Source: Bacteroidaceae bacterium | GTDB taxonomy: Bacteria; Bacteroidota; Bacteroidia; Bacteroidales; Bacteroidaceae | Assembly: GCA_017631315.1 (NCBI GenBank) | Contig: JAGBTN010000018.1 | Location: forward strand, 95,941-159,940 | Direction: 5' to 3' | Length of the DNA: 64,000 nucleotides | Shown: one piece after another, positions 1 to 64,000 of the stretch | How the letters are laid out: each line of letters opens with the position of its first letter | Numbering within the stretch: the first letter of the stretch is position 1 | Notes under the pieces: model-generated | Seen by the model: the letters and a program-made list of their open reading frames with translations, nothing else | Told to the model about the DNA's origin: nothing | The model's database searches: none | Program-made: the position numbers and the translations under genes

Positions 1-24
1 CTAATACGACTATCTTCATTTTTT

Positions 25-1188
25 TTATCTGCGGATGGTTAATGGAATTGCTTCTGTGGTGGATTGGCAGAATGCACTGGCATCTTCAACGACAAGTGCC
101 AAATAGCCTCCGCCTCCGGCTCCGGGCATCTTCCAGGCCAAGACGTCATTCATAACTGAATAGTGGTTAATATAGTTTTGGACACCGGGTTGTATCATTG
201 CGGGAAACATTGAAATCTGTGCTTCAAATGATGCACGATATGCAGCGGCAAATGCTTCGAGATCAGTTTGCATGATGGCATCCCAGCAATCATCTGCGGC
301 TTTTGCCAAAGCCTTCACCTTTGTTTCTGTAATGTCTTTGTTCTCGACTACAGAACAACCGGGTTTCCGAGGGAACATGGGTACTAAACACAGATGATTT
401 TCAAGCCAGCAGAGTATCCTTTCGTCTTTACATTGTTCAAATTTATCAGGCCAAAAACGCGCATTGTAATGGTGGCGGCAAAGTCCTGGTATGCAAATGC
501 CGATGGCATCTTGTGCTCCAGAGATAATTCCGTCGCTTCGTTCAGGGTCATTTTCGAAGCAAAAGACGAGTTTAGCCAGCATCTCTGCATCCATATCCGG
601 CAATTTCATTGGCCAAATCTTCTGTATCTGTTTGCGTGTTGATGTAGAGAGGCCACAGCGCTCTCTTATCTCGAAATTTGGTAAGAGTGAGATGGTGAGT
701 GCCCATCCGGGAGCAAAACAGCTGACGTATGGCTGGTCTATCCAGGTTCCTGCGAGGTCGAGCCGTGTTGGTATTTCGCATATCTCGGTTTTTATGTCCG
801 TGCTAGAACGTGCATTGAGTCCTTTGGCAGGTGTTCTTTCAAGCACAATATATTCAATGTTACGTTCTTCGCAGAAACGTCGTTTCTCTTCGCTCGAGCC
901 GTCTGCATTTACCACGAAACGGTCTGGTTTTAGCATTTCGACCGTGGGTACAAAGTCCATTACACCAGTGCCTTTGTTAATGTAGGCTTCTTTTACATAT
1001 TTGATGCTTTGTACCATAAAGAGCCGTTCTTGCTCGGGGTATAGGGTCCTGTGGTTTTTGTACTGCAGTATTGTGGCATCTGAGCCAATGCCGACATATA
1101 GGTCGCCGTATTGGGCGGCTTGTCGGAAGAATTCTATGTGTCCGCTATGGAGCAAGTCGTAGCAACCGCTGACAAAGACTTTTTTCAT
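25..1188 (-). CDS. bifunctional nucleotidyltransferase (cytidylyltransferase-like) / GHMP-type sugar kinase
   Basis: 387-aa ORF. N-terminal VSGCYDLLHSGHIEFF is the HxGH nucleotidyltransferase motif. IPTRLDLAGTWIDQPY and C-terminal MPGAGGGGYLALVV resemble GHMP/fucokinase-type kinase motifs. It is the last gene in a same-strand run with a permease and a mutarotase. Confidence 0.7.
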   Translation of the reverse strand: MKKVFVSGCYDLLHSGHIEFFRQAAQYGDLYVGIGSDATILQYKNHRTLYPEQERLFMVQSIKYVKEAYINKGTGVMDFVPTVEMLKPDRFVVNADGSSEEKRRFCEERNIEYIVLERTPAKGLNARSSTDIKTEICEIPTRLDLAGTWIDQPYVSCFAPGWALTISLLPNFEIRERCGLSTSTRKQIQKIWPMKLPDMDAEMLAKLVFCFENDPERSDGIISGAQDAIGICIPGLCRHHYNARFWPDKFEQCKDERILCWLENHLCLVPMFPRKPGCSVVENKDITETKVKALAKAADDCWDAIMQTDLEAFAAAYRASFEAQISMFPAMIQPGVQNYINHYSVMNDVLAWKMPGAGGGGYLALVVEDASAFCQSTTEAIPLTIRR

Positions 1189-1191
1189 TTA

Positions 1192-2394
1192 CTATTTAAT
1201 TTTTACCGTTTTACAATGTGGTTTACAGTTCGCCAGACTGTACCACAGCACTACAACGAAGCAGACGAGTGGTACGGCATATGACACTGAAACACCAAAC
1301 ACATCACTGACATATCCTTGAAGTGGCGTAAGAAGTGCTCCACCGAGGATTGCCATGATGAGTCCCGATGCGCCAATCTTCGCATCTTCGGTCATGCCTT
1401 CGAGGGCAATGCCGTAGATGGTTGGGAACTGGAGTGACATAAAAAAACTTATGAGAACGAGTGCTGTGACGGCAATCATGCCGCTGCCGCTCATCAGAAT
1501 TACGATTAGGCAGAGTATGATGTCCGCTGCAGATGCCCAGGCCATAAGCTTTGCCGGGTGGTAGAACTTCATTAGCCAGGTGAAAAAGAAACGTGCCAGA
1601 CAGAAGCAGATGATGCTTGCCAGATAGTAAGTTGCTGCATTGGCTTCCTCGATGTTGAGCTCCTGCATTACCAATCTGATGGTGAACGACCACACGCCAA
1701 TCTGTGCTCCGACATAGAAGAATTGCGCCACAATGCCCCAGGTGTAGCGTTTGTTTTTGATTAGTCGCTTGAATGAAACACTAATGCAGCCTTTTTCTTC
1801 GTCTTTTCCTTCTGGCATTCTTGACATCAGCATTATTATCATGATTGCCAGCAGTACTAACCCCAGCCCCATGTAGGTCTCGGATATGCTATTGAGCGAG
1901 ATGTCTCGGAGAATGAATTGCTTGCTAAGTATGATGCCCATGATGCTTCCAATCGGGTTGAGTGATTGGGCGATGTTCAGTCTTCTGGTTGCTGTTTCGG
2001 CCGATCCCATTGAGAGGATGTAGGGATTGGCTGTTGTTTCGAGCACAGAACAGCCCCCGGCAAGGATGTAGATGGCTACGAGGTAGAACAAATAACTTTC
2101 GGCTTTTGCAGCGGGCAGGAATAGTATGGCACCTCCTGCATAAAGCATCAGTCCCAGAATGATGCCGGCTTTGTAGGAGAATTTTTTGACGAATAGCGCT
2201 GCTGGCAAGGCGAAGCAGAAGTAGGAGCCATAGAAGGCAAACTGAATGAGGGATGTCTGCGAATCGCTCATCTGCATTACTTTCTTGAAGGCTGCCAGCA
2301 AGGTGTCGGTCATATTGTTTGCCAAACCCCACAAAAGAAATAGTATTGAAACGAGGGCGAACGGGAGGAGGTTTTGTCTTTCGGCGACTTTCAT
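1192..2394 (-). CDS. MFS sugar:H+ symporter, FucP / glucose-galactose transporter-like
   Basis: 400-aa ORF that is hydrophobic throughout. The N-terminus LLWGLANNMTDTLLAAFKKVMQMSDSQTSLIQFAFYGSYF is typical of L-fucose permease-type MFS proteins. There is a 3-nt gap to the downstream kinase gene. Confidence 0.8.
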   Translation of the reverse strand: MKVAERQNLLPFALVSILFLLWGLANNMTDTLLAAFKKVMQMSDSQTSLIQFAFYGSYFCFALPAALFVKKFSYKAGIILGLMLYAGGAILFLPAAKAESYLFYLVAIYILAGGCSVLETTANPYILSMGSAETATRRLNIAQSLNPIGSIMGIILSKQFILRDISLNSISETYMGLGLVLLAIMIIMLMSRMPEGKDEEKGCISVSFKRLIKNKRYTWGIVAQFFYVGAQIGVWSFTIRLVMQELNIEEANAATYYLASIICFCLARFFFTWLMKFYHPAKLMAWASAADIILCLIVILMSGSGMIAVTALVLISFFMSLQFPTIYGIALEGMTEDAKIGASGLIMAILGGALLTPLQGYVSDVFGVSVSYAVPLVCFVVVLWYSLANCKPHCKTVKIK

Positions 2395-2436
2395 AAGTTT
2401 GTTCTATTCTTTTATTTCATTATGCAAGGGTTATTC

Positions 2437-2814
2437 TTAGTCGTAGAGAAAGAATATCCGTTGCATCATTTGCCATTTTTCGTCGCTTGTGGCATTGGCA
2501 TTGCAGCCTTGGAACTGGCTGACAAAGGCTTCCCACTCGGCTTGGCGTGGGAGTGTGGCGAGTCGAGCCATTGCTTTTTCCCAGTCGAAGTCTTCGGGGG
2601 TATCTACTATCATGACCAATGTGTTGCCCAGGATGTAGATTTCCATCTCGATGATGCCGACTTCTCGGATGCCGTTGCGAATTTCCTTCCAGTTGTGTTC
2701 CGGCGAGTGCCATTTGATGTATTCGCGCCTTGCCTCTTCGTCGGAGTTGAGCGTCAGCGTCTGTACGAATCGCTTTATGTTGCCGGTGTGCTGTTTTTGT
2801 ATGTAGCCGCCCAT
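2437..2814 (-). CDS. L-rhamnose mutarotase family protein (RhaM/YiiL-like)
   Basis: 125-aa ORF. The pattern KRFVQTLTL...EYIKWHSPEHNWKEIRNGIREVGIIEMEIY matches the small sugar mutarotase fold family. It lies upstream of the permease on the same strand. Confidence 0.7.
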   Translation of the reverse strand: MGGYIQKQHTGNIKRFVQTLTLNSDEEARREYIKWHSPEHNWKEIRNGIREVGIIEMEIYILGNTLVMIVDTPEDFDWEKAMARLATLPRQAEWEAFVSQFQGCNANATSDEKWQMMQRIFFLYD

Positions 2815-2847
2815 GATTCTTTCCGTGTGTAATGCGATGGTTATGGT

Positions 2848-3723
2848 TTATTGATGAATCTGTATTTGTGGGAATGGGAAGCCGATGCCTTGTTTGTTGA
2901 ATTCGTTGTAGATACGTTCGTTTGTATCGAAGAAGACATTCCAGTAATCGCTGCCATTTACCCATACACGGATTGAAAAGAACACTCCGTTGTCGCCCAG
3001 TTCGTTGACGGCAACGAAGGGTGCGGGGTCTTTGAGGATGCGGCTGTCGCTACGCAGGAGTTCCTGTGTCACTTGTTTTACCTTTTCGGTGTCTGTTCCG
3101 TATTCTACGCTGACAACCATGTCTACGCGACGCAGGTCGTTTTTGCTGTAGTTGGTGATGTTGCCGCTTGAAAGCGCACCATTGGGGATAAACAGTTCTT
3201 TGTTGTCCGGTGTTGTCAGTATGGTGTGGAATATCTGTATGGCTTTTACGGTGCCGCTTACGCCTTGCGCTTCGATGTAGTCGCCCACTTTGTAGGGTTT
3301 GAAGAGCAGCAGGATGATGCCGCCTGCCAGGTTTTGCAGGTTGCCGCTCAGTGCCATGCCTACGGCCAGGCCTGCAGATGCGAGCAGCGCAGCAAGGCTC
3401 GTTGTGTTTACGCCAAGAGTGCTGACTACGGTCAGGATGAGTAGTATGAGCAATGTTATGTTGACGAAGCTTTTTAGGAAGGACTGTACTGTGGGTTCTA
3501 CGTTTCGGCGTTCCAGTATTCTCGCAACCATGTTGTTGATGAATCGAACGATGTAGTATCCTATGACGGCTACGATGGCTGCAAGCAGGATGCTTTTCCC
3601 GGCTTCTGTTCCCAGTATGATGATTTGCTCAATGAATTCGTCCATTTTCCCGGTCTTGACGGCTTCGATAACTTCTTTCCCGCTTTCTATTGGTGCGGCT
3701 TGTAATAGAGACAAGTGTGTCAT
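2848..3723 (-). CDS. mechanosensitive ion channel, MscS family
   Basis: The ORF track gives 2848..3816. I chose the internal Met (MTHLSLLQ...) at 3723 because a TAnnTTTG box lies at 3814-3821. TM helices are followed by LLLFKPYKVGDYIEAQGVSGTVKAIQIFHT, a typical MscS beta-domain. Confidence 0.8.
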   Translation of the reverse strand: MTHLSLLQAAPIESGKEVIEAVKTGKMDEFIEQIIILGTEAGKSILLAAIVAVIGYYIVRFINNMVARILERRNVEPTVQSFLKSFVNITLLILLILTVVSTLGVNTTSLAALLASAGLAVGMALSGNLQNLAGGIILLLFKPYKVGDYIEAQGVSGTVKAIQIFHTILTTPDNKELFIPNGALSSGNITNYSKNDLRRVDMVVSVEYGTDTEKVKQVTQELLRSDSRILKDPAPFVAVNELGDNGVFFSIRVWVNGSDYWNVFFDTNERIYNEFNKQGIGFPFPQIQIHQ

Positions 3724-3813
3724 TTTTGTATAAATTATTATTGTGTTGTGTTCTGTATTGTTAGCATGTATAAAGGTTAAGAGTCGTTGGTCCTTCAAAC
3801 CTTTAACGAAGCA

Positions 3814-3821
3814 CAAAGTTA
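3814..3821 (-). promoter_or_regulatory. Bacteroidota -7 promoter box (TAACTTTG on minus strand) for mscS
   Basis: Plus strand CAAAGTTA is the reverse complement of TAACTTTG, which matches TAnnTTTG. It sits about 90 nt upstream of the chosen start. Confidence 0.5.
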
Positions 3822-4123
3822 CGAAAGTTAATCCATATGTGCAAATTTTCGATACTTTTATAGCTTATAGTTTAGATTACGGGCGGTACGAACATGGCGG
3901 CAACTTGTTTGGTAAATAGTTGTAAATTTTGAAAAGGAGTAAACTCTTTTGACAAAAAGTTAGTATTGTGGCCATTTTGCTTTCTTTCTGCTTTTTGGTA
4001 ACCCTCTGAAAATTGCGTCAAAATCTTCGGGCTGTACTCCGGTACAGGATTTCTGTAATTTTCGCTGTATTCGTAATTGTCTGATAATGTGTATTATAAA
4101 TTACAGTGAGCCCCGTCTTTGTG

Positions 4124-4277
4124 GTGAAAAGGTGTGTTTTGAAGCGCAAAATGGCGTTTTCTGGCGTGCAGAAGTCGATGTTTTGGCGTGAATAAATGCC
4201 AAACTAAACGTGTGTGATTGGTAAAACACTCGTGTGAAGTTTGCAAAACACCCTTGTAAGGTTGAGAGAAAGACTGT
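4124..4277. repeat. seven-unit 22-bp phased degenerate tandem array (family locus a)
   Basis: The hand-parsed units start at 4124, 4146, 4168, 4190, 4212, 4234 and 4256. They are GTGAAAAGGTGTGTTTTGAAGC, GCAAAATGGCGTTTTCTGGCGT, GCAGAAGTCGATGTTTTGGCGT, GAATAAATGCCAAACTAAACGT, GTGTGATTGGTAAAACACTCGT, GTGAAGTTTGCAAAACACCCTT and GTAAGGTTGAGAGAAAGACTGT. Confidence 0.6.
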
Positions 4278-4496
4278 AGGTCGTCGTCCCGCGCACCATT
4301 TTTAGTCCTATTTCATTCCGTTTTGCAACTCAAATTGAAATATCAAATGGAAAGTAAAACCATGTATTCAGCTTGCATTTTGATATTGTGTCTTGATAGA
4401 TGTTGCTATGCTACGACATATTTATATATAGGACCCGAAATTCGAGATCTGTCGAAAATAATGCAGCAAATGTTTGGCTATTCCATAAAAAAGACG

Positions 4497-4504
4497 TACC
4501 TTTG
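4497..4504 (+). promoter_or_regulatory. -7 promoter box TACCTTTG for the rpsF-rpsR-rplI operon
   Basis: Matches TAnnTTTG, 48 nt upstream of the rpsF ATG. Confidence 0.65.
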
Positions 4505-4551
4505 CCCCGCTTTTAAGCAACAAATTTATTAATTAATTCATTTAACGTATT

Positions 4552-4896
4552 ATGAACCAATACGAAACCGTTTTCATTTTGACTCCCGTTTTGTCTGATG
4601 AACAGATGAAGGAAGCGGTAGAGAAGTTCAAAGGCGTTCTCACAAAAGCTGGTGCTGAAATCATCAACGAAGAGAACTGGGGCCTGAAGAAACTTGCCTA
4701 TCCCATCGACAAGAAGACAACAGGATTCTACGAGCTCATTGAGTTCAATGCAGCTCCCGAGACTATCAAAACTCTCGAAATTGCTTATCGTCGCGACGAG
4801 AAAGTTCTTCGCTATCTCACCATTAAGATGGAGAAGTACGCCGCTGAATACGCAGCCAAGAGAAGAAGTAACAAACAAAACAAGCAGGAGGCATAA
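4552..4896 (+). CDS. rpsF: 30S ribosomal protein S6
   Basis: [18 protein letters not shown]...[10 protein letters not shown] is the canonical S6 sequence. It is followed by S18 and L9. Confidence 0.95.
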
Positions 4897-4898
4897 AC

Positions 4899-5165
4899 AT
4901 GGCACAGCAATCAGAAATCCGCTACTTGACCGCTCCCGCTATCGACGTCGAGAAGAAGAAGTATTGCCGTTTCAAGAAGAGCGGCATCAAGTATATTGAC
5001 TACAAGGACCCCGAATTCTTGAAGAAGTTCCTCAACGAGCAGGGTAAGATTTTGCCCCGCCGCATCACTGGCACTTCTCTCAAGTATCAGCGTCGTGTCG
5101 CTCAGGCAGTAAAGCGTGCGCGTCACCTCGCCCTGCTGCCCTTCGTAACCGATTTGATGAAGTAA
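4899..5165 (+). CDS. rpsR: 30S ribosomal protein S18
   Basis: 88 aa. [50 protein letters not shown] is canonical S18. Confidence 0.95.
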
Positions 5166-5181
5166 AGTAAGGAGGAAGATT

Positions 5182-5712
5182 ATGGAAATTATACTGAAAG
5201 AAGACGTAATCGGACTCGGTTACAAGAATGACATCGTGAACGTAAAGGCTGGTTATGGCCGTAACTACCTGATTCCTCAGGGCAAGGGCGTAATTGCAAG
5301 CGCAAGCGCAAAGAAGGTACTCGCCGAGGAACTCAAGCAGAAGGCTGTTAAGCTCGCTAAGATTAAGGCTGACGCCGAAGCACTCGCAGAGAAACTGAAC
5401 GCAGTAAGCCTCACTTTCACTGCAAAGGCAACTGTAACTGGTGTTATCTACGGTAGCATCAACAGCATGCACATCGCAGAGGAACTCCAGAAGCTCGGCT
5501 TCGACATCGACCGCAAGATCATTGTCGTTAAGGACGCAAAGACTGCAGGCGATTATGTGGCAACCGTTAAGCTTCACAAGGAAGTTTCTGCACAGGTGGC
5601 TTTCACCGTTGTTGCAGAGTCAAACAACGAAAGCGTAGCTGCTCAGAAAGAAGCAACTGTAACCGAGGAGGCTCCTGCCGCTGAGGAGACACAGAAAGCA
5701 ACAGAAGAGTAA
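5182..5712 (+). CDS. rplI: 50S ribosomal protein L9
   Basis: MEIILKEDVIGLGYKNDIVNVKAGYGRNYLIPQGKG is the canonical L9 N-domain. The acidic/Ala-rich C-terminal tail is common in Bacteroidota. Confidence 0.95.
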   Translation: MEIILKEDVIGLGYKNDIVNVKAGYGRNYLIPQGKGVIASASAKKVLAEELKQKAVKLAKIKADAEALAEKLNAVSLTFTAKATVTGVIYGSINSMHIAEELQKLGFDIDRKIIVVKDAKTAGDYVATVKLHKEVSAQVAFTVVAESNNESVAAQKEATVTEEAPAAEETQKATEE

Positions 5713-5736
5713 TTTGGCTATCACACCAATAAACCC

Positions 5737-5769
5737 AAAGGGGCACAGCCGTAAAGTCTGTGCCCCTTT
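5737..5769 (+). terminator. stem-loop terminator after rplI
   Basis: AAAGGGGCACAG (5737-5748) pairs perfectly with CTGTGCCCCTTT (5758-5769). The loop is 9 nt. Confidence 0.75.
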
Positions 5770-5792
5770 GCACCTTATATATAATTATACTA

Positions 5793-6902
5793 ATGAGCAT
5801 CATCAAATGTCCTGAATGTAAAGGACGTGTTTCAACAATGGCTGGCACATGTCCCCATTGTGGTATTCACATCTCCGGACAATTACGTCACTGCCCTCAT
5901 TGCAACGAGTATTGTCTCCAGACACAAGACACCTGCCCGGAATGTGGAGAGAAGCTGGAACCAATACCAGTTGTTACTGCAGAAAAGGATGAAATAGTAG
6001 AGGATAAAGCTTCATCAAATGAATCTAAGAAGAAAAAATCATACAAGTCTATAGGATGGACATGTGTTTTTGTTCTTATCAGTTCCCTTTTTGCTTTCGC
6101 AGGCTACTATTATTATACCACAGAGCAGATGAGACAAAAAGAGCAATCCGATTACGAACGGCTTGCTAATATGACAGATCCCAAAACCTTCCGGCAGTTT
6201 CTCGACGATTATCCCGAGAGTCAGCACTTTGATGAAGTAAACGAACGTATGCTTGCTTTGCAGGCAGAGGCAGAAGAGTGGCAACGTTTGTTGCAGAACG
6301 TCAATCGTGCAGCGTTAGCACGGTTTGTGCAAAAATATCCGACCACGCTTCGCAAAAGGGCATGTGAGGATATGCTCGACTCTATTGATTGGCAAGAGGC
6401 TGTCGCTGTTGGTAATGAAAACGCCATTACCGATTATTTGGCAAGACATCCCTTTGGCCGATATACAAGCGAAGCCGCAGAAATAAAGAATGCCCTGCTG
6501 CTTTCGAAGGTAACGGTTGCAGAGCGAACCATGATACGCGGTACACTCGAGTCGTTCTTTGCGAAAGTCATTGCCAACCAAGATATTGAAGCTGCTCGGG
6601 CTGCTATCCCGGATTCAATGATTAACTTCTGCGGCAAAGACAATGCCGACGCAGAAGCAATTATCCAATATGCTAACGAGAAGAAGGAGAAGGATGTCAT
6701 CGGACTTCATTATGTTATTGCGCAACAAATGAGCGTTCGCAAGGAGACACTTCATGATGGCAGTATAGGTTATTCTGCAGAATTCAATTTGCAGGAAACA
6801 ATCAGCCGAAGCGATACGAAACAACCGATGTCCAATATTTATCGTGTTAGTGCACTTGTCAATCAGGAACAGAAGATTGTACGAATGTCCATTTCCAAAT
6901 AA
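5793..6902 (+). CDS. zinc-ribbon domain membrane protein (hypothetical)
   Basis: I take the start at MSIIKCPECKGRV. Three CxxC pairs occur in the first 60 aa (CPECKG, CPHCG, CPHCN, CPECG), followed by one TM helix (WTCVFVLISSLFAFAGYYYY) and a helical C-terminal region. Confidence 0.6.
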   Translation: MSIIKCPECKGRVSTMAGTCPHCGIHISGQLRHCPHCNEYCLQTQDTCPECGEKLEPIPVVTAEKDEIVEDKASSNESKKKKSYKSIGWTCVFVLISSLFAFAGYYYYTTEQMRQKEQSDYERLANMTDPKTFRQFLDDYPESQHFDEVNERMLALQAEAEEWQRLLQNVNRAALARFVQKYPTTLRKRACEDMLDSIDWQEAVAVGNENAITDYLARHPFGRYTSEAAEIKNALLLSKVTVAERTMIRGTLESFFAKVIANQDIEAARAAIPDSMINFCGKDNADAEAIIQYANEKKEKDVIGLHYVIAQQMSVRKETLHDGSIGYSAEFNLQETISRSDTKQPMSNIYRVSALVNQEQKIVRMSISK

Positions 6903-6931
6903 AACTTCTTGCATATTTCGTAAAGAAGCAT

Positions 6932-6939
6932 TATCTTTG
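6932..6939 (+). promoter_or_regulatory. -7 promoter box TATCTTTG
   Basis: Matches TAnnTTTG, 30 nt upstream of the ATG at 6969. Confidence 0.6.
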
Positions 6940-6968
6940 CAAGCAAAACATTATAGACAAAAAGCAAT

Positions 6969-8156
6969 ATGACACAGAAAGAACTGCAGCTCAAGTATGG
7001 CTGCAACCCCAATCAGAAGCCTTCACGCATCTATATGGAAGAGGGCGAGTTGCCTATCGAGGTACTTGGCGGACGCCCTGGGTATATTAATTTCCTCGAT
7101 GCCTTGAACAGCTGGCAATTAGTTAAGGAGCTTAAAGCAGCTACAGGCTTGCCTGCTGCAGCGAGTTTTAAGCACGTGTCTCCGGCTGGAGCTGCTGTTG
7201 GTCTTCCTCTGAGCGACACTTTGGCAAAGGTGTATTTTGTTGATGACATTAAGGTTCCCCTTAGTCCCATTGCTTGTGCGTATGCTCGTGCCAGAGGCGC
7301 CGACCGTATGAGCAGCTATGGCGACTTTATTGCTTTGAGTGATACTTGCGATGAGGCAACGGCTCTTATTATCAAGCGCGAGGTGAGTGATGGTGTGATT
7401 GCCCCAGATTATACTGAAGAAGCATTGCAGATTCTGCGCGATAAGCGTAAGGGTACATACAATATCATAAAAATAGATCCCAATTATGTTCCTGCTCCCA
7501 TCGAGCGCAAGCAGGTGTTTGGTGTAACCTTTGAGCAAGGCCGTAATGAGGTGAAGCTTGACGACCCTGCTCTCTTTGAGAATATCCCCACCGTCAATAA
7601 GGACTTCTCCGAGGAAGCTCGTCGCGATCTTATCATTGCTCTTATTACGCTTAAATATACTCAGAGCAACAGCGTATGCTATGTTAAGGATGGTCAGGCT
7701 ATTGGTATTGGTGCCGGCCAGCAGAGCCGCATCCACTGCACTCGACTTGCTGGCAGTAAGGCAGACATTTGGTGGCTGCGTCAGAACCCGAAGGTGATGG
7801 CTCTTCCTTTCATTCCTGGTATTCGTCGTGCGGATCGTGATAATACTATCGATGTGTATATCAGCGAGGACTATATGGATGTTCTTGCCGATGGCGAATG
7901 GCAGAAGTTCTTTACAGAGAAACCGGAACCTCTCAGCCGTGAGGAGAAGCAGGAGTGGATTGCGAAGAATACGAAGGTTAGCCTCGGAAGCGATGCCTTC
8001 TTCCCATTCGGCGACAATGTGGAGCGTGCTCATAAGAGTGGTGTGGAGTATATTGCCCAAGCAGGTGGCAGTGTGCGTGATGACCATGTTATCATGACAT
8101 GCGACAAGTATGGCATTGCAATGGCATTCACCGGCGTTAGATTGTTCCATCATTAA
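6969..8156 (+). CDS. AICAR transformylase-domain protein (PurH-like, lacks the N-terminal IMP cyclohydrolase/MGS domain)
   Basis: 395 aa. LKYGCNPNQKP...GRPGYINFLDALNSWQLV...ASFKHVSPAGAAVG and the C-terminal GGSVRDDHVI...GIAMAFTGVRLFHH are PurH formyltransferase-domain motifs. It is about 110-130 aa shorter than bifunctional PurH. Confidence 0.75.
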   Translation: MTQKELQLKYGCNPNQKPSRIYMEEGELPIEVLGGRPGYINFLDALNSWQLVKELKAATGLPAAASFKHVSPAGAAVGLPLSDTLAKVYFVDDIKVPLSPIACAYARARGADRMSSYGDFIALSDTCDEATALIIKREVSDGVIAPDYTEEALQILRDKRKGTYNIIKIDPNYVPAPIERKQVFGVTFEQGRNEVKLDDPALFENIPTVNKDFSEEARRDLIIALITLKYTQSNSVCYVKDGQAIGIGAGQQSRIHCTRLAGSKADIWWLRQNPKVMALPFIPGIRRADRDNTIDVYISEDYMDVLADGEWQKFFTEKPEPLSREEKQEWIAKNTKVSLGSDAFFPFGDNVERAHKSGVEYIAQAGGSVRDDHVIMTCDKYGIAMAFTGVRLFHH

Positions 8157-8167
8157 TAAAAAGCTTT

Positions 8168-8374
8168 ATGGCTAAGTTCGGAGGAGATGACATCGATGCC
8201 GTTATCTTAGACGGCATTACTTTCCGAGGCAGCTCTAAAAGTGCACCGAAACAGGAAGAGTCTAAGGTCAAGACCAAGGCTAAGAAGAAGCAATACATTA
8301 CGGGTGCGCATGGGAGTGGTGCTGCCAAGAAGAAAGCAGACATACGTCGTCAGCGTGCCAATAGACACAAATGA
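8168..8374 (+). CDS. small lysine/arginine-rich hypothetical protein
   Basis: 68-aa ORF packed tightly between the purH-like gene (12-nt gap) and the next gene (28-nt gap) on the same strand. I recognise no family. Confidence 0.4.
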   Translation: MAKFGGDDIDAVILDGITFRGSSKSAPKQEESKVKTKAKKKQYITGAHGSGAAKKKADIRRQRANRHK

Positions 8375-8402
8375 GTTTAGAATTAAGAGTTAAGAAACAA
8401 GA

Positions 8403-9476
8403 ATGAAAACAAATCTCTTTTCCCTTATCCCTGTTCTCTGTTTTGCGTTGTCCCTGACATCTACTGCTCAGACGCAGGTTGATGCTTTCGTTCCCGGCAG
8501 TACGCTCGAGGGTGTTTGCTACTACTTGCCTCGCACCGCCTTTCGGGTCACTGTTATAGCCGAAAGGACAACTGTCCGCCCCGGTGACTTCTATATGTAT
8601 GCCGACCGCTTCTTGCGGTTGCAGAATGTACCGACCGAGGAGAGTGTTCAGTGGAGTTTGAAGAGCATTACGCTTGAACCATTCGGAAAACCCGACAGGG
8701 ACAAAGCCTATAGCATCAAGCTGAAAAGCAAGACAGTGGCGCCGCTGGTAGGTCTTAGCCGCGATGGCATTTTGTTGAGTATCAATACTGATGCAGACGA
8801 ATCTTTCCTGCCAGAGCTGCCTAAACCGCAACAAGGTAAGAGGCCGGAGAATCCTCGTTCGTACATGACGCAAGAGATACTTGCAGCCGGCAGTAAGGCC
8901 AAGATGGCAGAACTCTGTGCCCAAGAGATTTACGACATACGCGAAAGTAAGAATGCACTTGTCCGCGGAGAAGCAGACAATACGCCGAAGGACGGAGCAC
9001 AGCTTAAACTTATGCTCGATCAGCTTGACCATCAGGCAGCAGTCCTTGAGTCTCTTTTCTGTGGCACAACGCAGACCGATACTGAGGTCTTTTCGTTCTT
9101 TTACGATCCCGTTCAGGAGACAGAACGTGATGTCCTTTTCCGTTTTTCGCAGAAGCTTGGCGTGTTGGATGCCGACAACCTTGCGGGCGAGCCGGTAGCC
9201 GTTTCGGTAAAGGTGCAGGAACCCATTCCTACAACCGTTCCTTCGGAAGACGTGGCCAAGAAACGTGCGAAGATGGAGCGTGGTGTGTACTATAATGTTC
9301 CTGCCAGGACAAGCATAAGCATCAACTATAAAGGCAAGGAATATGTCAGCATGGAGACGCCGATGGGGCAGTTCGGCATCGTCGAAATGCTCTCCAATAC
9401 ACTTTTCGACAAGAAGACCACCACTCAAGTGACATTCTTCCAAACCACTGGCGGTACGAAGGATGTAATGGAGTAA
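8403..9476 (+). CDS. secreted hypothetical protein (possibly DUF4831 family)
   Basis: 357 aa with a signal peptide MKTNLFSLIPVLCFALSLTSTAQ. The family assignment is from memory only. Confidence 0.55.
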   Translation: MKTNLFSLIPVLCFALSLTSTAQTQVDAFVPGSTLEGVCYYLPRTAFRVTVIAERTTVRPGDFYMYADRFLRLQNVPTEESVQWSLKSITLEPFGKPDRDKAYSIKLKSKTVAPLVGLSRDGILLSINTDADESFLPELPKPQQGKRPENPRSYMTQEILAAGSKAKMAELCAQEIYDIRESKNALVRGEADNTPKDGAQLKLMLDQLDHQAAVLESLFCGTTQTDTEVFSFFYDPVQETERDVLFRFSQKLGVLDADNLAGEPVAVSVKVQEPIPTTVPSEDVAKKRAKMERGVYYNVPARTSISINYKGKEYVSMETPMGQFGIVEMLSNTLFDKKTTTQVTFFQTTGGTKDVME

Positions 9477-9525
9477 ACAAGACATAATGCGCCGTTTTTG
9501 CACACAATAAACGGTAACAATCAAT

Positions 9526-9559
9526 AAGGCACACCTTTCCTGCGAGAAAGGTGTGCCTT
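9526..9559 (+). terminator. 14-bp stem hairpin, part of a repeated hairpin+array module
   Basis: AAGGCACACCTTTC (9526-9539) pairs with GAAAGGTGTGCCTT (9546-9559), loop CTGCGA. The architecture matches the hairpin at 15561-15594. Confidence 0.7.
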
Positions 9560-9566
9560 TCTTCGT

Positions 9567-9654
9567 ATAATGCTTAACCATTATGCCCGGAAAGGTTAAC
9601 CATTTCCCAAAGAATGCTTAACCATTATTTTCAGCGATGTTAACGTGTTGGAAA
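9567..9654. repeat. four-unit 22-bp phased array with (G/C)TTAAC(C) cores (family locus b)
   Basis: The cores CTTAAC, GTTAAC, CTTAAC and GTTAAC start at 9573, 9595, 9617 and 9639, exactly 22 bp apart. Confidence 0.7.
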
Positions 9655-9791
9655 TCGCAAAATGTCATCTTATTTTTGGAACTGCGTTATGAAATTTGCG
9701 AATATAGGCTAAGAAGACTCGAAAACCTATACAAATTTTACATTCACAAATGTTTTTCTGTTCATTTTACTGAATTAAATAAAAAAATCTG

Positions 9792-9799
9792 TATCTTTG
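9792..9799 (+). promoter_or_regulatory. -7 promoter box TATCTTTG
   Basis: Matches TAnnTTTG, 60 nt upstream of the ATG at 9859. Confidence 0.55.
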
Positions 9800-9858
9800 T
9801 TCCGATTTGTAGACACTAAATAAACAAAATATATTACAAACCATTTAATTAAACTACA

Positions 9859-12800
9859 ATGAAAAAGTTATTTACTTTTCTTTTTGCGCTCGCTTGCTTT
9901 GCAAGTATTTCAGCGGACGAGTATTATCTTGTCGGTGGCGCTACCAATAGTGGTTTCTCAACGGGTGAGTGGCAAAGAAGTGCCGTACGTGCCTACTCTG
10001 CAGACGGAACAAATTGGGCAGCAGCCGTAAAGTTGACACTTGGCGAAGGCGACAATGGCCTTTTTAAGATCCCAAACACTACTAATGGTTGGGATGGTTT
10101 TTGGGCTCCTTCTCAGGGAACTGTATTGACCTCTGAATGGTCAGACCTCTCCACAAATAGTAGTGGAGACAATAAGTTCTGCGTTGCAGAAGAAGGCATG
10201 TATCTTGTGAGTTTCAATACGAGCACATTGAAAATCAAGGCAGAGAAACTGACCGAGCCTTCAAAAGACGGCGATTATTATCTTATCTCATCCGTAAACG
10301 ACTATTACTGGTTTGCTGCATATATAGCCACAGATGCAACAAATGCATCAAAGGCTCGCCTAACTGCAAACCTCAGTTTCGAGGGTAAAACATTTACCCC
10401 CATGGCTTCAGACAAGCACAAGTTCAAGGGAGAATTTGATGGCAACGGACATACCATTGACTATGCTATTGTAAACAGTGACTATAGCAATATTGGACTT
10501 TTCTGCTATGCTGATGTAGCATATATTCATGATTTGGTAATTGGCGCCAACAGCTCCTTCAAGGGAGTAGCTAAGGTTGGTGGCATTATCGGATTTGCAC
10601 GTGATAGAAGTGGAGATGTCACACTCAAAAATGTCATCAATGAAGCACGTGTAGAAGCAACAGGTTCTACCGATGCTAATGCTGCAGGTCTGGTAGGCTG
10701 TGCAACCGATGGTACTAAAATCTTTGCGACAAACTGTGCCAATACAGGAGAAGTACGTGGTCAGGATGGACAATGTGCTGCATTTACAGGTTGGGCGCAG
10801 TCTGGCACAACCTTCACCAACTGCTGGAATATTGGTGATATCTACAATATGCAAGATAACAATAGTCTTTATCGTGGTGACGGTGTTTCTGTTTCGAACT
10901 GCTATGATGCTAATGGCAACGAATCTTATAGACAAGGAACAAAGGTAGCCAGGTCAACGGTTGCAAGTGGCGAACTTTGCTACAAACTTAACGGCGACCA
11001 AACAACAATCAGTTTTTATCAGACTATCGGAACAGACGAATACCCCGTTCCTTTCTCTACAAGTCTGCAAGTTTATGCCAACGGCGAACTGAAGTGCGAT
11101 GGCACAAGTGCCGGCGGAGAACTTGTATATAGCAACTCCAACGAATCTGTTATTCCTGACCATACAAATACAAATGGTTGGTGTTCAGTTTGCGGTTCAT
11201 TAGACCAAAACTACCTTACTGCAGATGCTGAAGGTTTCTATAACATCGGTAATGCAAATGACTTGAAATGGTTTGCTGAAATCGTAGCAACTGTTAACCA
11301 GTCTGCCAAAGCAAAGCTCACTGCCGACATCGACTACACAGACCACAAGCAGGGTTTCATCGGTACAAGCCAGGGAACTCCCTTCCGTGGTGTATTTGAT
11401 GGTCAAGAACATACCATTAAGATCGATATCGTAAACGCAGGCTCAACCCGTACAGGCCTCTTTGCCTACATTAACGCTGCCACCATCAGAAATCTTGTAG
11501 TTGAAGGTAGTGCAACTTCTGCCGGCAACAATTGCGTAGGTGGCCTTGGCGGACGTTCAGACAGTGACGGTACACTTATCGAAAATGTCATCGTTAAAAC
11601 TGCTGTAAGCTACACTGGTTCTAATAGTGATGCTACTTGCGGCGGCTTCTTTGCAAATATGGAAGGTCAAGTTACTCTCAAGAACTGCGCATTCCTTGGC
11701 TCTATCAATACAGGAACTTCTGAAGGTAATGGTGGCTTTGTTGGTTGGGCAGGTTCTGGTAATGGTAATAAATACATCAATTGTTTCATTGCCCCTGCAG
11801 AATACACAAAGAATGGAAATAGTGCAGACTTCGCACGTAATAATCCCCAAACAGTCAACTGCTATAAGGTCGGGCAGGACGATGCAAGATTAGCAACAGG
11901 TGAGTTCTGCTGCATGTTGAATGGCGAAGGCGACAACTGGTTCCAGAATCTTACTGAAGATGCAATGCCTGTACCTTTCTCTTCTCACAGCAAAGTTTAC
12001 GCAAATGCATCATACACTTGCGACGGTACTCCCAAAGGAGCAGTCGTTTATTCAAATGTTGACGAAGTAAGCCGCGATGAACACACTGTGGATAAAGGAT
12101 TCTGCACAGTATGTAATTCAATGACCTCTTATGTTGCAGACTACATGACACCTGCAGAAGACGGCTATTACGAAATCTCCGACAACAAGCAGATGCGTTG
12201 GTTCGCAGCAATGATTAAGGATTATCGTAACGTACATAATCTTACTGCAAATGAAGACTGCAATGCTCCTGTTAATGCTCGTTTGATGAACGATATTGAC
12301 TTTACTGGCGTAAAGGATTTCGCACCCATTGGTGGCCTTTGGGGACAAGGCAATACACGTTATAACGGCACATTTGATGGTCAAGGTTACAAGATTACAA
12401 ACCTCAATATCAATCTCGAACAAAATGAGGTAGGTATCTTTGGCGTTATTGCAGAAGGTGCAGTCATTAAGAACTTCACTCTTGCAAGTTCATGCTCTAT
12501 TAAGGGCAATGGTGCTGTTGGTATTGTCGGCAAGGCATGGAGAGCTCATGACGGCGAGGTTCGTTTGGAAAGCCTTGGTAATGAGGCTGACATAACAGGA
12601 GCAGGCAATAATGTAGGTGGTATTCTCGGTGTTAACATGATAAATGGTGGTTATGTTAAACTTTATATGACCAATTGTTACTCTACAGGTGCTATTAAAG
12701 GTAATGGCGAGAATGGCCAGCTTACTGGTTGGGGTGGTGATGGTGCTGTTGTTGAGAACTGTTATGCCATTGGCGATGCAATCAATACAGACGGCTTTGG

Positions 12801-13488
12801 TCGCTTCCCCGGTGGCTGCACCATAACAAACTGCTATAGTAATATGGACCTTAACTGGGGACCTGCAAAGATTAATGATGAAATGCTTGCTAGCGGTGAA
12901 CTTGCTTATAAGTTGGGTAAGGCCTTTGGCCAGACCATTGACACAGACGGCCATCCCGTATTCAATGCTCCTGCTGTTCTTTATGTTGGCGATGCAGGTT
13001 ATGCAACAATGTATGATACAACATCTGGTTACGAATTGAATGGTGATGCTAAGGCTTATGTTGCGGCACTCAACAAAACTTGGCTCGACCTTACAGAGGT
13101 AGAGGGTGTTCCTGTTGCAACTCCTGTTGTGCTGAAGGGTACATACTATAATAAGGTGGCTGCGAACCTTCCTGCTATTAGTGTTCCCAATGACCTTAAG
13201 GGCACTGATACGGACATTGACGCAGACGGTACAATGTATGTCCTTGCTAAGCTTGATGGTAAGGCTGGATTCTACAAAGCTGAGGGTACCATTGCTGCAG
13301 GCAAGGCTTACTACCAGAGCACAAGCGGTGTGAAGGCATTCTACTTCGAGAGTGGTGATGCAACAGGCATCAGCGATGTAAATGTTAACCTTAACGAAGA
13401 CAATGCTATTTACAACATTGCAGGTCAGCGTCTCCAGAAGATGCAGAAGGGTATCAACATTGTGAACGGTAAGAAGGTTCTCTTCTAA
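9859..13488 (+). CDS. large secreted cell-surface protein with three GLUG-like beta-helix modules and a T9SS C-terminal sorting domain
   Basis: 1209 aa with a signal peptide. Three modules of about 300 aa each open with F(K/R/N)G.FDG.G(H/Y).I (FKGEFDGNGHTIDYAI, FRGVFDGQEHTIKIDI, YNGTFDGQGYKITNLNI). The C-terminus NAIYNIAGQRLQKMQKGINIVNGKKVLF is typical of a Por/T9SS CTD. Confidence 0.8.
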   Translation: MKKLFTFLFALACFASISADEYYLVGGATNSGFSTGEWQRSAVRAYSADGTNWAAAVKLTLGEGDNGLFKIPNTTNGWDGFWAPSQGTVLTSEWSDLSTNSSGDNKFCVAEEGMYLVSFNTSTLKIKAEKLTEPSKDGDYYLISSVNDYYWFAAYIATDATNASKARLTANLSFEGKTFTPMASDKHKFKGEFDGNGHTIDYAIVNSDYSNIGLFCYADVAYIHDLVIGANSSFKGVAKVGGIIGFARDRSGDVTLKNVINEARVEATGSTDANAAGLVGCATDGTKIFATNCANTGEVRGQDGQCAAFTGWAQSGTTFTNCWNIGDIYNMQDNNSLYRGDGVSVSNCYDANGNESYRQGTKVARSTVASGELCYKLNGDQTTISFYQTIGTDEYPVPFSTSLQVYANGELKCDGTSAGGELVYSNSNESVIPDHTNTNGWCSVCGSLDQNYLTADAEGFYNIGNANDLKWFAEIVATVNQSAKAKLTADIDYTDHKQGFIGTSQGTPFRGVFDGQEHTIKIDIVNAGSTRTGLFAYINAATIRNLVVEGSATSAGNNCVGGLGGRSDSDGTLIENVIVKTAVSYTGSNSDATCGGFFANMEGQVTLKNCAFLGSINTGTSEGNGGFVGWAGSGNGNKYINCFIAPAEYTKNGNSADFARNNPQTVNCYKVGQDDARLATGEFCCMLNGEGDNWFQNLTEDAMPVPFSSHSKVYANASYTCDGTPKGAVVYSNVDEVSRDEHTVDKGFCTVCNSMTSYVADYMTPAEDGYYEISDNKQMRWFAAMIKDYRNVHNLTANEDCNAPVNARLMNDIDFTGVKDFAPIGGLWGQGNTRYNGTFDGQGYKITNLNINLEQNEVGIFGVIAEGAVIKNFTLASSCSIKGNGAVGIVGKAWRAHDGEVRLESLGNEADITGAGNNVGGILGVNMINGGYVKLYMTNCYSTGAIKGNGENGQLTGWGGDGAVVENCYAIGDAINTDGFGRFPGGCTITNCYSNMDLNWGPAKINDEMLASGELAYKLGKAFGQTIDTDGHPVFNAPAVLYVGDAGYATMYDTTSGYELNGDAKAYVAALNKTWLDLTEVEGVPVATPVVLKGTYYNKVAANLPAISVPNDLKGTDTDIDADGTMYVLAKLDGKAGFYKAEGTIAAGKAYYQSTSGVKAFYFESGDATGISDVNVNLNEDNAIYNIAGQRLQKMQKGINIVNGKKVLF

Positions 13489-13564
13489 ATGAACAACTCT
13501 CCTCCCGCAATGTCGGGAGGAGAAAGTAATTAGAAAACATATAAAAACTAAAAGTATATCTACT

Positions 13565-13720
13565 ATGAAAAAGGTTTATTTAACTCCTGCCCTTGCTGTC
13601 AGCGAGGCACAGGCTGCTCAGATGCTCGCCGAGAGTTTGATTATTAGCGACACAACGGTTGACGGCAGCCAGGCTCTCACAAAGGAAGATAATTCCTGGG
13701 ATATCTGGAGCGAAGAGTAA
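13565..13720 (+). CDS. candidate small ORF (51 aa)
   Basis: Absent from the ORF track because it is under 60 aa. I translated it by hand as MKKVYLTPALAVSEAQAAQMLAESLIISDTTVDGSQALTKEDNSWDIWSEE. It lies between the stop of the 1209-aa gene and the first terminator hairpin (13747-13785), so it is probably co-transcribed. Confidence 0.35.
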   Translation: MKKVYLTPALAVSEAQAAQMLAESLIISDTTVDGSQALTKEDNSWDIWSEE

Positions 13721-13746
13721 GTCTCTAGATAGAAGACTGCAATAGT

Positions 13747-13785
13747 AAAATCCTCTGGCCTATTCTGGGTCAGGGGATTTTGTGT
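13747..13785 (+). terminator. stem-loop followed by a T-run
   Basis: AAAATCCTCTG (13747-13757) pairs with CAGGGGATTTT (13771-13781), with one G-U position. TTTTGTG follows. Confidence 0.6.
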
Positions 13786-13856
13786 GCTTATAATACAAAG
13801 CCACAATGTAGGGGAATAAATAGGGTTAAATGTTTGCACTTTTCGTTTATAGTAAT

Positions 13857-13864
13857 TAACTTTG
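13857..13864 (+). promoter_or_regulatory. -7 promoter box TAACTTTG for dnaB
   Basis: Matches TAnnTTTG, 34 nt upstream of the ATG at 13898. Confidence 0.6.
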
Positions 13865-13897
13865 CATAGACATTAAACCGATACAAGAAGACAAGAT

Positions 13898-15469
13898 ATG
13901 GCAGGGACATCAGGAAGGAAACGTTCCGGGGCAATGAAGATAGTGGAAGTGCCTCAGGTTGACCAATATGGACACAAGCAGCCGCAGAGCCTCGACATGG
14001 AGGTGGCTGTGCTGGGTGCTCTTATGGTAGAACAGGATTCATATGGGCAGGTGGCAGAGTTGCTTAAACCGGAGAGTTTCTACGACCATCGCCATCAGTT
14101 GATTTATCAGGCCATTCAGACGCTTAATGCCGAGCAGAAGCCTGTTGACATAATGACTGTCATTGAGCAGTTGGAGCGAACGGATAATCTGGAGGCTTCC
14201 GGCGGTGAGGTCTATCTGATGCAAATCAATGCTAAGGTTGCCAGTTCTGCTCATATCGAGTATCACGCAAAGATTATTGCACAGAAGTCTTTGCAACGCC
14301 AGCTCATTACCTTTGCCAGTCTGGTTCAGACGAAGGCCTTCGACGCTACTGTCGATGTAGCCGACCTTATGCAGGAAGCGGAGAGCATGCTTTTCTCCAT
14401 TTCGCAGAAGAACATGAAGAAGGACTTCACGCAGATTGACCCTGTTATCAGTCAGGTTTACGAACTCATACAGAAGGCGCAGGCAAAGGAGGGTGGTCTG
14501 AGTGGTCTGCCGACAGGCTTCCATGAACTCGACAAGATTACGAATGGTTGGCAGAACAGCGACCTTGTGGTTATTGCTGCCCGTCCGGCAATGGGTAAGA
14601 CGGCTTTTGTGCTTTCCATGATAAAGCGCATGGCTGTAGACCATGGAATTCCTTGCGCCATGTTCAGTCTTGAGATGAGTAACCAGCAGCTTGTGCAGCG
14701 ACTTATGGTCAATGTCAGCGAGTTAAGCGGCGAGAAGTTGCGCAGCGGACAGCTTGCACCATACGAATGGGGTCAACTTGACAAGCGCGTGAGGCAGTTG
14801 TATAATGCTCCCATCTACATTGACGATACGCCCTCTCTAAGTGTGTTCGAGTTGCAGACCAAGGCGCGGCGTCTGGTTCGTGAGTTTGGTGTCAAGATTA
14901 TTATGATTGACTATTTGCAGTTGATGAAGGCCAGTGGCCTCAATATCAATAGCCGACAAGAGGAGGTTAGTGCGGTGAGCCGTGCGTTGAAGGCTCTTGC
15001 CAAGGAATTGAATATTCCGGTTATCGCATTGAGCCAGTTGAATCGTGGCGTTGAAAGCCGTGAGGGCATTGAAGGCAAGCGTCCGCAGTTGAGCGATTTG
15101 CGTGAATCGGGTGCCATAGAGCAGGATGCCGACATTGTATGTTTCATTCATCGCCCGGAGTATTATAAGTTGTATCAAGACGAAAAAGGCTTCGACTGGC
15201 GTGGCAAAGCGATGTTCATCGTGGCCAAGCATCGTAATGGTTCTGTGGATGATATCAAGTTGGCATTCCGTAGTGAGTTTGCCCGATTCTCCGACCTCGA
15301 AACATCAATTCCACTTCCAAACTCGCAGGAAAGCGACATGGGCGGACGCTTTGTGTCGCCGAAGATGACGGCAGAGGAGATGGCAGAGACTGAGAGACTT
15401 GCTCAAGCCATTGGCGCCGATGATTCCTTTGGTGGACTTCAGCAGGCGCAGTTGGGCGACGAATTTTAA
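13898..15469 (+). CDS. dnaB: replicative DNA helicase DnaB
   Basis: 523 aa. The N-domain PQSLDMEVAVLGALM, Walker A AARPAMGKTAF, IMIDYLQLM, SQLNRGVESR and RESGAIEQDAD are the canonical DnaB motifs. Confidence 0.95.
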   Translation: MAGTSGRKRSGAMKIVEVPQVDQYGHKQPQSLDMEVAVLGALMVEQDSYGQVAELLKPESFYDHRHQLIYQAIQTLNAEQKPVDIMTVIEQLERTDNLEASGGEVYLMQINAKVASSAHIEYHAKIIAQKSLQRQLITFASLVQTKAFDATVDVADLMQEAESMLFSISQKNMKKDFTQIDPVISQVYELIQKAQAKEGGLSGLPTGFHELDKITNGWQNSDLVVIAARPAMGKTAFVLSMIKRMAVDHGIPCAMFSLEMSNQQLVQRLMVNVSELSGEKLRSGQLAPYEWGQLDKRVRQLYNAPIYIDDTPSLSVFELQTKARRLVREFGVKIIMIDYLQLMKASGLNINSRQEEVSAVSRALKALAKELNIPVIALSQLNRGVESREGIEGKRPQLSDLRESGAIEQDADIVCFIHRPEYYKLYQDEKGFDWRGKAMFIVAKHRNGSVDDIKLAFRSEFARFSDLETSIPLPNSQESDMGGRFVSPKMTAEEMAETERLAQAIGADDSFGGLQQAQLGDEF

Positions 15470-15558
15470 TCTCCGCTTAACATAGTAAGAGAAAAAGGTT
15501 AACCATTATTGTCGAAAAGGTTAACCATTCTGCCCATAATGCTTAACCATTATAACAA
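15469..15558. repeat. four-unit 22-bp phased array with (G/C)TTAAC(C) cores (family locus c)
   Basis: Cores start at 15475, 15497, 15519 and 15542 (spacing 22, 22, 23). ATAATGGCTTAACCATTAT here differs from ATAATGCTTAACCATTAT at 9567 by one extra G. Confidence 0.7.
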
Positions 15559-15560
15559 AC

Positions 15561-15594
15561 AAGGCCTGCCTTTCTTGCGAGAAAGGCAGGCCTT
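15561..15594. terminator. 14-bp stem hairpin between convergent dnaB and the TSCPD gene (bidirectional terminator candidate)
   Basis: AAGGCCTGCCTTTC (15561-15574) pairs with GAAAGGCAGGCCTT (15581-15594), loop TTGCGA, followed by TATTTT. Confidence 0.7.
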
Positions 15595-15652
15595 TATTTT
15601 CGACAGTGTCTATTTGTCCGTTAATCAAGGACTTGGCAGTTGCTGCGAATGT

Positions 15653-15945
15653 TTATGATTCCTGTAACTGCTCGAGTGCACGGCAGAGCTGGTCGGGGCA
15701 GGATGTGCATTTCGTGCCACAACGGATTCCGTTGAGTCGCTTGATGACTTCCTCTGTCTCCATTCCCGTTACAAGTTTTGCAACACCTTGAGTGTGTTAC
15801 CATTGCAGCCACCATAGAAGCAGCATTTGGTGAGCTTGCTGTCTTTTACGGCTACTTCAATGTACTGGTAACATGTTCCTGTTGTTTTGTAAAGCAATTG
15901 CTTCTCGCCGTCGTGCACCTGCACTTGTCCTGCTTGTAGTTCCAT
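15653..15945 (-). pseudogene. TIGR03905-like 4-Cys TSCPD-domain gene with an apparent frameshift
   Basis: My hand translation from the ATG at 15945 gives MELQ...YKTTGTCYQYIEVAVKDSKLTKCCFYGGCNGNTLKVLQNL, ending at a stop at 15769-15771. A different frame continues GVAKLVTGMETEEVIKRLNGIRCGTKCTSCPDQLCRALEQLQES to a stop at 15653. The two halves join to the family pattern GGCNGN..G...L..GM if 1 nt is added or 2 nt removed near 15787-15792. Confidence 0.55.
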
Positions 15946-15952
15946 GTTCGGT

Positions 15953-16693
15953 TTATTCTTCCGGCTTCATGTTTGTATAGACGGTCTGCACGTCGTCGAA
16001 GTCCTCAAGCTTTTCCACCATCTTATTGATGGTCTCGCGCTGATCGGGCATCACGTCTTTCACGTCGTTGGGGATGTATGTGAATTCACCACCAACTTCT
16101 TCGAAACCATCGGCCTCAAGCTTTTTCTGTATGACGTTGAAGCTTGTGGGTTCGCCATAAATGGTGATGGTTGTAACATCCTTTTCCTCGTCGTACTCCT
16201 CGTCGTACTCTTCTTCCACGCCGCAGTCAATCATTTCCAGGATGAAGTCGTCCATGTCCATGTCAGCCTTCTTCTTGAAGGTGAAGACGCACTTGTGGTC
16301 GAAAAGGAATGACAATGAACCGGTCGTGCCCATGTTGCCGCCGAATTTGTTGAAGATGCTTCGAACGTCGGCCACAGTGCGGGTAGTGTTGTCTGTCAAG
16401 GTGTCAACGAAGACAGCGATGCCGTGAGGGCCGTATCCTTCATAAGTGACGCTCTTGTATTCGCTCTGGTCTTTGCCCATTGCATTCTTGATGGCACGCT
16501 CGATATTGTCTTTCGGCATATTCTCGCGTTTGCAGACTGCAATGACACTACGCAGTGCAGGATTGTTCTCAGGCTCCGGACCTCCTGCCTTAACGGCAAT
16601 GGCAATCTGCTTGCCCAGGCGGGTGAATGTCTTCGCCATGTGCCCCCATCTCTTCATCTTGGCGGCTTTGCGGTATTCAAATGCTCTTCCCAT
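15953..16693 (-). CDS. yebC: YebC/PmpR family DNA-binding transcriptional regulator
   Basis: 246 aa. MGRAFEYRKAAKMKRWGHMAKTFTRLGKQIAIAVKAGGPEPENNPALR is canonical YebC. Confidence 0.9.
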   Translation of the reverse strand: MGRAFEYRKAAKMKRWGHMAKTFTRLGKQIAIAVKAGGPEPENNPALRSVIAVCKRENMPKDNIERAIKNAMGKDQSEYKSVTYEGYGPHGIAVFVDTLTDNTTRTVADVRSIFNKFGGNMGTTGSLSFLFDHKCVFTFKKKADMDMDDFILEMIDCGVEEEYDEEYDEEKDVTTITIYGEPTSFNVIQKKLEADGFEEVGGEFTYIPNDVKDVMPDQRETINKMVEKLEDFDDVQTVYTNMKPEE

Positions 16694-16764
16694 AATGTGT
16701 TTTTTTCAGTATGAAATTATCTTTCGGTTGTATTTCTATCTTGTTTTATATCGTGCCGTGAAAC

Positions 16765-19272
16765 TTATCGCAACTCGGCTCCAAGCTGTTCGGTGAGGCT
16801 CTTAATGAGGCGTTGCATAACAGCATCGATGGCCTTGTCGTTCAATGTCTTTGTCTCGTCCTGAAGGATGAAGTTCACAGCATAAGACTTCTTGCCGGCG
16901 GGCAAGTTCTTGCCTTCGTAAACATCGAAGAGTTTGACAGCCTTGAGCAGTTTCTTCTCAGCCTGATAGGCAATGCGTTCCACTTCGGCGAAAGGCACAT
17001 TCGCATCGAGCAAAAGGGCAAGGTCACGACTAACGGCAGGGAACTTACTTATCTCCGTGTATGTAACATTCAGACCCTTTATGGCACGAAGCACCTGGTT
17101 CCAGCGGATGTCGGCAAAATAGACAGGTGCATCGATGTTGAATGCCTTAGTCAGTTTGCCGGAAACGATGCCCATCTCGGCCAGTATCTTACCACCTCTG
17201 TTCTGTACGCAAAGGCTTGCACTGTAGATGTCGTTCTTGCCTTCGCAGAAAACAAGTGTGCCAAAGGGAACGCCCAGACGGGCGAAGATGTTCATCACGT
17301 ATGCCTTGAGTTGTGCAAATGAACTGTCTTCGTCGGGGTGTGCCCAACTGCCTCTGACACTTTTACCCGTAAGCCAGAGTCCGAGATGGTAGTCTTCGCT
17401 GTATGCATCGAGTACGTGTTTGATGACTTCAGGGTCGCGGCTGCTGCTTACACCCTGCACGATGTCGGGGCAACGGCGTTCCTTCTGGAAGCGATAGCAA
17501 TTGCCAAACTCGAAGAAACGGAGGTCGGTATTGCGGTAGCTGACGTTGCGTGCAATGCTTTCCAGACCGCCGAAGAGCAGTGTCTGGCGCAGCACGTTAA
17601 GGTCTTGGCTAAGGGGATTGATGAGGCGAACCAGTTCTTCGCTCTTGTAGGACTCAAGCCCATCGTAGTATGCACCACGCTGAAGGCTGTTGTTAAGTAT
17701 TTCGTTGAAGCCACCACCCACAAGCTGTTCGCCAATGATATTCTGTTGTTTATGGCTGAAATCGTGAATAGTCTTGACTGTAAGGCTGCTCTTAAGTGTG
17801 GTGGGTATCTCTATGTTATTATATCCATAGATGCGCAGGATGTCTTCTACAACATCGCAGGGACGTTGCACATCTACTCTGTATGCGGGTACGGTAAGCT
17901 CCAAACCTTCTTCGTTTTCGCTGTCGATGGTCATTTCGAGGCTGGTGACAATGCTCTTGATGGTCTCAGCGGGGAGGTGCTTGCCAATGAGGTTGTCCAC
18001 ATAATCATATTTGAGTGACACTTTGAAGTCGGGCATTGGCTTGGCCTGCACATCTACAATTTGCATGCTTACTTTGGCTCCTGCCAGTTCTCGGGCGAGG
18101 ATGGCGGCCTGTTTCAAGGCATAGATTTGTCCGTGGGGGTCGATGCCTCTTTCGAAGCGGAAGCTGGCATCGGTGTTCAAACCGTGGCGACGTGCGCTCT
18201 TGCGGATGCAGGTGGGGTTGAAGTAGGCACTCTCGAGGAGGACGTTTACTGTGGTGTCGTATGTGCCGCTGCCTTTGCCGCCAAATACGCCGGCAATGCA
18301 CATGGGTTCTTTTGCATTGCAGATGGCGAGGTCTTGGCTGGAGAGTTTATGCTCTACGCCGTCGAGTGTGACAAAGGATGTGCCTTCGGGCAGTGTTTTT
18401 ACGATGACTTGTTTGCCTTCTATCATGTCGGCATCGAAGCAATGCAAAGGTTGGCCATAGGCCATCATGATGTAGTTTGTGATGTCGACGATGTTGTTGA
18501 TGGGGCGGAGTCCGATGGTGCGCAGTTTGTTTTGCAACCATTCGGGGCTTTCTTTTACCTGGCAACCGGTCAGTGTGACTGCAGCATAGCGCGGACAAAG
18601 GTTGGCGTCGTCGATGGTGATGCTGATGGGAAGTGTTTCGTTGTCTATGCTGAAGTTGTCGCAGTTGGGACGTTGGAGGCTTGTTTTATAGCCGTTTTGA
18701 ACGAGCCATGCATAGAGGTCGCGGGCTACGCCATAATGGCTGCAGGCATCGGCACGGTTGGGTGTGATGTCGACTTCGATGAGGTAGTCGCTTTCTATGT
18801 GGTAGTATTCTGCTGCGGGTGTGCCTACTACGGCATCTTCCGGCAGTACGATGATGCCGTTATGGTCTGTGCCGATACCGATTTCGTCTTCGGCGCAGAG
18901 CATGCCGAAGCTTTCCACTCCACGCAATTTACTGCGTTTGATGGTGAAGACTTCATCGCCATCATAGAGTTTTGTGCCTACAACGGCGGCAATTACTTTC
19001 TGTCCGGCTGCTACGTTGGGTGCGCCGCAGACAATCTGCAGGGGTTCTTCCTGGCCGACATTGACAGTGCATACGTGCATGTGGTCGCTGTTGGGGTGTG
19101 CTTCGCAGGTCAGCACTTCTGCCACCCACAAGCCTTCCAGGCCGCCTTTGATTGTTTGTACTTCTTCTACGCTGCCAACTTCGAGGCCGACGCTGGTCAA
19201 TGCTTCTGCAATCTCTTGGGCGCTGAGCGTCGTTTCGACGTATTCTTTAAGCCATTTATATGATATATTCAT
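16765..19272 (-). CDS. pheT: phenylalanine--tRNA ligase beta subunit
   Basis: 835 aa. It starts MNISYKWLKEYV and has the tRNA-binding domain, B3/4, B5 and the C-terminal FDX-ACB-like domain (FDVYEGKNLPAGKKSYAVNFILQD). Confidence 0.95.
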   Translation of the reverse strand: MNISYKWLKEYVETTLSAQEIAEALTSVGLEVGSVEEVQTIKGGLEGLWVAEVLTCEAHPNSDHMHVCTVNVGQEEPLQIVCGAPNVAAGQKVIAAVVGTKLYDGDEVFTIKRSKLRGVESFGMLCAEDEIGIGTDHNGIIVLPEDAVVGTPAAEYYHIESDYLIEVDITPNRADACSHYGVARDLYAWLVQNGYKTSLQRPNCDNFSIDNETLPISITIDDANLCPRYAAVTLTGCQVKESPEWLQNKLRTIGLRPINNIVDITNYIMMAYGQPLHCFDADMIEGKQVIVKTLPEGTSFVTLDGVEHKLSSQDLAICNAKEPMCIAGVFGGKGSGTYDTTVNVLLESAYFNPTCIRKSARRHGLNTDASFRFERGIDPHGQIYALKQAAILARELAGAKVSMQIVDVQAKPMPDFKVSLKYDYVDNLIGKHLPAETIKSIVTSLEMTIDSENEEGLELTVPAYRVDVQRPCDVVEDILRIYGYNNIEIPTTLKSSLTVKTIHDFSHKQQNIIGEQLVGGGFNEILNNSLQRGAYYDGLESYKSEELVRLINPLSQDLNVLRQTLLFGGLESIARNVSYRNTDLRFFEFGNCYRFQKERRCPDIVQGVSSSRDPEVIKHVLDAYSEDYHLGLWLTGKSVRGSWAHPDEDSSFAQLKAYVMNIFARLGVPFGTLVFCEGKNDIYSASLCVQNRGGKILAEMGIVSGKLTKAFNIDAPVYFADIRWNQVLRAIKGLNVTYTEISKFPAVSRDLALLLDANVPFAEVERIAYQAEKKLLKAVKLFDVYEGKNLPAGKKSYAVNFILQDETKTLNDKAIDAVMQRLIKSLTEQLGAELR

Positions 19273-19313
19273 TGCTTTATATCTTTATGCTATGTTTTGA
19301 TTTAAATTGCGTG

Positions 19314-19321
19314 CAAAGGTA
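19314..19321 (-). promoter_or_regulatory. -7 promoter box (TACCTTTG on minus strand) for pheT
   Basis: Plus strand CAAAGGTA, 42 nt upstream of the pheT start at 19272. Confidence 0.6.
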
Positions 19322-19406
19322 CGAAAAATTATCCACAAATCACAATTCTTTGTGCCGTTTTTCGAAATTATTAGTGCAAGATGGGGCTTTTGTGCAGGCG
19401 AAAACG

Positions 19407-19414
19407 TACCTTTG
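19407..19414 (+). promoter_or_regulatory. orphan -7 promoter box TACCTTTG with no annotated downstream gene
   Basis: A perfect TAnnTTTG. The only downstream reading frame is a 29-codon ORF (19423-19512) that runs into repeat locus d. The next gene, cysQ, is convergent. Confidence 0.4.
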
Positions 19415-19503
19415 TGCCTGTTATGAAACGAAAAAAACTTTACAATATTTTAGAAACTCCAGTGCTTAGTTTCTCGATTAAGCCTGAGACGATAGTCGAT
19501 GCT

Positions 19504-19543
19504 CCACGTTAAGTTGCCCGACTTAACACGTTAAGTTGGCAGG
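19504..19543. repeat. 22-bp phased repeat, ACGTTAAGT cores (family locus d)
   Basis: ACGT occurs at 19506 and 19528, 22 bp apart. GTTAAGT (19508-19514) and ACTTAAC (19521-19527) form a perfect inverted pair. Confidence 0.55.
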
Positions 19544-19711
19544 AAACCTTAGCTAAAATGTCCGAAGAGGCGTGGTAAATTTATGCCCAAAACCTGCGTC
19601 ATATTGCAAATAGCCATAGGTGTTCCGCCCTCTTTTGATGTCTCGATTTGGAGCGTAGAAGCACAACTTGCTGGGCATCAGCAAGGAAGAAAATTTGCGA
19701 AAAATAGGGTA

Positions 19712-19736
19712 GCGGAAGCCTTCTTGTGGCTTTCGC
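19712..19736 (-). terminator. hairpin downstream of cysQ
   Basis: GCGGAAGCC (19712-19720) pairs with GGCTTTCGC (19728-19736) at 8 of 9 positions. A T-run follows a few nt later on the minus strand. Confidence 0.4.
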
Positions 19737-19797
19737 GCAAAAATACGCTTTGAATAGCCTTGTTTTAAGGAAAAAACTTTACAGCGTCAGCGCAGGT

Positions 19798-20592
19798 TCA
19801 TCGGACAATGAACCATGGGTTATGCAGGTTCGGCTTGTTGTAAGTCAGTGGTTCCCCAGTCTCGGCATTCACCATCTCACGCCCTGCAGCTCTTGCTATG
19901 GCGTCGCCTGCGGCGGTGTCCCATTCCATCGTTGGGGCAAAACGCGGATAAACATCGGCACTCCCTTCGGCAACAAGGCAGATTTTCAGGCTGCTGCCAC
20001 TGCTCACGAGCCTGATGTCTTCGTGTTCTTGGCGCATCTCCTCAATGAATGTCTCTGTCTCTGGGCTGAGATGCGAACGGCTTGCCACAATGCAGAAAGT
20101 GCTGTCCTGTCTTCCGCCTAATGGGAGGGACTGAATATCTCCGGACTCCATCTTGCATGCCTCTCCTTTAGCAGAGGTCTGTGGAGCAGATTGTCCATCG
20201 ACGATGCCGGTATAAAGCACGTCATTTGCCGGTACGTAGATGACGCCGAGGATGGGGTTTCCGTCTTCCACAAGAGCAATGTTGACGGTAAACTCGCCGT
20301 TCTTCTTGATGAACTCCTTTGTGCCGTCCAGCGGATCGACAATCCAAAGTCTGCGCCATGCCTGTCTCTCTTCGTAGGGAAGATGAGCGCCTTCTTCGCT
20401 AAGGATTGGGATTCCAGTCTGTTGCAGATGTCGTACAATACAATTGTGTGCTGCCTTGTCGGCAAGTGTCAGCGGACTGTTGTCGGCTTTTCGCTCAATG
20501 CCGAAGTCTTGATTGGGGTCGTTGTAGATGCGCATAATAGCCTTTCCGGCATCAAGAGCAGCATCGATTGCAATCTGGAGGAGTTGTTTCAT
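19798..20592 (-). CDS. cysQ: 3'(2'),5'-bisphosphate nucleotidase CysQ
   Basis: 264 aa. The inositol monophosphatase-family motifs WIVDPLDGTKEF and WDTAAGDAIA are present, and the N-terminus is CysQ-like. Confidence 0.85.
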   Translation of the reverse strand: MKQLLQIAIDAALDAGKAIMRIYNDPNQDFGIERKADNSPLTLADKAAHNCIVRHLQQTGIPILSEEGAHLPYEERQAWRRLWIVDPLDGTKEFIKKNGEFTVNIALVEDGNPILGVIYVPANDVLYTGIVDGQSAPQTSAKGEACKMESGDIQSLPLGGRQDSTFCIVASRSHLSPETETFIEEMRQEHEDIRLVSSGSSLKICLVAEGSADVYPRFAPTMEWDTAAGDAIARAAGREMVNAETGEPLTYNKPNLHNPWFIVR

Positions 20593-20596
20593 ACTG

Positions 20597-21193
20597 CTAA
20601 AGCATCTTTAAGGCCAATTTTATAACGCGTTCAACCGGTGCTTCAGGCTCGTCGGTAAGTATCTTCTGCACAGCCTTGTGTGCAGGAGCAGGACTGAAGC
20701 CGAGCATGGTGAGCGCGGCAACAGCCTCGTCCATAACCTCTTTATTTACAACAGGGGAAGCCGGCGCAGTCGGCGATGCTGCTTCAATTCCAAGCGAACC
20801 AATCTTGTCGCGAAGGTCCACAATGATGCGCTGTGCCGCTTTCGGGCCAATGCCTTTCACCGTCTTCAGCATTTTGTCGTTTCCTTCGCTGATGACAGCA
20901 GCCAATTCGGGAACGGTCATAGATGAAAGAATAACACGGCTTGTGCCTGCACCGATGCCGCTTACACTCGTCAGCAAAAGAAACAATTCTCGCTCTGTCC
21001 TTGTGCTGAACCCCCACAACTGGTAGGCATCTTCGCGAATCGATTCGGTTATCCACAGTTTGACCTCCTGCTTGCCTTGAATGGCAGAGAAGGTATTAAG
21101 AGAAATATTTACGCCGTATCCCACTCCGTGACATTCAATAACTGCAAGTGCAGGAGTAAGGTCGGCAAGAGTTCCTTTCAGGTATTCAATCAT
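20597..21193 (-). CDS. ruvA: Holliday junction branch migration protein RuvA
   Basis: I take the start at the internal Met [14 protein letters not shown] (21193). HhH motifs [17 protein letters not shown] and [22 protein letters not shown] are present. Confidence 0.9.
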
Positions 21194-21224
21194 ATCGAAT
21201 AGACAACTTGATGACTTTGTGAAG

Positions 21225-21232
21225 CAAAAATA
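21225..21232 (-). promoter_or_regulatory. -7 promoter box (TATTTTTG on minus strand) for ruvA-cysQ
   Basis: Plus strand CAAAAATA, 32 nt upstream of the ruvA start. Confidence 0.5.
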
Positions 21233-21330
21233 CAAAGATTTTACGAATAATGATGCGAAAACAAGAAAAAAGCAGAGAAAAACACATCTTTGTATAATAA
21301 AAAGACACGCGCATACGTTAATAAAAAGAC

Positions 21331-24300
21331 ATGAGCGTGCGAAAAATCATATTAGCCCTTACTCTACTTTTGGGCATCATCATAGTCTCATCCCCACTTC
21401 CGATTTTGGGAAGTGCTCTTAGGGGGGAGGCCTATGTTGCAGATACTGTACCCGAAGGCAAGCCACGCTTTACTGTTCGCAAGACTGGAACACAGGATAC
21501 AAAATCCTTGCGTAAGAAGAGTGCCGACCTGAGAGATCCGGACAACTTGAAAACCGAGGTTATCTACGACGAAAAGGATGACACCTATACCATCGGAACA
21601 TCTCTCGTTGGTTCGGAAGAGTCTGGCAGTGGCAGTAGAGGCCAAGGCGGCAGAAGTGGCAGTTCCAGCAGAAACACAAGTACTCGCAATTCAAGCACAA
21701 CATCAACGCAGGCATCATCAACAGGCGCAGCCGGAGCCTCTTCAGGCAGTATCCTTCCAGGCAGAGCAGGCTTCACACTCGGTACAGCAACAAGTTTCCT
21801 CAATGCCCCATTGCTGATGACACCGGAAGAGTACCAGCATTGGTCGCTGCAAAACAGTTTGCAGCAATATTGGCGTCAAAAGAACGAAGAAGCCTTTGAG
21901 GCAGAAGGAAAAAAGAAGTTTGACTTCACAGATATGCACTTTGACCTTGGACCAGCCGAGAAAATCTTTGGTCCTGGCGGTGTGCAGATTAAGACTCAAG
22001 GCAGTGCAGAACTCAAAGTAGGCGTCAACTCAAAGAACGTGAAGAATCCAGCACTTGCTTCTTCGCGCCGTAAGACCGTAGGTTTTGATTTCGAGGAGAA
22101 AATCAATCTTAGCCTTAATGGCAAGGTGGGCGATAAAATCAACCTGAACCTAAATTACAACACACAAGCCACTTTTGACTACGATGCTCAAAACCTTAAA
22201 CTCAAATACGACGGAAAGGAAGACGAAATAGTTAAGCTTATAGAAGCAGGTAACGTCTCTTTCCCCAGCAATATCAGTCTTGTTCCCGGTGTCAGCAGCC
22301 TTTTTGGCCTTCGAACAGATGTGCAATTTGGTAAACTTAAGATACAATCGGTCGTAAGCCAGAAGAAGAGTGCGACAAACAGCGTCGACAGTAAAGGTGG
22401 TTCGCAGACAACGAATTTTGAGTTCAGCGCTACAAACTATGAAGAGAATCGTCACTTCTTCCTCTCTCATTTCTTCCGCGAGAGGTTCGACAAAAGCATG
22501 GAGTCGTTACCTACTATCTCAAGTGGCATTAATATAAAGCGCGTAGAAATATGGGTAACCAATAAAAGTGGAAAGAGCGAGAACAACCGAAATATCATTG
22601 CATTGGCTGACCTTGGTGAACCGACATACATTTACAATAGTATGTGGACAGGTACAGGAACCAATGTCCCGAGCAACCGTTCGAATAGTGAGTATGATAT
22701 TCTGGTAAATAACTATGCCGATGCGCGCGATATTTCTCAAGCAACGACTATTTTAGATGGTATAGGCGACTTCCAGGGAAGCATAGATTATGAAAAGTTA
22801 CAGGCTGCTCGAAAACTGTCCAGCAGCGAATATACGGTCAACAATGCTTTAGGCTATGTCAGCCTTTCCAGCACATTGCAGGTAGATGACGTCCTTGCGG
22901 TAGCCTACGAGTACACTTATATGGGCACGACTTACCAGGTAGGTGAGTTTGCAAGTGATATTACAGATAATTCAAAAGCACTCTTTGTCAAGCTTCTGAA
23001 GGGTACAACGGGAAGCCCAACTCTCCCAACATGGCGCTTGATGATGAAGAACGTTTATTATCTCGGTACACAAAAAGTACAGAGCGATAAGTTCCGTCTT
23101 GACATCAAGTACCAGAGTGATTCGACAGGTGTTTATCTAAGTTATTTGCCAGAAGAGAAGTTCAAGAACACCATTCTTCTTAGGGCTCTTAATCTTGACA
23201 GACTGGATGCGAAGAACAATCCGCACCCTAACGGACAATTTGACTTTGTGGAGGGATATACTATCAATAAAGGTCGAGTTATCTTTCCCGTAGCAGAGCC
23301 TTTTGGCGAACATCTTGCAAAATGGATTGGCGATCCGGTTTTGGCAGAAAAGTATTGTTTCCCTGAACTCTATGATAGTACCAAGACAGTCGCCAAGCAG
23401 ATAACAGAGCACGACAAGTTCATTTTGACAGGCCGCTTCAAGGGCAATAATGCCGGCGAGATAGACCTTGGTGTAACCAATGTTGCCAGAGGTTCTGTTG
23501 TCGTCACAGCTGGCGGAACAACACTTACAGAGAATGTCGACTATACGGTCGACTACAATATGGGTCGTGTTACCATCATCAATCAAAGTCTCATTGATGC
23601 CGGAACCAACATAAGTGCTTCTGTAGAGAGTAACGACACCTACGGAATGCAGCGAAAGACAATGCTGGGTTTGAATCTGGATTACGAAATTAATAAGAAC
23701 TTCACGATAGGTGGTACCTTGATGTACCTTAGCGAGCAGCCGCTCACTACAAAGGTAAGCATGGGTAACGAGCCTTTGAAAAATACTTTATGGGGTTTCC
23801 ATGTCAGCTGGAAGAAAGAAAGCCAATGGCTAACCAATATCATCGACAAATTGCCTCTCATACAGTGTACCCAACCCAGCTTTATTGCTTTCAATGGTGA
23901 GTTTGCACAGTTAATAGCAGGTCAAAACCATAGTGTACAAGGCGATGCATCTTATTTGGATGACTTCGAAAGCAGTAGTATTAAGAGTACCCTGACGCAA
24001 CCGACGTATTGGAGTATGGCCAGCACTCCGAGTATGTTTGCAGAAAGCAAATTGTCTGGCGATGCTGCATATGGTTACAAACGTTCGCTTTTGGCATGGT
24101 ATTATGTTGACCCCATCTTTACCCGTCGAAGCAGCACACTCACTCCTGGCCATATTAAGAGTGACCTCGACCAGTTGTCCAGTCATTATGTTCGTGAGGT
24201 TTATGAGCGTGAGTTGTATCCGCAGAAATCTCAAAACAATTACAGTACAGCCACAGGCCTCAGTGTCCTGAACCTTGCTTTCTATCCTAAGGAAAGAGGT

Positions 24301-27300
24301 GCATACAATCTTACTACAGATGTCGATCAAAATGGCCATCTCAATCGACCGCGAGAAACTTGGGGTGGCATGATGCGTAAACTTGACAATACGGACTTTG
24401 AAGCACAGAACATCGAGTACATCGAGTTCTGGATGATGGACCCGTTCATCTATAAGCGCAATTTGCCAGGTAACCATGGTGGTGATCTCTATTTTAACCT
24501 CGGCGAGGTATCGGAAGATATTCTTAAAGACGGTAAGAAGTATTTCGAAAGTGGTATGCCTGTAGATGGTAATCCGCAATATTATGTGGATGGATATTGG
24601 GGTCGTATTCCTAACAGCAGCAGCGTGACCTATGCATTTAATAATGAAGCAGGTGCGCGTGCTCGTCAGGATGTCGGTATCAATGGCCTTAATGATGAAG
24701 AAGAACGCGAATTCAGCCTTTATGCAAATTACTTGCAGCAGATACAGAGCAAGGTTTCTCAGGCTGTTTATGATAGTATTTTGGCAGACCCTGCCAATGA
24801 CAACTATCACTATTATCGTGGCACAGACTACGATAATCTGCAAAGATCTATTCTTGATCGTTACAAGCGTATCAATATGCCTCAAGGCAATAGTGCCGAT
24901 TCCGATACGAGTCCGGAAAGTTATGAGACAGCATGGAAGTCAACTCCTGATGTCGAAGATATCAACCAGGACTATACTCTTAACGAATACGAGAAGTATT
25001 ACCAATACAGAGTAAGTATTCGTCCGGAGGATATGGTTGTCGGGCGTAACCATATTGCTGACAAGCGCGTGGCAAGTGTTAAATTGCGAAATGGTAATAC
25101 CGAGGAGTGTACTTGGTATCTTTTCCGTATTCCTTTGCGTGGATACGAAAGCAAGGAAGGAAACATCCGCGACTTTACGAGCATCCGTTTCATGCGTATT
25201 TTTATGACCGGTTTCGAGGAAGAAACAATTTTGCGTCTTGCTACACTTGATCTTGTTCAGGGTGATTGGCGTACTTATCAGCAGCCTCTTTACACTGGCA
25301 ATAATGTTTCCAGCGGTGGCGGAGTTCTAGAAGTAAGTACGGTCAGCATCGAAGAAAACAACGATAAGCAACCGGTCAACTATGTACTCCCTCCAGGCAT
25401 TACTCGTATCACAGACCCGTCGCAGTCGCAGTTGGTAGAATCTAACGAACAGGCCATGTGTATGGTGGCTCGTAATCTTGGCGACAGTGAGGCAAAGGCT
25501 GTATATAAGAACTGTAATTACGATATGCGCCAGTACAAGCATTTGCAAATGTACGTCCATGCAAATGCTTTGGCTGAAAACATTACTGCGACAGCCGATG
25601 GCGAATGTAGCATCTTTATTCGTCTTGGTTCAGACTATAAGAGCAATTATTATGAATACGAAGTACCTTTGAAACTCACGCCGGAAGGGAATTACGACAC
25701 ATACAGTGCTCAAGGCTGTCTGGCTGTCTGGCCATCTGAAAACATGGTGGATATCGATTTCGATATGTTCACATCGCTCAAAAAGCAACGCAACGCACAG
25801 GCAAGTGTAGGAGTTGCTGCCATGAATCGCCTCTTCTCTACTTACGACGAGAATCATCCCAACAATCGTGTCTCCATTATGGGTAATCCTACGTTGGGCG
25901 AGGTGAAGACTATCATGGTTGGTGTGCGTAACAATACCAGCAAGACAAAGAGCATAGAGGTTTGGGTCAACGAACTCCGACTTCAGGAATTCAGCAATAG
26001 TGGCGGTTGGGCAGCGCAAGGCAATTTGCAGGTTCAACTCAGCGATCTTGGTTCTGTCAATGCTTCTGCCAAGATGATCACTTCGGGCTTTGGCGGCATT
26101 GAGCAGAGTGTTGCTCAGCGCAAGAACGAGGACAATCTCAATTACTCTATTACCACGAGTTTCGACTTGGGACGTATCTTGCCAGAGAAGGCAAAACTCA
26201 CTGTGCCTATGTACTATAGTTACAGCAAGGAGAAGGTTTCACCCAAATACAATCCTTTCGATACAGACATGCATTTGGACGATGCACTCGATGCGCTTGC
26301 CAATGAGGAACAACGTGACTCACTGCGTAGTTTGACCAATCACGTAGAGACCAACAAGAATCTTTCTTTCAGTGGTGTCAGACTTAATATCAGCACCCGA
26401 AAGCATCCCATGCCTTACGACCCGGCAAACTTCACATTCGGTTATAGCCGTTCAACTCAACTTACCGAGGGGCAGACAACAGTTTACGAACGAGAACTGA
26501 ACTGGAAGGCAAACGTCAATTATTCGTGGAGTCCCAACTGGAAACCATGGGAACCTTTTAAGAACTTGAAGGGTAAGAGTAAATGGTTGGATATTCTCAA
26601 GGCACAAAACTTGTCCTATGCGCCGCAGAATATCACATTCTCTACCGATATGAGTCGCAACTATTATGAGTTGCAGGAACGTGACCTCGAAAATCCGGGC
26701 GATTTCTCTGCTTTGCCTGCCACCTTCAGCCAGAACTGGACATGGAATCGCAACTTCTCTCTCAAGTGGGATGTATTCAAGTCGTTGCATTTCTCTTTCC
26801 AGAGCGGAACGAGGGCAGAGGTAGAGGAACCATATACGCAGATAAACAAGGATTTGTATCCCGACCGTTACGAAGCATGGAAAGATTCCGTGAAGTGGAG
26901 TCTTCGCAATTTCGGTCGTCCGCTCGATTATAGTCAGAATACACAGATAAGTTACAAGGTACCTTTAGAAAAGATACCTATCTTCGATTGGGTGTCCACC
27001 GATGTCTCCTACAATTCTACCTACTCTTGGAAGCGAGGAGCCGAACGTGCAGGTCGCCCGTCGCTTGGCAATACTATTAACACCCAGCGTACTGTCAATG
27101 TGAATGGCAAGTTCGATTTAGAGAAACTGTACAACCACAGTCCGTTCCTCAAGGAGGCAAACAAACGCTTCTCTGCCTCAAACGCAAAAGCCGGTGCAAA
27201 CCAGAAGCGTATGGAGAAGGAAAAGGAAGACAAGGCTAAAAAGGAGGCTAAGGAGAAAGAAAAGGAAGCCCGGAAGAAGGCGGAACAGGAGGCTATGGAG

Positions 27301-29154
27301 ACAGGCATTCCTCTGGACAGCATATTGGCCAAGAACGAGAAGACACCTTCCAAACAGGGTAATGCTTCGGGCGTCAGCACAAAGAAGAAGGCTGAGAACA
27401 AAGGCTTTGTTCAAGAAATAGTTCTCTATCCGGACTCCGACCTTGTTGTCTCCCACGGACAGAAGTCCAAGCGTGTTCGTGTCACTGCACGAGATAGCAG
27501 CGGCTTTGCCTATAACATAAAGTTCAAGAAGGTCGACGAGAACAGTATTCGCATTGTCAAGACACCGGTCGACACCACAAAGGTACGCTTGAATGTTGTG
27601 GCTTTGCCCAAGGCATCGGAGCAGAAGTGGTATGGTGTGGCACAGGCAGCAGCACGTTTCTTGATGATGTTGCGCAGTGTCAGTGTAAGTTATCGCAACA
27701 CATACAACCTTACTGTCCCTGGCTTCCTGCCGGAGGTAGGCGATATGCTTGGACAGAGGAAGTTAGATGGCATCTTCTCGCCAGGCGTTGCTTTTGCTTT
27801 CGGTTTTGTTGACGACTCTTATCTCGACGATGCCAAGTCGAAGGGCTGGCTCTTGGGCAATGACAGTGTTGCAACGCCTGCCACCATTGCCGGCACAGAG
27901 GATGTGCAGGTGAAGATGACGTTGGAGCCTTTCACAGACCTGAAGATCGACCTCAATATGAGTCGCACCGACAATCGCAACAAGAGCATTCAGTATATGT
28001 ATGGTGCACCGCCAACGCATAGCGGTTCGTTCAACATGACAACCATCAGCATTGGCTCTGCTTTTGCCAGTGGCGGTTCTGCAAGCAACGGATACTTCAG
28101 TAAGACATTCCAGACGTTCCAAAACAATCTGGACAGGTATCAGCAGCGCATCGAGGCCCGTTATCAAGGCATACGTTATCCTGCAGGAACAGGCATGAAC
28201 GGTGTGTTCAATCCCGAGAATGGTACGGTCAACAAGTACAGTGCCGACGTTATGATTCCTGCTTTCCTCGATGCCTATACGGGCAGCAGTTCGCTCGACA
28301 TCTTCCCGTCGCTGCTCAAGATGTTGCCCAACTGGACGGTCAACTACAAGGGACTCAGCAACCTGCCTTGGGTGAGAGATCATTTCAAGAGTGTCAACCT
28401 CACTCATTCCTATAAGAGCATCTATGCCGTGGGTGCCTATCAGTCCTACAGCTCGTGGGTAGAGTGCATGGGCAGTGGCGGATTAGGTTTCATACAGAAT
28501 ACCACAACGGGCTCTTACACACCCAACAGCCTCTTCGACGTAAGCACAGTCAGCATCAACGAGAACTTCTCGCCGCTTTTGGGTATCAATGCTACGCTCA
28601 ACAACAACATGACCTTCAAGGCAGAGTATAGAACCACACGTGTCTTGAATCTGAGCATGACGAGTGCGCAACTGACGGAGACAGGCTCCAAGGACTTCGT
28701 CTTCGGTTGGGGTTACAAGATAAACGACTTCAACATTAGCAGTCTCTTCAGGTCCAAGAAGGCAAGTGAACAGGTTGCTGGCAGGACAAGAACCACCAAG
28801 GGCAAGGGAGCAGGTGCCAACCAAAAAGACGCAGCAGCAAACCAAAGTACAACACAGAGCCGTACAAGCAGAAGTAACAAACAGAAGATTGCCCACGACT
28901 TGAATCTGCGCTTCGACTTCAGCATACGCAACCAGAGTGCCATCAAGCGCGACTTGCAGACCAACCTCTGCGAGGCAACGAGCGGCAATATGGCCATCAA
29001 GACAAGTGCACAGATAGACTACACCCTGAGCCGTATGGTTACGCTGAGCCTCTTCTACGACCGCCAGCGTTCAGAACCGCTCCTTTCCAGCAGCAGTTAT
29101 CCCACCATCACCCAAGACTTCGGCATGACCATGAAGTTCTCGCTGACAAGGTAG
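21331..29154 (+). CDS. sprA: T9SS translocon / gliding-motility cell surface protein SprA
   Basis: 2607 aa, a size matched only by SprA in this phylum. It has a signal peptide and a Ser/Thr/Gly-rich N-terminal linker, and is beta-rich throughout. The divergent ruvA-sprA arrangement is conserved in Bacteroidota, by my recollection. Confidence 0.85.
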
Positions 29155-29200
29155 CGTATTGATAATGATGAAATGATTTATCCGCCCAATAAATAAACTT

Positions 29201-30835
29201 ATGAAAACAAAAAACGTCTGGATGTTTTTGTTGCTTTTGGCAACTTGCCTTGTTGGCAGTAGTGTCTTCTGTAGTTGTTCGGAGGACGATGTAGAAGAAA
29301 CTCCCCCTGCTACGGTTACGCCTCCTGGTGGCAATGCAACAGAGGAGAAGGACACTCACGAATATGTTGACCTCGGTTTACCTTCGGGCACCTTGTGGGC
29401 AACTTGTAATGTCGGTGCATCAAGGCCTGAGTTCCAAGGATATCTTTTTGCTTGGGGTGAGATAGAACCTAAAACAACGTATAATTGGAGTACATACAAG
29501 TACTGTGATGGCTCATATAAAACAATGACGAAGTACTGCACAAGTAGTTATTACGGAATAGTTGACGGAAAGATAGAACTTGAATCGTCAGACGATGCAG
29601 CCACAGCAAATTGGGGTAGCAACTGGCAGATACCATGCTACGAACAATTCAAAGAACTATTAGATGGCTTTAATACAACCACTTCATGGACGACCTTAAA
29701 TGGTGTCAAAGGCCGAAGGATAACAAGCAGAAGCAACGGTCATAGTATTTTTTTGCCTGCTGCGGGTTACCGCGAGAACACGAGTCTCAACGATGCAGGT
29801 AGCGAAGGTAACTACTGGTCGCGTTCAGTCAGTACGATTGAAAACTACGCTTATGGCTTGGACTTATATTCTAACGGTATCGGTACGGTCAGCGGCAGTC
29901 GTTACTACGGCAAGAGCGTCCGTCCCGTACGTGTTAAAAAAAACAAGGAAAGTGTAGTTATGGTAACTAACATAGAACTTTTAAAAGATAAACCATATTT
30001 ATATCTTAAGGATTTTACGTATTTAACTTCGATAGTTTTGCCTTGGTATGCTACAAACAAGAATGTAAAGTGGTACAGCAGCAACAATAGAATTGCAACA
30101 GTTAACCAAGCGGGTAAGGTGGCTGCAGTTGCTGTCGGCACATGCACGATTACCTGTTCTGCAACAGACGGTAGTGGTGTATGGGCGCAATGTGAAGTGA
30201 CGGTTCGTGATGATAGTTCTGGGACATTGGATGGTCATGATTATGTTGACCTTGGCCTGCCTTCGGGCATATTGTGGGCGACTTGCAATGTGGGTGCATC
30301 AAAGCCCGAAGAATATGGTGATTACTTTGCATGGGGCGAGACAGAACCTAAAACGACATACAACTGGAGCACCTACAAATACTGCAAAGGCACTTATGAT
30401 ACAATGACGAAGTACTGCACAAGTAGTCATTACGGAATAGTTGATGGAAAGAGAAAACTTGAACCATCAGACGATGCTGCCATAGCAAATTGGGGGGCAG
30501 ATTGGCATATGCCGAGTGATGGCCAATTCTATGAACTCGTCGATAGAGAATATACTATTTCAACCTGGATAACAATGAATGGCGTTTATGGCAGGAAGAT
30601 AACCAGTAAGAGCAACGGCAACAGTATCTTCTTGCCGGCTGCTGGTTATCGCGGCGGTACGAGTCTCCATGATGTAGGTAGCGATGGTAATTATGTATCG
30701 AATTCTTTAAATCCGTGGGGCTGCATTTACGCTTCCTGTCTGTCCTTCGATTCTAGCACTGTTAGGGCGAACTATGATGTCTACAGTACTCGTTGCGTTG
30801 GCTGGAGCGTTCGCCCCGTCCGTGTGAAGAAGTAA
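29201..30835 (+). CDS. lipoprotein with two duplicated FISUMP/DUF1566-like modules flanking a Big_2 (Ig-like) domain
   Basis: 544 aa with a lipobox LVGSSVFCSC. The module YVDLGLPSG.LWATCNVGAS.PE...FAWGE.EPKTTYNWSTYKYC...FLPAAGYR occurs twice (about aa 52-245 and 345-544). The Big_2-like segment is VTNIELL...NKNVKWYSSNNRIATVNQAGKVAAVAVGTCTITC. Confidence 0.7.
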   Translation: MKTKNVWMFLLLLATCLVGSSVFCSCSEDDVEETPPATVTPPGGNATEEKDTHEYVDLGLPSGTLWATCNVGASRPEFQGYLFAWGEIEPKTTYNWSTYKYCDGSYKTMTKYCTSSYYGIVDGKIELESSDDAATANWGSNWQIPCYEQFKELLDGFNTTTSWTTLNGVKGRRITSRSNGHSIFLPAAGYRENTSLNDAGSEGNYWSRSVSTIENYAYGLDLYSNGIGTVSGSRYYGKSVRPVRVKKNKESVVMVTNIELLKDKPYLYLKDFTYLTSIVLPWYATNKNVKWYSSNNRIATVNQAGKVAAVAVGTCTITCSATDGSGVWAQCEVTVRDDSSGTLDGHDYVDLGLPSGILWATCNVGASKPEEYGDYFAWGETEPKTTYNWSTYKYCKGTYDTMTKYCTSSHYGIVDGKRKLEPSDDAAIANWGADWHMPSDGQFYELVDREYTISTWITMNGVYGRKITSKSNGNSIFLPAAGYRGGTSLHDVGSDGNYVSNSLNPWGCIYASCLSFDSSTVRANYDVYSTRCVGWSVRPVRVKK

Positions 30836-30875
30836 CTCCATAGTAAAAGAGAACAAGTGTCCTGCAGTCCATTTA

Positions 30876-30897
30876 CCGGAAGGACGCGTCCTTCCGG
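30876..30897 (+). terminator. perfect 22-nt palindrome downstream of the lipoprotein gene
   Basis: CCGGAAGGACGCGTCCTTCCGG gives a 10-bp stem. No strong T-run follows. Confidence 0.45.
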
Positions 30898-30909
30898 CAA
30901 ACTATACGT

Positions 30910-30997
30910 GTGAAGTTTACCAACTTCTCTGCAGAACTTGCCCGACTTCACGTGTGAAGTTTGTCAACTTCACTGCAGAAGTTTTTCGACATCTCTA
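30910..30997. repeat. 22-bp phased array; 44-bp unit duplicated, each copy containing a GTGAAGTT-N4-AACTTC(AC) palindrome (family locus e)
   Basis: The units are GTGAAGTTTACCAACTTCTCTG, CAGAACTTGCCCGACTTCACGT, GTGAAGTTTGTCAACTTCACTG and CAGAAGTTTTTCGACATCTCTA. Confidence 0.65.
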
Positions 30998-31125
30998 TGG
31001 TGCTGAAAAACAGGGCCTCTTTCTGCGGTATGATGTGATGATTCTCGTGGCAGGACAGCAATCGTTCAAACGGTGGCAATTTTGCGCTTATACATTATAT
31101 ATTATATAGTGAGCAGGAGACCCCG

Positions 31126-31175
31126 AAAAAACAAATCAGTCGCCTCTTCTGGTGGGGCGACTGATTGTTTTTCTG
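31126..31175. terminator. bidirectional hairpin terminator downstream of tRNA-Pro
   Basis: ATCAGTCGCC (31135-31144) pairs with GGCGACTGAT (31156-31165). An A-run lies on the left and a T-run on the right. Confidence 0.6.
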
Positions 31176-31192
31176 AAAGGAGCAAAAAAAAG

Positions 31193-31265
31193 TCGGGGTG
31201 ACCCGACTCGAACGGGCGACCACCTGGTCCCAAACCAGGTGCGCTACCAACTGCGCTACACCCCG
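31193..31265 (-). tRNA. tRNA-Pro (anticodon TGG)
   Basis: I folded the cloverleaf by hand. The acceptor is CGGGGTG/CACCCCG, the D-arm GCGC-AGTTGGTA-GCGC, the anticodon arm CCTGG-TTTGGGA-CCAGG and the T-arm GCCCG-TTCGAGT-CGGGT. It is 73 nt and CCA is not encoded. Confidence 0.9.
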
Positions 31266-31275
31266 ATTGCTTTTT

Positions 31276-31349
31276 CATTGACCATTGACCATTGACCATT
31301 GACCATTGACCATTGACCATTGACCATTGACCATTGACCATTGACCATT
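31276..31349. repeat. perfect tandem heptamer array (CATTGAC)x10 plus a partial unit
   Basis: Ten identical units span 31276-31345, followed by CATT. The array lies between the tRNA-Pro 5' end and its only visible promoter box. Confidence 0.95.
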
Positions 31350-31435
31350 CTTGGTTTAGCACCAAGTCGCGCTTTTAATGCGCGGAGGACCATTGTCTAT
31401 GGAGACTTAAGGCCCAATGTCTTGCGAAAAGCGGT

Positions 31436-31443
31436 GCAAAGGT
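31436..31443 (-). promoter_or_regulatory. -7 promoter box (TACCTTTG on minus strand), candidate tRNA-Pro promoter
   Basis: Plus strand CAAAGGTA, about 170 nt upstream of the tRNA 5' end. I saw no closer TAnnTTTG. Confidence 0.45.
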
Positions 31444-31537
31444 ACGACTTTTTATTTAAAACACAAAGCAGAGATGCCAAAAAAGTTGCAGTGAACATAT
31501 TTTTTTATGTTTTTTCACTCAGGTCTTAATTTCTTCG

Positions 31538-31545
31538 TACTTTTG
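31538..31545 (+). promoter_or_regulatory. -7 promoter box TACTTTTG for the serC operon
   Basis: Matches TAnnTTTG, 63 nt upstream of the serC ATG. Confidence 0.6.
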
Positions 31546-31607
31546 CGTTTTCCTATGTTAAGAAAACGACAAAAACACTTTAGTAGAAAGAATAAACACT
31601 TAGGATA

Positions 31608-32675
31608 ATGAAAAAGTATAACTTTAATGCAGGCCCCTCCATCCTCCCTCGCGAGGTGATAGAGGCAACGTCTGCTGCTTGCTTGGACTTCGAGGGCAGC
31701 GGACTTTCTCTCATGGAAACAAGTCATCGTGCAAAGAACTTCCAGCCGATTGTCGACGAAGCAGTTGCTCTGTTCAAGGAACTGCTCAGCATACCCGAAG
31801 GCTACAGCGTTGTCTTCCTCGGCGGTGGTGCAAGTCTGGAGTTTTGCATGGTGCCCTACAACTTCCTCGAGAAGAAGGCAGCCTACCTCAATACCGGCGT
31901 CTGGGCAAGCAAGGCACAGAAGGAAGCAAAACTCTTCGGCGAAGTGGTGGAAGTGGCTTCCAGCGCCGACAAGAACTTTACATACATCCCCAAGAACTTC
32001 ACCATCCCAACGGATGCCGATTACTTACACATCACAAGCAACAACACCATCTACGGTACAGAACTCCTCAAAGACATAGACAGCCCCATTCCGGTGATTG
32101 CCGACATGAGTAGTGATATCTTCTCCCGTCCCATAGACGTTAGCAAATACGGCATGATTTATGGCGGTGCCCAGAAGAACCTGAGCATGGCAGGCGTCAC
32201 CTTCTGCATCATCAAGGAAGACTTGTTGGGCAAGGTGAGCCGTCCTATCCCCACAATGCTCGACTATCGTACACACGTCAAGAAGGGCAGCATGTTCAAC
32301 ACACCTCCCACAGTGCCCATCTATTGCGCATTGCAGAACCTGAAGTGGATTAAAAAGCAGGGCGGCGTCGAGGCAATGGAGAAGTTGGCCATCCAGCGTT
32401 CAGCAATTCTATACGAGGAGATTGACCGCAACAAACTCTTTGTCGGCACAGCCGAAGCAGACAGCCGCTCACGCATGAACATCACCTTCGTACTGAAGCC
32501 CGAGTATCAGGAACTGCAAGACGAGTTTATGGCATTTGCCACCAGTAAGGGCATGGTAGGCGTGAAGGGACATCGCGACGTAGGCGGCTTCCGTGCAAGT
32601 TGCTACAACGCTATGACCATAGAAGGTTGCGAGGCTCTCGTGGCTTGCATGAAGGAGTTTGAAAAGAGTCATTGA
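31608..32675 (+). CDS. serC: phosphoserine aminotransferase
   Basis: 355 aa. [24 protein letters not shown] and [14 protein letters not shown] (PLP lysine region) are canonical SerC. Confidence 0.95.
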
Positions 32676-32711
32676 CCATTCATCATTTACCATTGAGCAT
32701 TGACCATTAAT
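32670..32711. repeat. degenerate heptamer array (CATTGAC-like, 6 units); left inverted repeat of cassette 1
   Basis: The units are CATTGAC, CATTCAT, CATTTAC, CATTGAG, CATTGAC and CATTAAT. The serC stop codon TGA lies inside the first unit. Confidence 0.75.
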
Positions 32712-32725
32712 TCCAATGAGCAGAA

Positions 32726-33085
32726 ATGCGAAACGACAATCAGATACTTTTTGACAGTAAGGCCTTCGCTCTTCGGATAATAAGGCTATACAATTATCTC
32801 AAGCAAGAGAAACAGGTGTATGTCTTGTCAAAGCAGTTGTTGAGAAGCGGCACAAGCATAGGGGCTAATGTCCGAGAGAGTGTCAATGCTCAAAGTAGAA
32901 TGGATTTTATAAACAAATTAAACATTGCCCTAAAGGAGGCAAACGAAAGTGAATATTGGTTGGAACTGCTTCACGAATCAAATTATTTGGACGACCAACA
33001 GTTTGAGTCCATCTATAATGATTGTGGCAAGATAGCGGCGACTTTGACAAAAATCATAAGGACAACCAAAGCGACTGCAAACTAA
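32726..33085 (+). CDS. four-helix-bundle protein, 23S rRNA intervening-sequence protein / Avd-like family (PF05635)
   Basis: 119 aa. QLLRSGTSIGANVRES, DFINKLNIALKEANESEYWLELL are family hallmarks. Confidence 0.85.
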   Translation: MRNDNQILFDSKAFALRIIRLYNYLKQEKQVYVLSKQLLRSGTSIGANVRESVNAQSRMDFINKLNIALKEANESEYWLELLHESNYLDDQQFESIYNDCGKIAATLTKIIRTTKATAN

Positions 33086-33086
33086 T

Positions 33087-33118
33087 AATGGTCAACGGTC
33101 AATGTTCAATGTTCAATA
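33087..33118. repeat. heptamer array in reverse-complement orientation (GTCAATG-like, 4-5 units); right inverted repeat of cassette 1
   Basis: AATGGTCAACGGTCAATGTTCAATGTTCAATA. Segment 33087-33111 is reverse complementary to 32684-32708 at 21 of 25 positions. Confidence 0.75.
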
Positions 33119-33124
33119 GACAAA

Positions 33125-34042
33125 ATGAAAATACTTGTAGCAACAGAAAAGCCATTCAGCAAGGTTGCTGTAGATGGCATTAAGGCAGTGACAGATGCTG
33201 CCGGATATGAACTTATTCTCCTCGAGAAATATACAGAAAAGAGCCAGTTGCTCGATGCCGTAAAGGATGTCGATGCCATGATTATCCGCTCGGATAAAGT
33301 GGATGCAGAAGTCCTGGATGCAGCCAAGCAACTGAAGATTGTTGTACGTGCCGGTGCTGGTTACGACAACATCGACCTTGCTGCAGCCACAGCACACAAC
33401 GTGGTTGCCATGAACACACCCGGACAGAATGCCAACAGCGTGGCAGAACTGGTGTTCGGTTTGCTCGTCTTCGGCGTTCGCAACATGTTCAACGGTACAA
33501 GCGGCACAGAACTGATGGGCAAGCGGCTTGGCATCTTGGCCTTTGGCAACGTCGGTCGTAATGTAGCCCGCATTGCAAAAGGCTTTGGCATGGAGATTGC
33601 TGCTTACGATGCTTTCTGTCCTGCAGAAGCCATCGAGGCTGCCGGCGTGACGGCTGTAAAGAATCAGGACGAACTCTTCGAGACTTGCGACATCGTGTCG
33701 CTCCACATTCCTGCAACCCCCGAAACAAAGCAGAGCATCAACTACGACCTCGTAGGCAAGATGAAGGAGGGTGGCATCCTTGTGAACACTGCACGTAAGG
33801 AAGTCATCGACGAAGAAGGTCTCATCAAACTGATGGAGGAGCGTAAAGACCTGAAGTACCTTACAGACATCAAGCCCGATGCAGATGCAGAGTTCGCAGA
33901 GAAGTTTGCCGGTCGTTACTTCGCCACACCGAAGAAGATGGGCGCACAGACAGCAGAAGCAAACGTCAATGCCGGCATTGCAGCAGCAAACCAGATTGTG
34001 GGCTTCCTTCGCGATGGAATAACTAAATTCAAAGTCAACTAA
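33125..34042 (+). CDS. serA: D-3-phosphoglycerate dehydrogenase (short form, 2-hydroxyacid dehydrogenase family)
   Basis: 305 aa with the NAD-binding motif GILAFGNVGRNVA. It sits in the serC operon context typical of Bacteroidales. Confidence 0.85.
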   Translation: MKILVATEKPFSKVAVDGIKAVTDAAGYELILLEKYTEKSQLLDAVKDVDAMIIRSDKVDAEVLDAAKQLKIVVRAGAGYDNIDLAAATAHNVVAMNTPGQNANSVAELVFGLLVFGVRNMFNGTSGTELMGKRLGILAFGNVGRNVARIAKGFGMEIAAYDAFCPAEAIEAAGVTAVKNQDELFETCDIVSLHIPATPETKQSINYDLVGKMKEGGILVNTARKEVIDEEGLIKLMEERKDLKYLTDIKPDADAEFAEKFAGRYFATPKKMGAQTAEANVNAGIAAANQIVGFLRDGITKFKVN

Positions 34043-34087
34043 TAAATTTAATAATTTAAGGATTTTATATTTAACGATTAGATACTA

Positions 34088-34486
34088 ATGACAGAGGCCG
34101 AGTTGAAGGATAGGCTGATGAACTTTGCAATCAGAATCATTAAAATGGTTGATTCTATGCCTCATTCTATATCTTCTGCGGCTATTGCCAAACAAGTTGT
34201 ACGTTCAGGCACTTCGCCGATTGCCAACTATCGGGCTGCATGTCTTGGAAAGTCTAAAAGAGATTTCTTGAATAAGTTAAAGATGGTAGAGGAGGAACTG
34301 GATGAAACAGGGATGTGGCTCGACATCATCATGGAAACAGAAATGCTCCCACGTAAACGCGTCAGCGCATTATATGCCGAAAGTCAAGAACTCCTGAAAA
34401 TAATTATCAGTTCAATACTCACCGTACAGACTTCATTAAAATCGGAAGGCAAAGAAACTCCATCTACCCAATCTTCAAACAGATAA
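34088..34486 (+). CDS. four-helix-bundle protein, 23S rRNA intervening-sequence protein / Avd-like family (PF05635)
   Basis: 132 aa. QVVRSGTSPIANYRAA, DFLNKLKMVEEELDETGMWLDII are family hallmarks. It is only distantly related to the copy at 32726. Confidence 0.85.
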   Translation: MTEAELKDRLMNFAIRIIKMVDSMPHSISSAAIAKQVVRSGTSPIANYRAACLGKSKRDFLNKLKMVEEELDETGMWLDIIMETEMLPRKRVSALYAESQELLKIIISSILTVQTSLKSEGKETPSTQSSNR

Positions 34487-34561
34487 TCTTCAATGAGGTT
34501 TATCAATGCCCAAACAAATCAATCCTAAAATATAAAATCTTTAAATCCTAAAATAATAAAG

Positions 34562-35845
34562 ATGGCAAAAATAAAGCCTTTTAAGGGTGTTCGTCCACCG
34601 AAGGATCTTGTCGAGCAAGTAGAGAGCCGTCCTTATGATGTCCTTGACTCTGAGGAGGCTCGTTCTGAGGCTGGCGACAATGAGAAGTCGCTCTATCACA
34701 TCATCAAGCCCGAGATTGACTTCCCTGTCGGCACAAGCGAGTACGACCCTCGTGTCTATGAAAAAGCCGTCGAGAACTTCAAGATGTTCCAGGAGAAGGG
34801 CTGGCTCAAACAGGATGCAGAGGAGATGTATTACATCTATGCGCAGACAATAGGAGAATCCCCCCTTGGGGGACTGCGGGGGGCTTCCGGCAAGACGCAA
34901 TATGGTCTTGTTGTGGCTGCTGCTGTAGAGGACTACATGAACGGCGTTATCAAGAAGCATGAACTAACACGTCGTGATAAAGAAGAGGACCGCATGAAGC
35001 ATGTTCGTGTGAACAATGCCAACCTCGAACCCGTATTCTTCGCTTATCCTGATAATGCCGTGCTCGATGCACTTGTTGCCCGAATAACATCAACGGTTCC
35101 GGAATATGATTTCATTGCTCCCGTCGATGGTTTCCGTCATCAGTTGTGGCTGGTCAAGGAGCCAGAAGACATCAGCACAATCACCGAGACTTTTGCCTCT
35201 ATACCTTATTTATATATAGCAGACGGACATCATCGCAGCGCAGCAGCAGCACTTGTTGGAGCAGAAAAGGCAAAGCAGAACCCCAATCATCGTGGCGACG
35301 AGGAATACAACTTCTTTATGGCGGTTTGTTTCCCCGCAAGCCAACTCACGATTTTAGACTATAATCGTGTCGTTAAGGACCTCAACGGCATGACCGACGA
35401 GCAGTTCCTTGATGCACTTTCCAAAAACTTTGAAGTCACGAAGAAAGGTTTAGAGCCTTATCGACCTGCTGAGTTGCATGAATTCAGTCTGTATCTTGGA
35501 GGAGTATGGTATAGCCTCAAACTCAAAGAAGGTCTTTGCGACGAGAACGATCCCATTGGCAGCCTCGACGTAAGCATCAGCAGTAAACTCATCTTGGACG
35601 AGTTGCTCGGCATCAAAGACTTGCGTAGTGACAAGCGCATCGACTTTGTAGGTGGACTTCGTGGCTTGGGTGAGTTGAAGCGTCGTGTGGATAATGGCGA
35701 GATGAAGATGGCCTTGGCGCTTTATCCTGTCAGCATGACGCAAATCATGAATATTGCAGACAGTGGCAACATCATGCCTCCTAAAGCAACATGGTTCGAA
35801 CCGAAACTCCGTTCGGGTCTTGTGATTCATAAATTGGATGATTGA
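34562..35845 (+). CDS. DUF1015 domain-containing protein
   Basis: 427 aa. MAKIKPFKGVRP...YDVLDSEEAR, IKKHELTRRDKEEDR and YIADGHHRSAAA are DUF1015 signatures. It carries a GC-rich in-frame insert at 34856-34888. Confidence 0.85.
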   Translation: MAKIKPFKGVRPPKDLVEQVESRPYDVLDSEEARSEAGDNEKSLYHIIKPEIDFPVGTSEYDPRVYEKAVENFKMFQEKGWLKQDAEEMYYIYAQTIGESPLGGLRGASGKTQYGLVVAAAVEDYMNGVIKKHELTRRDKEEDRMKHVRVNNANLEPVFFAYPDNAVLDALVARITSTVPEYDFIAPVDGFRHQLWLVKEPEDISTITETFASIPYLYIADGHHRSAAAALVGAEKAKQNPNHRGDEEYNFFMAVCFPASQLTILDYNRVVKDLNGMTDEQFLDALSKNFEVTKKGLEPYRPAELHEFSLYLGGVWYSLKLKEGLCDENDPIGSLDVSISSKLILDELLGIKDLRSDKRIDFVGGLRGLGELKRRVDNGEMKMALALYPVSMTQIMNIADSGNIMPPKATWFEPKLRSGLVIHKLDD

Positions 35846-36425
35846 TATATACAAAACCATAAAAGACAAAAGCGAGGGTACTTACACTGAACTCAGGAGT
35901 AAGTTCCTCGCTTTTGCGCATCCTATCAGCACTGTCGAGGAGGCAATGGCACTTGTAGAGCAGTACCAGAAGAAGTACTACGATGCACGTCATGTGTGCT
36001 GGGCTTACATGATTGGAGCAGACAGAGAAACGTTTCGCTCAAACGACAACGGCGAACCGAGTGGTACGGCAGGCAAACCCATTCTTGGTCAAATAAACTC
36101 GAACGAGTTGACCGACATCATTATCCTTGTGGTCCGCTACTTCGGAGGTGTCAAACTTGGCACCAGCGGACTCATCGTGGCTTATCGTACAGCAGCAGCC
36201 GAAGCCATCGCCGCAGCAACGATAGAGGAACGACAGGTTGAGGCGACGTACGACTTCTCATTTGAATACCCCTTGATGACTGCGGTAATGAAAGTAGTCA
36301 GAGATATGAATGCACGCATTCTGGAGCAGTCATACGATATGGATTGTCGTATGTCTGTCAGCATACGAAAAGGTTTGCTCGACGAGCTGAAGACGCGCAT
36401 CCAGAAAGCCATTTCACCTTTCTGA
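35838..36425 (+). CDS. yigZ: YigZ / IMPACT family protein
   Basis: 195 aa containing SKFLAFAHPISTVEEA...YYDARHVCWAY...DNGEPSGTAGKPIL. The start overlaps the DUF1015 stop (ATGATTGA). Confidence 0.85.
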   Translation: MIDIYKTIKDKSEGTYTELRSKFLAFAHPISTVEEAMALVEQYQKKYYDARHVCWAYMIGADRETFRSNDNGEPSGTAGKPILGQINSNELTDIIILVVRYFGGVKLGTSGLIVAYRTAAAEAIAAATIEERQVEATYDFSFEYPLMTAVMKVVRDMNARILEQSYDMDCRMSVSIRKGLLDELKTRIQKAISPF

Positions 36426-36511
36426 TAGGAATCACTCGTTTCTTCAGACTTCATTCAGTAGAAACAGTGATGCTCTTTCCTAAGACATTGAACATTTAAC
36501 AACTATAAACT

Positions 36512-38512
36512 ATGAAAAAGATCATTTTAGGTATGACAGCAGTATTGTCACTCATGGCATGCAGTGATGGCAGTCGCCAGAATCCATTCTTAACCGAATG
36601 GAACACACCTTACGGTATTCCTCCTTTTGCAGATATTCAGGTGGAGGACTACATTCCTGCTATTGAGGCAGGTATTGAACAGCAGAACAAGGAGATTGAT
36701 GAGATTGTTAGCAATCCGGAAAGTCCAACATTTGAGAATACGGTTGTTCCATTGGAATTGTCCGGCGAAATCTTGAGCAAGGTGTCGGGTGTCTTGTTTA
36801 ATGTTTCCGAGACAGATCGCACAGACGAGCTCGATTCTGTTATGGAGAAGGCTTTGCCGATGCTTACTGAGCACGGGGACAACATTTCATTCAACAAAGG
36901 TTTATATGAGCGAATTGCTAAGATTTACCGTGCCGACCAGAGTCAGCTCAACCGAGAACAGCAAATGGTGCTGAAGAAACGTTTTGAGGCTTTCGAACGT
37001 AATGGTATTGGTCTGCCAGAAGAGAAACAGGCTCGTCTGCGCGAAATTAATACGGAGATGGCTTCCAAGTCGCAGAAGTTGGGCAACAATATCCTTTCGG
37101 AGAGTAATGCTTTCAAGGAGAAGTTCGGCATCAGTGTCTCCGACTATCCCAATGCAATGACTACGACAGATGACCGTTCTCTGCGTCAGGAAATGCTTGA
37201 GGCCTACACCATGCGTGGTAACAACGGCAACGAATTCGACAATGGTCAGCTTGTTCTCGACATTATGCGTCTTCGTATTGAGAAGGCACAGATTATGGGT
37301 TACAAGACTCCTGCAGCCTACATCCTCGAACCTAAGATGGCTCACGATGCAGAGACTGTGGATGCTTTCCTTGCCGACATCATGAAGGCGGCGGTGGATA
37401 AGGCAAAGGGCGAGGTGTATGATATGCAGAAACTGATGGACGAGGACATTGCGGCTGGCAAACTTCCTGTTGGCAGCAAGATAGAGCCTTGGGACTGGTG
37501 GTATTATGCAGAGAAGGTGCGTAAGCAGAAGTATGATCTGAACGAGGAACTTACGAAGCCTTACTTCAAGCTAGAGAATGTATTGAAGGGCATTTTTATT
37601 GCAGCAAACACTCTTTATGGCTTGAATGTGGAGGAGTTGAAGGACGTGCCTTCGTACAACTCTGATGTTGTTACTACTTATAAGATTACTGATGCTGACG
37701 GCAGTCTGCTTGCCATCTTTACCACAGACTATCTGCCTCGTGCCAGCAAACGCGGTGGCGCATGGATGAACAATGTTCGCGACCAGTATGTGGATGCTGA
37801 AGGAAATATGGTTCGTCCCATTATCGTGAATGTGGGCAACCTTTCGGAATATCTTACCATTGACGAGGTAGGTACTGTCTTCCACGAGTTCGGTCATGCA
37901 TTGCATGGCTTGCTGTCGCAGTGTCATTATGCTTCTGTCAGTGGCACAAGCGTGGTGCGCGACTTTGTGGAGACCTTCTCTCAGTTCAACGAGAACTGGG
38001 CTTTCCAGCCGGAATTGTTGGCTCAATATGCCATCAATGACAAGGGTGAGGTTATTCCTGCCGAGTTGGTAGAGAAGATTAACAACTCCTTGAAGTTCAA
38101 TCAGGGCTTTATGACGACAGAGCTTTGTGCGGCTTCAATCCTCGATATGAAGTGGCACGAGTTGGAGAGTGTTGATGGTATTGACATCGAAGCCTTCGAG
38201 AAGAAGGTTTGTCAGGAGATGGGACTCATTCCGGAGATTGGCCCGCGCTATCGTACTACCTACTTCAACCATATCTTCTCCAGTGGCTACAGTGCTGGCT
38301 ATTATGGTTATCTTTGGGCTGAAGTGTTGGACAAGGACTTGTTCTCCATGTTCGAGGCTACCGGAAATGTATGGAATAAGGAGCTGGCAACCAAGTTCAG
38401 GCAGACTTTCCTGGAGAAGGGTGGCAGCGAAGAACCAATGAAGTTGTTCCAACAGTTTGCAGGACGTCTGCCGGACAATACGGCATTCTTGAAACGCCGT
38501 GGCTTGAAATAA
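36512..38512 (+). CDS. dcp: M3 family peptidyl-dipeptidase (Dcp-like)
   Basis: 666 aa with a lipoprotein-type signal (LSLMACSD) and the zinc motif HEFGHALH. Confidence 0.85.
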   Translation: MKKIILGMTAVLSLMACSDGSRQNPFLTEWNTPYGIPPFADIQVEDYIPAIEAGIEQQNKEIDEIVSNPESPTFENTVVPLELSGEILSKVSGVLFNVSETDRTDELDSVMEKALPMLTEHGDNISFNKGLYERIAKIYRADQSQLNREQQMVLKKRFEAFERNGIGLPEEKQARLREINTEMASKSQKLGNNILSESNAFKEKFGISVSDYPNAMTTTDDRSLRQEMLEAYTMRGNNGNEFDNGQLVLDIMRLRIEKAQIMGYKTPAAYILEPKMAHDAETVDAFLADIMKAAVDKAKGEVYDMQKLMDEDIAAGKLPVGSKIEPWDWWYYAEKVRKQKYDLNEELTKPYFKLENVLKGIFIAANTLYGLNVEELKDVPSYNSDVVTTYKITDADGSLLAIFTTDYLPRASKRGGAWMNNVRDQYVDAEGNMVRPIIVNVGNLSEYLTIDEVGTVFHEFGHALHGLLSQCHYASVSGTSVVRDFVETFSQFNENWAFQPELLAQYAINDKGEVIPAELVEKINNSLKFNQGFMTTELCAASILDMKWHELESVDGIDIEAFEKKVCQEMGLIPEIGPRYRTTYFNHIFSSGYSAGYYGYLWAEVLDKDLFSMFEATGNVWNKELATKFRQTFLEKGGSEEPMKLFQQFAGRLPDNTAFLKRRGLK

Positions 38513-38555
38513 GGACATAACACCTTCGTCTTCGAGACGGGGTCCTATTGTTACA

Positions 38556-38588
38556 GGGTTGGAGGACTGGTGCCTCCAGCCCTTTTTG
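38556..38588 (+). terminator. rho-independent terminator after dcp
   Basis: GGGTTGGAGG (38556-38565) pairs with CCTCCAGCCC (38573-38582), with one G-U. TTTTTG follows. Confidence 0.75.
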
Positions 38589-38824
38589 TTTGTCGTACTT
38601 GGCAACTTCTTATGACAAAAAGGCCCAAAGGATGCCACCTCCTTTCGCCGAAGGCAGAAAGTTTCTTTACGACAGATGTTTGCAGAATAAAGAAATAGGT
38701 CAAAGGATAATCTACATGTAATGTGCCTTACATTGTAGTCTCCTTTGACCTATATGATGTGCTCTATGTGTTTGATTATGAACCGCGTGTGCTTGTTTTG
38801 ATATTCTTGCACATTGGGCATTCA

Positions 38825-38911
38825 AACATCTACTGCCTAATTGGCCAACATCTACTGTTAAGTCGCCCCGAATGGTTAACCTATTTTGCCAATTAGGTTA
38901 ACCTGTTTGAC
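38825..38911. repeat. four-unit 21-23-bp phased array (family locus f)
   Basis: The units are AACATCTACTGCCTAATTGGCC, AACATCTACTGTTAAGTCGCCCC, GAATGGTTAACCTATTTTGCC and AATTAGGTTAACCTGTTTGAC. They share words with the loci at 56370 and 42803. Confidence 0.65.
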
Positions 38912-38972
38912 AGACTCTGCCCGCGGTGTTTGTTTCCGTGAAGCAGCAGACCTGTCTGCAAGGCGTCGCTGC

Positions 38973-39515
38973 TTAGTAGTTTTCGGCTTTAATCTGGAAG
39001 TAGCTCTTGGGGTGAACGCAAACGGGACACAGTTCGGGTGCCTTCTTGCCGATGACGATGTGGCCGCAGTTAGAGCATTGCCAGATAACGTCTCCGTCGC
39101 GAGAGAAAACGATGTCGCCTTCGATGTTGTTCAACAACTTGCGGTAGCGCTCTTCGTGATGCTTTTCGATGGCGCCTACCAACTCAAACTTTGCAGCAAT
39201 TTCGTCGAAGCCTTCTTCGCGAGCCTCTTTTGCCATACGGGCATACATGTCTGTCCATTCGTAGTTCTCGCCATTGGCAGCATCGGCAAGGTTTGCTTGT
39301 GTGTCGCTCACCTGACCGCCGTTCAAGTACTTGTACCACAACTTGGCGTGTTCTTTTTCGTTGGCAGCAGTTTCCTCGAAGAGGGCTGCAATCTGCACAT
39401 AACCATCCTTTTTTGCCTTTGATGCAAAGTATGTGTACTTATTACGTGCCATGCTCTCACCAGCAAAAGCCTCCTTGAGGTTCTGCTCGGTCTTGGTTCC
39501 TTTCAAATCTTTCAT
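38973..39515 (-). CDS. rbr: rubrerythrin
   Basis: 180 aa. The diiron ferritin-like domain ([21 protein letters not shown]) is followed by a C-terminal rubredoxin domain (CSNCGH...CPVC). Confidence 0.9.
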
Positions 39516-39542
39516 AGTCTTTTCTTTTAAAAATTAGCACTA

Positions 39543-39550
39543 CAAAGTTA
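39543..39550 (-). promoter_or_regulatory. -7 promoter box (TAACTTTG on minus strand) for rubrerythrin
   Basis: Plus strand CAAAGTTA, 28 nt upstream of the start at 39515. Confidence 0.6.
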
Positions 39551-39593
39551 CGAAAAAAATGTCATACAATACTACGAAGCACAGATATTTTTG

Positions 39594-39601
39594 TAATTTT
39601 G
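39594..39601 (+). promoter_or_regulatory. -7 promoter box TAATTTTG
   Basis: Matches TAnnTTTG, 8 nt before the ATG at 39610. That implies a leaderless or very short-leader mRNA. Confidence 0.45.
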
Positions 39602-39609
39602 CAGCAGAA

Positions 39610-40236
39610 ATGTCTTGCCTAAACAAAGAAAATATAGCCAGAAGCACCGGTGAGGTAGAGTATCACCCGTTGAAACCCTTCTTGCCGGCAGAGGCGAAGG
39701 TGCTGTTTCTCGGCAGCTTCCCACCTCAGCGAAAGCGTTGGTGCATAGACTTCTTCTATCCTAATTTCATCAACGACCATTGGCGCATCGAAGGACAGGT
39801 GTTCTTCGGCGACCGCAATCACTTTGTCCTTGAGGGGGGAAAGCGCTTCAAGCAGGATGAGATAGTGAGGCATTGTGAGGAGAAAGGCCTTGCCTTCTTC
39901 GATACGGCACAAGCAGTTCGTCGTCTTAAGGACAATGCTTCCGACAAATTTCTCGAAGTTGTTGAACCAACAGACATTGCCGCTTTGCTTGCACAACTGC
40001 CACACTTAAGGGCCATCGTTACTACAGGCGAGAAAGCAACCGAAACAATTTGTGCGACATTGCACATCGACGATTTGCCGAAAGTCAATACATCAGTCCC
40101 TATTTCTGCCCTCCATAATGCTGATGGCGAGCAGATATGCCTGTGGCGACTGCCTTCGTCATCTCGCGCATACCCTTTAGCCTTTGACAAAAAAGTAGAG
40201 GCATACCGCCGAATGTTTAGCCATATTGGGTTGTAA
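39610..40236 (+). CDS. uracil-DNA glycosylase superfamily protein (family 6 / hypoxanthine-DNA glycosylase-like)
   Basis: VLFLGSFPPQRKRWCIDFFYPNFINDHWRI resembles the UDG-superfamily motif A region. I chose the start at 39610 (MSCLNKE) because of the promoter box at 39594. The ORF track offers an alternative start at 39559. Confidence 0.6.
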   Translation: MSCLNKENIARSTGEVEYHPLKPFLPAEAKVLFLGSFPPQRKRWCIDFFYPNFINDHWRIEGQVFFGDRNHFVLEGGKRFKQDEIVRHCEEKGLAFFDTAQAVRRLKDNASDKFLEVVEPTDIAALLAQLPHLRAIVTTGEKATETICATLHIDDLPKVNTSVPISALHNADGEQICLWRLPSSSRAYPLAFDKKVEAYRRMFSHIGL

Positions 40237-40249
40237 TGTTGCCCAGCTC

Positions 40250-41506
40250 CTACAGACCTTTTATCCACTCTGCAATATCGCTCAGAACTTCCGCAGAAAT
40301 AGTTTCTTCTATCTGTCGGTACTCATTCGTGTTGCCAGTAGAACAGTGTTGGAAAAGATGGTTAAGCCCAGTGTATTCCTTCACGCGATTCATCTTTGTC
40401 TTAGGAAGAAGTTGCTCGATGGCCGTGAGGTTCTGCAGGGAGATTACCTGGCAATCACGATTGCCGTTAATGGCAAAGACCGGACAACGTGTAGATTTGA
40501 TGTCTGCAGACGGGTCATAATCAATAAACCATCGGAACCAGGGAGCCTTCAAAAGCTGTTCGTTCTTGCGAAGTTGCGCTATTGACGTTTTGGTTGGTAT
40601 TCCCATCAACTCTGCAACACGATTTTGCTGCATCACTAAGAGCGTATCACCCTTAACGCCCGGGCCTGCCATCGATACAATGAAGTCTGTCATACCTTTT
40701 GCTCCAAGGATGAAAGCAATGGCACCTCCTTCGCTATGTCCAATTAAACCAACTTTCGAGAAAGCCTTCATTCCTCGCAAGAACTTAAGACCTGCCGCTG
40801 CATCGCGAGAGAAATCTTCGGTTGTAGCACTGGCAACATCCCCGCCGACGGAAGCCCCTGTGGCACGATCGTCGTAGCGAAGTGATGCAATGCCTTGCCG
40901 AGCCATGTAGTCGGCAATGACGAGAAAGGGTTTATGCTCGAAGATTTCCTCGTCACGATTCTGTTGTCCGCTGCCTGTGACAAGGAGGACAACGGTGGGT
41001 TTCTTATGGCTTTTTGGGTCGTAACCTATGGGCCAGGTGAGTGTTCCGGCAAGTGTTGCGCCATCTTTATCGTTTCGGAATGTTACTTCTTCTGTTGTGT
41101 AGGGATATGGTTGCTGTGGTGTCTGGGGACGTTTCACTTGGGAGATACCTCTTGTTAATTCAAGTGGTGCGGAGAAACCCATTTGTGTGAATGTCCCGTC
41201 GAGCTTGCCTTCTTTGAGTCGGGCTGAATATGTAATGCCGAGTGCTTCTACTTTTACGGCCAACGAGTCGTCGCTGAGATATTCTTTCAGAACGGGTATT
41301 CCTTTCGCGCTTTGGTCCGGACTGTCCATCCGGACTATAGTATATCCGTCGGCTTGCTCTAGATGAAAGACTATTGTAAGTGCGGAGGAGCCGACTTTGA
41401 GCTTGCCTGACCACGAACCGATCAGGGCGGTGGTTGCCTGGACTTGTGCTTGTGCTGCGATTGCAGTGAAGGTCAGCAGAAGGGACAGTAGTTTTCGGAT
41501 GTTCAT
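40250..41506 (-). CDS. secreted alpha/beta hydrolase (serine hydrolase)
   Basis: 418 aa with a signal peptide MNIRKLLSLLLTFTAIAAQA and a nucleophile elbow GLIGHSEGG. Confidence 0.7.
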   Translation of the reverse strand: MNIRKLLSLLLTFTAIAAQAQVQATTALIGSWSGKLKVGSSALTIVFHLEQADGYTIVRMDSPDQSAKGIPVLKEYLSDDSLAVKVEALGITYSARLKEGKLDGTFTQMGFSAPLELTRGISQVKRPQTPQQPYPYTTEEVTFRNDKDGATLAGTLTWPIGYDPKSHKKPTVVLLVTGSGQQNRDEEIFEHKPFLVIADYMARQGIASLRYDDRATGASVGGDVASATTEDFSRDAAAGLKFLRGMKAFSKVGLIGHSEGGAIAFILGAKGMTDFIVSMAGPGVKGDTLLVMQQNRVAELMGIPTKTSIAQLRKNEQLLKAPWFRWFIDYDPSADIKSTRCPVFAINGNRDCQVISLQNLTAIEQLLPKTKMNRVKEYTGLNHLFQHCSTGNTNEYRQIEETISAEVLSDIAEWIKGL

Positions 41507-41548
41507 GACTTATGTGTTTGTTTATATGATGCTCTGTGTGACGGTGTT

Positions 41549-42055
41549 TTATAATGAGTGTAGTCTTTCGTTCAGCAGTTCCAATAGGTATTCCGGCTTT
41601 GTGTCTAATCCTGTGACGGTGATGGTGTCTTGTGCTTTTATTATGCAGGTGTCGGCGGAATGCATAATGCGCTTGATGATGTTGCTATTCGTTATTTCTT
41701 GTCTTCTTACATGACTTTTGTAGCGCACGGTTATGAATTTTGAGTCGCAGACGTTCTTTAGCGAGAAGGATTCTACGTCGGAAAAGTTTATTACCTTTGT
41801 TTCCGGGCTGTTAGTGATGAGGTACTTGTCGGTAATCGTCAGGAATGGCTGGTGTGTTAACCTTTCTTTCAGCATTGTGTATGCCATTACTATGGCGCAG
41901 AAGCCAAAGAAAAGAATGCTTGCCCAACCGGCTATCCATCCGAGCATGCTTTTGTGGATGTGGATGATGAGGATGCCTCCGCAGACAAGGAGGATGCTTG
42001 CTGTGATGAGGCAAAGCATCCTCCATGCGGAATGGTAGACTCGAACCTCTTTCAT
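41549..42055 (-). CDS. hypothetical membrane protein (two N-terminal TM helices plus a PH-like soluble domain)
   Basis: 168 aa with hydrophobic segments LCLITASILLVCGGILIIHI and WIAGWASILFFGFCAIVMAY. I am not confident of any family. Confidence 0.5.
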   Translation of the reverse strand: MKEVRVYHSAWRMLCLITASILLVCGGILIIHIHKSMLGWIAGWASILFFGFCAIVMAYTMLKERLTHQPFLTITDKYLITNSPETKVINFSDVESFSLKNVCDSKFITVRYKSHVRRQEITNSNIIKRIMHSADTCIIKAQDTITVTGLDTKPEYLLELLNERLHSL

Positions 42056-42064
42056 GCCTGAGTG

Positions 42065-42658
42065 TTATGTGGTTTGCTGGTATCTTTTTTCGATGGTGTT
42101 CCAGTCGATGATTTGCCACAATGCTGCAAGATGATCGGGGCGTCGGTTTTGGAAGTCGAGGTAGTAGGCGTGTTCCCAGACGTCGAAGGTCAGTAGGGGA
42201 GTGAGACCTTGCTGTATGGGGTTGGCTGCGTTTGCCTCTTGTGTGATGACGAGTTTGCCGTCTTTGTCGGCAGAAAGCCAAACCCATCCGCTGCCGAAGA
42301 GTGTTGCCCCTTTCTTCTGGAACTCCTCCTTGAAGGCTTCGAAAGAGCCGAAGTCGCGGTCGATGGCTTCGCCCAAGGCATTTGCAGGCTTTGTCTGCGT
42401 GGGTTTGCCAGTGAACTGTGAGAAGTAAAGTTCGTGGTTCAGGATTTGACCGGCATTGTTTAGCAAGCCACCACTTGCTTTGCAAACGATTTCTTCGAGT
42501 GTGGCATCCTCAAAATCGCTGCCGGGAAGAAGTCCGTTAAGGTTGTTGACATAAGCTGCCAGGTGTTTGCCGTGGTGGAAACTGATAGTGTTGCGGCTGA
42601 TTACTGGCTCCAGAGCATTTGCCTCGTAGGGCAGTGCCATCAATTCATAGGTCTTCAT
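42065..42658 (-). CDS. sod: Fe/Mn superoxide dismutase
   Basis: I take the start at the internal Met MKTYELMALPYEANALEPVIS. FHHGKHLAAYVNNLN and DVWEHAYYLDFQNRRPDH are canonical. Confidence 0.9.
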   Translation of the reverse strand: MKTYELMALPYEANALEPVISRNTISFHHGKHLAAYVNNLNGLLPGSDFEDATLEEIVCKASGGLLNNAGQILNHELYFSQFTGKPTQTKPANALGEAIDRDFGSFEAFKEEFQKKGATLFGSGWVWLSADKDGKLVITQEANAANPIQQGLTPLLTFDVWEHAYYLDFQNRRPDHLAALWQIIDWNTIEKRYQQTT

Positions 42659-42691
42659 AATTTCTCCTTTCTTTATGTGGTTTTGGCTCTG

Positions 42692-42699
42692 CAAATATA
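42692..42699 (-). promoter_or_regulatory. -7 promoter box (TATATTTG on minus strand) for sod
   Basis: Plus strand CAAATATA, 34 nt upstream of the start at 42658. Confidence 0.55.
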
Positions 42700-42802
42700 G
42701 CGAAATAAAAACACGTGAATAGGAGAAGGACAACTATTTTTCTCGAAGATATGAAAAATAATGTAGTGCGAGAGAATTTCCATGCAGGGATGCTCCAAAA
42801 CA

Positions 42803-42880
42803 TGGCACGTTAAGTTTGCCAAATAGGTTAACCTAATTGCCTCGAAAGGTTAACCATTCTTTGCGGAAAGGTTAACCTGT
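42803..42880. repeat. 22-bp phased array with GTTAAG/GGTTAACC cores (family locus g)
   Basis: Cores start at 42809, 42827, 42849 and 42871 (spacing 18, 22, 22). Confidence 0.65.
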
Positions 42881-42905
42881 TTTTTATGATAACAATGGGG
42901 AGAGA

Positions 42906-44639
42906 TTATTTCTCCAGAATCTTGCGGGCCTTGGCGAGAGCGACATCGATGTGGTCGCAAATGTGGTCGCTCTCCATGAGGTCGTAGAATCGAGCTTTCA
43001 AGAGCTGGCTGTGTACCTTCTTGTTAACACCGGAAAGAATGACGTGGATGCCTTCAGCGTGATTCATCTCGATGAGTGTCTGCAGATTATGTATGCCTGT
43101 AGAATCGATGAAGGGCACTTTTCTCATCCGGATGATGCGCACTTTCGGACGTTCACGACCGCTGTTTGCCATAAGGTCGTCAAACTTGTTGGCAACACCA
43201 AAGAAGAATGGGCCGTTAATCTCATAAACTGTGCAGCCCTGGGGTATCGTCAAATGCTCCTCGTTCACCGAAATGTCCGAAACATCTCCCAAGTCGATTT
43301 CGTCCTTGATAACAGAGATTTCAGTTGTCTCCATGATGCGCTTCATAAAGAGGGCGCAGGCAAGAATAAGACCAACCTCGATGGCGATGGTGAGGTCGAA
43401 GACAACAGTCAGGAAGAACGTCACGCCAAGAACAATCACGTCGCTCTTCGGATTCTTGAACAAGCCCTTGACTGTTCGCCAACCGCTCATGTTGTATGCA
43501 ACAATGACCAATACCGCCGCAAGCGACGCCATGGGGATATATTCGGCATAAGGCATCAGCAAAAGCAGAATGGCCAGCAGGACAATGGCATGGATGATGC
43601 CTGCAACAGGCGTGCGGCCACCATTGTTGATGTTCGTCATCGTGCGGGCAATGGCTCCCGTGGCAGGGATGCCGCCAAAGAGTGGCGTAACCATGTTTGC
43701 CACACCCTGCGCAATGAGTTCCATGTTCGAGTCATGCTTGTCGCTGATAACGCCATCGGCTACTGCCGCCGACAACAGGCTCTCTATGGCTCCGAGAATG
43801 GCTATGGTGAAGGCAACCGGCATGAGTTTCTGGATAAGTTCAAAGGTAATGCTCGGAACAACCATCTCCGGCAGTTGTGCCTGAATTTGAAAACGGTCGC
43901 CAATCGTGTCGATTCCCTCAATGCCATACTGCTTCATAATGATGACAGCAATGGTTCCGAGCAGGATGCCATAAAGCGAACCGGGGATTTTGTTGAGGCC
44001 CGAAACCTTTTTCAATGCTTTAGGCAAGAAAATGATAACCAGCAGAGAACCAATGGCAACGATGAAATTCCAGAGGTTGAACGTCCCGATGTTCTGGGCA
44101 TAGCAAATCCATTTCCCGATAAAATCACCGGGCGTCTTCAGAGGAACACGTATTACTTCACCGGTGTTGCTTATCGCAGTTTGCGTCAAACCGAGAATAT
44201 CGCTGATTTGCGTCGTGAAGATGGTCAGCGCAATGCCTGCCGTGAAACCTATAATAATAGGATAAGGAATGAACTTAATAATAACACCCAGGCGGAAAGC
44301 GCCAAGAGCAATGAGGATGACACCAGCCAGGATGGTGGCAATGAGCAGACCCTGCAAACCATATTCTGGGTTGTTGACAATGCCATAGATGATGACAATG
44401 AAGGCACCGGTAGGACCACCAATCTGTACTTTGCTGCCTCCAAGCAACGAGATGAGGAAGCCTGCCACAATAGCAGTAATGATACCTTTCTCGGGAGTTA
44501 CGCCGCTGGCAATGCCGAAGGCAATGGCTAATGGTAAGGCAACAATGCCCACAATAATGCCTGCCATCAGGTCTTTCATGAACAATCCCTCATTGTAATT
44601 CTTCAAACAACTGATGATTCTTGGAGTCATTCCTTTCAT
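42906..44639 (-). CDS. SulP family inorganic anion transporter with C-terminal STAS domain
   Basis: I take the start at MKGMTPRIIS (44639). The upstream extension in the ORF track is just a translation of the heptamer repeat. The protein is polytopic, with a STAS-like C-terminus (VRIIRMRKVPFIDSTGIHNLQTL). Confidence 0.85.
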   Translation of the reverse strand: MKGMTPRIISCLKNYNEGLFMKDLMAGIIVGIVALPLAIAFGIASGVTPEKGIITAIVAGFLISLLGGSKVQIGGPTGAFIVIIYGIVNNPEYGLQGLLIATILAGVILIALGAFRLGVIIKFIPYPIIIGFTAGIALTIFTTQISDILGLTQTAISNTGEVIRVPLKTPGDFIGKWICYAQNIGTFNLWNFIVAIGSLLVIIFLPKALKKVSGLNKIPGSLYGILLGTIAVIIMKQYGIEGIDTIGDRFQIQAQLPEMVVPSITFELIQKLMPVAFTIAILGAIESLLSAAVADGVISDKHDSNMELIAQGVANMVTPLFGGIPATGAIARTMTNINNGGRTPVAGIIHAIVLLAILLLLMPYAEYIPMASLAAVLVIVAYNMSGWRTVKGLFKNPKSDVIVLGVTFFLTVVFDLTIAIEVGLILACALFMKRIMETTEISVIKDEIDLGDVSDISVNEEHLTIPQGCTVYEINGPFFFGVANKFDDLMANSGRERPKVRIIRMRKVPFIDSTGIHNLQTLIEMNHAEGIHVILSGVNKKVHSQLLKARFYDLMESDHICDHIDVALAKARKILEK

Positions 44640-44658
44640 GTCTTTTACTTTAATGCTG

Positions 44659-44666
44659 CAAAAGTA
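44659..44666 (-). promoter_or_regulatory. -7 promoter box (TACTTTTG on minus strand) for sulP
   Basis: Plus strand CAAAAGTA, 20 nt upstream of the start at 44639. Confidence 0.55.
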
Positions 44667-44672
44667 CAACAA

Positions 44673-44700
44673 ATTGAACATTGAACATTGAACATTGAAC
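44673..44700. repeat. perfect tandem heptamer array (ATTGAAC)x4
   Basis: Units lie at 44673, 44680, 44687 and 44694, between the divergent sulP and POT promoter boxes. Confidence 0.9.
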
Positions 44701-44709
44701 AATTTTTTA

Positions 44710-44717
44710 TAACTTTG
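44710..44717 (+). promoter_or_regulatory. -7 promoter box TAACTTTG for the POT-NhaC-GH32 operon
   Basis: Matches TAnnTTTG, 33 nt upstream of the ATG at 44750. Confidence 0.6.
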
Positions 44718-44749
44718 TCGGCAAATTATTAACTTAAATCAACTTAAAT

Positions 44750-46255
44750 ATGTTTGAAGGACAACCCAAAGGTTTATGGACTCTCGCTTTGGCTAATACA
44801 GGTGAGCGCTTCGGATACTACACGATGCTCGCTGTTTTTGCGCTATTCCTTGGCGAGAATTTTGGATTCGATGCTGGTACAGCAAGCGAGATTTACACAT
44901 GGTTTTTAACGGCAGTTTATTTCTTGCCCCTTGTCGGAGGTATGGCAGCCGATCGTTGGGGCTATAGTAAGATGGTCGTTATCGGCATCATGATCATGTT
45001 CCTTGGCTATTTGTTGCTCTCTGTACCTCTTGGCGGTGGCACAGTTGCAATTGCCGCTATGGGAGCAGCACTGTTGCTGGTTAGCCTCGGCACAGGACTC
45101 TTCAAAGGTAATCTGCAAGTGATGGTGGGCGATCTCTATAATGCCCCGGAATATGCAGACAAGCGCGATTCAGGTTTCTCACTTTTCTATATGGCAATCA
45201 ACGTTGGCGCCTTATTTGCTCCGACGGCAGCCATTGGCATTATGAACTGGGCACAAACATCGCTTGGATATAGCAAGGCGGACTCTTATCATTTTGCTTT
45301 TGCTGTAGCATGCGTGTCTGTCATCGTCTCTATCCTAATATATTTCTTCGGTAAGAGCACTTACAAACAGGTATTGACAGTGAAGAAAGATAAGGTTTCT
45401 GCAGCACAAGAGAAAGTTGAAGATATGTCTCCCGCAGAAACGCGTGAGCGTATTGTATGTCTGTGTCTGGTGTTTGCCGTTGTCATCTTCTTCTGGATGG
45501 CGTTCCATCAGAACGGTTTGACGCTGACATGGTTTGCCGATGAGTTTACCGCACGCTCTGCAACTGGTGTTACTGGCATGACCTTCAATGTGATGAACCT
45601 CATCTGGTGCATCTTTATCGTGTATGGAATCTGCGGCTTGTTTAGTGGAGGAAGTTCAAAGGGCAAAATGATAAATGCTTTACTCGTTCTTGTTCCTGCA
45701 GCAATTTTAGGTTATAATTACGTAAAGACATCTGGCGATGTAGTAACAGTGGATGCACCTATCTTCCAACAATTCAATCCTTGTTTCGTTGTTGCGCTGA
45801 CACCAATCAGCATAGCACTCTTCAGCTGGCTTGGCAAGAAGGGAAAAGAGCCTAAAGCACCAGTAAAGATTGGTTTGGGTATGCTTGTGGCGGCATGTGC
45901 CTATGTACTTATGATGGTTTGCAGCTTTGGCTTGCCAGCAACAAATCATCCTAATCATGTCTATGATTTCAACCCCAATCTTCTTATCAGCACTTATCTC
46001 ATCCTGACTTTTGCAGAGTTGTTGCTTTCGCCCATAGGTATTTCGTTTGTTACGAAAGTTGCTCCTCCAAAGTATAAGGGCATGATGATGGGTGGCTGGT
46101 TCGTGGCAACGGCTTTAGGCAATAAGCTCGTTAGTATTCCCGGTCATATGTGGGATATGCCGCTTTACATTGTTTGGGGTACATTGATGGGCATTTGTCT
46201 GCTTGCTGCTCTCTTTATTTTCTCTATCATTAAGAAGCTCAATAAGGTTGCTTAA
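44750..46255 (+). CDS. POT/PTR2 family peptide:H+ symporter (DtpT-like MFS)
   Basis: 501 aa. The N-terminal GLWTLALANTGERFGYYTMLAVFALFL is the POT signature ExxERFxYY region. Confidence 0.85.
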   Translation: MFEGQPKGLWTLALANTGERFGYYTMLAVFALFLGENFGFDAGTASEIYTWFLTAVYFLPLVGGMAADRWGYSKMVVIGIMIMFLGYLLLSVPLGGGTVAIAAMGAALLLVSLGTGLFKGNLQVMVGDLYNAPEYADKRDSGFSLFYMAINVGALFAPTAAIGIMNWAQTSLGYSKADSYHFAFAVACVSVIVSILIYFFGKSTYKQVLTVKKDKVSAAQEKVEDMSPAETRERIVCLCLVFAVVIFFWMAFHQNGLTLTWFADEFTARSATGVTGMTFNVMNLIWCIFIVYGICGLFSGGSSKGKMINALLVLVPAAILGYNYVKTSGDVVTVDAPIFQQFNPCFVVALTPISIALFSWLGKKGKEPKAPVKIGLGMLVAACAYVLMMVCSFGLPATNHPNHVYDFNPNLLISTYLILTFAELLLSPIGISFVTKVAPPKYKGMMMGGWFVATALGNKLVSIPGHMWDMPLYIVWGTLMGICLLAALFIFSIIKKLNKVA

Positions 46256-46256
46256 G

Positions 46257-47684
46257 GTGAAGCGACTTCCTCCTCTTTGGCTCTCATGTGTGCCACTGGC
46301 ATTGCTGGTGGCACTCATTGCTTGTGTAGTCAGCATCTTTGGAGATGAGACGTTGGCTGGTGCTTCGCAACTGGCATTGCTGGTTGCAACAGCATCCTGC
46401 GTAAGCATAGGTATTGTAACGAACCTTATTTCATGGAATGATTTCGAACGAGCAGTAAGCGATAAGGTCGGAGGAGTCAGTTCTGCGATTATTATCTTAC
46501 TGCTTATTGGCGCACTTGGCGGAGCATGGATGGTGAGTGGGGTAGTGCCTACTATTATATATTATGGTATGGAGATAATGAGCCCGAAGTGGTTCCTTGT
46601 TTCTGCTTGCCTCATCTGTTCGCTTGTCAGTGTGCTGACTGGTTCCTCTTGGACAACGATTGCAACCATTGGCGTTGCATTGATGGGAATCGGTAAGGCA
46701 TTAGGTTTTTCGGAAGCTTGGATTGCAGGAGCCGTCATCAGCGGCGCTTATTTCGGTGATAAAATGTCGCCAATGAGCGATACAACTGTTCTTGCTTCCA
46801 GCACTGTCGGCACACCTTTGTTTACGCATATCCGTTATATGCTGTATACTACGGTGCCGACATATTTCATAACATTGACAATCTTTACTGTCGTAGGGCT
46901 TGGACAAGGCGAGATGGTTACTTCTCATGTTGCAACAGTTCAGCATGGTTTGCAGCAAATATTCATTATCTCTCCTTGGCTTATTCTCGTTCCAGTGTTG
47001 ACATTTGTGCTTATCCTGATGCGTTTGCCCTCAATGGTTGTGCTTTTCCTTGCGACGCTTTTAGGTGTTGTGGCTGCAGTCTGGTGCCAGACGCACTTGC
47101 TTGACCAGGTGGCAGGAATAACCCATGAAGGCATTGCCCAGCGTATCCGTGGTGCTTTTATCATTGTTTATGGTAGCACCGACCTTGATACAGGTATACC
47201 AGAACTCAACGACCTTGTTGCCACAAAGGGAATGGCGGGGATGTTAAATACCATTTGGATTATTCTTTGTGCGATGGCTTTTGGGGCTGCGATGACGGCA
47301 ACCAGAATGCTCGAAAGCATTATGCAGGCACTGCTTCGACTGGTTCGAGGGACGGTATCCCTTGTTGCGAGCACTGCCTTTTCGGGTATGTTTCTCAATA
47401 TTGTCAGTGCAGACCAATACTTGAGCATCATCTTGACAGCAACAATGTTTGGCGACACTTACAAGAAGAACGGATATGAGTCGTGTTTGCTCAGTCGTAC
47501 TTGCGAGGATAGTGCAACGGTTACGTCTGTGCTTATTCCTTGGAATACTTGCGGTATGACGCAGGCGAGTGTGCTTGGCGTCAGCACATTGGTTTATGCG
47601 CCTTACTGCTTTTTCTGTTACTTAAGTCCCATAGTAACCATTTTAGTAGCGGCATTTTTGCCAAAGAAGAACTTTTCCGAATGA
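46257..47684 (+). CDS. nhaC: Na+/H+ antiporter NhaC family protein
   Basis: I propose a GTG start at 46257 (VKRLPPLWLS...), 1 nt after the POT stop. The ORF-track ATG at 46203 would overlap POT by 53 nt. The protein is polytopic and NhaC-like throughout. Confidence 0.75.
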   Translation: MKRLPPLWLSCVPLALLVALIACVVSIFGDETLAGASQLALLVATASCVSIGIVTNLISWNDFERAVSDKVGGVSSAIIILLLIGALGGAWMVSGVVPTIIYYGMEIMSPKWFLVSACLICSLVSVLTGSSWTTIATIGVALMGIGKALGFSEAWIAGAVISGAYFGDKMSPMSDTTVLASSTVGTPLFTHIRYMLYTTVPTYFITLTIFTVVGLGQGEMVTSHVATVQHGLQQIFIISPWLILVPVLTFVLILMRLPSMVVLFLATLLGVVAAVWCQTHLLDQVAGITHEGIAQRIRGAFIIVYGSTDLDTGIPELNDLVATKGMAGMLNTIWIILCAMAFGAAMTATRMLESIMQALLRLVRGTVSLVASTAFSGMFLNIVSADQYLSIILTATMFGDTYKKNGYESCLLSRTCEDSATVTSVLIPWNTCGMTQASVLGVSTLVYAPYCFFCYLSPIVTILVAAFLPKKNFSE

Positions 47685-49348
47685 TGAAACGTAGTTTGTG
47701 TGTCATTGCGACATTCATTGCTTTGTGCTTTGCGCAAGCAGCAGAGTTGAGTTTGAAAGTTAGGTGCAGGTATTTGAACTTGCCAGTGTCGCATGAGGTT
47801 GAACGTTCTCGGCTTACATTTAGGGCAAAGGGCGTGGACGACCTTAATGTGGTTGCCCGTCTTTCTGCCAATCCGGAGTATTGGGTGTTCAAGGACATCT
47901 CTGCCTATAGGGGCAAGACTCTGACCATTACCTTTGACGGACCGGAGGATGCGCTCATGCAGGTTTATCAGTCAGATTCTATTCGTGATGCGGCTTCGAT
48001 ATATCGCGAAAGGAATCGTCCTCAGTTTCATTTCACAACTCGACGTGGCTGGATAAACGACCCCAATGGCTGTATATGGCACGATGGGCAGTATCATCTT
48101 TATTATCAGCATAACCCTTTCGAGCGCGAATGGGAGAATATGACATGGGGCCATGCCACAAGTCCGGATCTTTTGCACTGGACGGAGCAACCTCCGGTGC
48201 TGTTCCCCGACACTCTCGGCACGATGTTTAGTGGCTCGGCCGTTTTCGATAAGGACAATACTTCTGGCTTCGGAACGAAGAAGAATCCGCCTCTTGTCTA
48301 TGCTTATACTGCCGACCGAAGTGAGAAGGAGGTGCAATGCATTGCTTATAGCCTCGATGGCGGTATGACACTGCATAAGTACAAGGGTAATCCGGTTATT
48401 GATTCGCACGACAAATGGCAGACTCGTGACACGAGAGATCCGCGTGTTTTCTGGTATGAACCAGGAGGTCATTGGGTTCTCGTCCTGAACGAACGGAACG
48501 GACACAGCATCTATACGTCTGCCAACCTGAAGGAATGGACATATCAAAGCCATGTTAATGGTTTCTGGGAATGTCCCGACTTGTTCCCTTTGCCCGTTGA
48601 CGGCAATGCGGATGATGTTCGGTGGGTGATGTATGGTGCAAGCAATACGTATATGATAGGCCGTTTCGACGGGAAGGTCTTTACGCCAGAGAGTGGAAAA
48701 CACCGTTTCTCTACAGGTGCCATATATGCTGCTCAGACATTCAATGATGTGCCGGACGGGCGAAGAATACAGATTGGGTGGGCGAACATCGATCATCGTG
48801 GAATGCCTTTCCGAGGGCAGATGTTGCTGCCGACGGAGTTGACTTTGCGTTCCACGAAAGATGGTGTCCGTCTCGTAAGCAAGCCTATCAAGGAGGTTGA
48901 AACGCTTTTGAGCCCGCTCTATAACAGCGAAAGTGGCCTGAAGAAGCAGGAGGCCAATGTCGCTCTGAACAAGGCACTCCCCCAAAGGGGGAGCGGGGAG
49001 GGGGCTAACTGCTTGCATCTCCGCGCTACACTGAACCTCACATATGCCACAAGTGCAGGGCTGAAGTTCGATGGGCAGACGCTTGTCGACTACGACCTCA
49101 ACAGGAATACGTTGAATGGTCAGTTCTATTCTCCTCAGGACCCTACAAGCCTTTCGCTCACAATGGATATTTATATCGACCGCACCTCAATAGAGGTTTT
49201 CATCGACGATGGTTTGTACAGTTATTCCATGGAGCGCAGGAGGGCAATAGGAGCAGCCCAGAAGACAATACCCAAAGGCTTTGAATTCTGGGGCTCGGAC
49301 ATTAGTGTTAGCGACATCCGGCTCGATGCCGTCGAGAGTTGCTGGTAG
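47681..49348 (+). CDS. glycoside hydrolase family 32 (beta-fructosidase / levanase-like), secreted
   Basis: I take the start at MMKRSLCVIATFIALCFAQA, which overlaps the nhaC stop (ATGA). GH32 motifs are WINDPNG, the RDP region (TRDTRDPRVFW) and ECPDLF. It carries a GC-rich in-frame element at 48978-49006. Confidence 0.85.
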   Translation: MMKRSLCVIATFIALCFAQAAELSLKVRCRYLNLPVSHEVERSRLTFRAKGVDDLNVVARLSANPEYWVFKDISAYRGKTLTITFDGPEDALMQVYQSDSIRDAASIYRERNRPQFHFTTRRGWINDPNGCIWHDGQYHLYYQHNPFEREWENMTWGHATSPDLLHWTEQPPVLFPDTLGTMFSGSAVFDKDNTSGFGTKKNPPLVYAYTADRSEKEVQCIAYSLDGGMTLHKYKGNPVIDSHDKWQTRDTRDPRVFWYEPGGHWVLVLNERNGHSIYTSANLKEWTYQSHVNGFWECPDLFPLPVDGNADDVRWVMYGASNTYMIGRFDGKVFTPESGKHRFSTGAIYAAQTFNDVPDGRRIQIGWANIDHRGMPFRGQMLLPTELTLRSTKDGVRLVSKPIKEVETLLSPLYNSESGLKKQEANVALNKALPQRGSGEGANCLHLRATLNLTYATSAGLKFDGQTLVDYDLNRNTLNGQFYSPQDPTSLSLTMDIYIDRTSIEVFIDDGLYSYSMERRRAIGAAQKTIPKGFEFWGSDISVSDIRLDAVESCW

Positions 49349-49372
49349 GCGCGGCCAGCAGAAGGTGTTCTT

Positions 49373-50011
49373 CTACTTGCGGCCGCGAGAGAGTACGTAG
49401 CCCGTGGCACTCGTGCTGTCCTGTGATTCTTCGCCGTTGCTGCGGCTATAGGGAGCGTAGTACGGATAGTTGTCGTACCAATAGTCTCTTGAATCATAGC
49501 CGTAGATGTTGACATACGGTGTCCAGTTGTAATAATCGGCAATTTTACACAGGCGGAACGATGTGCCGGAGGATGCAAACGTGCCGGAGAAATAGTCGTT
49601 GGTCATGCGATAGTTGCTGATGCGCGTATCGAGTTCGTGGTCGTAATCGTAGGTGAGATAGATGTTTCCGTTGTTTACGGACCAGCTGAACTTGTAGTAT
49701 TGATACTCGTATGGGCCGTATTCGTAGTAGTCAACCTGCGTTCCTCTGCCGTGTAGGGCATGGGCATAGGCAGGAATGAACGTGAGGCGTGTGTCGTAGG
49801 AGTCGAAGGTGTAGTGCCTGCCCCTGCCGTCTACATAGGTGTAATACATGCCGAAGTCTCCTCTCCATTCACCCGACAGAGCCATTGACTGGTTGGTATC
49901 TTCGATGTCGACGCAGGAAGTAAATGCAAATGCAGACATCATAAGTATGATAGCAATAAGGAAATAATGCCCCTTGAATTTGCCTTCCGTGTGTAACATT
50001 GCGTGTTTCAT
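49373..50011 (-). CDS. tyrosine-rich lipoprotein (hypothetical)
   Basis: 212 aa with lipobox AFAFTSC. I count roughly 30 Tyr. No family recognised. Confidence 0.55.
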   Translation of the reverse strand: MKHAMLHTEGKFKGHYFLIAIILMMSAFAFTSCVDIEDTNQSMALSGEWRGDFGMYYTYVDGRGRHYTFDSYDTRLTFIPAYAHALHGRGTQVDYYEYGPYEYQYYKFSWSVNNGNIYLTYDYDHELDTRISNYRMTNDYFSGTFASSGTSFRLCKIADYYNWTPYVNIYGYDSRDYWYDNYPYYAPYSRSNGEESQDSTSATGYVLSRGRK

Positions 50012-50039
50012 AATTCTATGTTTTAGTGTTTGTCTGCTG

Positions 50040-50047
50040 CAAAGTTA
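50040..50047 (-). promoter_or_regulatory. -7 promoter box (TAACTTTG on minus strand)
   Basis: Plus strand CAAAGTTA, 29 nt upstream of the start at 50011. Confidence 0.6.
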
Positions 50048-50112
50048 CGATATGTTCGTTGCTTGTCGGTGGGGGATTTTCGAATTACTGCGGGGGAAAT
50101 CCCTATTCTTGT

Positions 50113-50283
50113 TTATTTAGGCAGGCGGTAGCGTGTTTGTGCGCCTTTCCCTTCGCGAACGAGGCGTCCTTCTTCCACGAGACGGCCGAGGAGCCTTACA
50201 ATGCGATAGTGTGTCAGTGTCTGTTCGAAGGCGATGGCAATGTCTTTGTGTGATGGTGTTTTGCCGGGAACAGCCCGTTGAGG
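50113..50283 (-). pseudogene. C-terminal remnant of a winged-helix DNA-binding protein
   Basis: My hand translation gives PQRAVPGKTPSHKDIAIAFEQTLTHYRIVRLLGRLVEEGRLVREGKGAQTRYRLPK followed by a stop. There is no Met, and an in-frame stop lies immediately upstream. ...LV..G.L...GKG..T.Y.L is a typical wHTH C-terminus. Confidence 0.35.
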
Positions 50284-50290
50284 TTACGGC

Positions 50291-50328
50291 GTAAAAAGAA
50301 ACCCCCTTGCCGAAAACGGCAAGGGGGT
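50291..50328 (-). terminator. rho-independent terminator after the discoidin-domain gene
   Basis: ACCCCCTTGCCG (50301-50312) pairs perfectly with CGGCAAGGGGGT (50317-50328), loop AAAA. A T-run follows on the minus strand. Confidence 0.8.
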
Positions 50329-50350
50329 AAGCCGAGAGGAGTTGTTCCCC

Positions 50351-51274
50351 TTATTTGAAGAGTTTAATTTCGCTGAGTTGCAGGCGAGTGCCGGCAGTCA
50401 TCTGAATAAATTCGAAGCGATAGTAGCGGAAAGAACCTGTGCTCTTTGGCTTGAAACGATACTCCTGTTCGTTCTCGTCACGAAGTCTGCGAGTGCTTTT
50501 CTGCTCGTCAAGAACAGTCCAGTTCTGCTTGTCGTTAGAGCCGCTCATGCGCCATGTGATGGGGTTACGGCTGGGATATGTGTGGGTGTCGTCGCCCGTA
50601 TAGAAACGGTACTCGTTGATGGGCGTTGGCTGACCAGCGTCGAGTACAACATTGTAGGGCATCTGGCGGGGCTCGTCGATACACCACTTCGAGAATAAAT
50701 AGCCGTCTGCCACCATGTCTGCGCCTTCTTTTTTGCCTTGGCCGGAACCGCTGACAAAGGTCGTTTTTACGGGCGTCTGCACGGTATTGTACAAGCAGAT
50801 TTCGCTGAGTTGAAGACGTGTTCCGTCGGCCACCTTGATGAATTCAAAGCGGAAGTAACGGAACTTGCTCTTGGCATCGGGCGATGTAGGCTTGAACCTG
50901 TACTCCTGTTGGTCCTCAGCCGGCAGGCTGCGGTTGTTTTTCTGCTCGTCGATGGTAGTCCAGGTCTCCTTGTCATTTGAACCACTCACTCGCCAAGTCA
51001 CAGGGTTACGACTGGGATAAGAACTGGTGTCATCACCCGTCATGAGGCCATACTCGGCAACGTTTGTCTGCAGACCTGCATCGAGAATAATCGTGTATGG
51101 CATCATTCGAGGGAAATCGATGCACCATTTTGTGTTGATCTGACCATCGCATGCCATGGCAGCACCTTCGCTGCCACTGCGACCTGTTCCGCTCACAAAG
51201 GTTGTCTTGATGGCAGGTTGAGCAAACGCGCTGCTGCATGCAAGAACAAGCATAAGAGATAAAAGTTTTTTCAT
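50351..51274 (-). CDS. secreted protein with two tandem F5/8 type C (discoidin/CBM32-like) domains
   Basis: I take the start at MKKLLSLMLVLACSSAFAQ (51274). Two repeats of about 145 aa share VKTTFVSG.G...EGA.M..DG....KWCID.PR.MPY...LDAG......Y...TGDDT..YPSRNP.TWR.SGSNDK..WT..DEQ. Confidence 0.7.
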   Translation of the reverse strand: MKKLLSLMLVLACSSAFAQPAIKTTFVSGTGRSGSEGAAMACDGQINTKWCIDFPRMMPYTIILDAGLQTNVAEYGLMTGDDTSSYPSRNPVTWRVSGSNDKETWTTIDEQKNNRSLPAEDQQEYRFKPTSPDAKSKFRYFRFEFIKVADGTRLQLSEICLYNTVQTPVKTTFVSGSGQGKKEGADMVADGYLFSKWCIDEPRQMPYNVVLDAGQPTPINEYRFYTGDDTHTYPSRNPITWRMSGSNDKQNWTVLDEQKSTRRLRDENEQEYRFKPKSTGSFRYYRFEFIQMTAGTRLQLSEIKLFK

Positions 51275-51304
51275 GTAGATATGTATTAATTTAATTTCGT
51301 AGTG

Positions 51305-51312
51305 CAAAATTA
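51305..51312 (-). promoter_or_regulatory. -7 promoter box (TAATTTTG on minus strand)
   Basis: Plus strand CAAAATTA, 31 nt upstream of the start at 51274. Confidence 0.55.
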
Positions 51313-51365
51313 GCAAAACTTTTGAATTATCCACCGCCCAGCGCTGTAAATTCGTTATAAATTCA

Positions 51366-51373
51366 TAACTTTG
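51366..51373 (+). promoter_or_regulatory. -7 promoter box TAACTTTG for the GH92 gene
   Basis: Matches TAnnTTTG, 25 nt upstream of the ATG at 51398. Confidence 0.6.
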
Positions 51374-51397
51374 CACCGAATAAACTAAAAATTAACT

Positions 51398-53641
51398 ATG
51401 AAAATTAACCTTAAAAGCCTTGCCATGGCATTTTTGATGGCACCAATTGCAGCATTTGCAGAGACTGAGCCCGTGGATTATGTCAATCCTTATATCGGCA
51501 GTATCAGTCATTTGCTTGTACCTTGTTTCCCAACCATTCAGCTGCCGAACAGCTTGATGCGTATTTATCCGTCACGAAACGATTATACAACAGAATATAT
51601 CGACGGCCTGCCAATCGTTGTGACCAACCATCGCGAACGTAGCGCCTTTCGCCTGAGTGTAACTCAAGGCGAAGAGCTAAGCCCCATCATCACTACGACC
51701 TGGGATAACGAAAAGGTTACTCCCTACGATTATCAAGTGCAGATTGTAGATAACTCCATCGATGTTCACCTTGCAGTCTGCCATCAGAGTGCTATCTACG
51801 AACTAACCTTCCGCGACCCCTCAAAGCCAGCGACTGTACTTTTCTATACTCAAAATGGCAAAATGCAGGTCGACGGCAGAACAGCATCCGGCAGTCAGCG
51901 TCTGAGCAGAAACATGAGTATCTATCTGTCGGGCGAGTTCGATGTAGAACCGGAAAAGGTAGGTCTGCTTTACGACGGTAAGATTTCCGACAAGAAGATT
52001 ACCGAAGAACCCCGTGCTTGTGCAGCCCTTCGCTTCCCCGCCGGCACAAAGAAAGTATGCTTCCGCTACGGTGTTTCTCTCATCAGTCAGGAACAGGCAC
52101 AGAAGAACCTTAACAGAGAGCAGGCCGACGCATTCGATATTGCCAAAGTCATCAAGGACGGACGCAAGGAATGGAACGAAACACTGAGTACAATCCTTGT
52201 CAAAGGCGGAACAGAAGACCAAAAGGCAGTCCTCTATACATCCTATTACAGAACCTTCGAACGCCCAGTTTGCTTGAGCGAAGACGGACGCTATTTCTCC
52301 GCATTCGATGGTAAAGTACATGACGACGAAGGTAAACCCTTCTATTCCGACGACTGGATTTGGGACACCTACCGTGCCGCACATCCCCTCCGCGCACTCA
52401 TTCAGCCCGAAAAGGAAGAAGATATTATCGAAAGTTATCTGCGTATGGCAGAGCAGATGGGCACGAAATGGATGCCTACTTTCCCTGAAATGACAGGTGA
52501 TACACGACGCATGAACAGCAATCACGGTGTTGCAATGGTGGCCGATGCTCTGTGGAAAGGCCTTGACGTAGATGCAGAAAGAGGTTTCGACTATTGTCGT
52601 CGTGGCATAGAAGAGAAGACATTGGCACCTTGGTGCGGCAACCCTGCCGGATGGCTCGACAATTTCTACAAGGAGCACGGCTATATTCCTGCTCTTGCAA
52701 AAGGCGAGAAAGAGACTGATCCCAACGTGCAAGGTTTTGAAAACCGACAGCCCGTAGCAGTCACGTTAGGTACAAGCTACGACGAATGGTGCTTGTCGCG
52801 CATAGCAGAATTTATGGGTAATAAGGATATTGCAGACAAGTATCTTGCGCTGAGTTACAATTATCGTAATGTCTGGAATGCCGATACACGATTCTTCCAT
52901 CCTAAAGATAAAGACGGAAACTTCATTCCCAATTTTGATTATCGCTTCAGTGGCGGTCTCGGAGCTCGCGAGGCTTATGACGAAAACAATGGTTGGACTT
53001 ACCGTTGGGATGTTCAGCACAACCTTTCAGACCTTGCCAAATTGATGGGAGGCAGAGAGGCAATGGCTCAAGAACTTGATAGAACTTTTGCCGAACCAAT
53101 GGGGCAAAGCAAATGGCAATTCTATGGCCAATTGCCCGATCAAACAGGTAATATCGGTCAGTTCTCTATGGCAAATGAACCTTCGCTCCATATACCTTAT
53201 ATATATAACTATGCCGGTGCACCCTGGAAGACACAGAAACGTATTCGCCAGTGTCTTGATACATGGTTCCGTAATGATGTGATGGGCGTTCCTGGAGACG
53301 AAGATGGTGGTGGTTTGACCTCGTTTGTTGTGTTCTCTTCACTTGGTTTCTATCCTGTTACTCCAGGTTTCCCTGCATATAATATCGGCTCTCCTCTGTT
53401 TACAGACATTCGTGTAAAACTGCCAACAGGCAAGGAATTGCGTATTATAGCCAAAGGAAGTAGCCGTGAAAACAAGTATATTCAGAGTGCAACACTCAAT
53501 GGAAAGACTTGGGACAAACCATGGTTCAGTCATGATGACATAAAGAATGGCGCCACCCTCGTGCTTGAGATGGGCAGTCAGCCCAACAAGGTTTGGGGTA
53601 GCGCCGAAAGTGCAACGCCTCCTTCTGCTCCAGTGAAGTAG
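51398..53641 (+). CDS. glycoside hydrolase family 92 (alpha-mannosidase-like)
   Basis: 747 aa with a signal peptide. The C-terminal half MANEPSLHIPYIYNYAGAPWKTQKRIRQ...GVPGDEDGGGLTSFVVFSSLGFYPVTPG...YIQSATLNGK matches GH92 as I recall it. The N-terminal region is more divergent. Confidence 0.75.
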   Translation: MKINLKSLAMAFLMAPIAAFAETEPVDYVNPYIGSISHLLVPCFPTIQLPNSLMRIYPSRNDYTTEYIDGLPIVVTNHRERSAFRLSVTQGEELSPIITTTWDNEKVTPYDYQVQIVDNSIDVHLAVCHQSAIYELTFRDPSKPATVLFYTQNGKMQVDGRTASGSQRLSRNMSIYLSGEFDVEPEKVGLLYDGKISDKKITEEPRACAALRFPAGTKKVCFRYGVSLISQEQAQKNLNREQADAFDIAKVIKDGRKEWNETLSTILVKGGTEDQKAVLYTSYYRTFERPVCLSEDGRYFSAFDGKVHDDEGKPFYSDDWIWDTYRAAHPLRALIQPEKEEDIIESYLRMAEQMGTKWMPTFPEMTGDTRRMNSNHGVAMVADALWKGLDVDAERGFDYCRRGIEEKTLAPWCGNPAGWLDNFYKEHGYIPALAKGEKETDPNVQGFENRQPVAVTLGTSYDEWCLSRIAEFMGNKDIADKYLALSYNYRNVWNADTRFFHPKDKDGNFIPNFDYRFSGGLGAREAYDENNGWTYRWDVQHNLSDLAKLMGGREAMAQELDRTFAEPMGQSKWQFYGQLPDQTGNIGQFSMANEPSLHIPYIYNYAGAPWKTQKRIRQCLDTWFRNDVMGVPGDEDGGGLTSFVVFSSLGFYPVTPGFPAYNIGSPLFTDIRVKLPTGKELRIIAKGSSRENKYIQSATLNGKTWDKPWFSHDDIKNGATLVLEMGSQPNKVWGSAESATPPSAPVK

Positions 53642-53646
53642 GAGGG

Positions 53647-56322
53647 TTAGTAGATTTTCTTTTGTCCGTTAACGATATTAATGCCTCTTTGTGCTTTCGA
53701 AAGGCGTTGGCCAGCGAGGTTGAAAATGATTTTTTCTACGGCATTATCTCTTGTTGAGGTAATGCCGTTTGCTATATCCTCTTCTGTAATTGTGAACTGA
53801 GGCCCCGAAGCAAAGGCGGAACCTGTGTAGGTTGCATCGATTGTCTGTACTCCCCATGTGTAGGTTCCAGGTTTAGATGGTCGGTATCTCCATTCTGTTC
53901 TTGGTCCGATGCGGCCAGGGCGGTTTACTTTTCTAATGCCGTCTTTTGTGTCGCCTATGAAAGAGGGTGTACTGCAAAGCAAATTGCCTGTTTCGTCTTT
54001 AATATAGACTTCGTAGGTAAATCCCTGTTTGGCAGAAGCGGGCATTTCCCAACTGAGTGTAACGATGCCATCCTGTTGGCTAACAGAAGGGTTGAGTGGA
54101 GCTTCTGGCCGTGAGATTGGGGGGAGGAGATTATAACATAAGATGGCATTGTCTCCGTATTGTTCTGCACTGAGATAGTTCTTATCTTTTGTCTCGCCGA
54201 TGAGCAGGAAGTCTTTGCGTCCGTCGCCGTTGTAGTCGGGGAATATGATGCTGGCTCCTAATGCTCCGGGAATGGTTATACTGCGTTTAAGGCGTCCGTT
54301 TCCGTCGTTGAGGTAAAGCATGCCGCAGAAGACGTTAGATTTTGTACCTCCGAGCATTACGTCGTAGTATCCGTCTCCGTTCCAGTCAATGATGCCTGCA
54401 GAGTTGTTGGCAGAGGAGGACAGTGCGTAGATGTCTGTCTGCAGTTCGCTGCTGATGGCGCTGAAGCTGGGGATTTCTGTTTTTTTGTTAGCATAAATGC
54501 GTTGGCGAGCAGTGGCTTCTCCGGATGAGGCTTCTCCTTGCCCTGCAAGTAGGATGTCGAGCCAACCGTCGTTGTTGAAGTCTGCGACCTGTAATGTTCC
54601 GTTGGATTTGCGTTTGATGTCGGCTCCTTTTTCGCCAAGGCCAAGGCGGATGAAGTGACCGCATTGGTCGGGGTTGTTCATGAAGACATCGGTGAAGCGT
54701 ACTTGGTCTTCTTTGCCATCTACAACGGCAGAGATGACGAAGTCTTGCAGGCCGTCGTTGTTGAGATCTGCGGGTTGTATGATTGCTTCGCGGAGCAGGT
54801 ATTCTGTGTCGTATGGTTCAATGTTAAAGGAGAGTGAGATTGCATTGTCCGATTGGTTGTGCAGGATTATGTTGTAGTTTTCTTCTCCCTGGTGTCCAGC
54901 AAGGATGATGTCGAGCCTGCCGTCATTATCAACATCTATGATTTCTGCATTGCATGCTGCTTTGATATTGAAGTTGCTGGCGTGTGTTCCATTGGAATTG
55001 AGTATGGAGAACTCTGCGGCGGTGAATGTTCCGTTGCCGTTGCCTAAGAAGATTCCTTCGGTGATGTCATCGGTTTCGATGTTCGACTGGTCGAAGGCAA
55101 TGATGTCCATCCATCCGTCGTTATTTATGTCGCATGGGACGAGAGAGGGTGATTCTGTCAATTCGTAGAAGGCAGGTGTCTTCGAGGTCTTTGTCCATTT
55201 GTGTGTGGTTGGACTGAAGAGGGCAAGATATGAGATGTTCTTTTGTGTTGTTTCGTTTGTGGCGGAGTTCTGAACGCTGGTTGACCCACCGGCCACGATG
55301 TCTTGGTAACCATCATTGTTCAGATCTGCGGTGACCGCTCCGCCATTCTTAAAACCCCAGGATTTCGTGATGAGTTCCGGGTTGTACGGAGCAGTTGTGG
55401 AGAGCGTAGGGCGTATGACGGGGTCGTTCAGCATTACGAGGTTGTTGCTCCGGAATTGCATGGTTCCGATATACATGAGTCTTGAGTGAATGCTTTCGGT
55501 GCTGTTGTGTGTGTGGAAGACTATGCGTAGGGCTCCTTCTTTGTCGTAGAAGAGCGAATGGTGTCCTGTGCCTACGAGGTCGTCCCAGCGTCGAAGGATG
55601 GGGTTGTTGGTGTATTTTGTCCAGGTTCCGGTGGCGATGTTGGTGGTATAGGCATAGCCAACGGCATAGTCTTGGCTTTCGTAGTGATTGCCAGAGTATG
55701 TGAGGTAGTAGCGTCGTCCTTGTTTTATGATGTTCGGACCTTCGTTGATGCGCCCCATTTTCAGCTCCCAACTCTGTGATGCAGCGAAGCATTTGCGCAG
55801 TGTGCCTTCTACTGGTGTGATGAAGTCGTCGCTGAGTTTAGCCTGCCAGATGCAGTTGCCGTCGGTGAAGCGGACGAAGAAGATGTAGGCTGTGCTGTCT
55901 TCGTCGATGAAGACATGTGAGTCGATACACTTCTCGCTGCCAATGAGTTTTTCCATTTGGTAGGAGCCTACTTGTTTGAATGGTCCTTTGGGTGATGTTG
56001 CGGTGGCAGCGTAGAGGTGCTCGTTGGCCGAGTAGTACATGATGTACTTGTTGCCGATGCGATAGACTTCGGGAGCCCAGAACCATTGTGTTTCTGTGGT
56101 ATTGGTTTTGTTGAGGGCAAGCCCTTCGTATTTCCACACGCGCAAGTCGTCGCTCGTATAACAGCGAATGCCGTTTGCGTCGTTAGTGCCGTAGGCGTAA
56201 TAGGTGTCGCCGTCGAGCAGGATATAGGGGTCTGCCAGTGGAATTTGACTCTTGCCGCCTTCTGCAAAAATGTAGAGGGGGACGAGGAGTAGCAGTGAGA
56301 GGAGTAATTTCTTGCTGTTCAT
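53647..56322 (-). CDS. GH43 domain + seven FG-GAP/VCBS repeats + T9SS C-terminal sorting domain
   Basis: 891 aa. The GH43 N-terminus has LADPYILLDGDTYYAYGT and WAPEVYRIGNKYIMYYS. Seven D.N.DG..D repeats are present (DLNNDGYQD, DINNDGWMD, DVDNDGRLD, DLNNDGLQD, DFNNDGWLD, DWNGDGYYD, DYNGDGRKD). The C-terminus is IIFNLAGQRLSKAQRGINIVNGQKKIY. Confidence 0.8.
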   Translation of the reverse strand: MNSKKLLLSLLLLVPLYIFAEGGKSQIPLADPYILLDGDTYYAYGTNDANGIRCYTSDDLRVWKYEGLALNKTNTTETQWFWAPEVYRIGNKYIMYYSANEHLYAATATSPKGPFKQVGSYQMEKLIGSEKCIDSHVFIDEDSTAYIFFVRFTDGNCIWQAKLSDDFITPVEGTLRKCFAASQSWELKMGRINEGPNIIKQGRRYYLTYSGNHYESQDYAVGYAYTTNIATGTWTKYTNNPILRRWDDLVGTGHHSLFYDKEGALRIVFHTHNSTESIHSRLMYIGTMQFRSNNLVMLNDPVIRPTLSTTAPYNPELITKSWGFKNGGAVTADLNNDGYQDIVAGGSTSVQNSATNETTQKNISYLALFSPTTHKWTKTSKTPAFYELTESPSLVPCDINNDGWMDIIAFDQSNIETDDITEGIFLGNGNGTFTAAEFSILNSNGTHASNFNIKAACNAEIIDVDNDGRLDIILAGHQGEENYNIILHNQSDNAISLSFNIEPYDTEYLLREAIIQPADLNNDGLQDFVISAVVDGKEDQVRFTDVFMNNPDQCGHFIRLGLGEKGADIKRKSNGTLQVADFNNDGWLDILLAGQGEASSGEATARQRIYANKKTEIPSFSAISSELQTDIYALSSSANNSAGIIDWNGDGYYDVMLGGTKSNVFCGMLYLNDGNGRLKRSITIPGALGASIIFPDYNGDGRKDFLLIGETKDKNYLSAEQYGDNAILCYNLLPPISRPEAPLNPSVSQQDGIVTLSWEMPASAKQGFTYEVYIKDETGNLLCSTPSFIGDTKDGIRKVNRPGRIGPRTEWRYRPSKPGTYTWGVQTIDATYTGSAFASGPQFTITEEDIANGITSTRDNAVEKIIFNLAGQRLSKAQRGINIVNGQKKIY

Positions 56323-56369
56323 GTGTTTTTACTTTTAGTTGTGTGTTGTTGCATTTCGTTTGCCGTGTA

Positions 56370-56461
56370 AAAAAACATCTACTGTTAAATTGGTCAACAA
56401 GGTACGTTGAGTCGGCCGGAAAGGCACGCCTAATTGGCTAACTTGGCAGTAGATGTTTTTT
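56370..56461. repeat. 92-bp palindromic MITE-like element built of four 22-bp units (family locus h)
   Basis: The 15-bp terminal inverted repeats are AAAAAACATCTACTG (56370-56384) and CAGTAGATGTTTTTT (56447-56461). The interior shares CCTAATTGGC and TTAA words with loci f and g. Confidence 0.7.
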
Positions 56462-56516
56462 GATTATGCAGGGGAGGGTTGTCTCCCCGGCTTGCGGAGC
56501 GATAAATCCCTCTATG

Positions 56517-57908
56517 TTATTTCGCTTCCCAACCGGCAGCTTTCGCTATCTTTTTGCTGATTTCCGTGTTGTCGAATCTGCCGTGGAACAACTCTGCACC
56601 AGCACCGATGGCAAAGGCGGGGACGTATCCGTTGCTGTGGCCGCCACTTTGCCAGCCAATCAGAGCACACTCGGATATGATGTGTTTCACGGTGTTGCAC
56701 AAACGGTCGGCACCGCTTTTGCCTTCTTTGAATTCGTTCCAAGAGCGTTCCAGGCGTGCAGTCTGGTCGTCGCTCACCTTGATGCTTTCCCAGAAACCAA
56801 AGTTTTCAGTAAGGAACTTCTTCGCTTCTTCCCATGTGAACTTGTCGCCCTTCGCGTCCTTCATTGCTTTCAGTTCGCGTTCCAACTTGACCATGCTCAT
56901 GCGTTGGTGCGAGATGGCTTTGAGGTTCAACTCGTAGGGGCCACGGCCGAGGGCAAGGCCGCCCGTCTCGTGGTCGGCAGTAACGACAATGAGAGTCTCG
57001 TCGGGATGTTGCTGATAGAACTCGTAGGCAACCTTCACGGCATTGTCCAGGTCAATAACTTCTGAAACAAAAACGGGGTCGTTTGCATGGCAAGCCCAGT
57101 CAATCTTACCGCCTTCCACCATGAGGAAGAAACCGTCCTTGTCGTCTTGCTTCTTCATGAGGAAATTGATGGCAGCACGAGTGATGTCTTGCAGAGAGAG
57201 GTCGTCCTTAGAGCGGTCGAGAGCATAAGGAATAGAGCCACGGTCCACCTTGCTTGCCTCCTCTGTTTGGAAGAGAATCATCTTGTCCGCCTTCTTCGAC
57301 TTCTTTTGGTAGTCCTTGTAACCACGAGCAATAGTGAAACCGTTAGACTTTGCCTGTTCGTAAAGGTCGGAACCGCCATTGGGATTGTTTGGGCTGACAA
57401 AATCGGATGCGGCAAAGAAGTCAACATCGGTTTTCGTCAGTTGCTCGCCAATTTTGTAACTTTCGTTGCGACTGCCGACGTGTGCGTAGAACGATGCAGG
57501 AGTGGCATGGTCGATGCTGACACTCGTGGTGATGCCGACAGCAGCATCAGCCTCCTGTGCCCATTCCGCAATGCTTGTAATGGGTGTTGTCAGGTCCTTC
57601 AGCACACCCAGCGCACCATTCTTCGTCTTGTTACCAGTAGCAAGAGCCGTTCCTCCGGCAGCAGAGTCGGTTACACCATTTGTGGCACTCTGCGTATTGA
57701 CGAGCCCAACATTGGGGAAACTGGCAAAGCATAACTCCTTAATGCCAATTCTTCCTTCGAGCGCACCAAGATACGTCTCGGCAGCATTAACTTGATTCAC
57801 GCCCATGCCGTCGCCTATGAAATAAAAAACATATTTGGCTTTACCTTCGGCAAAGCCGACAAGAGCAATCAGCAGGATGCTCAAAGTGGAAAAAAATCTT
57901 TTTGTCAT
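56517..57908 (-). CDS. alkaline phosphatase (PhoA family)
   Basis: 463 aa with a signal peptide. YFIGDGMG, TDSAAGGTALATG and the C-terminal HSNGYVP are consistent with alkaline phosphatase. Confidence 0.85.
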   Translation of the reverse strand: MTKRFFSTLSILLIALVGFAEGKAKYVFYFIGDGMGVNQVNAAETYLGALEGRIGIKELCFASFPNVGLVNTQSATNGVTDSAAGGTALATGNKTKNGALGVLKDLTTPITSIAEWAQEADAAVGITTSVSIDHATPASFYAHVGSRNESYKIGEQLTKTDVDFFAASDFVSPNNPNGGSDLYEQAKSNGFTIARGYKDYQKKSKKADKMILFQTEEASKVDRGSIPYALDRSKDDLSLQDITRAAINFLMKKQDDKDGFFLMVEGGKIDWACHANDPVFVSEVIDLDNAVKVAYEFYQQHPDETLIVVTADHETGGLALGRGPYELNLKAISHQRMSMVKLERELKAMKDAKGDKFTWEEAKKFLTENFGFWESIKVSDDQTARLERSWNEFKEGKSGADRLCNTVKHIISECALIGWQSGGHSNGYVPAFAIGAGAELFHGRFDNTEISKKIAKAAGWEAK

Positions 57909-57947
57909 ATCTGTTTTGGTTTATGTTTAATGTAAAACTTCGTGCCA

Positions 57948-57955
57948 CAAAGTTA
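57948..57955 (-). promoter_or_regulatory. -7 promoter box (TAACTTTG on minus strand) for alkaline phosphatase
   Basis: Plus strand CAAAGTTA, 40 nt upstream of the start at 57908. Confidence 0.6.
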
Positions 57956-58050
57956 CAAAAAATAAGCACAAACTCCCGCTAAAAACAGAGCCTTTTCTCC
58001 GAAAAACATAAAACTTTAATGGAATTTTATGATAGAATATGAATATTTTG

Positions 58051-58058
58051 TACCTTTG
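58051..58058 (+). promoter_or_regulatory. -7 promoter box TACCTTTG
   Basis: Matches TAnnTTTG, 29 nt upstream of the ATG at 58087. Confidence 0.6.
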
Positions 58059-58086
58059 TAAGCAAAATCAAATACAATTTTAACCC

Positions 58087-60903
58087 ATGAAGAAACTTAT
58101 ATTTCTCCTGTTTTTGTCAGCGTTTACAAAGTCAATGGCCCATCCCGATAGTCTGACATTCGCAGTGCTGGGCAATTCCATTTCTACATATTACGATTAC
58201 ATCCCTTCGGGTTATTCTGTTTATTATAGTCAAGACCGTGAGAAAAGTTATGGAATTCAGGTGGGAGACACCTGGTGGATGCAACTGAGCCGCCTCTCTG
58301 GTCTCACTTTCCTTGCAAATGCTTCATGGAGTGGCAGTCGTGTTGCAGCCGATGCACTCAACAGCAATTCACCATTTCTCAGTAATCATCGCGTAAATGC
58401 CTTGGGCAGGGCAGGTGATCCCGACTTCATCTTCATTGCGGGAGGAACTAATGACTGGTATGCTGCGCAAGTGCCTTTAGGCTCATACAGAACGGAAAAC
58501 TTTACGGATTCCCTTTCTTTTCGAGGTGCTTACCAGCGGCTTTTGTACAAACTTACCACCTGGTATCCTCAATCTCGTATTGTATGTCTTAGCATTTTCC
58601 CCAGAGGAAATGGCGTAAACGACAAGAATTCCCAGGGATGGTCGCAGGCTGATGCCAATGCCAGCATCAGATACATTGCCAAACAGTTCGGACAATATTA
58701 CGTCGATTGCACAACAGTTCCGTGGAGCAATAACTGGAGTGCTACGACTCTCGACAAACTTCATCCCACAACATTTGGTAGCACTCAACTTGCCGACCAC
58801 ATCTATGATGCGTTGATATCACAACGAATCATCACGCGTGGCTTGAAGCGTTCTGACGAAGTCGATGAGGCTGAGCGGCTGCTCGATTTGAGTTTTACGG
58901 AAGAAGGTATTGTAAACAATGGTACATACGATGCCAAGGTTGGCAAACGCGGCACAGCAACTACGCTTTATGATGCAGCCAACAATGTTTATCTTGGTTG
59001 TACAAAGGCAAAATCATCAGACTTTTTCTATGCAACATATGACGAAGAAACGTCACTTGCCAACGCTTTCAACAGTAATGTGACATGGGAGATGCTTGTG
59101 CGCCTCGATGCTATGGCAGACGCATCCGGCAACATTGGCAGAACTTGCATTCTCGGAAACGAAGAGGGGAACGGCGGTTGGGCTTTCTATAACTCTGCCC
59201 TTGCAAGCACTTTCTCCTACTGTCATGAGAGTGGGGTAAAGAGTACGATGAAGAGTATTACGGGCGACTCCATCCTTGTGGCCGGCAAGTTTTACCATCT
59301 TGTTGTGACGATGGACAGAATGAGCCATATTATGCGGTATTATTTGAATGGCAAACTTGTTTGTACAGGCACACGTGCCGGAACGGATATGCCGTTCCCT
59401 TTATGTGGAACGATAAAGGGGCGCAGGGATATGTGGATTTGTTTGGGTGGAGATGCCACTTCGGGTTCTGTTGGCGGTAGTGCGGAGAATTCGTCTGCCT
59501 GTAGTTTTGTGTTTGCAAGAATATATGATGGTGCGCTCTCGCAACGAGCCGCTCTTAAACTTTACAACGCAGAGGTGAAGGCTTTTACCGAGCCGCAATC
59601 GGTATGTGGCAAAGAGCTTTTCCTGGATTGCGAGTTTACATCTGACGGGGCCATCAATCGTGCATCGGGATTTCAGCACAGGCCTGTTCAGATGGTGGGT
59701 GAGGTGCCGATGAATTATAATGCTGATTATAACCTCTACGAGGCACAGTTCAATAAGGTCAGGACGCACCTGTTCAAATACAACATTGGTGATTCGCCGT
59801 TGATTATGAGTCAACTTTCCGATGCCTATAGTGTGGAAGTCTTTTGTAGAAGCAGCAGTGCCAAGCCTACTGCCAGTATTCGGCCGCTTTCTTTTCCTAA
59901 CGGTTACGGAACAGGACTGCAAATGAGTGCCAAGGGCAACATCGGCTATACGACTACTACACAGGGCAACAAGGCCGACGGCACTTTTACTAAAACCCAG
60001 TGGTCGTGGTTGGAAGATGGTTGTTTGACAACGGACTACACGCATTACGTCATTGTTTTCGACCGCATGAATTATACGTCGCAACTTTATGTCAACGGAG
60101 AACTTGCCAATACGCGTTGGCTTACTTTCAAGGAGTGCCCTGTTTATGAATGGGCTCCTTCTTCGTGGTTTGCTATAGGAGGTGATGCAAAAGGCAATTA
60201 TGAGACTGCCATGCAGACTGGCTCCTATCCTTATATGGGCGATGTGGCAATGGTACGTCTGTATGGCAGGGCGCTCAATGCAACTCAGGTGGGCGAACTT
60301 GTGGGTATCATCGGCAAGCAGGAGATGAGTTATACGCTTGGCTCCAATGGTTATGCTGCCGTTTGTCTGCCTTATGTGTGGCAGGTGCCAGAGGGCTACT
60401 CTGCTTACATTGTTTCGGAAACCACTTCGCAGTCTGTCGTGCTGAATGCGATTGCGAGGGCGGGCGACTATGTGCCTTACGGGACACCGGTTTTTGTAAA
60501 GGGTGCTCCAAAGTCAACCATTACGCTCAAGGCCTTGAAGAAGAATGAGGTAAAGGCTGAGTATCTGACTGCACAATGGCCGCAGAATCTGCTTTCGGGC
60601 GTATATCCCGGGAAGACTTTGACTGCGGGCGAGGGTTTTTATTTCAGGAGTACAGGCGCTCATCTCTACCGTGTGACAGGAAATGTGGAATTGCCTCCGT
60701 TCAGTTGTTACCTTCCTTCTGCCGAACGTCGGGCGTATTTCACTATTGAGGAGGCAGAAGATGCTGATGGCATCGCTTCTCCCCAATCGACTTGCGAGCG
60801 AGAAATCTCCGATGCCATCTATGGCCTTGATGGTCGTAAGGTTGAAAAAACTGACGTGAAACACGGCGTTTATATCCACAGGGGGAAGAAGATATTAAGA
60901 TAG
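58087..60903 (+). CDS. SGNH/GDSL-like hydrolase + two LamG (concanavalin A-like) domains + probable T9SS C-terminal domain
   Basis: 938 aa. It has a signal peptide and FAVLGNSIS (GDS(L)-type block I), with DKLHPT near the end of the SGNH domain. Two LamG-like segments follow (FYHLVVTMDR...YLNGKLV and YTHYVIVFDR...YVNGELA). The C-terminus is AIYGLDGRKVEKTDVKHGVYIHRGKKILR. Confidence 0.7.
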   Translation: MKKLIFLLFLSAFTKSMAHPDSLTFAVLGNSISTYYDYIPSGYSVYYSQDREKSYGIQVGDTWWMQLSRLSGLTFLANASWSGSRVAADALNSNSPFLSNHRVNALGRAGDPDFIFIAGGTNDWYAAQVPLGSYRTENFTDSLSFRGAYQRLLYKLTTWYPQSRIVCLSIFPRGNGVNDKNSQGWSQADANASIRYIAKQFGQYYVDCTTVPWSNNWSATTLDKLHPTTFGSTQLADHIYDALISQRIITRGLKRSDEVDEAERLLDLSFTEEGIVNNGTYDAKVGKRGTATTLYDAANNVYLGCTKAKSSDFFYATYDEETSLANAFNSNVTWEMLVRLDAMADASGNIGRTCILGNEEGNGGWAFYNSALASTFSYCHESGVKSTMKSITGDSILVAGKFYHLVVTMDRMSHIMRYYLNGKLVCTGTRAGTDMPFPLCGTIKGRRDMWICLGGDATSGSVGGSAENSSACSFVFARIYDGALSQRAALKLYNAEVKAFTEPQSVCGKELFLDCEFTSDGAINRASGFQHRPVQMVGEVPMNYNADYNLYEAQFNKVRTHLFKYNIGDSPLIMSQLSDAYSVEVFCRSSSAKPTASIRPLSFPNGYGTGLQMSAKGNIGYTTTTQGNKADGTFTKTQWSWLEDGCLTTDYTHYVIVFDRMNYTSQLYVNGELANTRWLTFKECPVYEWAPSSWFAIGGDAKGNYETAMQTGSYPYMGDVAMVRLYGRALNATQVGELVGIIGKQEMSYTLGSNGYAAVCLPYVWQVPEGYSAYIVSETTSQSVVLNAIARAGDYVPYGTPVFVKGAPKSTITLKALKKNEVKAEYLTAQWPQNLLSGVYPGKTLTAGEGFYFRSTGAHLYRVTGNVELPPFSCYLPSAERRAYFTIEEAEDADGIASPQSTCEREISDAIYGLDGRKVEKTDVKHGVYIHRGKKILR

Positions 60904-60994
60904 TTTGAAGAGAAAAAATCTGACAAGATATTGGGAAGTCTTGCCGTACGGAACACCGATGTCGGCAACTTGCTGCAGGTAGTTCCCCAACATC

Positions 60995-61058
60995 CCACGT
61001 TAAGTCGGCCAACTAAACGTGTATAGTTGCTCGACTAAACACGTGAAGTTTGCCTGTT
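60995..61058. repeat. 22-bp phased repeat with ACGT(T/G)(A/T)AAGT cores (family locus i)
   Basis: ACGT occurs at 60997, 61017 and 61041, so the first and third copies are 44 bp (2 x 22) apart. It ends with ACACGTGAAGTTTGCC, like loci a and e. Confidence 0.55.
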
Positions 61059-61368
61059 GACTATGCCCTTTTTGATGCAAAAACGGGGTAAAATTTGCTA
61101 CAAACCATGCCTTTTTGCCCGATTTATGCTGTGAAGGCAGTTTGTGAGATGTTATAAGTATCTAAAAACAAAGCAGTTCCTGATTTTTGTAAAAATAGCC
61201 TGATTAGTCGCCTTGCGTGCGATTTCTTCAAAATTTCTTGTATTAGTCGGGCAAAAACGAGAAAAACCATTACAATATCACCGCTCAAAACCATGCTGCA
61301 AGCTATGTTAAATCGTTAAAGGTTGTTAAACATTAGTACCTTGCGATACAAGGTATTCAAAAAACAGG

Positions 61369-61376
61369 TAACTTTG
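61369..61376 (+). promoter_or_regulatory. -7 promoter box TAACTTTG for padR-pspC
   Basis: Matches TAnnTTTG, 29 nt upstream of the ATG at 61405. Confidence 0.6.
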
Positions 61377-61404
61377 CATCGGTGAAAATCATTTTAGGTA
61401 CACG

Positions 61405-61728
61405 ATGAATACAGACAATACAAAATCGCAGATGCGCAAGGGGATGCTCGAATACTGCATTATGCTACTTTTGCGCCATCAGGCTTGTTATACCAACGAC
61501 ATCATCCAGCGTTTGCGCGAAGCCGAGATGATTGTGATGGAAGGCACGCTCTATCCATTGCTTTCACGCCTCAAACGCGACGGACTGCTCGCATACGAGT
61601 GGCGCGAAAGCACACAGGGGCCACCACGCAAATACTATCTCCTTACCGACGAAGGGCAGCAAGCTCTTGCCCAACTCAATGCCAGTTGGGAGGAAATACA
61701 GCGAACAGTCAATCTGCTGAAACAGTAA
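61405..61728 (+). CDS. PadR family transcriptional regulator
   Basis: 107 aa. GMLEYCIMLLL...YTNDIIQRL...EGTLYPLLSRLKRDGLLAYEWRES..GPPRKYYLLTDEG is the canonical PadR wHTH. Confidence 0.9.
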   Translation: MNTDNTKSQMRKGMLEYCIMLLLRHQACYTNDIIQRLREAEMIVMEGTLYPLLSRLKRDGLLAYEWRESTQGPPRKYYLLTDEGQQALAQLNASWEEIQRTVNLLKQ

Positions 61729-61755
61729 TTACATAACCATAACAAACATATCACA

Positions 61756-62547
61756 ATGAAAAAGAACATCAGCATCAATCTTTTCGGCGTTCTATACAAT
61801 ATAGACGAAGATGCATATAACCTTCTCGACAGTTACCTGCAGAGCATGCAGCGCTATTTCAGTCGCCAGGAAGGCGGAGCAGAAATAGCCGACGACATAG
61901 AGCATCGTGTGGCAGAACTTCTGTGGAAACGTCGAGAAGCAGGCATGACAGCCGTCGACATAGAAGTCGTAAAAGACATAATTAAAACTATAGGTAACCC
62001 CGAAGAAATAGCCGACGACGGCACGTCGGCTGCCAAGGACCCCCAAAATTTCAAGGAAAGTTTCGGACAATTCTGCGATGATGCCGGCAGGTTTGCACAC
62101 GACACATACCACCGAGGCAAAAGTTACATGGCCAAACGCCGCTTCTATCGCTGTGCCGACGACAAGGTGCTAGGCGGCGTCTGCTCGGGACTCGCCACTT
62201 ATTTCAATGCCGGAGAGCCTGTCATATGGCGACTTGGCGCTATTGCTCTCACACTGCTCGTGCCCGTCTTCCTGATCCCTATTGTCTATATCGCAATGTG
62301 GCTCATTACACCCGCAGCAGTAACTTCGGAAGAACGCTTGCGTCAGCAAGGAAAAGACGTCAACCCCGACAATCTGGCTCAGCAAGTTGTCGACGACTCA
62401 CAGCCCATCATCGTGGAGAAAGAAAACAATGGCTGCCTGAAAGGAATACTTGTTGTTATTGTAATATGCATCCTGGTTCCCGTCATCGTTGCCTTAAGCA
62501 TCTGGGGGAAATTTGCATGGCACATGTTCGATATCCTGTTGCCATAA
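61756..62547 (+). CDS. PspC domain-containing membrane protein
   Basis: 263 aa. RFYRCADDKVLGGVCSGLATYFNAGEPVIWRLGAIALTLL is the PspC domain. It follows padR, a common pairing. Confidence 0.8.
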   Translation: MKKNISINLFGVLYNIDEDAYNLLDSYLQSMQRYFSRQEGGAEIADDIEHRVAELLWKRREAGMTAVDIEVVKDIIKTIGNPEEIADDGTSAAKDPQNFKESFGQFCDDAGRFAHDTYHRGKSYMAKRRFYRCADDKVLGGVCSGLATYFNAGEPVIWRLGAIALTLLVPVFLIPIVYIAMWLITPAAVTSEERLRQQGKDVNPDNLAQQVVDDSQPIIVEKENNGCLKGILVVIVICILVPVIVALSIWGKFAWHMFDILLP

Positions 62548-62645
62548 CAACAAATCGACTTCATCCCCAAACACATTGAGCAATGCAAATGCAACAATCA
62601 GCCAGTTTTTTTGCCACAAACATCGCAATATCAAAAAAATAATCG

Positions 62646-62653
62646 TACATTTG
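62646..62653 (+). promoter_or_regulatory. -7 promoter box TACATTTG for leuB
   Basis: Matches TAnnTTTG, 53 nt upstream of the ATG at 62706. Confidence 0.5.
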
Positions 62654-62705
62654 TCTCGCAAAAATAAAAGGTAAAACAATAAAAGACAAAATAATCGGTA
62701 ATAAG

Positions 62706-63785
62706 ATGAAACTCAAGATTGCAGTATTGGCGGGCGACGGTATCGGCCCGGAGATAATGGAACAAGGCGTAGCAGTGCTCAGCGCAGTGGCCGAGAAGTA
62801 CGGTCATGAAGTAAGTTACAAAGAGGCTCTTTGCGGTGCTCATGCCATCGACGAGGTGGGCGATCCCTTTCCAGAGGAAACATATCAGGCATGCAAAGAG
62901 GCAGATGCAGTACTCTTTGCCAGTGTAGGCGACCCAAAGTTCGACAATGACCCCACTGCCAAAGTCCGTCCTGAACAAGGCCTTCTGGCCATGCGCAAAA
63001 AGCTTGGTCTATATGCAAACATTCGCCCTGTCGAAACATTCGATTGCCTCGTACACAAATCTCCACTGAAAGACGAACTCGTTCGTGGTGCCGATTTCGT
63101 ATGCATCCGCGAGTTGACCGGTGGTATGTACTTTGGCGAGAAGCAAGAACCAACAGTCAACGCGGAAGGCATAGAAGATGCTCTCGATACAAACTACTAC
63201 AGCCGTCCCGAAGTGGAACGCATCCTTCGTGTAGGTTATCAGTATGCCCGTCAGCGCAGGAAGCACTTGACGGTAGTCGACAAAGCCAATGTTCTTGCCT
63301 CCAGCCGCCTATGGCGAAAGGTCGCACAAGAGATTATGGGCGAGTATCCCGATGTTGAAACCGACTTTATGTATGTGGACAATGCTGCAATGCGCATGAT
63401 TCAAGATCCACGTTTCTTCGATGTGATGGTTACAGAAAACACCTTCGGCGACATCCTTACCGACGAAGGTTCCTGCATCACCGGCTCTATGGGTTTGCTC
63501 CCAAGTGCTTCAACCGGAAGTTCTACTCCAGTTTTCGAACCAATTCATGGCAGTTGGCCTCAAGGTAAAGGCCTGAACATAGCAAATCCTTTGGCGCAGA
63601 TATTGTCTGTGGCAATGCTTTTCGAGTACTTTGGTTTAGAGAAGGAAGGCGCAATCATTCGCGAAGCAGTCAATGCATCACTTGACCAGAATGTTCGTAC
63701 TCCCGAGATACAAGTTGAAGGTGGCGAGAAGTATGGCACGAAAGAAGTAGGTGCTTGGATTGTAAACTATATTAAAAACAGTTAG
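62706..63785 (+). CDS. leuB: 3-isopropylmalate dehydrogenase
   Basis: 359 aa. [42 protein letters not shown] and [10 protein letters not shown] are canonical LeuB. Confidence 0.9.
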
Positions 63786-63821
63786 CAAAGGGCAAATAAC
63801 AGCATTTGCCTAACTCTTAAT

Positions 63822-63856
63822 GCGATGGGGAAAACAAATCTTGTCTTCCCCATCGC
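63822..63856 (+). terminator. hairpin after leuB
   Basis: GCGATGGGGAA (63822-63832) pairs perfectly with TTCCCCATCGC (63846-63856). No T-run follows. Confidence 0.45.
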
Positions 63857-63872
63857 TGGTAGCCGTTAAAAT

Positions 63873-64000
63873 ATGAGCATTAATGTTAGCAAGTTCCTAA
63901 AATACCTGTATTGCATAGGCTTTGCTGTCATTGCATGGTTCTTCCTCTATGTGAGGAATGCAGATTTAGTGTATTTCTTGCAAGACAGAGGAAGTTGGAA
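63873..64000 (+). CDS. hypothetical membrane protein, 5' partial (runs off the window)
   Basis: The frame is open from the ATG at 63873 to the window end (MSINVSKFLKYLYCIGFAVIAWFFLYVRNADLVYFLQDRGSW). The N-terminus is hydrophobic. Confidence 0.3.
   Translation, partial: MSINVSKFLKYLYCIGFAVIAWFFLYVRNADLVYFLQDRGSW

Follow-up and report, generated by a model that had tools for sequence, protein, structure and literature searches.

The stretch of DNA analysed here, called the window throughout, spans 64,000 nucleotides of a Bacteroidaceae bacterium genome (GCA_017631315.1, JAGBTN010000018.1:95941-159940) and carries nine short arrays of degenerate units of about 22 bp. The flanking genes with Pfam support are all ordinary chromosomal ones, namely mscS, rpsF, a DUF4831 gene, dnaB, pheT, an inositol monophosphatase gene, sprA, and genes for peptidase M3, rubrerythrin, sodB, sulP, GH43, phoA, a GDSL lipase and padR. 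Array 1 (4124-4277; about seven degenerate 22-nt units) occupies the spacer from which mscS (-) and rpsF (+) diverge. More decayed than any other member, with a lag-22 identity of 0.56, a match at 4120-4288 in a blind periodicity scan, CGTG at 4165/4187/4209/4231 and an RNAfold z of -2.5 on both strands, it is the sole one in a divergent promoter spacer rather than beside a gene 3' end. Array 2 (9567-9654; four units of the (G/C)TTAACCATT type) begins 7 nt past the terminator hairpin of the DUF4831 gene (9526-9559), with the next gene 205 nt downstream, while array 3 (15471-15558; four units of AAAGGTTAACCATT plus a linker) fills the gap from the dnaB stop codon (15467-15469) to a bidirectional terminator hairpin at 15561-15594. 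These two terminator hairpins are near twins, and the apex of the one at 9526-9559 (CCTTTC-CTGCGA-GAAAGG) resembles an array unit; as a dispersed element in their own right the twins were rejected, since just two copies exist.

Array 4 (19504-19543) holds about two units of the ACGTTAAGT type with the hairpin GTTAAGT-TGCCCG-ACTTAAC, has a lag-22 identity of 0.78, and lies between the inositol-monophosphatase gene (-) and pheT (-). Array 5 (30903-30997) consists of four units with a 44-nt super-period, their alternating GAAGTT/AACTTC arms enclosing centres that are ACGTGT, TGCA or linker (z=-2.9 on either strand); it begins 5 nt past a GC-rich hairpin (30876-30897) that itself follows a Big_2 gene, and the word which had been described as duplicated 44 bp apart is indeed found at 30906 and 30950 (ACGTGTGAAGTT). 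Array 6 (38825-38911; four units with the mixed words AACATCTACTG, CCTAATTGGCC and GGTTAACC) separates two convergent genes, for peptidase M3 (+) and rubrerythrin (-), and folds as a single long hairpin with z=-3.9. Array 7 (42799-42886), which runs from the stop of sulP (-) towards the start of sodB (-), has a ACGTTAAGTTTGCC unit and, after it, three of the GGTTAACC type, and array 8 (56370-56461), downstream of phoA (-), has four units forming a 92-nt hairpin (RNAfold -40.7 kcal/mol, z=-6.4), with 15-nt perfect terminal inverted repeats (AAAAAACATCTACTG / CAGTAGATGTTTTTT) and A/T runs. Both end in T-runs and resemble terminators themselves, array 8 a bidirectional one. The last, array 9 (60992-61058; three units of the ACGT type), lies 90 nt past the stop codon of the GDSL-lipase gene (+) and 347 nt before padR.

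The proposal of the initial annotation that these are nine intergenic arrays of ~22-bp units is borne out by the recurring columns that appear when each locus is set in rows of 22 nt. Self-identity at lag 22 is 0.44-0.78 per locus and 0.55 when all nine are pooled, and 0.50 at lag 44, with other lags at ~0.20-0.30. A blind sliding scan of the window, using 44-nt windows and every lag from 12 to 40, gave seven strong regions at lag 22 versus 0-3 at each other lag; the regions coincide with the loci already annotated, the weaker loci at 19504, 38825 and 56370 fall slightly under the threshold, and no additional locus of comparable strength was found in the whole 64 kb. The per-locus lags and the blind scan thus agree in placing the 22-bp periodicity above other lags. 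The positions first given for the recurring cores are correct within one base, with three in the array taken to start at 15469 off by one, and the strict 22-bp spacing claimed for them holds overall, with two spacings of 18 and 23 nt. Neighbouring units are ~55% identical and some arrays consist of 2-3 units; because the units are so degenerate, TRF alone reports 2 of the 9 arrays in the window. A scan with a single-unit HMM was abandoned as too weak, true units not being separable from background.

The arrays are also marked by their vocabulary. The octamer GGTTAACC has eight copies in the window against 0.68 expected, all within arrays, so that the early impression of eight octamers confined to arrays and absent from CDS was accurate. 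Similarly, GGTTAACCATT, TTAACCATT, ACGTTAAGT and CCTAATTGGC are array-only in the window and CATCTACTG is in arrays in four of five copies, with enrichment p values from 1e-3 to 1e-8 against a non-coding fraction of 10.4%. Most of the words that had been proposed as shared and intergenic are therefore found in non-coding DNA only, and in arrays only; CAGAAGT, listed among them, has 19 copies of which 2 are in arrays, and is best left out as a generic word. By sequence, at least two classes of loci can be told apart: a GGTTAACC type, to which arrays 2, 3 and 7 and a portion of array 6 belong, and an ACGT type, with arrays 4, 5 and 9 and portions of arrays 1 and 8. Profile comparison finds no similarity above chance between these classes, and the sole bridges between them are the hybrid arrays 6, 7 and 8 and the common period. 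At least three or four unrelated cores coexist in one genome (TTAA, ACGT, TGCA and CATCTACTG words). Similarity between the loci of the window ends at the array edges, with no common leader or tail.

None of the arrays overlaps a Pfam-supported gene, in agreement with the claim that all loci are outside coding sequence; an ORF at 8298-9581(-) that overlaps array 2 is spurious, the real gene being DUF4831 at 8403-9476(+). Together they make up ~780 of the ~6,600 non-coding bases of the window (~12%). The same placement is seen in a pooled sample of 777 kb chosen independently of the repeats (described below). Crude ORF calls assign 88% of that DNA to coding sequence, yet none of its 41 arrays falls there. 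Of the flanking 3' ends, 21 of 39 are no more than 35 nt from the array, compared with 1 of 37 flanking 5' ends (p=4e-7), and the median distances are 30 nt and 246 nt, respectively. These distances in relatives, together with the arrays of the window, support the description of the loci as lying mostly at gene 3' ends or near terminators. More than one type of intergenic region is occupied.

A polarity relative to replication was considered on the first impression that all nine arrays read alike on the G-rich, gene-rich + strand. This was dropped, as the units are near-symmetric and the G/C skew of the arrays is inconsistent; among 64 GGTTAACC arrays on other contigs, spacer orientation is concordant with local GC skew in 30 and discordant in 34. 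No polarity with respect to transcription was seen either, the orientation of the linker (TTGnC vs GnCAA) showing no bias relative to the upstream gene. Indeed, because the units are nearly symmetric, the orientation of an array is barely defined.

The feature that most constrains the mechanism, and one that the initial annotation overlooked, is dyad symmetry. Most units are small palindromes that can be written X'-P-X-L, where the inverted arms X and X' have 5-7 nt each, the centre P is short and usually self-complementary (TTAA, ACGT/CACGTG, TGCA), and the linker L has 4-8 nt and is close to TTGnCAA (TTTGCC, TTGGCCAA, TTTGCAAA). Examples are AATGGTTAACCATT, GAAGTT-nnnn-AACTTC, GTTAAGT-TGCCCG-ACTTAAC and ACTTCAC-GT-GTGAAGT. 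For the consensus units of 39 non-redundant arrays, drawn from the window together with its relatives, the best axis gives 6.56 complementary pairs out of 11, compared with 5.38 +/- 0.97 after shuffling; the palindromes measure 14-18 bp, and some arrays show little symmetry. Around 438 GGTTAACC cores taken from many genomes the arms are complementary in 258/256/277/203 cases at successive positions, against 152/134/157/135 expected by independence, and the arm sequences themselves differ by genome (AATGG/CCATT, GAGG/CCTC, TTTGGG/CCCAAA). In a periodic sequence, symmetry about one axis implies a second axis half a period away, and hence the whole array approximates its own reverse complement. 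This near self-reverse-complementarity is why either strand folds well and why forward and reverse are indistinguishable by profile comparison, and the 44-nt super-period of array 5 is likewise explained by array symmetry.

Folding is stronger than in shuffled sequences on both strands (z from -2 to -6) for all arrays of the window except the two-unit array at 19504, which cannot be told from shuffles (z=-0.9 and -0.2). An abutting gene indicates the transcribed strand of 17 arrays; in these, the sense strand folds with the same energy as the antisense strand (p=0.89), and mismatches of the G.T kind do not exceed those of the A.C kind (7 vs 8), so the type tolerated in RNA is not in excess; the test yields no strand-specific signature of RNA-level selection and equally no evidence against transcription. 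Mismatches in the arms are mostly between identical bases (A.A 16, T.T 14, G.G 12, C.C 10), and two mismatched forms, AAAGGTTAACCATT and AATGGTTAACCTTT, are commoner in the genus of the window than the perfectly paired ones. As mismatched forms outnumber paired ones, maximal hairpin stability is not the preserved trait, and it is chiefly the mismatch spectrum and this excess of mismatched forms that leave room for a reading at the level of DNA.

The exact protein sequence of the window's DnaB is matched on metagenome contigs only. Its homologues are labelled 'Bacteroidaceae bacterium', and the nearest named genera are Paraprevotella and Phocaeicola, at 67-72% identity. With each species represented by a single genome, a pattern scan for triplets of GGTTAACC cores at a spacing of 21-23 nt found at least 103 loci; among the matches listed, most are in gut or rumen Bacteroidaceae MAGs, with tens of loci per genome. 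One MAG, RGIG4268, is ~91% identical to positions 39476-47429 of the window and carries array 7 nearly unchanged. As such a scan is biased by its own pattern, dnaB neighbourhoods from metagenomes, selected by protein similarity, were used as a repeat-independent sample. There were 27 strong lag-22 arrays in 313 kb where DnaB is 87-97% identical, 3 in 163 kb at 76-83%, 11 in 204 kb at 64-71%, and none in 249 kb at 58% or less. Relatives with DnaB at least 64% identical therefore hold 41 period-22 arrays in 0.68 Mb, and more distant ones hold none; in the same sample, lag 22 apart, no lag indivisible by 3 gives more than 1 array. A TRF census likewise shows discrete periods, with 7, 8, 12 and 22/44 predominating in close relatives, of which 22/44 is gone in the distant set. 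Given these counts and period classes, the 22-bp phase is a trait of the clade and not of a single genome.

Across these relatives the array words vary widely (AGTACGTGTACTT, ATCGCCGCACGCGGCGAT, ATACATACATGTATGTAT, AACACAACACGTTGTGTT, AAAGAGGTACACC), and what recurs despite the changes of word is the period, the dyad symmetry and the TTGnCAA-like linker. The period itself differs by lineage, being 22 here, 21 in matches from Odoribacteraceae and Tannerellaceae, and 23 in P. gingivalis. The density of one array per about 7-12 kb extrapolates to a copy number in the hundreds per genome.

Among strains of the window's species the arrays are identical or nearly so. Array 3 is 99% conserved, array 6 varies at 2 of 87 positions versus 31 of 373 in its flank, and no variation in unit number was seen among the strains, so the arrays are not hypermutable. 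A related species, L110, has a DnaB 97% identical and intergenic DNA ~80% identical to those of the window, and the three arrays that could be tested there (2, 3 and 4) occupy the same sites. Array 2 aligns with an exact 22-nt gap, L110 having one unit fewer; array 3 is conserved at 79 of 89 positions (flank, 75 of 102), and array 4 at 38 of 40, with its flank at 74%. Pooled, the arrays are conserved no better than neutrally with respect to their flanks, two being more conserved and one less. A further difference of a single unit separates L118 from L119 at the dnaB 3' end (5 vs 4 units), and we conclude that the arrays change by whole 22-nt units. At this one site, related species carry at least five different array types, or none: relatives with DnaB at 87-92% identity have wholly different 22-nt words (L113, L115/L128, L118/L119, L120), while others in the same range have 7-8-nt tandem-word hairpins or the terminator alone.

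The initial annotation did not recognise the arrays as a named repeat family, and our comparisons agree, there being no Rfam match, no BrickBuilt unit or terminal repeat, and nothing in the literature searched. Rfam returned only a tRNA, both at the gathering threshold and at E<=1 for the window, and at E<=0.1 for six related loci. No description of such Bacteroidaceae arrays was found in the literature, subscription-only papers aside; the genome paper of P. gingivalis W83 reportedly mentions 22-nt repeats. The REP/BIME sequences of Enterobacteria and Pseudomonas are alike in many respects, being short imperfect palindromes that are strictly extragenic, present in hundreds of copies (a figure that is extrapolated here), clustered in arrays mainly after gene 3' ends and often right past stop codons, able to form hairpins in a transcript, and altered in array size by tandem amplification. 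However, the palindromes here are 14-18 bp rather than 20-40, the units run head-to-tail at a fixed 22 bp whereas BIMEs have alternating orientation and variable linkers, and several unrelated sequence classes are found per genome. The REP tag GTAG/CGTC gives no support, as GTAG is not enriched (5 of 373 copies are in arrays) and CGTC never occurs in them. RAYTs, the Y1 transposases associated with REPs and flanked by them, are single-copy genes, and none is present among the Pfam-annotated genes of the 64-kb window. The arrays are thus REP/BIME-like in behaviour and not members of that group.

The closest described relative in build and taxonomy is BrickBuilt, a MITE of Porphyromonas gingivalis and P. 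gulae laid out as leader, minisatellite and tail (Klein et al., 2015; PMC4596501). It too belongs to Bacteroidales, is always intergenic and often near terminators, has no Rfam match, and consists of tandem repeats with dyad symmetry whose number varies between copies and strains. Its 23-nt unit is built alike, from a linker and the palindrome TCTCAT|ATGAGA, and its layout of leader, arrays and tail is matched by an element in the related genome H07617, but is absent from the copies in the window. The arrays are nonetheless not members of BrickBuilt. The 23-nt unit (AGACCATAGTATCCTCTCATATG) has no match with up to 3 mismatches, the period here being 22, and the IS5-type terminal inverted repeats (GAGACCTTTGCA) have none with up to 1 mismatch; arrays here have 2-7 units as opposed to up to 23, occur at ~1 per 7 kb as opposed to 19 per 2.3 Mb, and use many different words instead of one.

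Plasmid iterons such as the 22-bp repeats of R6K and pPS10 share direct repetition, a phasing of ~22 bp and runs of 3-7 units. Iterons are of one sequence, non-palindromic, and placed in a replication origin beside a rep gene, whereas here the sequence varies, the units are dyad-symmetric, and the nine loci are spread over a region of housekeeping genes, with no rep gene. Three other candidates were set aside: the sigma-54 -24/-12 boxes (TGGCACG...TTGC), whose spacing is exceeded here by 2 nt; parS (TGTTNCACGTGAAACA), relative to which CTTCAC-AC-GTGAAG has a 2-nt insertion and different arms; and the 22-bp transposase-binding sites of Tn7 and Mu, which are not palindromic.

Three explanations had been offered at the outset: a structured 3'-UTR module, a decayed MITE family, and an iteron or nucleoid-protein binding array. 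Two of them fit what was found, since the arrays abut stop codons and terminators, as a 3'-UTR module would, and a related genome has the same arrays inside a multicopy leader-array-tail element, as expected of a MITE-like family. The binding array is the least supported of the three, because there are several unrelated cores, the loci occur here and there among housekeeping genes, none of them near a replication gene, and their placement tracks gene 3' ends and not an origin; the accompanying argument that a 22-bp period sets every core on one face of the helix is one of geometry only. The reading that we put at roughly an even chance is that the arrays are interspersed palindromic minisatellites forming a family specific to this lineage, which would correspond in Bacteroidaceae to REP/BIME and to the BrickBuilt repeat core. 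The unit would be a 22-bp imperfect palindrome, with arms of 5-7 nt, a short self-complementary centre and a TTGnCAA-like linker, and its constant period would most simply be inherited from one founder unit. We infer that whole units are gained and lost, most simply via replication slippage or unequal exchange, that array sequences are replaced fast between species, and that survival is probably limited to harmless non-coding sites, either between stop codon and terminator or just past the terminator, and at a distance of 90 nt or more from start codons. Drift of the arms need not destroy their complementarity, which quasi-palindrome correction by template switching, or else weak selection for pairing, could maintain. 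Owing to the dyad symmetry, either strand, or a transcript if one is made, would be able to fold into several small hairpins in succession or into a single long one. In E. coli, REPs stabilise the upstream mRNA against 3' exonucleases and can attenuate transcription, and those within ~15 nt of a stop codon can modulate translation termination. By analogy with these, a putative effect of the arrays would be to give mRNAs stable 3' ends that resist 3' exonucleases, or to provide backup termination, and the best reading is that they are tolerated or may be put to use as 3'-UTR hairpins. Several observations sit uneasily with a minisatellite of hairpin-forming units, in that no sign of RNA-level selection is seen, mismatched forms are common and pooled conservation is neutral. 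Descent from a founder unit likewise has to contend with the strict 22-bp period of arrays unrelated in sequence, which could mean a physical ruler.

Among the rival explanations, chance low-complexity sequence, or ordinary terminator hairpins taken for a family, is very improbable. The degeneracy of the units, the arrays of 2-3 units and the poor yield of TRF are what could be said for it, but lag 22 is singled out in the window and again in 0.68 Mb of independent related DNA, word enrichment reaches p=1e-8, and same-site arrays are kept in a species with ~80% identical intergenic DNA; the lag scans and the word enrichment have already refuted it, and the clade-wide repeat family is real and statistically solid. 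A more serious proposal, doubtful in our view yet well within reach, is that the arrays are decayed non-autonomous MITE-like elements, as BrickBuilt was interpreted to be, moved in trans by a transposase encoded elsewhere. The arrays would then be the internal minisatellite, and the copies in the window would be old fragments that lack leader, tail and terminal repeats. H07617 speaks for such mobility, with at least eight copies of a ~450-nt composite on different contigs, each running from a leader with GGTATATACC units through two or three 22-nt arrays that differ from one another and vary in unit number (a CACGTACGTG array of ~1.5 to 10 units, then a GGTTAACC array of 3-5 units) to a tail of ~150 nt. 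The 15-nt perfect terminal inverted repeats, clear only in array 8, the two near-identical arrays 1.2 kb apart in L083, and the high density and non-coding placement of the arrays all point the same way. In the window, however, similarity between loci is confined to the arrays themselves, the BrickBuilt IS5-type terminal repeat is absent, and no transposase, integrase or Y1/HUH gene is found among the Pfam-annotated genes. A RAYT or other transposase was also sought between the duplicated arrays of L083 and none was recognised; the intervening gene is a hypothetical of 214 aa, known as an ORF only, and is unlikely to be a transposase. Neither presence/absence polymorphism nor an empty site was seen among the strains or in L110, target-site duplications could not be defined and none was seen, and the family is essentially absent from mobile replicons, with 1 match in 2.9 million viral contigs and none found in plasmid and phage collections.

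It is also conceivable, if unlikely, that the arrays are phased platforms for protein binding on double-stranded DNA, each palindrome being read by a dimeric or shape-reading protein (a nucleoid-associated protein, an insulator or a roadblock), with two-turn spacing placing the sites on one face, like iterons and centromere-like arrays. This would account for a period that is strictly 22 bp even in sequence-unrelated arrays and is specific to the lineage (21, 22 or 23), for self-complementary centres, which an RNA hairpin does not require, for symmetry on both strands without polarity, for mismatches that keep the base-pair class (A.A/T.T, G.G/C.C), with half-sites such as AAAGG/CCATT tolerated, and for two arrays being more conserved than their flanks. 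Yet three or four unrelated cores per genome would call for several proteins or a purely shape-based reader, the arrays lie at stop codons and terminators and not at promoters or origins, sequence turns over rapidly at a fixed site, conservation shows no overall excess, and no candidate gene for a binding protein is linked to the arrays. A related and quite improbable notion is that the 22-bp period is set by a physical ruler, that is, by a lineage-specific protein or enzyme that reads or builds dyad units two helical turns apart at gene ends. What keeps this idea alive is the combination of self-complementary centres, lack of strand polarity, base-pair-class mismatches and a period that varies by lineage. 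If it were true, the arrays would be a Bacteroidaceae-specific system acting at the level of DNA, for example in transcription insulation or nucleoid structuring at 3' boundaries, and not REP-like passengers. As it stands the finding is moderately interesting, and it would be of high interest were the 22-bp phase set by a dedicated protein or enzyme of this kind.

Bacteroidaceae are dominant in the gut of humans and ruminants, and their non-coding DNA is poorly charted; to our knowledge, they are without an RNA biology centred on Hfq and ProQ such as Proteobacteria have. With their strict 22-bp phase and whole-unit indels, the arrays are simple to detect and usable as a strain or species marker, and they could also break short-read assemblies or seed spurious small ORFs in annotation. 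As an interspersed palindromic minisatellite family, they would provide a second independent system, besides REP/BIME, in which to ask why bacteria keep palindromic arrays after genes. Even if the family is a neutral passenger, it is still the record of an active mutational process particular to the clade, the slippage of palindromic units, and a family placed at gene 3' ends could influence mRNA stability, termination and read-through for hundreds of genes.

Within the otherwise complementary arms of the arrays that abut the 3' ends of genes, both in the window itself and in the retrieved loci L110-L170, 52 of 83 mismatches pair a base with itself (A.A, T.T, G.G, C.C). Neutral decay of a hairpin is expected to leave transition-type mismatches (G.T, A.C), but it is the same-base type that predominates instead. 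The window and MAG RGIG4268 (locus L091) are ~91% identical across 8 kb, but the 395 nt at 42606-43000, within which array 7 and the terminal part of sulP lie, are 99% identical between the two. From this local rise in identity, the 395-nt stretch may be a recent recombination tract.

Two near-twin terminator hairpins of 34 nt each (window 9526-9559 and 15561-15594; AAGGC...CCTTTC-yTGCGA-GAAAGG...GCCTT) each immediately adjoin one GGTTAACC-type array, and their apex is similar to an array unit (CCATTCTTTGCGGAAAGG). No third copy of the 34-nt terminator was found in the window or in the retrieved loci. Array 2 and its terminator are also overlapped by a spurious ORF of 427 aa (8298-9581, minus strand), which has no Pfam match and lies on the strand opposite the true DUF4831 gene (8403-9476, plus strand); it could mislead annotation.

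Besides the 22-nt arrays, the window holds a further class of non-coding tandem repeats with periods of 7-8 nt (31276-31349, 32669-32708, 33087-33117, 34040-34074, 34521-34560 and 44673-44701), whose words are CATTGAC (10.6 copies), AATGGTC, TAATAATT, AATCCTAA and ATTGAAC. Several of these are placed either side of two small genes for a 23S rRNA-intervening-sequence protein (PF05635 in Pfam, a four-helix bundle; 32726-33085 and 34088-34486). The pair sits between aminotransferase class-V, 2-hydroxyacid dehydrogenase and DUF1015 genes and, with short tandem repeats at the borders of each, the two genes have the appearance of small inserted cassettes. At the dnaB 3' end of related species, comparable 7-8-nt words are followed by their own reverse complement (AGTTCAT...ATGAACT; AACGGATT...AATCCGTT), a layout that would be predicted to form long hairpins.

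In the related Bacteroidaceae genome MAG H07617-L1_cleanbin_000056, several distinct 22-nt palindromic arrays are joined in series within a multicopy non-coding element of ~450 nt (one copy at L055 513-965, counted along the reverse complement of that locus as stored; other copies in L011, L013, L049, L057, L064, L071 and L097). The element combines arrays of GGTATATACC, CACGTACGTG and GAGGTTAACCTC with a conserved tail of ~150 nt; its copies vary in unit number, and additional AGTAGTACTACT arrays lie beyond it.

Many Bacteroidaceae-type GAGGTTAACCTC arrays occur in assemblies labelled Firmicutes (L009, L010, L024, L025 and others), under the names Clostridium sp. CAG:217, Anaerobutyricum sp., Vescimonas coprocola and Lachnospiraceae, and a DnaB homologue labelled 'Clostridium sp.' is 71% identical to the window DnaB; these labels are probably wrong. 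In an Odoribacteraceae MAG (L012, L018, L044, L081, L090, L104) and in Tannerellaceae (L007), GGTTAACC-centred palindromes form long, almost perfect arrays of up to ~13 units with a period of 21 nt (e.g. TTTGGGTTAACCCAAATTGAG), which suggests that sister families of a different period exist in other families of the Bacteroidales.

Follow-up and report, generated by a model that had tools for sequence, protein, structure and literature searches.

Candidate intervening-sequence-type cassettes carrying PF05635 genes in the spacers of a serC-serA-DUF1015 operon

The 64,000-nucleotide stretch of DNA analysed here (the window) holds two units of the same build, each a PF05635 gene between inverted repeat arms, in the two spacers of a serC-serA-DUF1015 operon. 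We regard it as probable, with some reserve, that both are (selfish) cassettes of the intervening-sequence (IVS) type living in mRNA spacers. In the proposed mechanism, a promoterless PF05635 (S23/Avd-like) gene would be enclosed by two inverted arrays of about four to five tandem heptamers each, every cassette being set in sense and apparently exactly in the spacer between two co-transcribed genes. The arms would pair in the polycistronic RNA into a stem of ~35 bp, the base of which would bring the upstream stop codon to within ~0-10 nt of the downstream start codon, the spacing of an empty site. Because the stem would restore stop-start spacing, an insertion of 450 nt could be extruded as a stem-loop with little harm to the operon and could sit even between tightly coupled genes, much like an IVS extruded from a helix of 23S rRNA. 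From the analogy with rRNA IVSs, RNase III would probably cut this stem and may excise the insertion; cleavage would free the ORF RNA and part the flanking cistrons. The cassette protein, a putative homologue of the Avd pentamer, would probably bind the heptamer arrays, possibly with one unit per protomer, and the cassettes might spread by gene conversion into heptamer hairpins or arrays already present, or by homologous recombination through conserved flanking genes. The IVS build is known from rRNA; here it occurs in the spacers of an mRNA operon and with a constrained ORF.

Two cassettes in one operon

The box at 31538 is the presumed promoter of a serC-ORF1-serA-ORF2-DUF1015 unit, judged from the sequence, and it is the single visible promoter box of the run, as the preliminary description had stated (Table 1). 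The same description had placed a 119-aa PF05635-type ORF between serC and serA, flanked by a left heptamer array with the serC stop codon in its first unit and by a right array of four to five reverse-complement units, and each of these elements was recovered. ORF1 matched PF05635 with E=1.1e-28 and 100 bits (cutoff 33.8) and TIGR02436 with 112 bits (cutoff 24), the serC TGA (32673-32675) lies inside the unit at 32670-32676, and the two arrays count 5.6 and 4.4 units. The left arm ends 16 nt before the start of ORF1, while the right arm begins at the first base past the ORF1 stop codon and ends 1 nt short of the serA ATG. The best inverted repeat pairs 32672-32709 with 33086-33123 (38 nt, 79% complementary), and re-reading of the sequence reproduced the earlier hand count of 21 complementary positions out of 25 between 32684-32708 and 33087-33111. 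Flank complementarity scored 36, against 15.0±2.7 in 300 dinucleotide shuffles (z=7.9), none of which reached this score, and the closing stem appeared in the MFE fold and in the centroid fold alike for the cassette 1 region. The proposal that a long stem, as in a 23S rRNA IVS, would hold the ORF in its loop inside a single transcription unit is supported by the inverted repeat, its z score and the folds, and by the same build in Coxiella.

The earlier inventory of the locus stood for cassette 1; it had overlooked a second cassette, solo arrays of the same heptamer and the generality of the architecture. Cassette 2 lies in the serA-DUF1015 gap and its arms, which differ from those of cassette 1, pair 34046-34079 with 34521-34554 (34 nt, 82%, z=6.0), the closing stem being established by the computed inverted repeat and the fold. 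ORF2 matched PF05635 with E=1.8e-14 and 54.3 bits and TIGR02436 with 80 bits. The two ORFs are distant, each being 34% identical to the Nostoc reference (alignment A1).

Table 1. Features of the serC-serA-DUF1015 operon and related arrays (positions in the window).
Feature	Position	Strand	Remark
tRNA-Pro	31192-31265	-	
Solo tandem array (CATTGAC)x10.6	31276..31349	+	same heptamer as cassette 1 arms
TACTTTTG, Bacteroidetes-type -7 box	31538..31545	+	only TAnnTTTG on + strand between 31538 and 38309
serC, class-V aminotransferase, 355 aa	31608..32675	+	
Cassette 1 left arm, degenerate (CATTGAC)x5.6	32670..32709	+	Tandem Repeats Finder: CATTGAC x5.6 at 32670-32708
Cassette 1 ORF, 119 aa, PF05635/TIGR02436 four-helix-bundle protein	32726..33085	+	
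Cassette 1 right arm, (GTCAATG/GTTCAAT)x4.4	33086..33123	+	reverse complement of left arm; array at 33087-33117
serA, D-3-phosphoglycerate dehydrogenase family, 305 aa	33125..34042	+	
Cassette 2 left arm, AT-rich array of ~8-nt units (ATTTAAGGATTTTATATTTAAC)	34046..34079	+	starts 3 nt past serA stop
Cassette 2 ORF, 132 aa, PF05635/TIGR02436 protein	34088..34486	+	
Cassette 2 right arm	34521..34560	+	complementary to 34046-34079; ends 1-7 nt before DUF1015 ATG
DUF1015 gene, 427 aa, downstream cistron	34562..35845	+	
Solo array (CATTGAA)x4	44673..44701	+	same heptamer family, divergent intergenic region

Several simple accounts of the cassettes were rejected. A known RNA family was dismissed because, between 30500 and 36000, tRNA-Pro was the sole Rfam match above the gathering score (a Trp_leader match overlapping it fell below threshold), and a defence system because PADLOC gave no match. 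Seeding of the arrays from the 'CAT TGA' end of serC was considered, all serC orthologues examined ending in His-stop; the same heptamer type also flanks relatives in unrelated contexts (L126, L200, L150, L210), so that a local serC origin is not needed. The heptamers were also considered as three-frame stop/start signals and rejected, given that many units contain TGA, TAA or ATG but AATTCGG contains none of them.

Distribution of the cassettes and constraint on their proteins

Comparison of the orthologous gaps of relatives revealed both empty and filled sites, with presence and absence among rumen Prevotellaceae. The closest relative (L001, serA 98% identical, pS 0.13-0.145) is without both cassettes, its serA-DUF1015 gap consisting of a single T, and L008 carries both. 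A full type-1 cassette lies in L024 in the serA-DUF1015 gap, whereas in the window this type occupies the serC-serA gap; in L046, L040 and L041 cassettes of type 1 or type 2 are internally deleted with their arms intact, and pseudogenised or deleted copies occur in L012 and L046. A PF05635 ORF was present in 8 of 79 serC-serA gaps and in 3 of 68 serA-DUF1015 gaps, and most of the ~80 related species have neither cassette. Orthologous cassettes are kept in the serC-serA gap of many rumen Prevotella, including Xylanibacter ruminicola 23 (CP002006; locus L091), and the heptamer copy number differs among the orthologues (L008, L010, L066, L069, L070 and L024). Relatives of type 2 (69-74% identity) lie in another operon, mce-mmdA, and have CGATTTT arms. 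The comparison shows that the cassette, arms and ORF together, is a unit of inheritance that is gained or lost between close relatives, and that one cassette type can be found in different spacers from species to species and decays to hairpins that have lost the ORF but kept the arms. The suggestion of the preliminary description that the inverted repeats might be the ends of a cassette is supported by the empty sites, by type 1 in the second gap and by the ORF-less derivatives that retain both arms.

Recent horizontal transfer was rejected, as the pS of the cassette equals that of serC and serA in the window-L008 and window-L010 comparisons; synonymous divergence equal to that of the flanks indicates long residence. 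Recent transposition was rejected as well: proteins identical or nearly identical to ORF1, ORF2 and BT_0352 always lie in the same context, and the Nostoc flagelliforme copies (99.8-100% identity) lie in a duplicated operon.

Both cassette proteins are under purifying selection and are as constrained as serC and serA, with dN/dS of ~0.06-0.09 and with pN and pS of the ORFs equal to those of the flanking serC and serA genes. The protein must therefore have a role for which the rRNA-IVS model offers no explanation. The large PF05635 family, of unknown function, has been read as ribosomal or as accessory to diversity-generating retroelements (DGRs), and also as cas-associated (PMC3936711). Profile searches with the cassette proteins gave only PF05635, TIGR02436 and related hypothetical-protein subfamilies and no Y1/HUH (IS200/IS605-like) transposase. 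The AlphaFold2 model of the cassette 1 protein (pLDDT 88) has four helices, and Foldseek aligned it with 2RLD at TM 0.85-0.93 (59% identity; E=5e-37 by sequence) and with 2GSC at TM ~0.84. The model also matches Avd (4DWL, chains A, B, D and E; TM 0.78 by query length and 0.86 by target length, with identity of only ~12%) and the Avd chains of the DGR RNP (8UB7), which points to a common four-helix-bundle fold. Each of the 2RLD and 2GSC crystal entries holds five chains, and these, together with the published Avd pentamer, suggest that the cassette protein may assemble as a homopentamer.

The architecture extends well beyond this operon. Inverted repeats were scored around 107 non-identical PF05635 relatives from several phyla and around 627 control ORFs, with z>=4 as the flank criterion. 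Cognate inverted flanks were found for 87 of the 107 (81%; median z 9.8) and for 15 of the controls (2.4%); in ~19% of the sampled relatives arms were not detectable, and the median z was at least 4 in 18 of the 24 clusters formed at 60% identity. Cognate arm pairs exceeded the 95th percentile of non-cognate cross pairs in 58 of 82 cases, 76 of the 87 stems had a period of 7 or 14, and arm similarity follows protein identity (Mantel, 0/500). The unit motif common to the arms, AAT[T/G]RRN, carries 3.83 bits (null 2.23±0.08); its AATT core is self-complementary, so support for the polarity of the motif is moderate only (51:17). In the MFE structures, 91 of the 107 cassettes and 20 of 97 random segments had at least 15 base pairs between the flanks. 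Same-strand genes border 9 of 11 annotated plasmid loci, e.g. hsdS-hsdR, csx2-cas1 and RND adaptor-permease, and in the araD-araA spacer the relatives of BT_0352 (PDB 2RLD) are flanked by (AATTGAC)x4.5 arms with 97% complementarity. These data suggest that most sampled PF05635 members are cargo of a small cassette of fixed build that is able to sit in any operon. Among the papers that could be searched, none was found that describes PF05635 cassettes flanked by inverted heptamers.

Transcript-level and DNA-level readings

Two observations point to a constraint from the transcript: where both neighbours are co-directional, the ORF lies in sense 35 times and in antisense 5 times, and the arms are flush with the stop and start codons, with median distances in 13 Prevotellaceae cassettes of 0 nt between upstream stop and left arm and of 8 nt between right arm and downstream start. 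At some distant loci (e.g. L114 and L119) the arms lie 100-200 nt from the neighbouring genes, so that stop/start juxtaposition is not universal. Wobble pairs were rejected as evidence for selection at the RNA level: the arm mismatches comprise 39 G:U, 63 A:C and 226 others, and without an excess of G:U the complementarity looks maintained at the DNA level, with nothing that singles out the sense RNA. The case for an RNA-level function is accordingly one of analogy and of position and orientation.

A DNA-level mobile element has a smaller though real chance of being the right description. The arrays would then be terminal inverted repeats (TIRs), recognised either by the four-helix-bundle protein or by a transposase or recombinase whose gene lies elsewhere; the hairpins without an ORF would be MITE-like derivatives and the RNA stem a by-product. 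Such an element would fit the empty and filled sites in close relatives, the use of two gaps, the deletion derivatives with both arms, the co-divergence of arms and ORF, the want of a wobble signature and the solo same-heptamer arrays elsewhere in the window, as well as the Nostoc or Dolichospermum plasmids, each of which has arrays of one heptamer at 10-38 dispersed places. Like TIR transposons and MITEs, both window cassettes have terminal inverted repeats, their ORF-less derivatives keep both inverted ends and their insertion is polymorphic among relatives. However, tandem-heptamer arms of variable number and length are atypical of TIRs, and comparison of filled and empty gaps revealed no target-site duplication, though repetitive arms could mask a short one. 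Neither a transposase nor a reverse transcriptase (RT) was found within ~12 kb, and of 10 neighbouring ORFs searched against Pfam, 8 belong to known non-RT, non-transposase families and 2 to no family. Furthermore, the 64-kb window and the relatives examined contain no cognate transposase, no burst of near-identical copies and no near-identical cassettes in differing contexts, and the long residence and the sense bias described above likewise speak against a DNA element.

It is unlikely that the cassette is a host-beneficial regulatory module, in which the stem-loop and an RNA-binding protein, a domesticated regulator, would balance the adjoining cistrons in stability or translation. REP/BIME hairpins act in this manner on cistron stability and translation in enterobacterial operons, and the stem lies exactly at the cistron boundary; the protein is constrained like serC and serA and has co-diverged with both, and its orthologues persist in many rumen Prevotella. 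Against such a benefit stand the closest relative and the majority of related species, which do without either cassette, the pseudogenised and deleted copies, and the homologous cassettes in unrelated operons (restriction-modification, CRISPR-cas, efflux, arabinose and methylmalonyl-CoA).

Highly improbable is an orphan or trans-acting DGR accessory gene, whose Avd-like protein would serve an RT encoded elsewhere and whose arms would belong to a retro-mobile RNA. In its favour, the predicted fold resembles that of Avd, and DGR RNAs likewise pair sequences upstream and downstream of the template, with Avd binding an RNA stem-loop (bioRxiv 10.1101/2023.10.23.563531). Against it, the identity to Avd is low, no RT-sized ORF with a YxDD motif occurs within ~12 kb, and the sole direct repeat of at least 45 nt between 20000 and 46000 is an ordinary intragenic domain duplication (29356-29655 and 30235-30534, 300 nt) with 41 of its 66 mismatches at third codon positions and none of the adenine specificity of a template/variable pair. 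The earlier statement that ORF1 is not a canonical DGR Avd was thus upheld, there being no RT or transposase within ~12 kb and no pair resembling a template and a variable repeat.

Relation to known systems and wider meaning

Intervening sequences with an S23p/PF05635 ORF occur in the 23S rRNA of Coxiella burnetii, Leptospira and Haemophilus, at helix 9, 25 or 45. The Coxiella IVS has a PF05635-type ORF and a 28-bp terminal stem in which RNase III cuts, its arm contains tandem GACAGAT heptamers whose copy number varies between strains, and its S23p ORF appears untranslated and decaying (PMC4990558). The cassettes resemble such IVSs in the PF05635 ORF set between terminal inverted repeats that pair into a long stem, in the tandem heptamers of variable copy number (in the orthologues studied here), in their sporadic occurrence among relatives and in the presumed extrusion from the host RNA as a stem-loop. 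Unlike them, the host RNA is a protein-coding operon transcript with the insertion between cistrons instead of at helix 25 or 45 of 23S rRNA, and no rRNA lies nearby; the ORF is under strong purifying selection whereas that of Coxiella decays, and RNase III cleavage, shown for rRNA IVSs, is here predicted. The resemblance to Avd lies in the predicted fold and in the five chains of 2RLD and 2GSC, comparable to the Avd pentamer; the RT, template/variable repeat pair and target gene of a DGR have no counterpart here, and inverted heptamer arms are not described for DGRs.

In proteobacteria, REP/BIME elements are short repeats dispersed in intergenic and intercistronic positions, forming hairpins at cistron boundaries, and REPtrons consist of a RAYT gene flanked by inverted REPs. 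The cassettes share with REPtrons the single gene flanked by inverted copies of a dispersed short repeat and the hairpins at cistron boundaries. The repeat is, however, a tandem heptamer array instead of a palindrome of 20-40 nt, and the small four-helix-bundle protein lacks an HUH/Y1 transposase domain.

Orphan intergenic heptamer repeats have been puzzling since 1990, when Mazel et al. reportedly described the STRR heptamers of cyanobacteria. TAACTGA heptamers of Beggiatoaceae, Cyanobacteria and Bacteroidetes are intergenic, often lie directly upstream of start codons and vary in 7-nt copy steps (PMC4679880). Tandem intergenic heptamers also occur here as solo arrays (31276 and 44673), and AGTTATC, a rotation of the reverse complement of TAACTGA, fits the AAT[T/G]RRN motif, which would place the TAACTGA repeats in the orientation of a right arm. 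In contrast to the cassette arms, the TAACTGA and STRR repeats are described as direct repeats with no enclosed gene and no link to PF05635.

A broader reading is offered tentatively, as a possibility for which the odds seem to us somewhat unfavourable: PF05635 proteins and inverted heptamer arrays may form one selfish cassette class across phyla, residing as stem-loops in abundant transcripts (rRNA helices and mRNA spacers), with a pentamer recognising its own AAT[T/G]RRN heptamers at ~5 units per arm. Orphan heptamer repeats (STRRs, TAACTGA, ORF-less hairpins and solo arrays) would be decayed remains or landing pads, and many 'associations' of the family with CRISPR-cas, restriction-modification or DGRs would be hitch-hiking insertions. 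If true, this would join three literatures, those on 23S rRNA intervening sequences, intergenic heptamer repeats and Avd-like proteins, and the cassette reading would provide a testable model for PF05635 and correct annotations made through guilt by association. BT_0352 of Bacteroides thetaiotaomicron, with its crystal structure, its araD-araA setting and its (AATTGAC)x4.5 arms, would be a tractable test case. In the window itself, the solo array at 31276 reads GTCAATG a short way upstream of tRNA-Pro on the minus strand.

Two PF05635 cassettes in the serC-serA-DUF1015 operon

Gene positions agreed with the layout given in the preliminary description, in which serC, a 119-aa ORF (ORF1), serA and the DUF1015 gene follow each other on one strand, and the PF05635-type assignment of ORF1 was borne out by both family scores listed in the table. 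The CATTGAC arrays on either side of the ORF, the right one in reverse complement, were recovered by Tandem Repeats Finder with the serC stop codon inside the first left unit, and the 21 out of 25 complementary positions counted by hand proved correct when the sequence was reread. The TAnnTTTG box at 31538, reported as the only visible promoter, is indeed the single such box on the + strand between 31538 and 38309. The best inverted repeat of cassette 1 (32672-32709 versus 33086-33123, 38 nt) is 79% complementary. Flank complementarity, measured as the local-alignment score between the 100-nt flanks with 300 dinucleotide shuffles as the null, reached 36 versus 15.0±2.7 for shuffled sequences (z=7.9, 0/300 shuffles as high), and the MFE and centroid folds both kept the closing stem. 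The observation holds, and the interpretation offered for it is supported.

Features of the window and of loci from related genomes
Feature	Sequence	Position	Strand	Remarks
22-nt tandem repeat	window	9569-9628		imperfect, about 3 copies, intergenic
2609-aa ORF	window	21325-29151	+	very long, upstream of the Big_2 protein
544-aa ORF	window	29201-30835		Big_2 domain; internal 300-nt duplication, 29356-29655 / 30235-30534
22-nt tandem repeat	window	30912-30984		imperfect, about 3 copies, intergenic, between 544-aa ORF and tRNA-Pro
Solo array (CATTGAC)x10.6	window	31276-31349		directly upstream of - strand tRNA-Pro
serC	window	31608-32675	+	
Cassette 1 left array	window	32670-32708		CATTGAC x5.6
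ORF1, 119 aa	window	32726-33085	+	PF05635 E=1.1e-28; TIGR02436 112 bits
Cassette 1 right array	window	33087-33117		reverse-complement unit x4.4
serA	window	33125-34042	+	
Cassette 2	window	34046-34560		arms of AT-rich units of about 8 nt
ORF2, 132 aa	window	34088-34486		PF05635; serA-DUF1015 gap
DUF1015 gene	window	34562-35845	+	
Solo array (CATTGAA)x4	window	44673-44701		divergent intergenic region
GC-rich hairpin	L001	3942-4000		
GC-rich hairpin	L013	3847-4000, 4916-5048		
GC-rich hairpin	L024	3832-4000		
GC-rich hairpin	L040/L041	3845-4000		
GC-rich hairpin	L053	3871-4000		
serC-serA gap with 70-aa ORF	L007	3753-4000		ORF 3770-3982
serC-serA gap with 70-aa ORF	L014	1253-1500		
araD-araA cassette	L210	2435-2925		also in L211-L213

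The preliminary inventory included cassette 1 but overlooked the second PF05635 cassette and the solo arrays. The inverted repeat of cassette 2 (34046-34079 versus 34521-34554, 34 nt, 82% complementary, z=6.0) is unlike that of cassette 1, and its stem, too, was kept in the MFE fold and in the centroid fold. The two stems lie flush with the adjoining genes, the left arms starting at -4 nt (cassette 1) and +3 nt (cassette 2) relative to the upstream stop codon and the right arms ending 1 nt and 7 nt, respectively, before the downstream ATG. Besides ORF1 and ORF2, no further PF05635 ORFs were found in the 64-kb window. The two solo arrays show that the heptamer family of cassette 1 is also present gene-free in this genome. 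A DGR template/variable pair was considered for the 300-nt duplication (78% identity) and rejected, as most mismatches are at third codon positions and show no adenine specificity, which marks an ordinary domain duplication within one gene. Since neither reverse transcriptase nor transposase was found within about 12 kb of the cassettes and the sole long direct repeat nearby is intragenic, the locus is not a DGR, in line with the earlier statement that ORF1 is not a canonical DGR Avd.

The AlphaFold2 model of ORF1 is a four-helix bundle (pLDDT 88) whose best structural match is 2RLD, the BT_0352 protein of Bacteroides thetaiotaomicron (59% identical, TM 0.85-0.93). Further matches are 2GSC (XCC0516) and Avd, the latter also as chains within the DGR ribonucleoprotein; for Avd 4DWL the TM was 0.78 (query-length normalised) and 0.86 (target-length normalised). 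Both 2RLD and 2GSC contain five chains. In an alignment of 14 diverse PF05635 members, the residues invariant across phyla include K-Q-x-x-R-S-G-T-S-x-x-A and, in helices 3-4, S, K, E, E and W.

Presence, absence and sites of the cassettes in related genomes

A scan with serA gave 80 loci of Prevotellaceae species from rumen and gut, whose orthologous gaps we compared. The closest relative (L001, proteins 98-99% identical, pS 0.13-0.145) is without both cassettes, and a lone T separates its serA and DUF1015 genes, as in loci apparently never occupied; empty sites are 0-30 nt long, some being overlapping TAATG junctions. Both cassettes are present in L008, and cassette 1, with CATTGAC/GTCAATG arms of variable copy number, also in L010, L012 (frameshifted), L066, L069 and L070. 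The type-1 cassette of L024, complete and with its left array expanded, occupies the serA-DUF1015 gap, and L046 has an internally deleted type-1 cassette in that gap and a deleted type-2 cassette between serC and serA, the inverse of the arrangement in the window. A deleted type-2 cassette was also found in L040 and L041, and the cassettes of all these loci, L024 and L046 included, retained both arms. Furthermore, the serC-serA gap of L035, L036 and L042 holds a different PF05635 ORF (47% identical), with weakly complementary flanks in L035/L036 (z=3.8 / z=-0.8). Homologues of ORF1 at 87-88% identity lie in the serC-serA gap every time, Xylanibacter ruminicola 23 included; those of ORF2 lie in the serA-DUF1015 gap at 87% identity and, at 69-74% identity, are enclosed by CGATTTT/GAAAATC arms between genes for methylmalonyl-CoA epimerase and carboxyltransferase.

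Out of 79 serC-serA and 68 serA-DUF1015 gaps, PF05635 ORFs were found in 8 and 3, ORF-less inverted 7/8-mer arrays in 5 and 5, solo 7/8-mer arrays in 8 and 1 and a GC-rich hairpin element in 6 and 1, respectively; 15 and 37 gaps were shorter than 21 nt. Arms and ORF form a single heritable cassette that sits in sense orientation in intercistronic spacers, is polymorphic among close relatives, occupies different sites in different species and decays into ORF-less hairpins, and its protein is constrained. Between the window and L008, pN and pS were 0.039 and 0.449 for ORF1, 0.048-0.061 and 0.41-0.42 for ORF2, 0.040 and 0.512 for serC, and 0.043 and 0.620 for serA (dN/dS of the cassette proteins about 0.06-0.09). 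As the cassette values are near those of serC and serA, the cassette proteins are equally constrained and equally diverged. A recent horizontal arrival does not fit this divergence, equal to that of the housekeeping neighbours; it is compatible either with a long residence during which the cassettes were repeatedly and cleanly lost, or with whole-spacer replacement by recombination.

Other elements were observed in the same gaps. Many relatives carry nothing there but a short solo heptamer or octamer array (between serC and serA in L002, L004, L016, L033, L044, L060 and L062) or an ORF-less inverted-array hairpin (L051, L059, L061, L063 and L067); most of their units (e.g. TTCATAA, CAGTTGA, CATTGAA, CATTAAA) match AAT[T/G]NNN in the left-arm orientation. 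The GC-rich hairpin element (GACCCCCTCC..GCTCCCCCT..AGGGGGAG), distinct from the heptamer arrays and often arranged in inverted pairs (130-170 nt), has the look of a family of REP-like intergenic repeats in rumen Prevotellaceae. The serC-serA spacer takes in other small genes too, e.g. an unrelated 70-aa ORF (MGTKIISCGSIIEAQALNN... in L007) flanked by a 9-nt inverted repeat (AATCTGTTT/AAACAGATT).

Inverted heptamer arrays around TIGR02436-type genes

A tblastn search against plasmids yielded 35 records from Cyanobacteriota, Bacteroidota, Spirochaetota, Bacillota and Chloroflexota. Among the 11 annotated loci examined, the PF05635 gene lay in sense between two same-strand genes in 9 (e.g. hsdS/hsdR, csx2/cas1, RND adaptor/permease, helicase/methylase, DUF1156/HEPN protein), and 8 had strongly complementary flanks with locus-specific heptamers: GATTAGT, GGAGGTC, CCAGTGA, AATCCCC/AATCGTA, TTTTAGA, AAGGATG and TAATTCG (35/35); the Monoglobus units are of AATTAGG/AGTTAGT type. 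The 14-member alignment added another 88 loci, drawn from metagenomes and viral contigs. The median z of flank complementarity was 9.8 for 107 non-identical PF05635 ORFs versus -0.2 for 627 other ORFs, with z of at least 4 in 87 (81%) versus 15 (2.4%) and of at least 6 in 76 versus 8; since the sample was drawn by the KQ[LVI][LV]RSGT pattern and ranked on similarity to a Nostoc member, the 81% holds for the TIGR02436-like subfamily and not for all Avd relatives. At least 15 flank-flank base pairs were present in the MFE fold of 91/107 PF05635 ORFs versus 20/97 random segments, and the median z was at least 4 in 18 of 24 clusters (60% identity).

The median pair score was 39.5 for cognate versus 15 for non-cognate arms, and 58 of 82 cognate pairs exceeded the 95th percentile of non-cognate ones. 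Median arm length was 32 nt (quartiles 29-37, i.e. 4.1-5.3 units), with a period of 7 or 14 in 76/87 stems. Rotated into register, the units have the motif A-A-T-[T/G]-R-R-N in common (3.83 bits versus 2.23±0.08 for column-permuted controls), and the more identical the proteins, the more similar their units (Spearman 0.26 among pairs of less than 70% identity; Mantel 0/500). Where both neighbours were co-directional, the ORF was in sense in 35 and antisense in 5 cases, according to crude gene calls. Matches to the TAATTCG array of the Nostoc flagelliforme cassette lie at 10-38 separate sites per plasmid in Nostoc and Dolichospermum (NZ_CP024793.1, NZ_CP051207.1), thus arrays far outnumber PF05635 genes there, similar to REPs, which outnumber RAYT genes.

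Possible mechanism and relation to known elements

Pairing of the arms in operon RNA would extrude the insertion as a stem-loop, whose base would bring the upstream stop and downstream start back to their native proximity. By analogy with rRNA intervening sequences (IVSs), the stem is probably cleaved by RNase III, and the heptamer arrays are probable binding sites of an Avd-like pentamer. A reading at the RNA level only is disfavoured by the arm mismatches, in which 39 G:U versus 63 A:C pairs give no G:U excess; it is therefore apparently in the DNA that complementarity is upheld, e.g. by slippage and conversion between arms. No target duplication, transposase, reverse transcriptase or multi-copy identical elements were seen in the loci and plasmids compared. 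The window element is best filed as an IVS-type cassette, differing from rRNA IVSs in that its host is an mRNA operon.

The Coxiella burnetii 23S rRNA IVS contains an S23p ORF, a 28-bp terminal stem and, upstream of the ORF, two or three tandem GACAGAT heptamers of strain-variable copy number, and RNase III cuts the stem at the first repeat; its authors considered the protein probably untranslated there and the origin of the element not known (PMC4990558). MacGregor described abundant intergenic repeats of the heptamer TAACTGA, placed immediately 5' of start codons, in Beggiatoaceae, Cyanobacteria and Bacteroidetes, with function and mode of spread not known and no link to PF05635 drawn (PMC4679880); their reverse complement matches the AAT[T/G]RRN-type unit motif. 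PF05635 genes within cas operons were interpreted as cas-associated (PMC3936711), and Avd binds an RNA stem-loop of DGR RNA (bioRxiv 10.1101/2023.10.23.563531). In the freely accessible literature searched we found no account of inverted heptamer arrays enclosing PF05635 ORFs within mRNA operons. The wider pattern, in which most sampled TIGR02436-type genes of several phyla lie within cognate inverted heptamer arrays whose units share a motif, appears to be undescribed so far and is directly testable in B. thetaiotaomicron. In Bacteroides arabinose operons, the araD-araA gap holds a cassette that encodes BT_0352-like proteins (98% identical) and has (AATTGAC)x4.5 / (GTCAATT)x4.5 arms of 31 nt and 97% complementarity; BT0350 and BT0351 are part of the arabinan-activated PUL7 (PMC8121099). 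This cassette, with its crystallised S23-family protein, provides a ready experimental model.

Follow-up and report, generated by a model that had tools for sequence, protein, structure and literature searches.

A PF05635 gene between complementary repeat arrays at the serA-DUF1015 junction of a Bacteroidaceae operon: a candidate IVS-type cassette

The window analyzed here, 64,000 nucleotides of a Bacteroidaceae bacterium (GenBank assembly GCA_017631315.1, contig JAGBTN010000018.1, positions 95,941 to 159,940), contains a 518-nt insert between serA and a DUF1015 gene (34044..34561, + strand) that is missing from conspecific strains. Our preferred interpretation, held with reasonable though far from complete confidence, is that this insert, denoted c2, is an IVS-type palindromic gene cassette: a PF05635 gene (Avd/S23p fold) lodged between complementary 7-8-nt repeat arrays, co-directional with its neighbors, in a junction that originally measured about 1 nt.

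Host operon and boundaries of the insert

The operon neighborhood of c2 consists of the genes for serC, serA, DUF1015, UPF0029/YigZ, and an M3 peptidase. The first gene of the operon, serC (class V aminotransferase; 31608..32675, +), is followed by serA (D-2-hydroxyacid dehydrogenase; 33125..34042, +), which lies upstream of c2, and by the DUF1015 gene (34562..35845, +), which lies downstream of c2 and overlaps the UPF0029/YigZ gene (35838-36425). On the left, the insert is preceded by the serA stop codon TAA (34040-34042) and a single T (34043); on the right, it is followed directly by the DUF1015 ATG (34562). The host site is a junction between mRNA genes, not a 23S rRNA helix, and an Rfam scan of the 64-kb window matched only a tRNA-Pro and gave nothing for the cassette or its vicinity.

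Because Bacteroidota promoters differ, we used a plain scan for TAnnTTTG, the Bacteroidetes -7 consensus, in place of a sigma-70 scanner. The single plus-strand match between 31400 and 36000 is a candidate -7 element, TACTTTTG (31538..31545, +), located 63 nt upstream of the serC ATG; this consensus search found no other occurrence of the motif within the operon. The position of the sole match in front of serC fits, if only suggestively, promoterless cassettes that would be read through from serC.

The c2 protein

The earlier note on this DNA, made from sequence alone, had placed a PF05635-type ORF of 132 aa in the serA-DUF1015 gap, and both profile and fold searches confirm the assignment. 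The ORF (34088..34486, +; ATG start) encodes a four-helix-bundle protein that matches PF05635 (E = 1.8e-14, 54.3 bits, cut-off 33.8) and TIGR02436 (23S_rRNA_IVP, 'four helix bundle protein'; E = 1.4e-22, 80 bits, cut-off 24). The AlphaFold2 monomer model (pLDDT 92.7) contains four helices (3-22, 28-52, 57-83, and 89-120), and its best fold matches in Foldseek are 2RLD (TM 0.91), 2GSC (0.85), and Avd (4DWL, 8UB7; 0.78-0.83). The closest solved relative is 2RLD (E = 3e-18, 34-35% identity), with five chains in the crystal. A sequence profile search of the PDB reached 2RLD alone and no Avd, so that the link to Avd required the fold search. No nuclease, recombinase, or other catalytic domain was detected in c2, the matches being PF05635, TIGR02436, and two sub-threshold NCBIfam 'hypothetical protein' subfamily models. 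A role in defense or in phages is unsupported: PADLOC gave no match, and PHROGs produced a weak match of unknown function only for c1, the other PF05635 protein of the window.

Given the resemblance of the fold to that of Avd (TM 0.78-0.83), c2 might be viewed as a DGR remnant, an avd gene orphaned when the reverse transcriptase and the template repeat were lost. We find this hardly credible: none of the operon neighbors listed above is a reverse transcriptase, sequence profiles fall short of Avd, and the habitat of the family is housekeeping operons.

Inverted arrays and the predicted stem

The left arm (34040..34079, +) is an 8-nt periodic array that begins at the serA stop codon (TAATAAAT/TTAATAAT/TTAAGGAT/TTTATAT/TTAACGAT). 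The right arm (34521..34560, +) is an 8-nt array that is the reverse complement of the left arm and stops 1 nt before the DUF1015 ATG (AATCCTAA/AATATAAA/ATCTTTAA/ATCCTAAA). TRF reports a period of 8 for both, with about 4.4-5.1 copies (34040-34074, 4.4 copies, and 34521-34560). The inverted repeat spans 34 nt on each side (34046-34079 and 34521-34554) with 82% complementarity. The 17-nt inverted pair described in the earlier note (34056-34072/34528-34544) is real and forms the core of this longer pair; the direct repeat that it listed at 34521 and 34544 is equally real and belongs to the 8-nt periodic array. The three TCAATG words claimed to the right of c2 are in fact two (34490 and 34503), both in the 3' spacer (34487..34520, +) that separates the ORF stop from the right arm.

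When the c2 spacers were shuffled 2000 times with dinucleotide frequencies preserved, no shuffle reached the ungapped score of 17 (mean 8.2, sd 1.4) or the gapped score of 39 (shuffles 18.6, sd 3.3). Because none of the 2000 shuffles matches it, the inverted repeat is beyond chance, the outcome on which its significance had been made to depend. The whole-cassette and duplex folds both predict a 19-bp core stem, in which 34054..34072 (5' strand, +) pairs with 34528..34546 (3' strand, +); 7 more pairs are added in the duplex fold, for -20.7 kcal/mol. In the duplex fold, the only bases of the 3' spacer to pair are 34518-34520; the whole-cassette fold predicts a small local hairpin in this spacer. 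The stem in the window is AU-rich, weak, and slightly more degenerate than those of the orthologues (score 17 vs 19-31); by-eye comparison with the orthologue arms indicates that both arm changes of the window weaken it. Inspection of the arm sequences by eye across the orthologues of the c2 site group revealed no compensatory substitutions in the stem. The left spacer varies from 45 to 125 nt among orthologues, in steps of whole repeat units.

A phage vector was considered by scanning viral contigs with the c2 arm core RGATTTTATATTTWRNGATT. The scan yielded 23 single, unpaired matches in unrelated AT-rich contigs; because these matches are attributable to chance, there is no sign of such a vector.

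Empty sites, selection, and horizontal exchange

Conspecific contigs that are nearly identical to the window in serC (98.5%), cassette 1 (see below; 100%), and serA (98.7%) join serA to DUF1015 as TAA-T-ATG. In the alignment with two of these contigs, L238 and L239, the empty site reads AAC TAA T ATG and the filled site TAA-T-(518 nt)-ATG, so that c2 in the window is a discrete insert of 518 nt, by the kind of empty-site comparison recommended in the earlier note. No target-site duplication is visible between the filled and the conspecific empty sites. In the nearest species representatives, the serA-DUF1015 gap measures 4-17 nt.

Orthologues of c2 with 82-89% protein identity occupy the same serA-DUF1015 gap in other species, the flanking proteins being 74-84% identical; given this synteny in several other species, the insertion is neither recent nor private to this genome. 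On the serA tree, the distribution of c2 is patchy. The c2 protein is under strong purifying selection, with pN of 0.10-0.12 against pS of 0.72-0.84 among divergent copies and dN/dS of about 0.05 for L081-L089.

The synonymous divergence of c2 can be up to about 35-fold below that of its flanks. Between L081 and L082, pS is 0.038 for c2 and 0.44-0.64 for serC, serA, and DUF1015; between L095 and L096, it is 0.012 for c2 and 0.41-0.51 for the flanks. Such near-identical cassettes in the same gap, embedded in far more diverged flanks, show that c2 is exchanged horizontally at this site, even among genomes that are themselves diverged. The route is probably homologous recombination via the flanks or the arms: tracts of ~100% identity coincide with the cassette, and their ends vary, as expected for recombination of this kind. 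In the comparison of the window with L239, the diverged tract comprises c2 and DUF1015. The same pattern holds for c1, with a pS of 0.027 against 0.44-0.47 for the flanks in L130-L136. Most of the comparison sequences are metagenome contigs, any single one of which may be a chimeric assembly; the identical protein, c2 or c1, recurs with the same neighboring genes in several independent contigs from other samples.

These data bear on the simplest alternative, namely, that c2 is an ordinary ancestral operon gene, inherited vertically with losses, and that the inverted repeat is a by-product of an AT-rich spacer. The shared location of the 82-89% identical orthologues and the similar nucleotide divergence of cassette and flanks between distant copies are compatible with this scenario, which nevertheless appears very improbable in view of the absence of the cassette from conspecific strains and the nearest species, its patchy occurrence on the serA tree, the up to ~35-fold deficit of cassette pS relative to flank pS in independent pairs, and an inverted repeat that no shuffle out of 2000 reproduces and that recurs family-wide. 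The possibility, raised in the earlier note, that the ORF is ancestral and syntenic is thus borne out in one respect, synteny in several species, but not in the other: the patchy distribution together with the low synonymous divergence indicates horizontal exchange rather than simple ancestry.

Two cassettes in one operon

The serC-serA gap contains cassette 1 (32670..33123, +), which consists of a left CATTGAC array (32670-32709) that overlaps the serC codons CAT TGA, the c1 ORF (32726-33085, 119 aa), and a right GTCAATG/GTTCAAT array (33086-33123). The c1 and c2 proteins, the sole two PF05635 copies in the window, are 33% identical, which agrees with the distant relationship noticed previously. 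Their repeats had been called unrelated, a description that does not hold, as they are alike in kind, both being tandem 7-8-nt arrays accompanied by the reverse complement. Two further arrays occur in the window: (CATTGAC)x10.6, a perfect one, at 31276-31349, and (ATTGAAC)x4 at 44673-44701.

Among conspecific strains, the serC-serA gap is polymorphic: some carry cassette 1 there, others an unrelated spacer of 59 nt. Both states occur in strains with identical c2, and c2 is absent from strains with identical cassette 1. Cassette 1 has therefore been gained and lost independently of c2, and each protein lineage is bound to its gap (c1 to serC-serA, c2 to serA-DUF1015), which supports the original suggestion of two independent insertions as opposed to a local duplication. 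Cassette 1 is present in the same serC-serA gap of P. ruminicola 23 and many other Prevotella, and its right arm is expanded in L235. A search of ~1 Mb of flanking sequence in total from 80 species representatives for further PF05635 genes recovered two c1 copies only (L002 and L038).

PF05635 genes at operon junctions

A search with cassette 1 alone scored ~8000 relatives. We surveyed a sample of 70 diverse metagenomic PF05635 genes, with 34 ORFs serving as controls for the inverted-repeat score. The median score was 15.5 for the PF05635 genes and 8 for the controls (Mann-Whitney p = 1.5e-13), and a score of at least 14 was reached by 41 of the 70 genes but by none of the 34 controls. The sole period detected in the arms of the 70 genes is 7. 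Two or more copies of ATTTAC are located to the left of 23 genes and to the right of 2, whereas GTAAAT is located to the left of 1 and to the right of 21. The spacers around PF05635 genes have a median length of ~50 nt; the arms begin a median of 5 nt past the upstream stop and finish a median of 7.5 nt before the downstream start. The proposed preference for gaps inside co-directional operons is supported, 48 of 56 PF05635 genes being co-directional with both neighbors, compared with a baseline of 14/22 (binomial p = 2e-4). The family-wide rule is 5' (ATTTAC-type)n - ORF - (GTAAAT-type)n 3', between co-directional genes.

None of 20 sampled family loci was located in rRNA by an Rfam scan, and most others have protein-coding neighbors. 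Sister lineages reside at other intercistronic junctions, including mce-mmdA, kdgK-eda, mutA-mutB, nuoD-nuoH, and argE-like-argH. The repeat units differ among proteins that are 58-74% identical (ATTTACG, ATTTTCG, AAAGTAC, ATTTACA).

A model of the cassette and its alternatives

Under the IVS-type model, the c2 cassette would have no promoter of its own and would be transcribed within the serC-serA-DUF1015 mRNA, where its arms are predicted to pair into a stem of ~19-26 bp. This stem would loop out the ORF and bring the serA stop beside the DUF1015 start, which would limit the cost of the cassette to the operon. The stem could also be an RNase III substrate, as it is in the homologous 23S rRNA intervening sequences, so that the ORF RNA would be released. 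Colonization of new sites would be rare.

In 74 spacer hairpins, the sense and antisense duplex energies differ by a mean of -0.2 kcal (p = 0.66), and no enrichment of G-U pairs was found on the sense strand. With no sense-strand bias in the stems, complementarity could be a matter of DNA and not of RNA. Hairpins that lack an ORF and arrays on one side only, built of the same units, also exist; a model in which the stem serves purely to excise the ORF has no need of them.

Stems equally stable on either strand would be natural in a mobile hairpin family that acts at the DNA level and resembles MITEs or REPIN/RAYT, with the arrays as terminal repeats or DNA hairpins, the PF05635 copies as 'autonomous' members or founders, and the ORF-less hairpins as non-autonomous elements that either the protein or an enzyme of the host would spread. 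This explanation, which we consider possible although unlikely, would account for the variation of arm repeat copy number between strains and for several elements without an ORF: one with c2-type arms in the serC-serA gap of L096, which shares only the arms with the full cassette; and c1-type CATTGAC/GTTCAAT hairpins between serA and DUF1015 in L045, between DUF1015 and yigZ in L001, and downstream of mmdA in L099 and L100. It would also account for a GC-rich inverted-repeat element in both gaps of L053 and one gap of L095. It is harder to reconcile with a conspecific empty site that lacks a target-site duplication, with a four-helix-bundle protein that has no nuclease or recombinase domain and no PADLOC match, and with a strong co-orientation with host genes, which is unexpected from a DNA hairpin alone. 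Moreover, homologous recombination accounts for the spread within a given site, and relocation to other sites is ancient, given that proteins from different sites share at most 74% identity. As for the origin of the L096 element, an internal deletion of the full cassette was rejected, as the arms alone align and the loop is unrelated.

Alternatively, a PF05635 pentamer might bind, as RNA or DNA, the 7-8-nt repeats that flank its gene and form solo arrays, and might thereby autoregulate or tune the host operon (cf. TRAP, CsrA, and the Avd-DGR spacer RNA). Avd, 2RLD, and 2GSC, to which c2 is related in fold, are all pentameric, and RNA is bound by Avd within the DGR RNP; the consensus and its polarity (ATTTAC 5', GTAAAT 3') are conserved family-wide; and the strong purifying selection on the protein is also consistent with such a partnership. 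Of 26 loci with c2, 12 have solo GATTTAAR arrays in the neighboring gap, compared with 0 of ~99 loci without c2, and the c1-bearing window has the (CATTGAC)x10.6 and (ATTGAAC)x4 arrays at 31276-31349 and 44673-44701. The 12 co-occurring loci, however, represent few independent events because they are phylogenetically close; CATTGAC arrays are also found at loci with no c1 gene in view; and the repeat units vary among close protein relatives (58-74% identical). This possibility therefore strikes us as quite doubtful.

A broader conjecture, to which we attach a low probability, is that PF05635 and the short heptamer arrays constitute one widespread system. In such a system, a putative ring pentamer would recognize 7-nt repeats (RNA or ssDNA) around its own gene and in ORF-less hairpins and solo arrays, and would drive or stabilize the repeats or control processing or translation at operon junctions.

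Comparison with known systems

The closest known relative of c2 is the 23S rRNA IVS of Leptospira, Coxiella burnetii, Haemophilus, and Brucella, with an ORF of the same S23p/PF05635 family. Like the IVS, c2 is about 0.4-0.5 kb long, has terminal inverted repeats that are predicted to enclose the ORF as a stem, and carries this ORF co-oriented inside the host transcription unit. The sporadic distribution, attributed to horizontal transfer in the case of the IVS, is another shared trait. The Coxiella 23S IVS contains a PF05635 ORF and a 28-bp terminal stem that is cut by RNase III, and its tandem heptamers (GACAGAT) differ in copy number between strains (PMC4990558), as do the tandem repeats near the c2 and c1 ORFs. 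Unlike the IVS, which is inserted in helix 9, 25, or 45 of 23S rRNA, c2 lies in an mRNA operon junction. The Coxiella ORF is decaying and apparently untranslated, whereas the c2 ORF is under strong purifying selection, and RNase III excision, demonstrated for the IVS, is putative for c2. In our literature search, we came across no account of mRNA operons that carry PF05635 cassettes bounded by inverted heptamer arrays; this absence is weak evidence, most subscription journals being outside the search.

Avd (PDB 4DWL, 8UB7) forms a positively charged barrel of five subunits and, within the DGR RNP, binds RNA. Like Avd, c2 is a four-helix bundle; unlike avd, it has no reverse transcriptase or TR/VR nearby and differs in genomic setting and flanking repeats. 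BT_0352 (PDB 2RLD, from a Bacteroides) and Xcc0516 (PDB 2GSC) are stand-alone structures of the 'S23 ribosomal protein family' with a c2-like fold.

The TAACTGA heptamer arrays of Beggiatoaceae, Cyanobacteria, and Bacteroidetes are intergenic direct repeats (MacGregor 2015, PMC4679880). They resemble the c2 arms in being short arrays, here of period 7, and in their location in stop-to-start gaps, often ending a few nucleotides before the start; as with c2, close relatives in which the gene order is preserved lack them. Unlike the c2 arms, they are direct repeats only, with no complementary array or PF05635 gene reported (PMC4679880).

With REP/REPIN-RAYT and MITEs, c2 shares the arrangement of a gene between inverted repeat copies, the gene-free occurrence of the repeat in other intergenic spaces, and the intercistronic position of palindromic elements. 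It differs from RAYT and MITEs in the lack of an HUH/Y1 transposase or other catalytic domain and of a target-site duplication, and from the single palindrome of REP, REPIN, and MITE elements in that its arms are tandem 7-8-mer arrays. With respect to the features by which transposons and MITEs are recognized, c2 has terminal inverted repeats and no target-site duplication. Copies of the arms that lack the ORF lie in other gaps, and no catalytic domain is encoded in the element.

Implications for the PF05635 family

PF05635 is a very large family that was named after, and is known mainly from, the rare habitat of inserts in 23S rRNA. To our knowledge, its sole characterized relative is the DGR protein Avd. 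In our sample, PF05635 genes usually lie where two co-directional genes of a housekeeping operon meet. Gene and polar complementary heptamer arrays form a unit, which is maintained by selection and, as the sequence comparisons indicate, exchanged between species. In the light of these results, earlier reports can be read differently, one example being the '23S_rRNA_IVP genes associated with cas operons' (PMC3936711), among them a gene located between cmr3 and cmr2. A testable model also emerges that involves a stem in the RNA, cleavage by RNase III, translational coupling, and binding of the repeats, and Prevotella strains that naturally contain or lack each cassette are material for testing it. 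If PF05635 and the heptamer arrays do form one system, this would provide a function for the 'orphan Avd / S23p' family and would explain the heptamer repeats that have long been a puzzle in the intergenic regions of Bacteroidota, Cyanobacteria, and other groups.

Two cassettes in one operon

The stretch at window positions 31608-36425 is a string of genes all in one direction: serC (31608-32675), a 119-aa ORF (c1, 32726-33085), serA (33125-34042), a 132-aa ORF (c2, 34088-34486), a DUF1015 gene (34562-35845) and a UPF0029/YigZ gene (35838-36425). In a motif search, the sole occurrence of the Bacteroidetes-type -7 motif in the operon was upstream of serC. The c1 and c2 proteins both score well above the curated cut-offs for PF05635 and TIGR02436. 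They share 33% identity, and the 64-kb window encodes no further member of the family. The c2 protein matches the crystal structure 2RLD (BT_0352; E 3e-18), and its AlphaFold2 model is a four-helix bundle (pLDDT 92.7), with 2RLD (TM 0.91), Xcc0516 (2GSC, 0.85) and Avd, the accessory protein of diversity-generating retroelements (4DWL/8UB7, 0.78-0.83), as top fold matches. No catalytic domain was found in the cassette protein. Assignment to retroelement Avd was rejected, the reverse transcriptase and TR/VR being absent nearby.

The 17-nt inverted repeat reported around c2 in the earlier note is real, and a repeat finder lengthens it to 34046-34079/34521-34554 (34 nt, 82% complementary). This pair and the one around c1 (32672-32709/33086-33123) are the two longest inverted repeats within the 5-kb region. 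They exceed chance expectation: for both cassettes, the observed scores, with and without gaps, were matched by none of 2000 dinucleotide-preserving spacer shuffles. In the predicted RNA fold of the c2 cassette, the flanks pair with each other and the ORF is looped out, with a core helix of 19 bp (34054-34072 with 34528-34546) and 7 further pairs (-20.7 kcal/mol). The c2 arms are not plain palindromes: the left arm is a periodic array of ~8 nt and the right arm its reverse complement. Around c1, the left arm is built of CATTGAC heptamers and the right arm of GTCAATG/GTTCAAT. TCAATG words near c2, previously given as three, number two.

Insertion and empty sites

Two c2-free contigs of the same species (L238, L239) encode an identical c1 protein, with serC, c1 and serA 98.5-100% identical to the window, and their serA-DUF1015 junction reads AAC-TAA-T-ATG. 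Because these near-identical, c1-bearing contigs join serA directly to DUF1015, the window carries a 518-nt insert (34044-34561). Comparison with this empty junction revealed no target-site duplication at the c2 insert. Both a target-site duplication and a transposase being absent, a classical transposon or MITE was rejected, as was a RAYT/REP unit, which has the wrong protein. In the nearest species representatives (DUF1015 83-89% identical), the serA-DUF1015 gaps are 4-17 nt long.

That the two cassettes are independent, as proposed earlier, is borne out by their distribution. Strains with the same c2 protein carry in the serC-serA gap either c1 (L229, L230, L233, L235) or an unrelated spacer of 59 nt containing a small GC hairpin (L231, L232, L234, L236), contigs L238 and L239, with identical c1, lack c2, and each lineage has its own gap. 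Relatives of c1 (81-98% identical), found in many Prevotella including Xylanibacter ruminicola 23, always occupy the serC-serA gap, and those of c2 (82-89% identical) always the serA-DUF1015 gap. Filled and empty sites are interleaved in the serA tree, and both cassettes are patchy. In a P. ruminicola-type clade (L011, L058, L061, L062, L140, L143-L148), the serA-DUF1015 gap holds a HIT-family gene (~141 aa), not c2; in L058 and L061, this gene is followed by short TTTAATG-type tandem repeats directly before DUF1015.

Selection and exchange between genomes

Divergent c2 copies show pN of 0.10-0.12 vs pS of 0.72-0.84, and the c2 dN/dS for L081-L089 is ~0.05, comparable to serA and serC. The cassettes are much less diverged than their flanks in independent pairs of loci, with pS of 0.038 vs 0.44-0.64 for c2 in L081 and L082, 0.012 vs 0.41-0.51 for c2 in L095 and L096, and 0.027 vs 0.44-0.47 for c1 in L130 and L136. 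Retrieving these loci by protein identity necessarily sets pN to 0; it does not account for pS values below those of the flanks. The tracts of ~100% identity begin near the upstream stop and end near the downstream start. Between the window and L239, the diverged tract comprises c2 and the entire DUF1015 gene. DUF1015 is ~95% identical between the window and L238/L239, vs ~99-100% for neighbouring genes; its first ~50 nt (34562-34610) are just 71% identical, with N-termini MAKIKPFKGV in the c2-bearing window and MAVVKPFRGI in the c2-free conspecifics. This pattern marks a recombination tract linked to cassette presence or absence. Since the tract ends are variable, homologous recombination via flanks or arms fits better than a precise site-specific mechanism. 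These sequence comparisons show that the c2 gene is under selection and that the cassette moves between genomes.

Near-identical backgrounds can hold wholly different spacer modules: L134, with a c1 cassette, and L032, with a 103-nt hairpin bearing other arms, have flanks 97-100% identical. Decay of the PF05635 ORF does occur; the c1 copy of one species representative (L002, 1462-1817) is frameshifted, with tblastn pieces 1-78 and 79-119 in different frames, and metagenomic copies L164, L205 and L225 look truncated too.

Architecture across the family

A metagenome scan covering rumen, soil, marine and other samples yielded 80 diverse loci that share 34-74% identity with c2. Genes were called heuristically as the longest ORFs, and flanks were tested for the 70 genes with sufficient flank, with ORFs on the same contigs as controls. 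The best flank-to-flank inverted match had a median of 15.5, vs 8 in control ORFs, and scores of at least 14 were reached by 41 of the 70 family genes vs 0 of 34 controls (p 1.5e-13). The arms are nearly always tandem heptamers, period 7 alone being detected. At least two copies of ATTTAC occur on the 5' side of 23 genes and the 3' side of 2; for GTAAAT, the numbers are 1 and 21, respectively. The arm repeats have a common unit and fixed polarity family-wide. Family genes are co-directional with both neighbours in 48 of 56 cases vs a baseline of 14 of 22 (p 2e-4), and with the upstream gene in 66 of 69. Spacers are ~50 nt, and the arms start a median of 5 nt past the upstream stop and end a median of 7.5 nt ahead of the downstream start. 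None of 20 family loci scanned was located in rRNA.

Proteins 58-74% identical to c2 are encoded at other gene pairs, namely the junctions of methylmalonyl-CoA epimerase and carboxyltransferase (L099-L106, L150, L151), kdgK and eda (L152, L155, L160), and two methylmalonyl-CoA mutase subunits (L154). More distant members occupy the nuoD-nuoH junction (L171), a junction of M20 peptidase and lyase genes (L173), the gmk-nadD junction of Flavobacterium columnare (PMC5524665) and the cmr3-cmr2 junction of a cyanobacterium (PMC3936711). L171 is a second example of paired nearby cassettes in a single gene cluster, with PF05635 cassettes bearing GATTTAC-type arms at 2489-2848 (nuoD-nuoH) and, 2 kb away, at 4461-4820 (downstream of nuoH). 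In metagenomic contig L163, a tRNA gene (722-795) lies 170 nt beyond a PF05635 gene (129-548) and in the same direction, which suggests that cassettes are also located in tRNA transcription units.

Hairpins and arrays without an ORF

Across Bacteroidales, ORF-less hairpins of like build are frequent in the spacers of this operon (for example, L015, L021, L022, L040, L044, L049, L070-L072). The serC-serA gap of L096 is ORF-less with c2-type arms, the alignment being confined to the arms; ORF-less elements with c1-type arms are present in L045 (serA-DUF1015 gap), L001 (DUF1015-yigZ gap) and L099/L100 (downstream of mmdA). In L004, the 'empty' serC-serA gap holds a one-sided (CATTGAN)x4 array. 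One-sided GATTTAAR arrays (x2-7) occupy this gap in 12 of the 26 loci that bear c2 vs 0 of ~99 c2-free loci.

One-sided tandem arrays often extend from the stop codon in 'empty' spacers of the operon (L001, L002, L004, L066, L081, L089), for example, L001 has (TAGTTCA)x4.7 downstream of serC, and L002/L066 have AAGTAAAC repeats downstream of serA. Because many units include a stop triplet, an array of period 7 or 8 provides stops in all three frames.

Another ORF-less element, rich in GC, with near-perfect inverted repeats of 36-44 nt (AGACCCACCCCC..CCCCTCCC / GGGAGGGG..GGGGGTGGGTCT) and a partly conserved loop of ~70 nt, occupies both operon gaps in one species (L053, 4764-4938 and 5845-6000) and one, serC-serA, in another (L095). 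It looks like a MITE family. Its relic may be the short CTCCCC/GGGGAG hairpin in the 59-nt spacer found instead of cassette 1 in some conspecific strains (L231 and others).

Arrays also stand alone in the window. The arm heptamer of cassette 1 recurs as a perfect (CATTGAC)x10.6 array (31276-31349), ~260 nt ahead of serC and separated by 10 nt from the minus-strand tRNA-Pro(TGG) (31192-31265) at the 5' end of the tRNA; a comparable (CATTGAC)x4 array precedes serC in P. ruminicola 23 (L140, 914-941). An (ATTGAAC)x4.1 array with 100% matches (44673-44701), its unit a variant present in the right arm of cassette 1, is followed by a 10-nt repeat (x1.9, 44731-44749) and precedes an ORF that begins at 44750 on the plus strand. 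On the minus strand, a long ORF with a TTG start (42906-44702) may overlap the repeat stretch 44673-44749, which is probably a divergent intergenic region. The CATTGA[AC] class accounts for 4 of the ~8 period-7/8 arrays in the window. Just past a 544-aa ORF ending at 30835 comes a tandem repeat with a 22-nt unit, GAAGTTTACCAACTTCACTGCA (30912-30984; 3.3 copies, 69% matches), and a similar 22-nt array is at 9569-9628.

Relationship to intervening sequences and proposed working

The 23S rRNA intervening sequence (IVS) of Coxiella is homologous and has the same parts, its stem being cut by RNase III (PMC4990558). The cassette is built alike and, by analogy, would work alike, but it lacks the defining 23S rRNA location; because its site is outside 23S rRNA, it is a variant of the IVS kind, not a member. 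Intergenic heptamer arrays have been described earlier, unexplained and without a tie to the PF05635 family (PMC4679880). We found no published account of mRNA operons that contain PF05635 cassettes flanked by inverted heptamer arrays, an absence that is weak evidence given incomplete literature coverage.

The single -7 motif upstream of serC and the strong orientation bias suggest that the ORF relies on host operon read-through for transcription. In the transcript, the arms would pair into a stem that closes where the upstream gene stops and the downstream gene starts, which would restore the stop-start closeness of empty sites (1-17 nt); from the homologous Coxiella IVS, processing of the stem by RNase III would be a reasonable expectation. 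The lack of sense-strand bias in the stems and the existence of ORF-less and one-sided arrays speak against a purely RNA-level role. The comparisons show a discrete cassette, a polar array pair plus a selected gene, at tight junctions of co-directional genes; it persists at its site, passes between genomes, and is sometimes replaced or lost.
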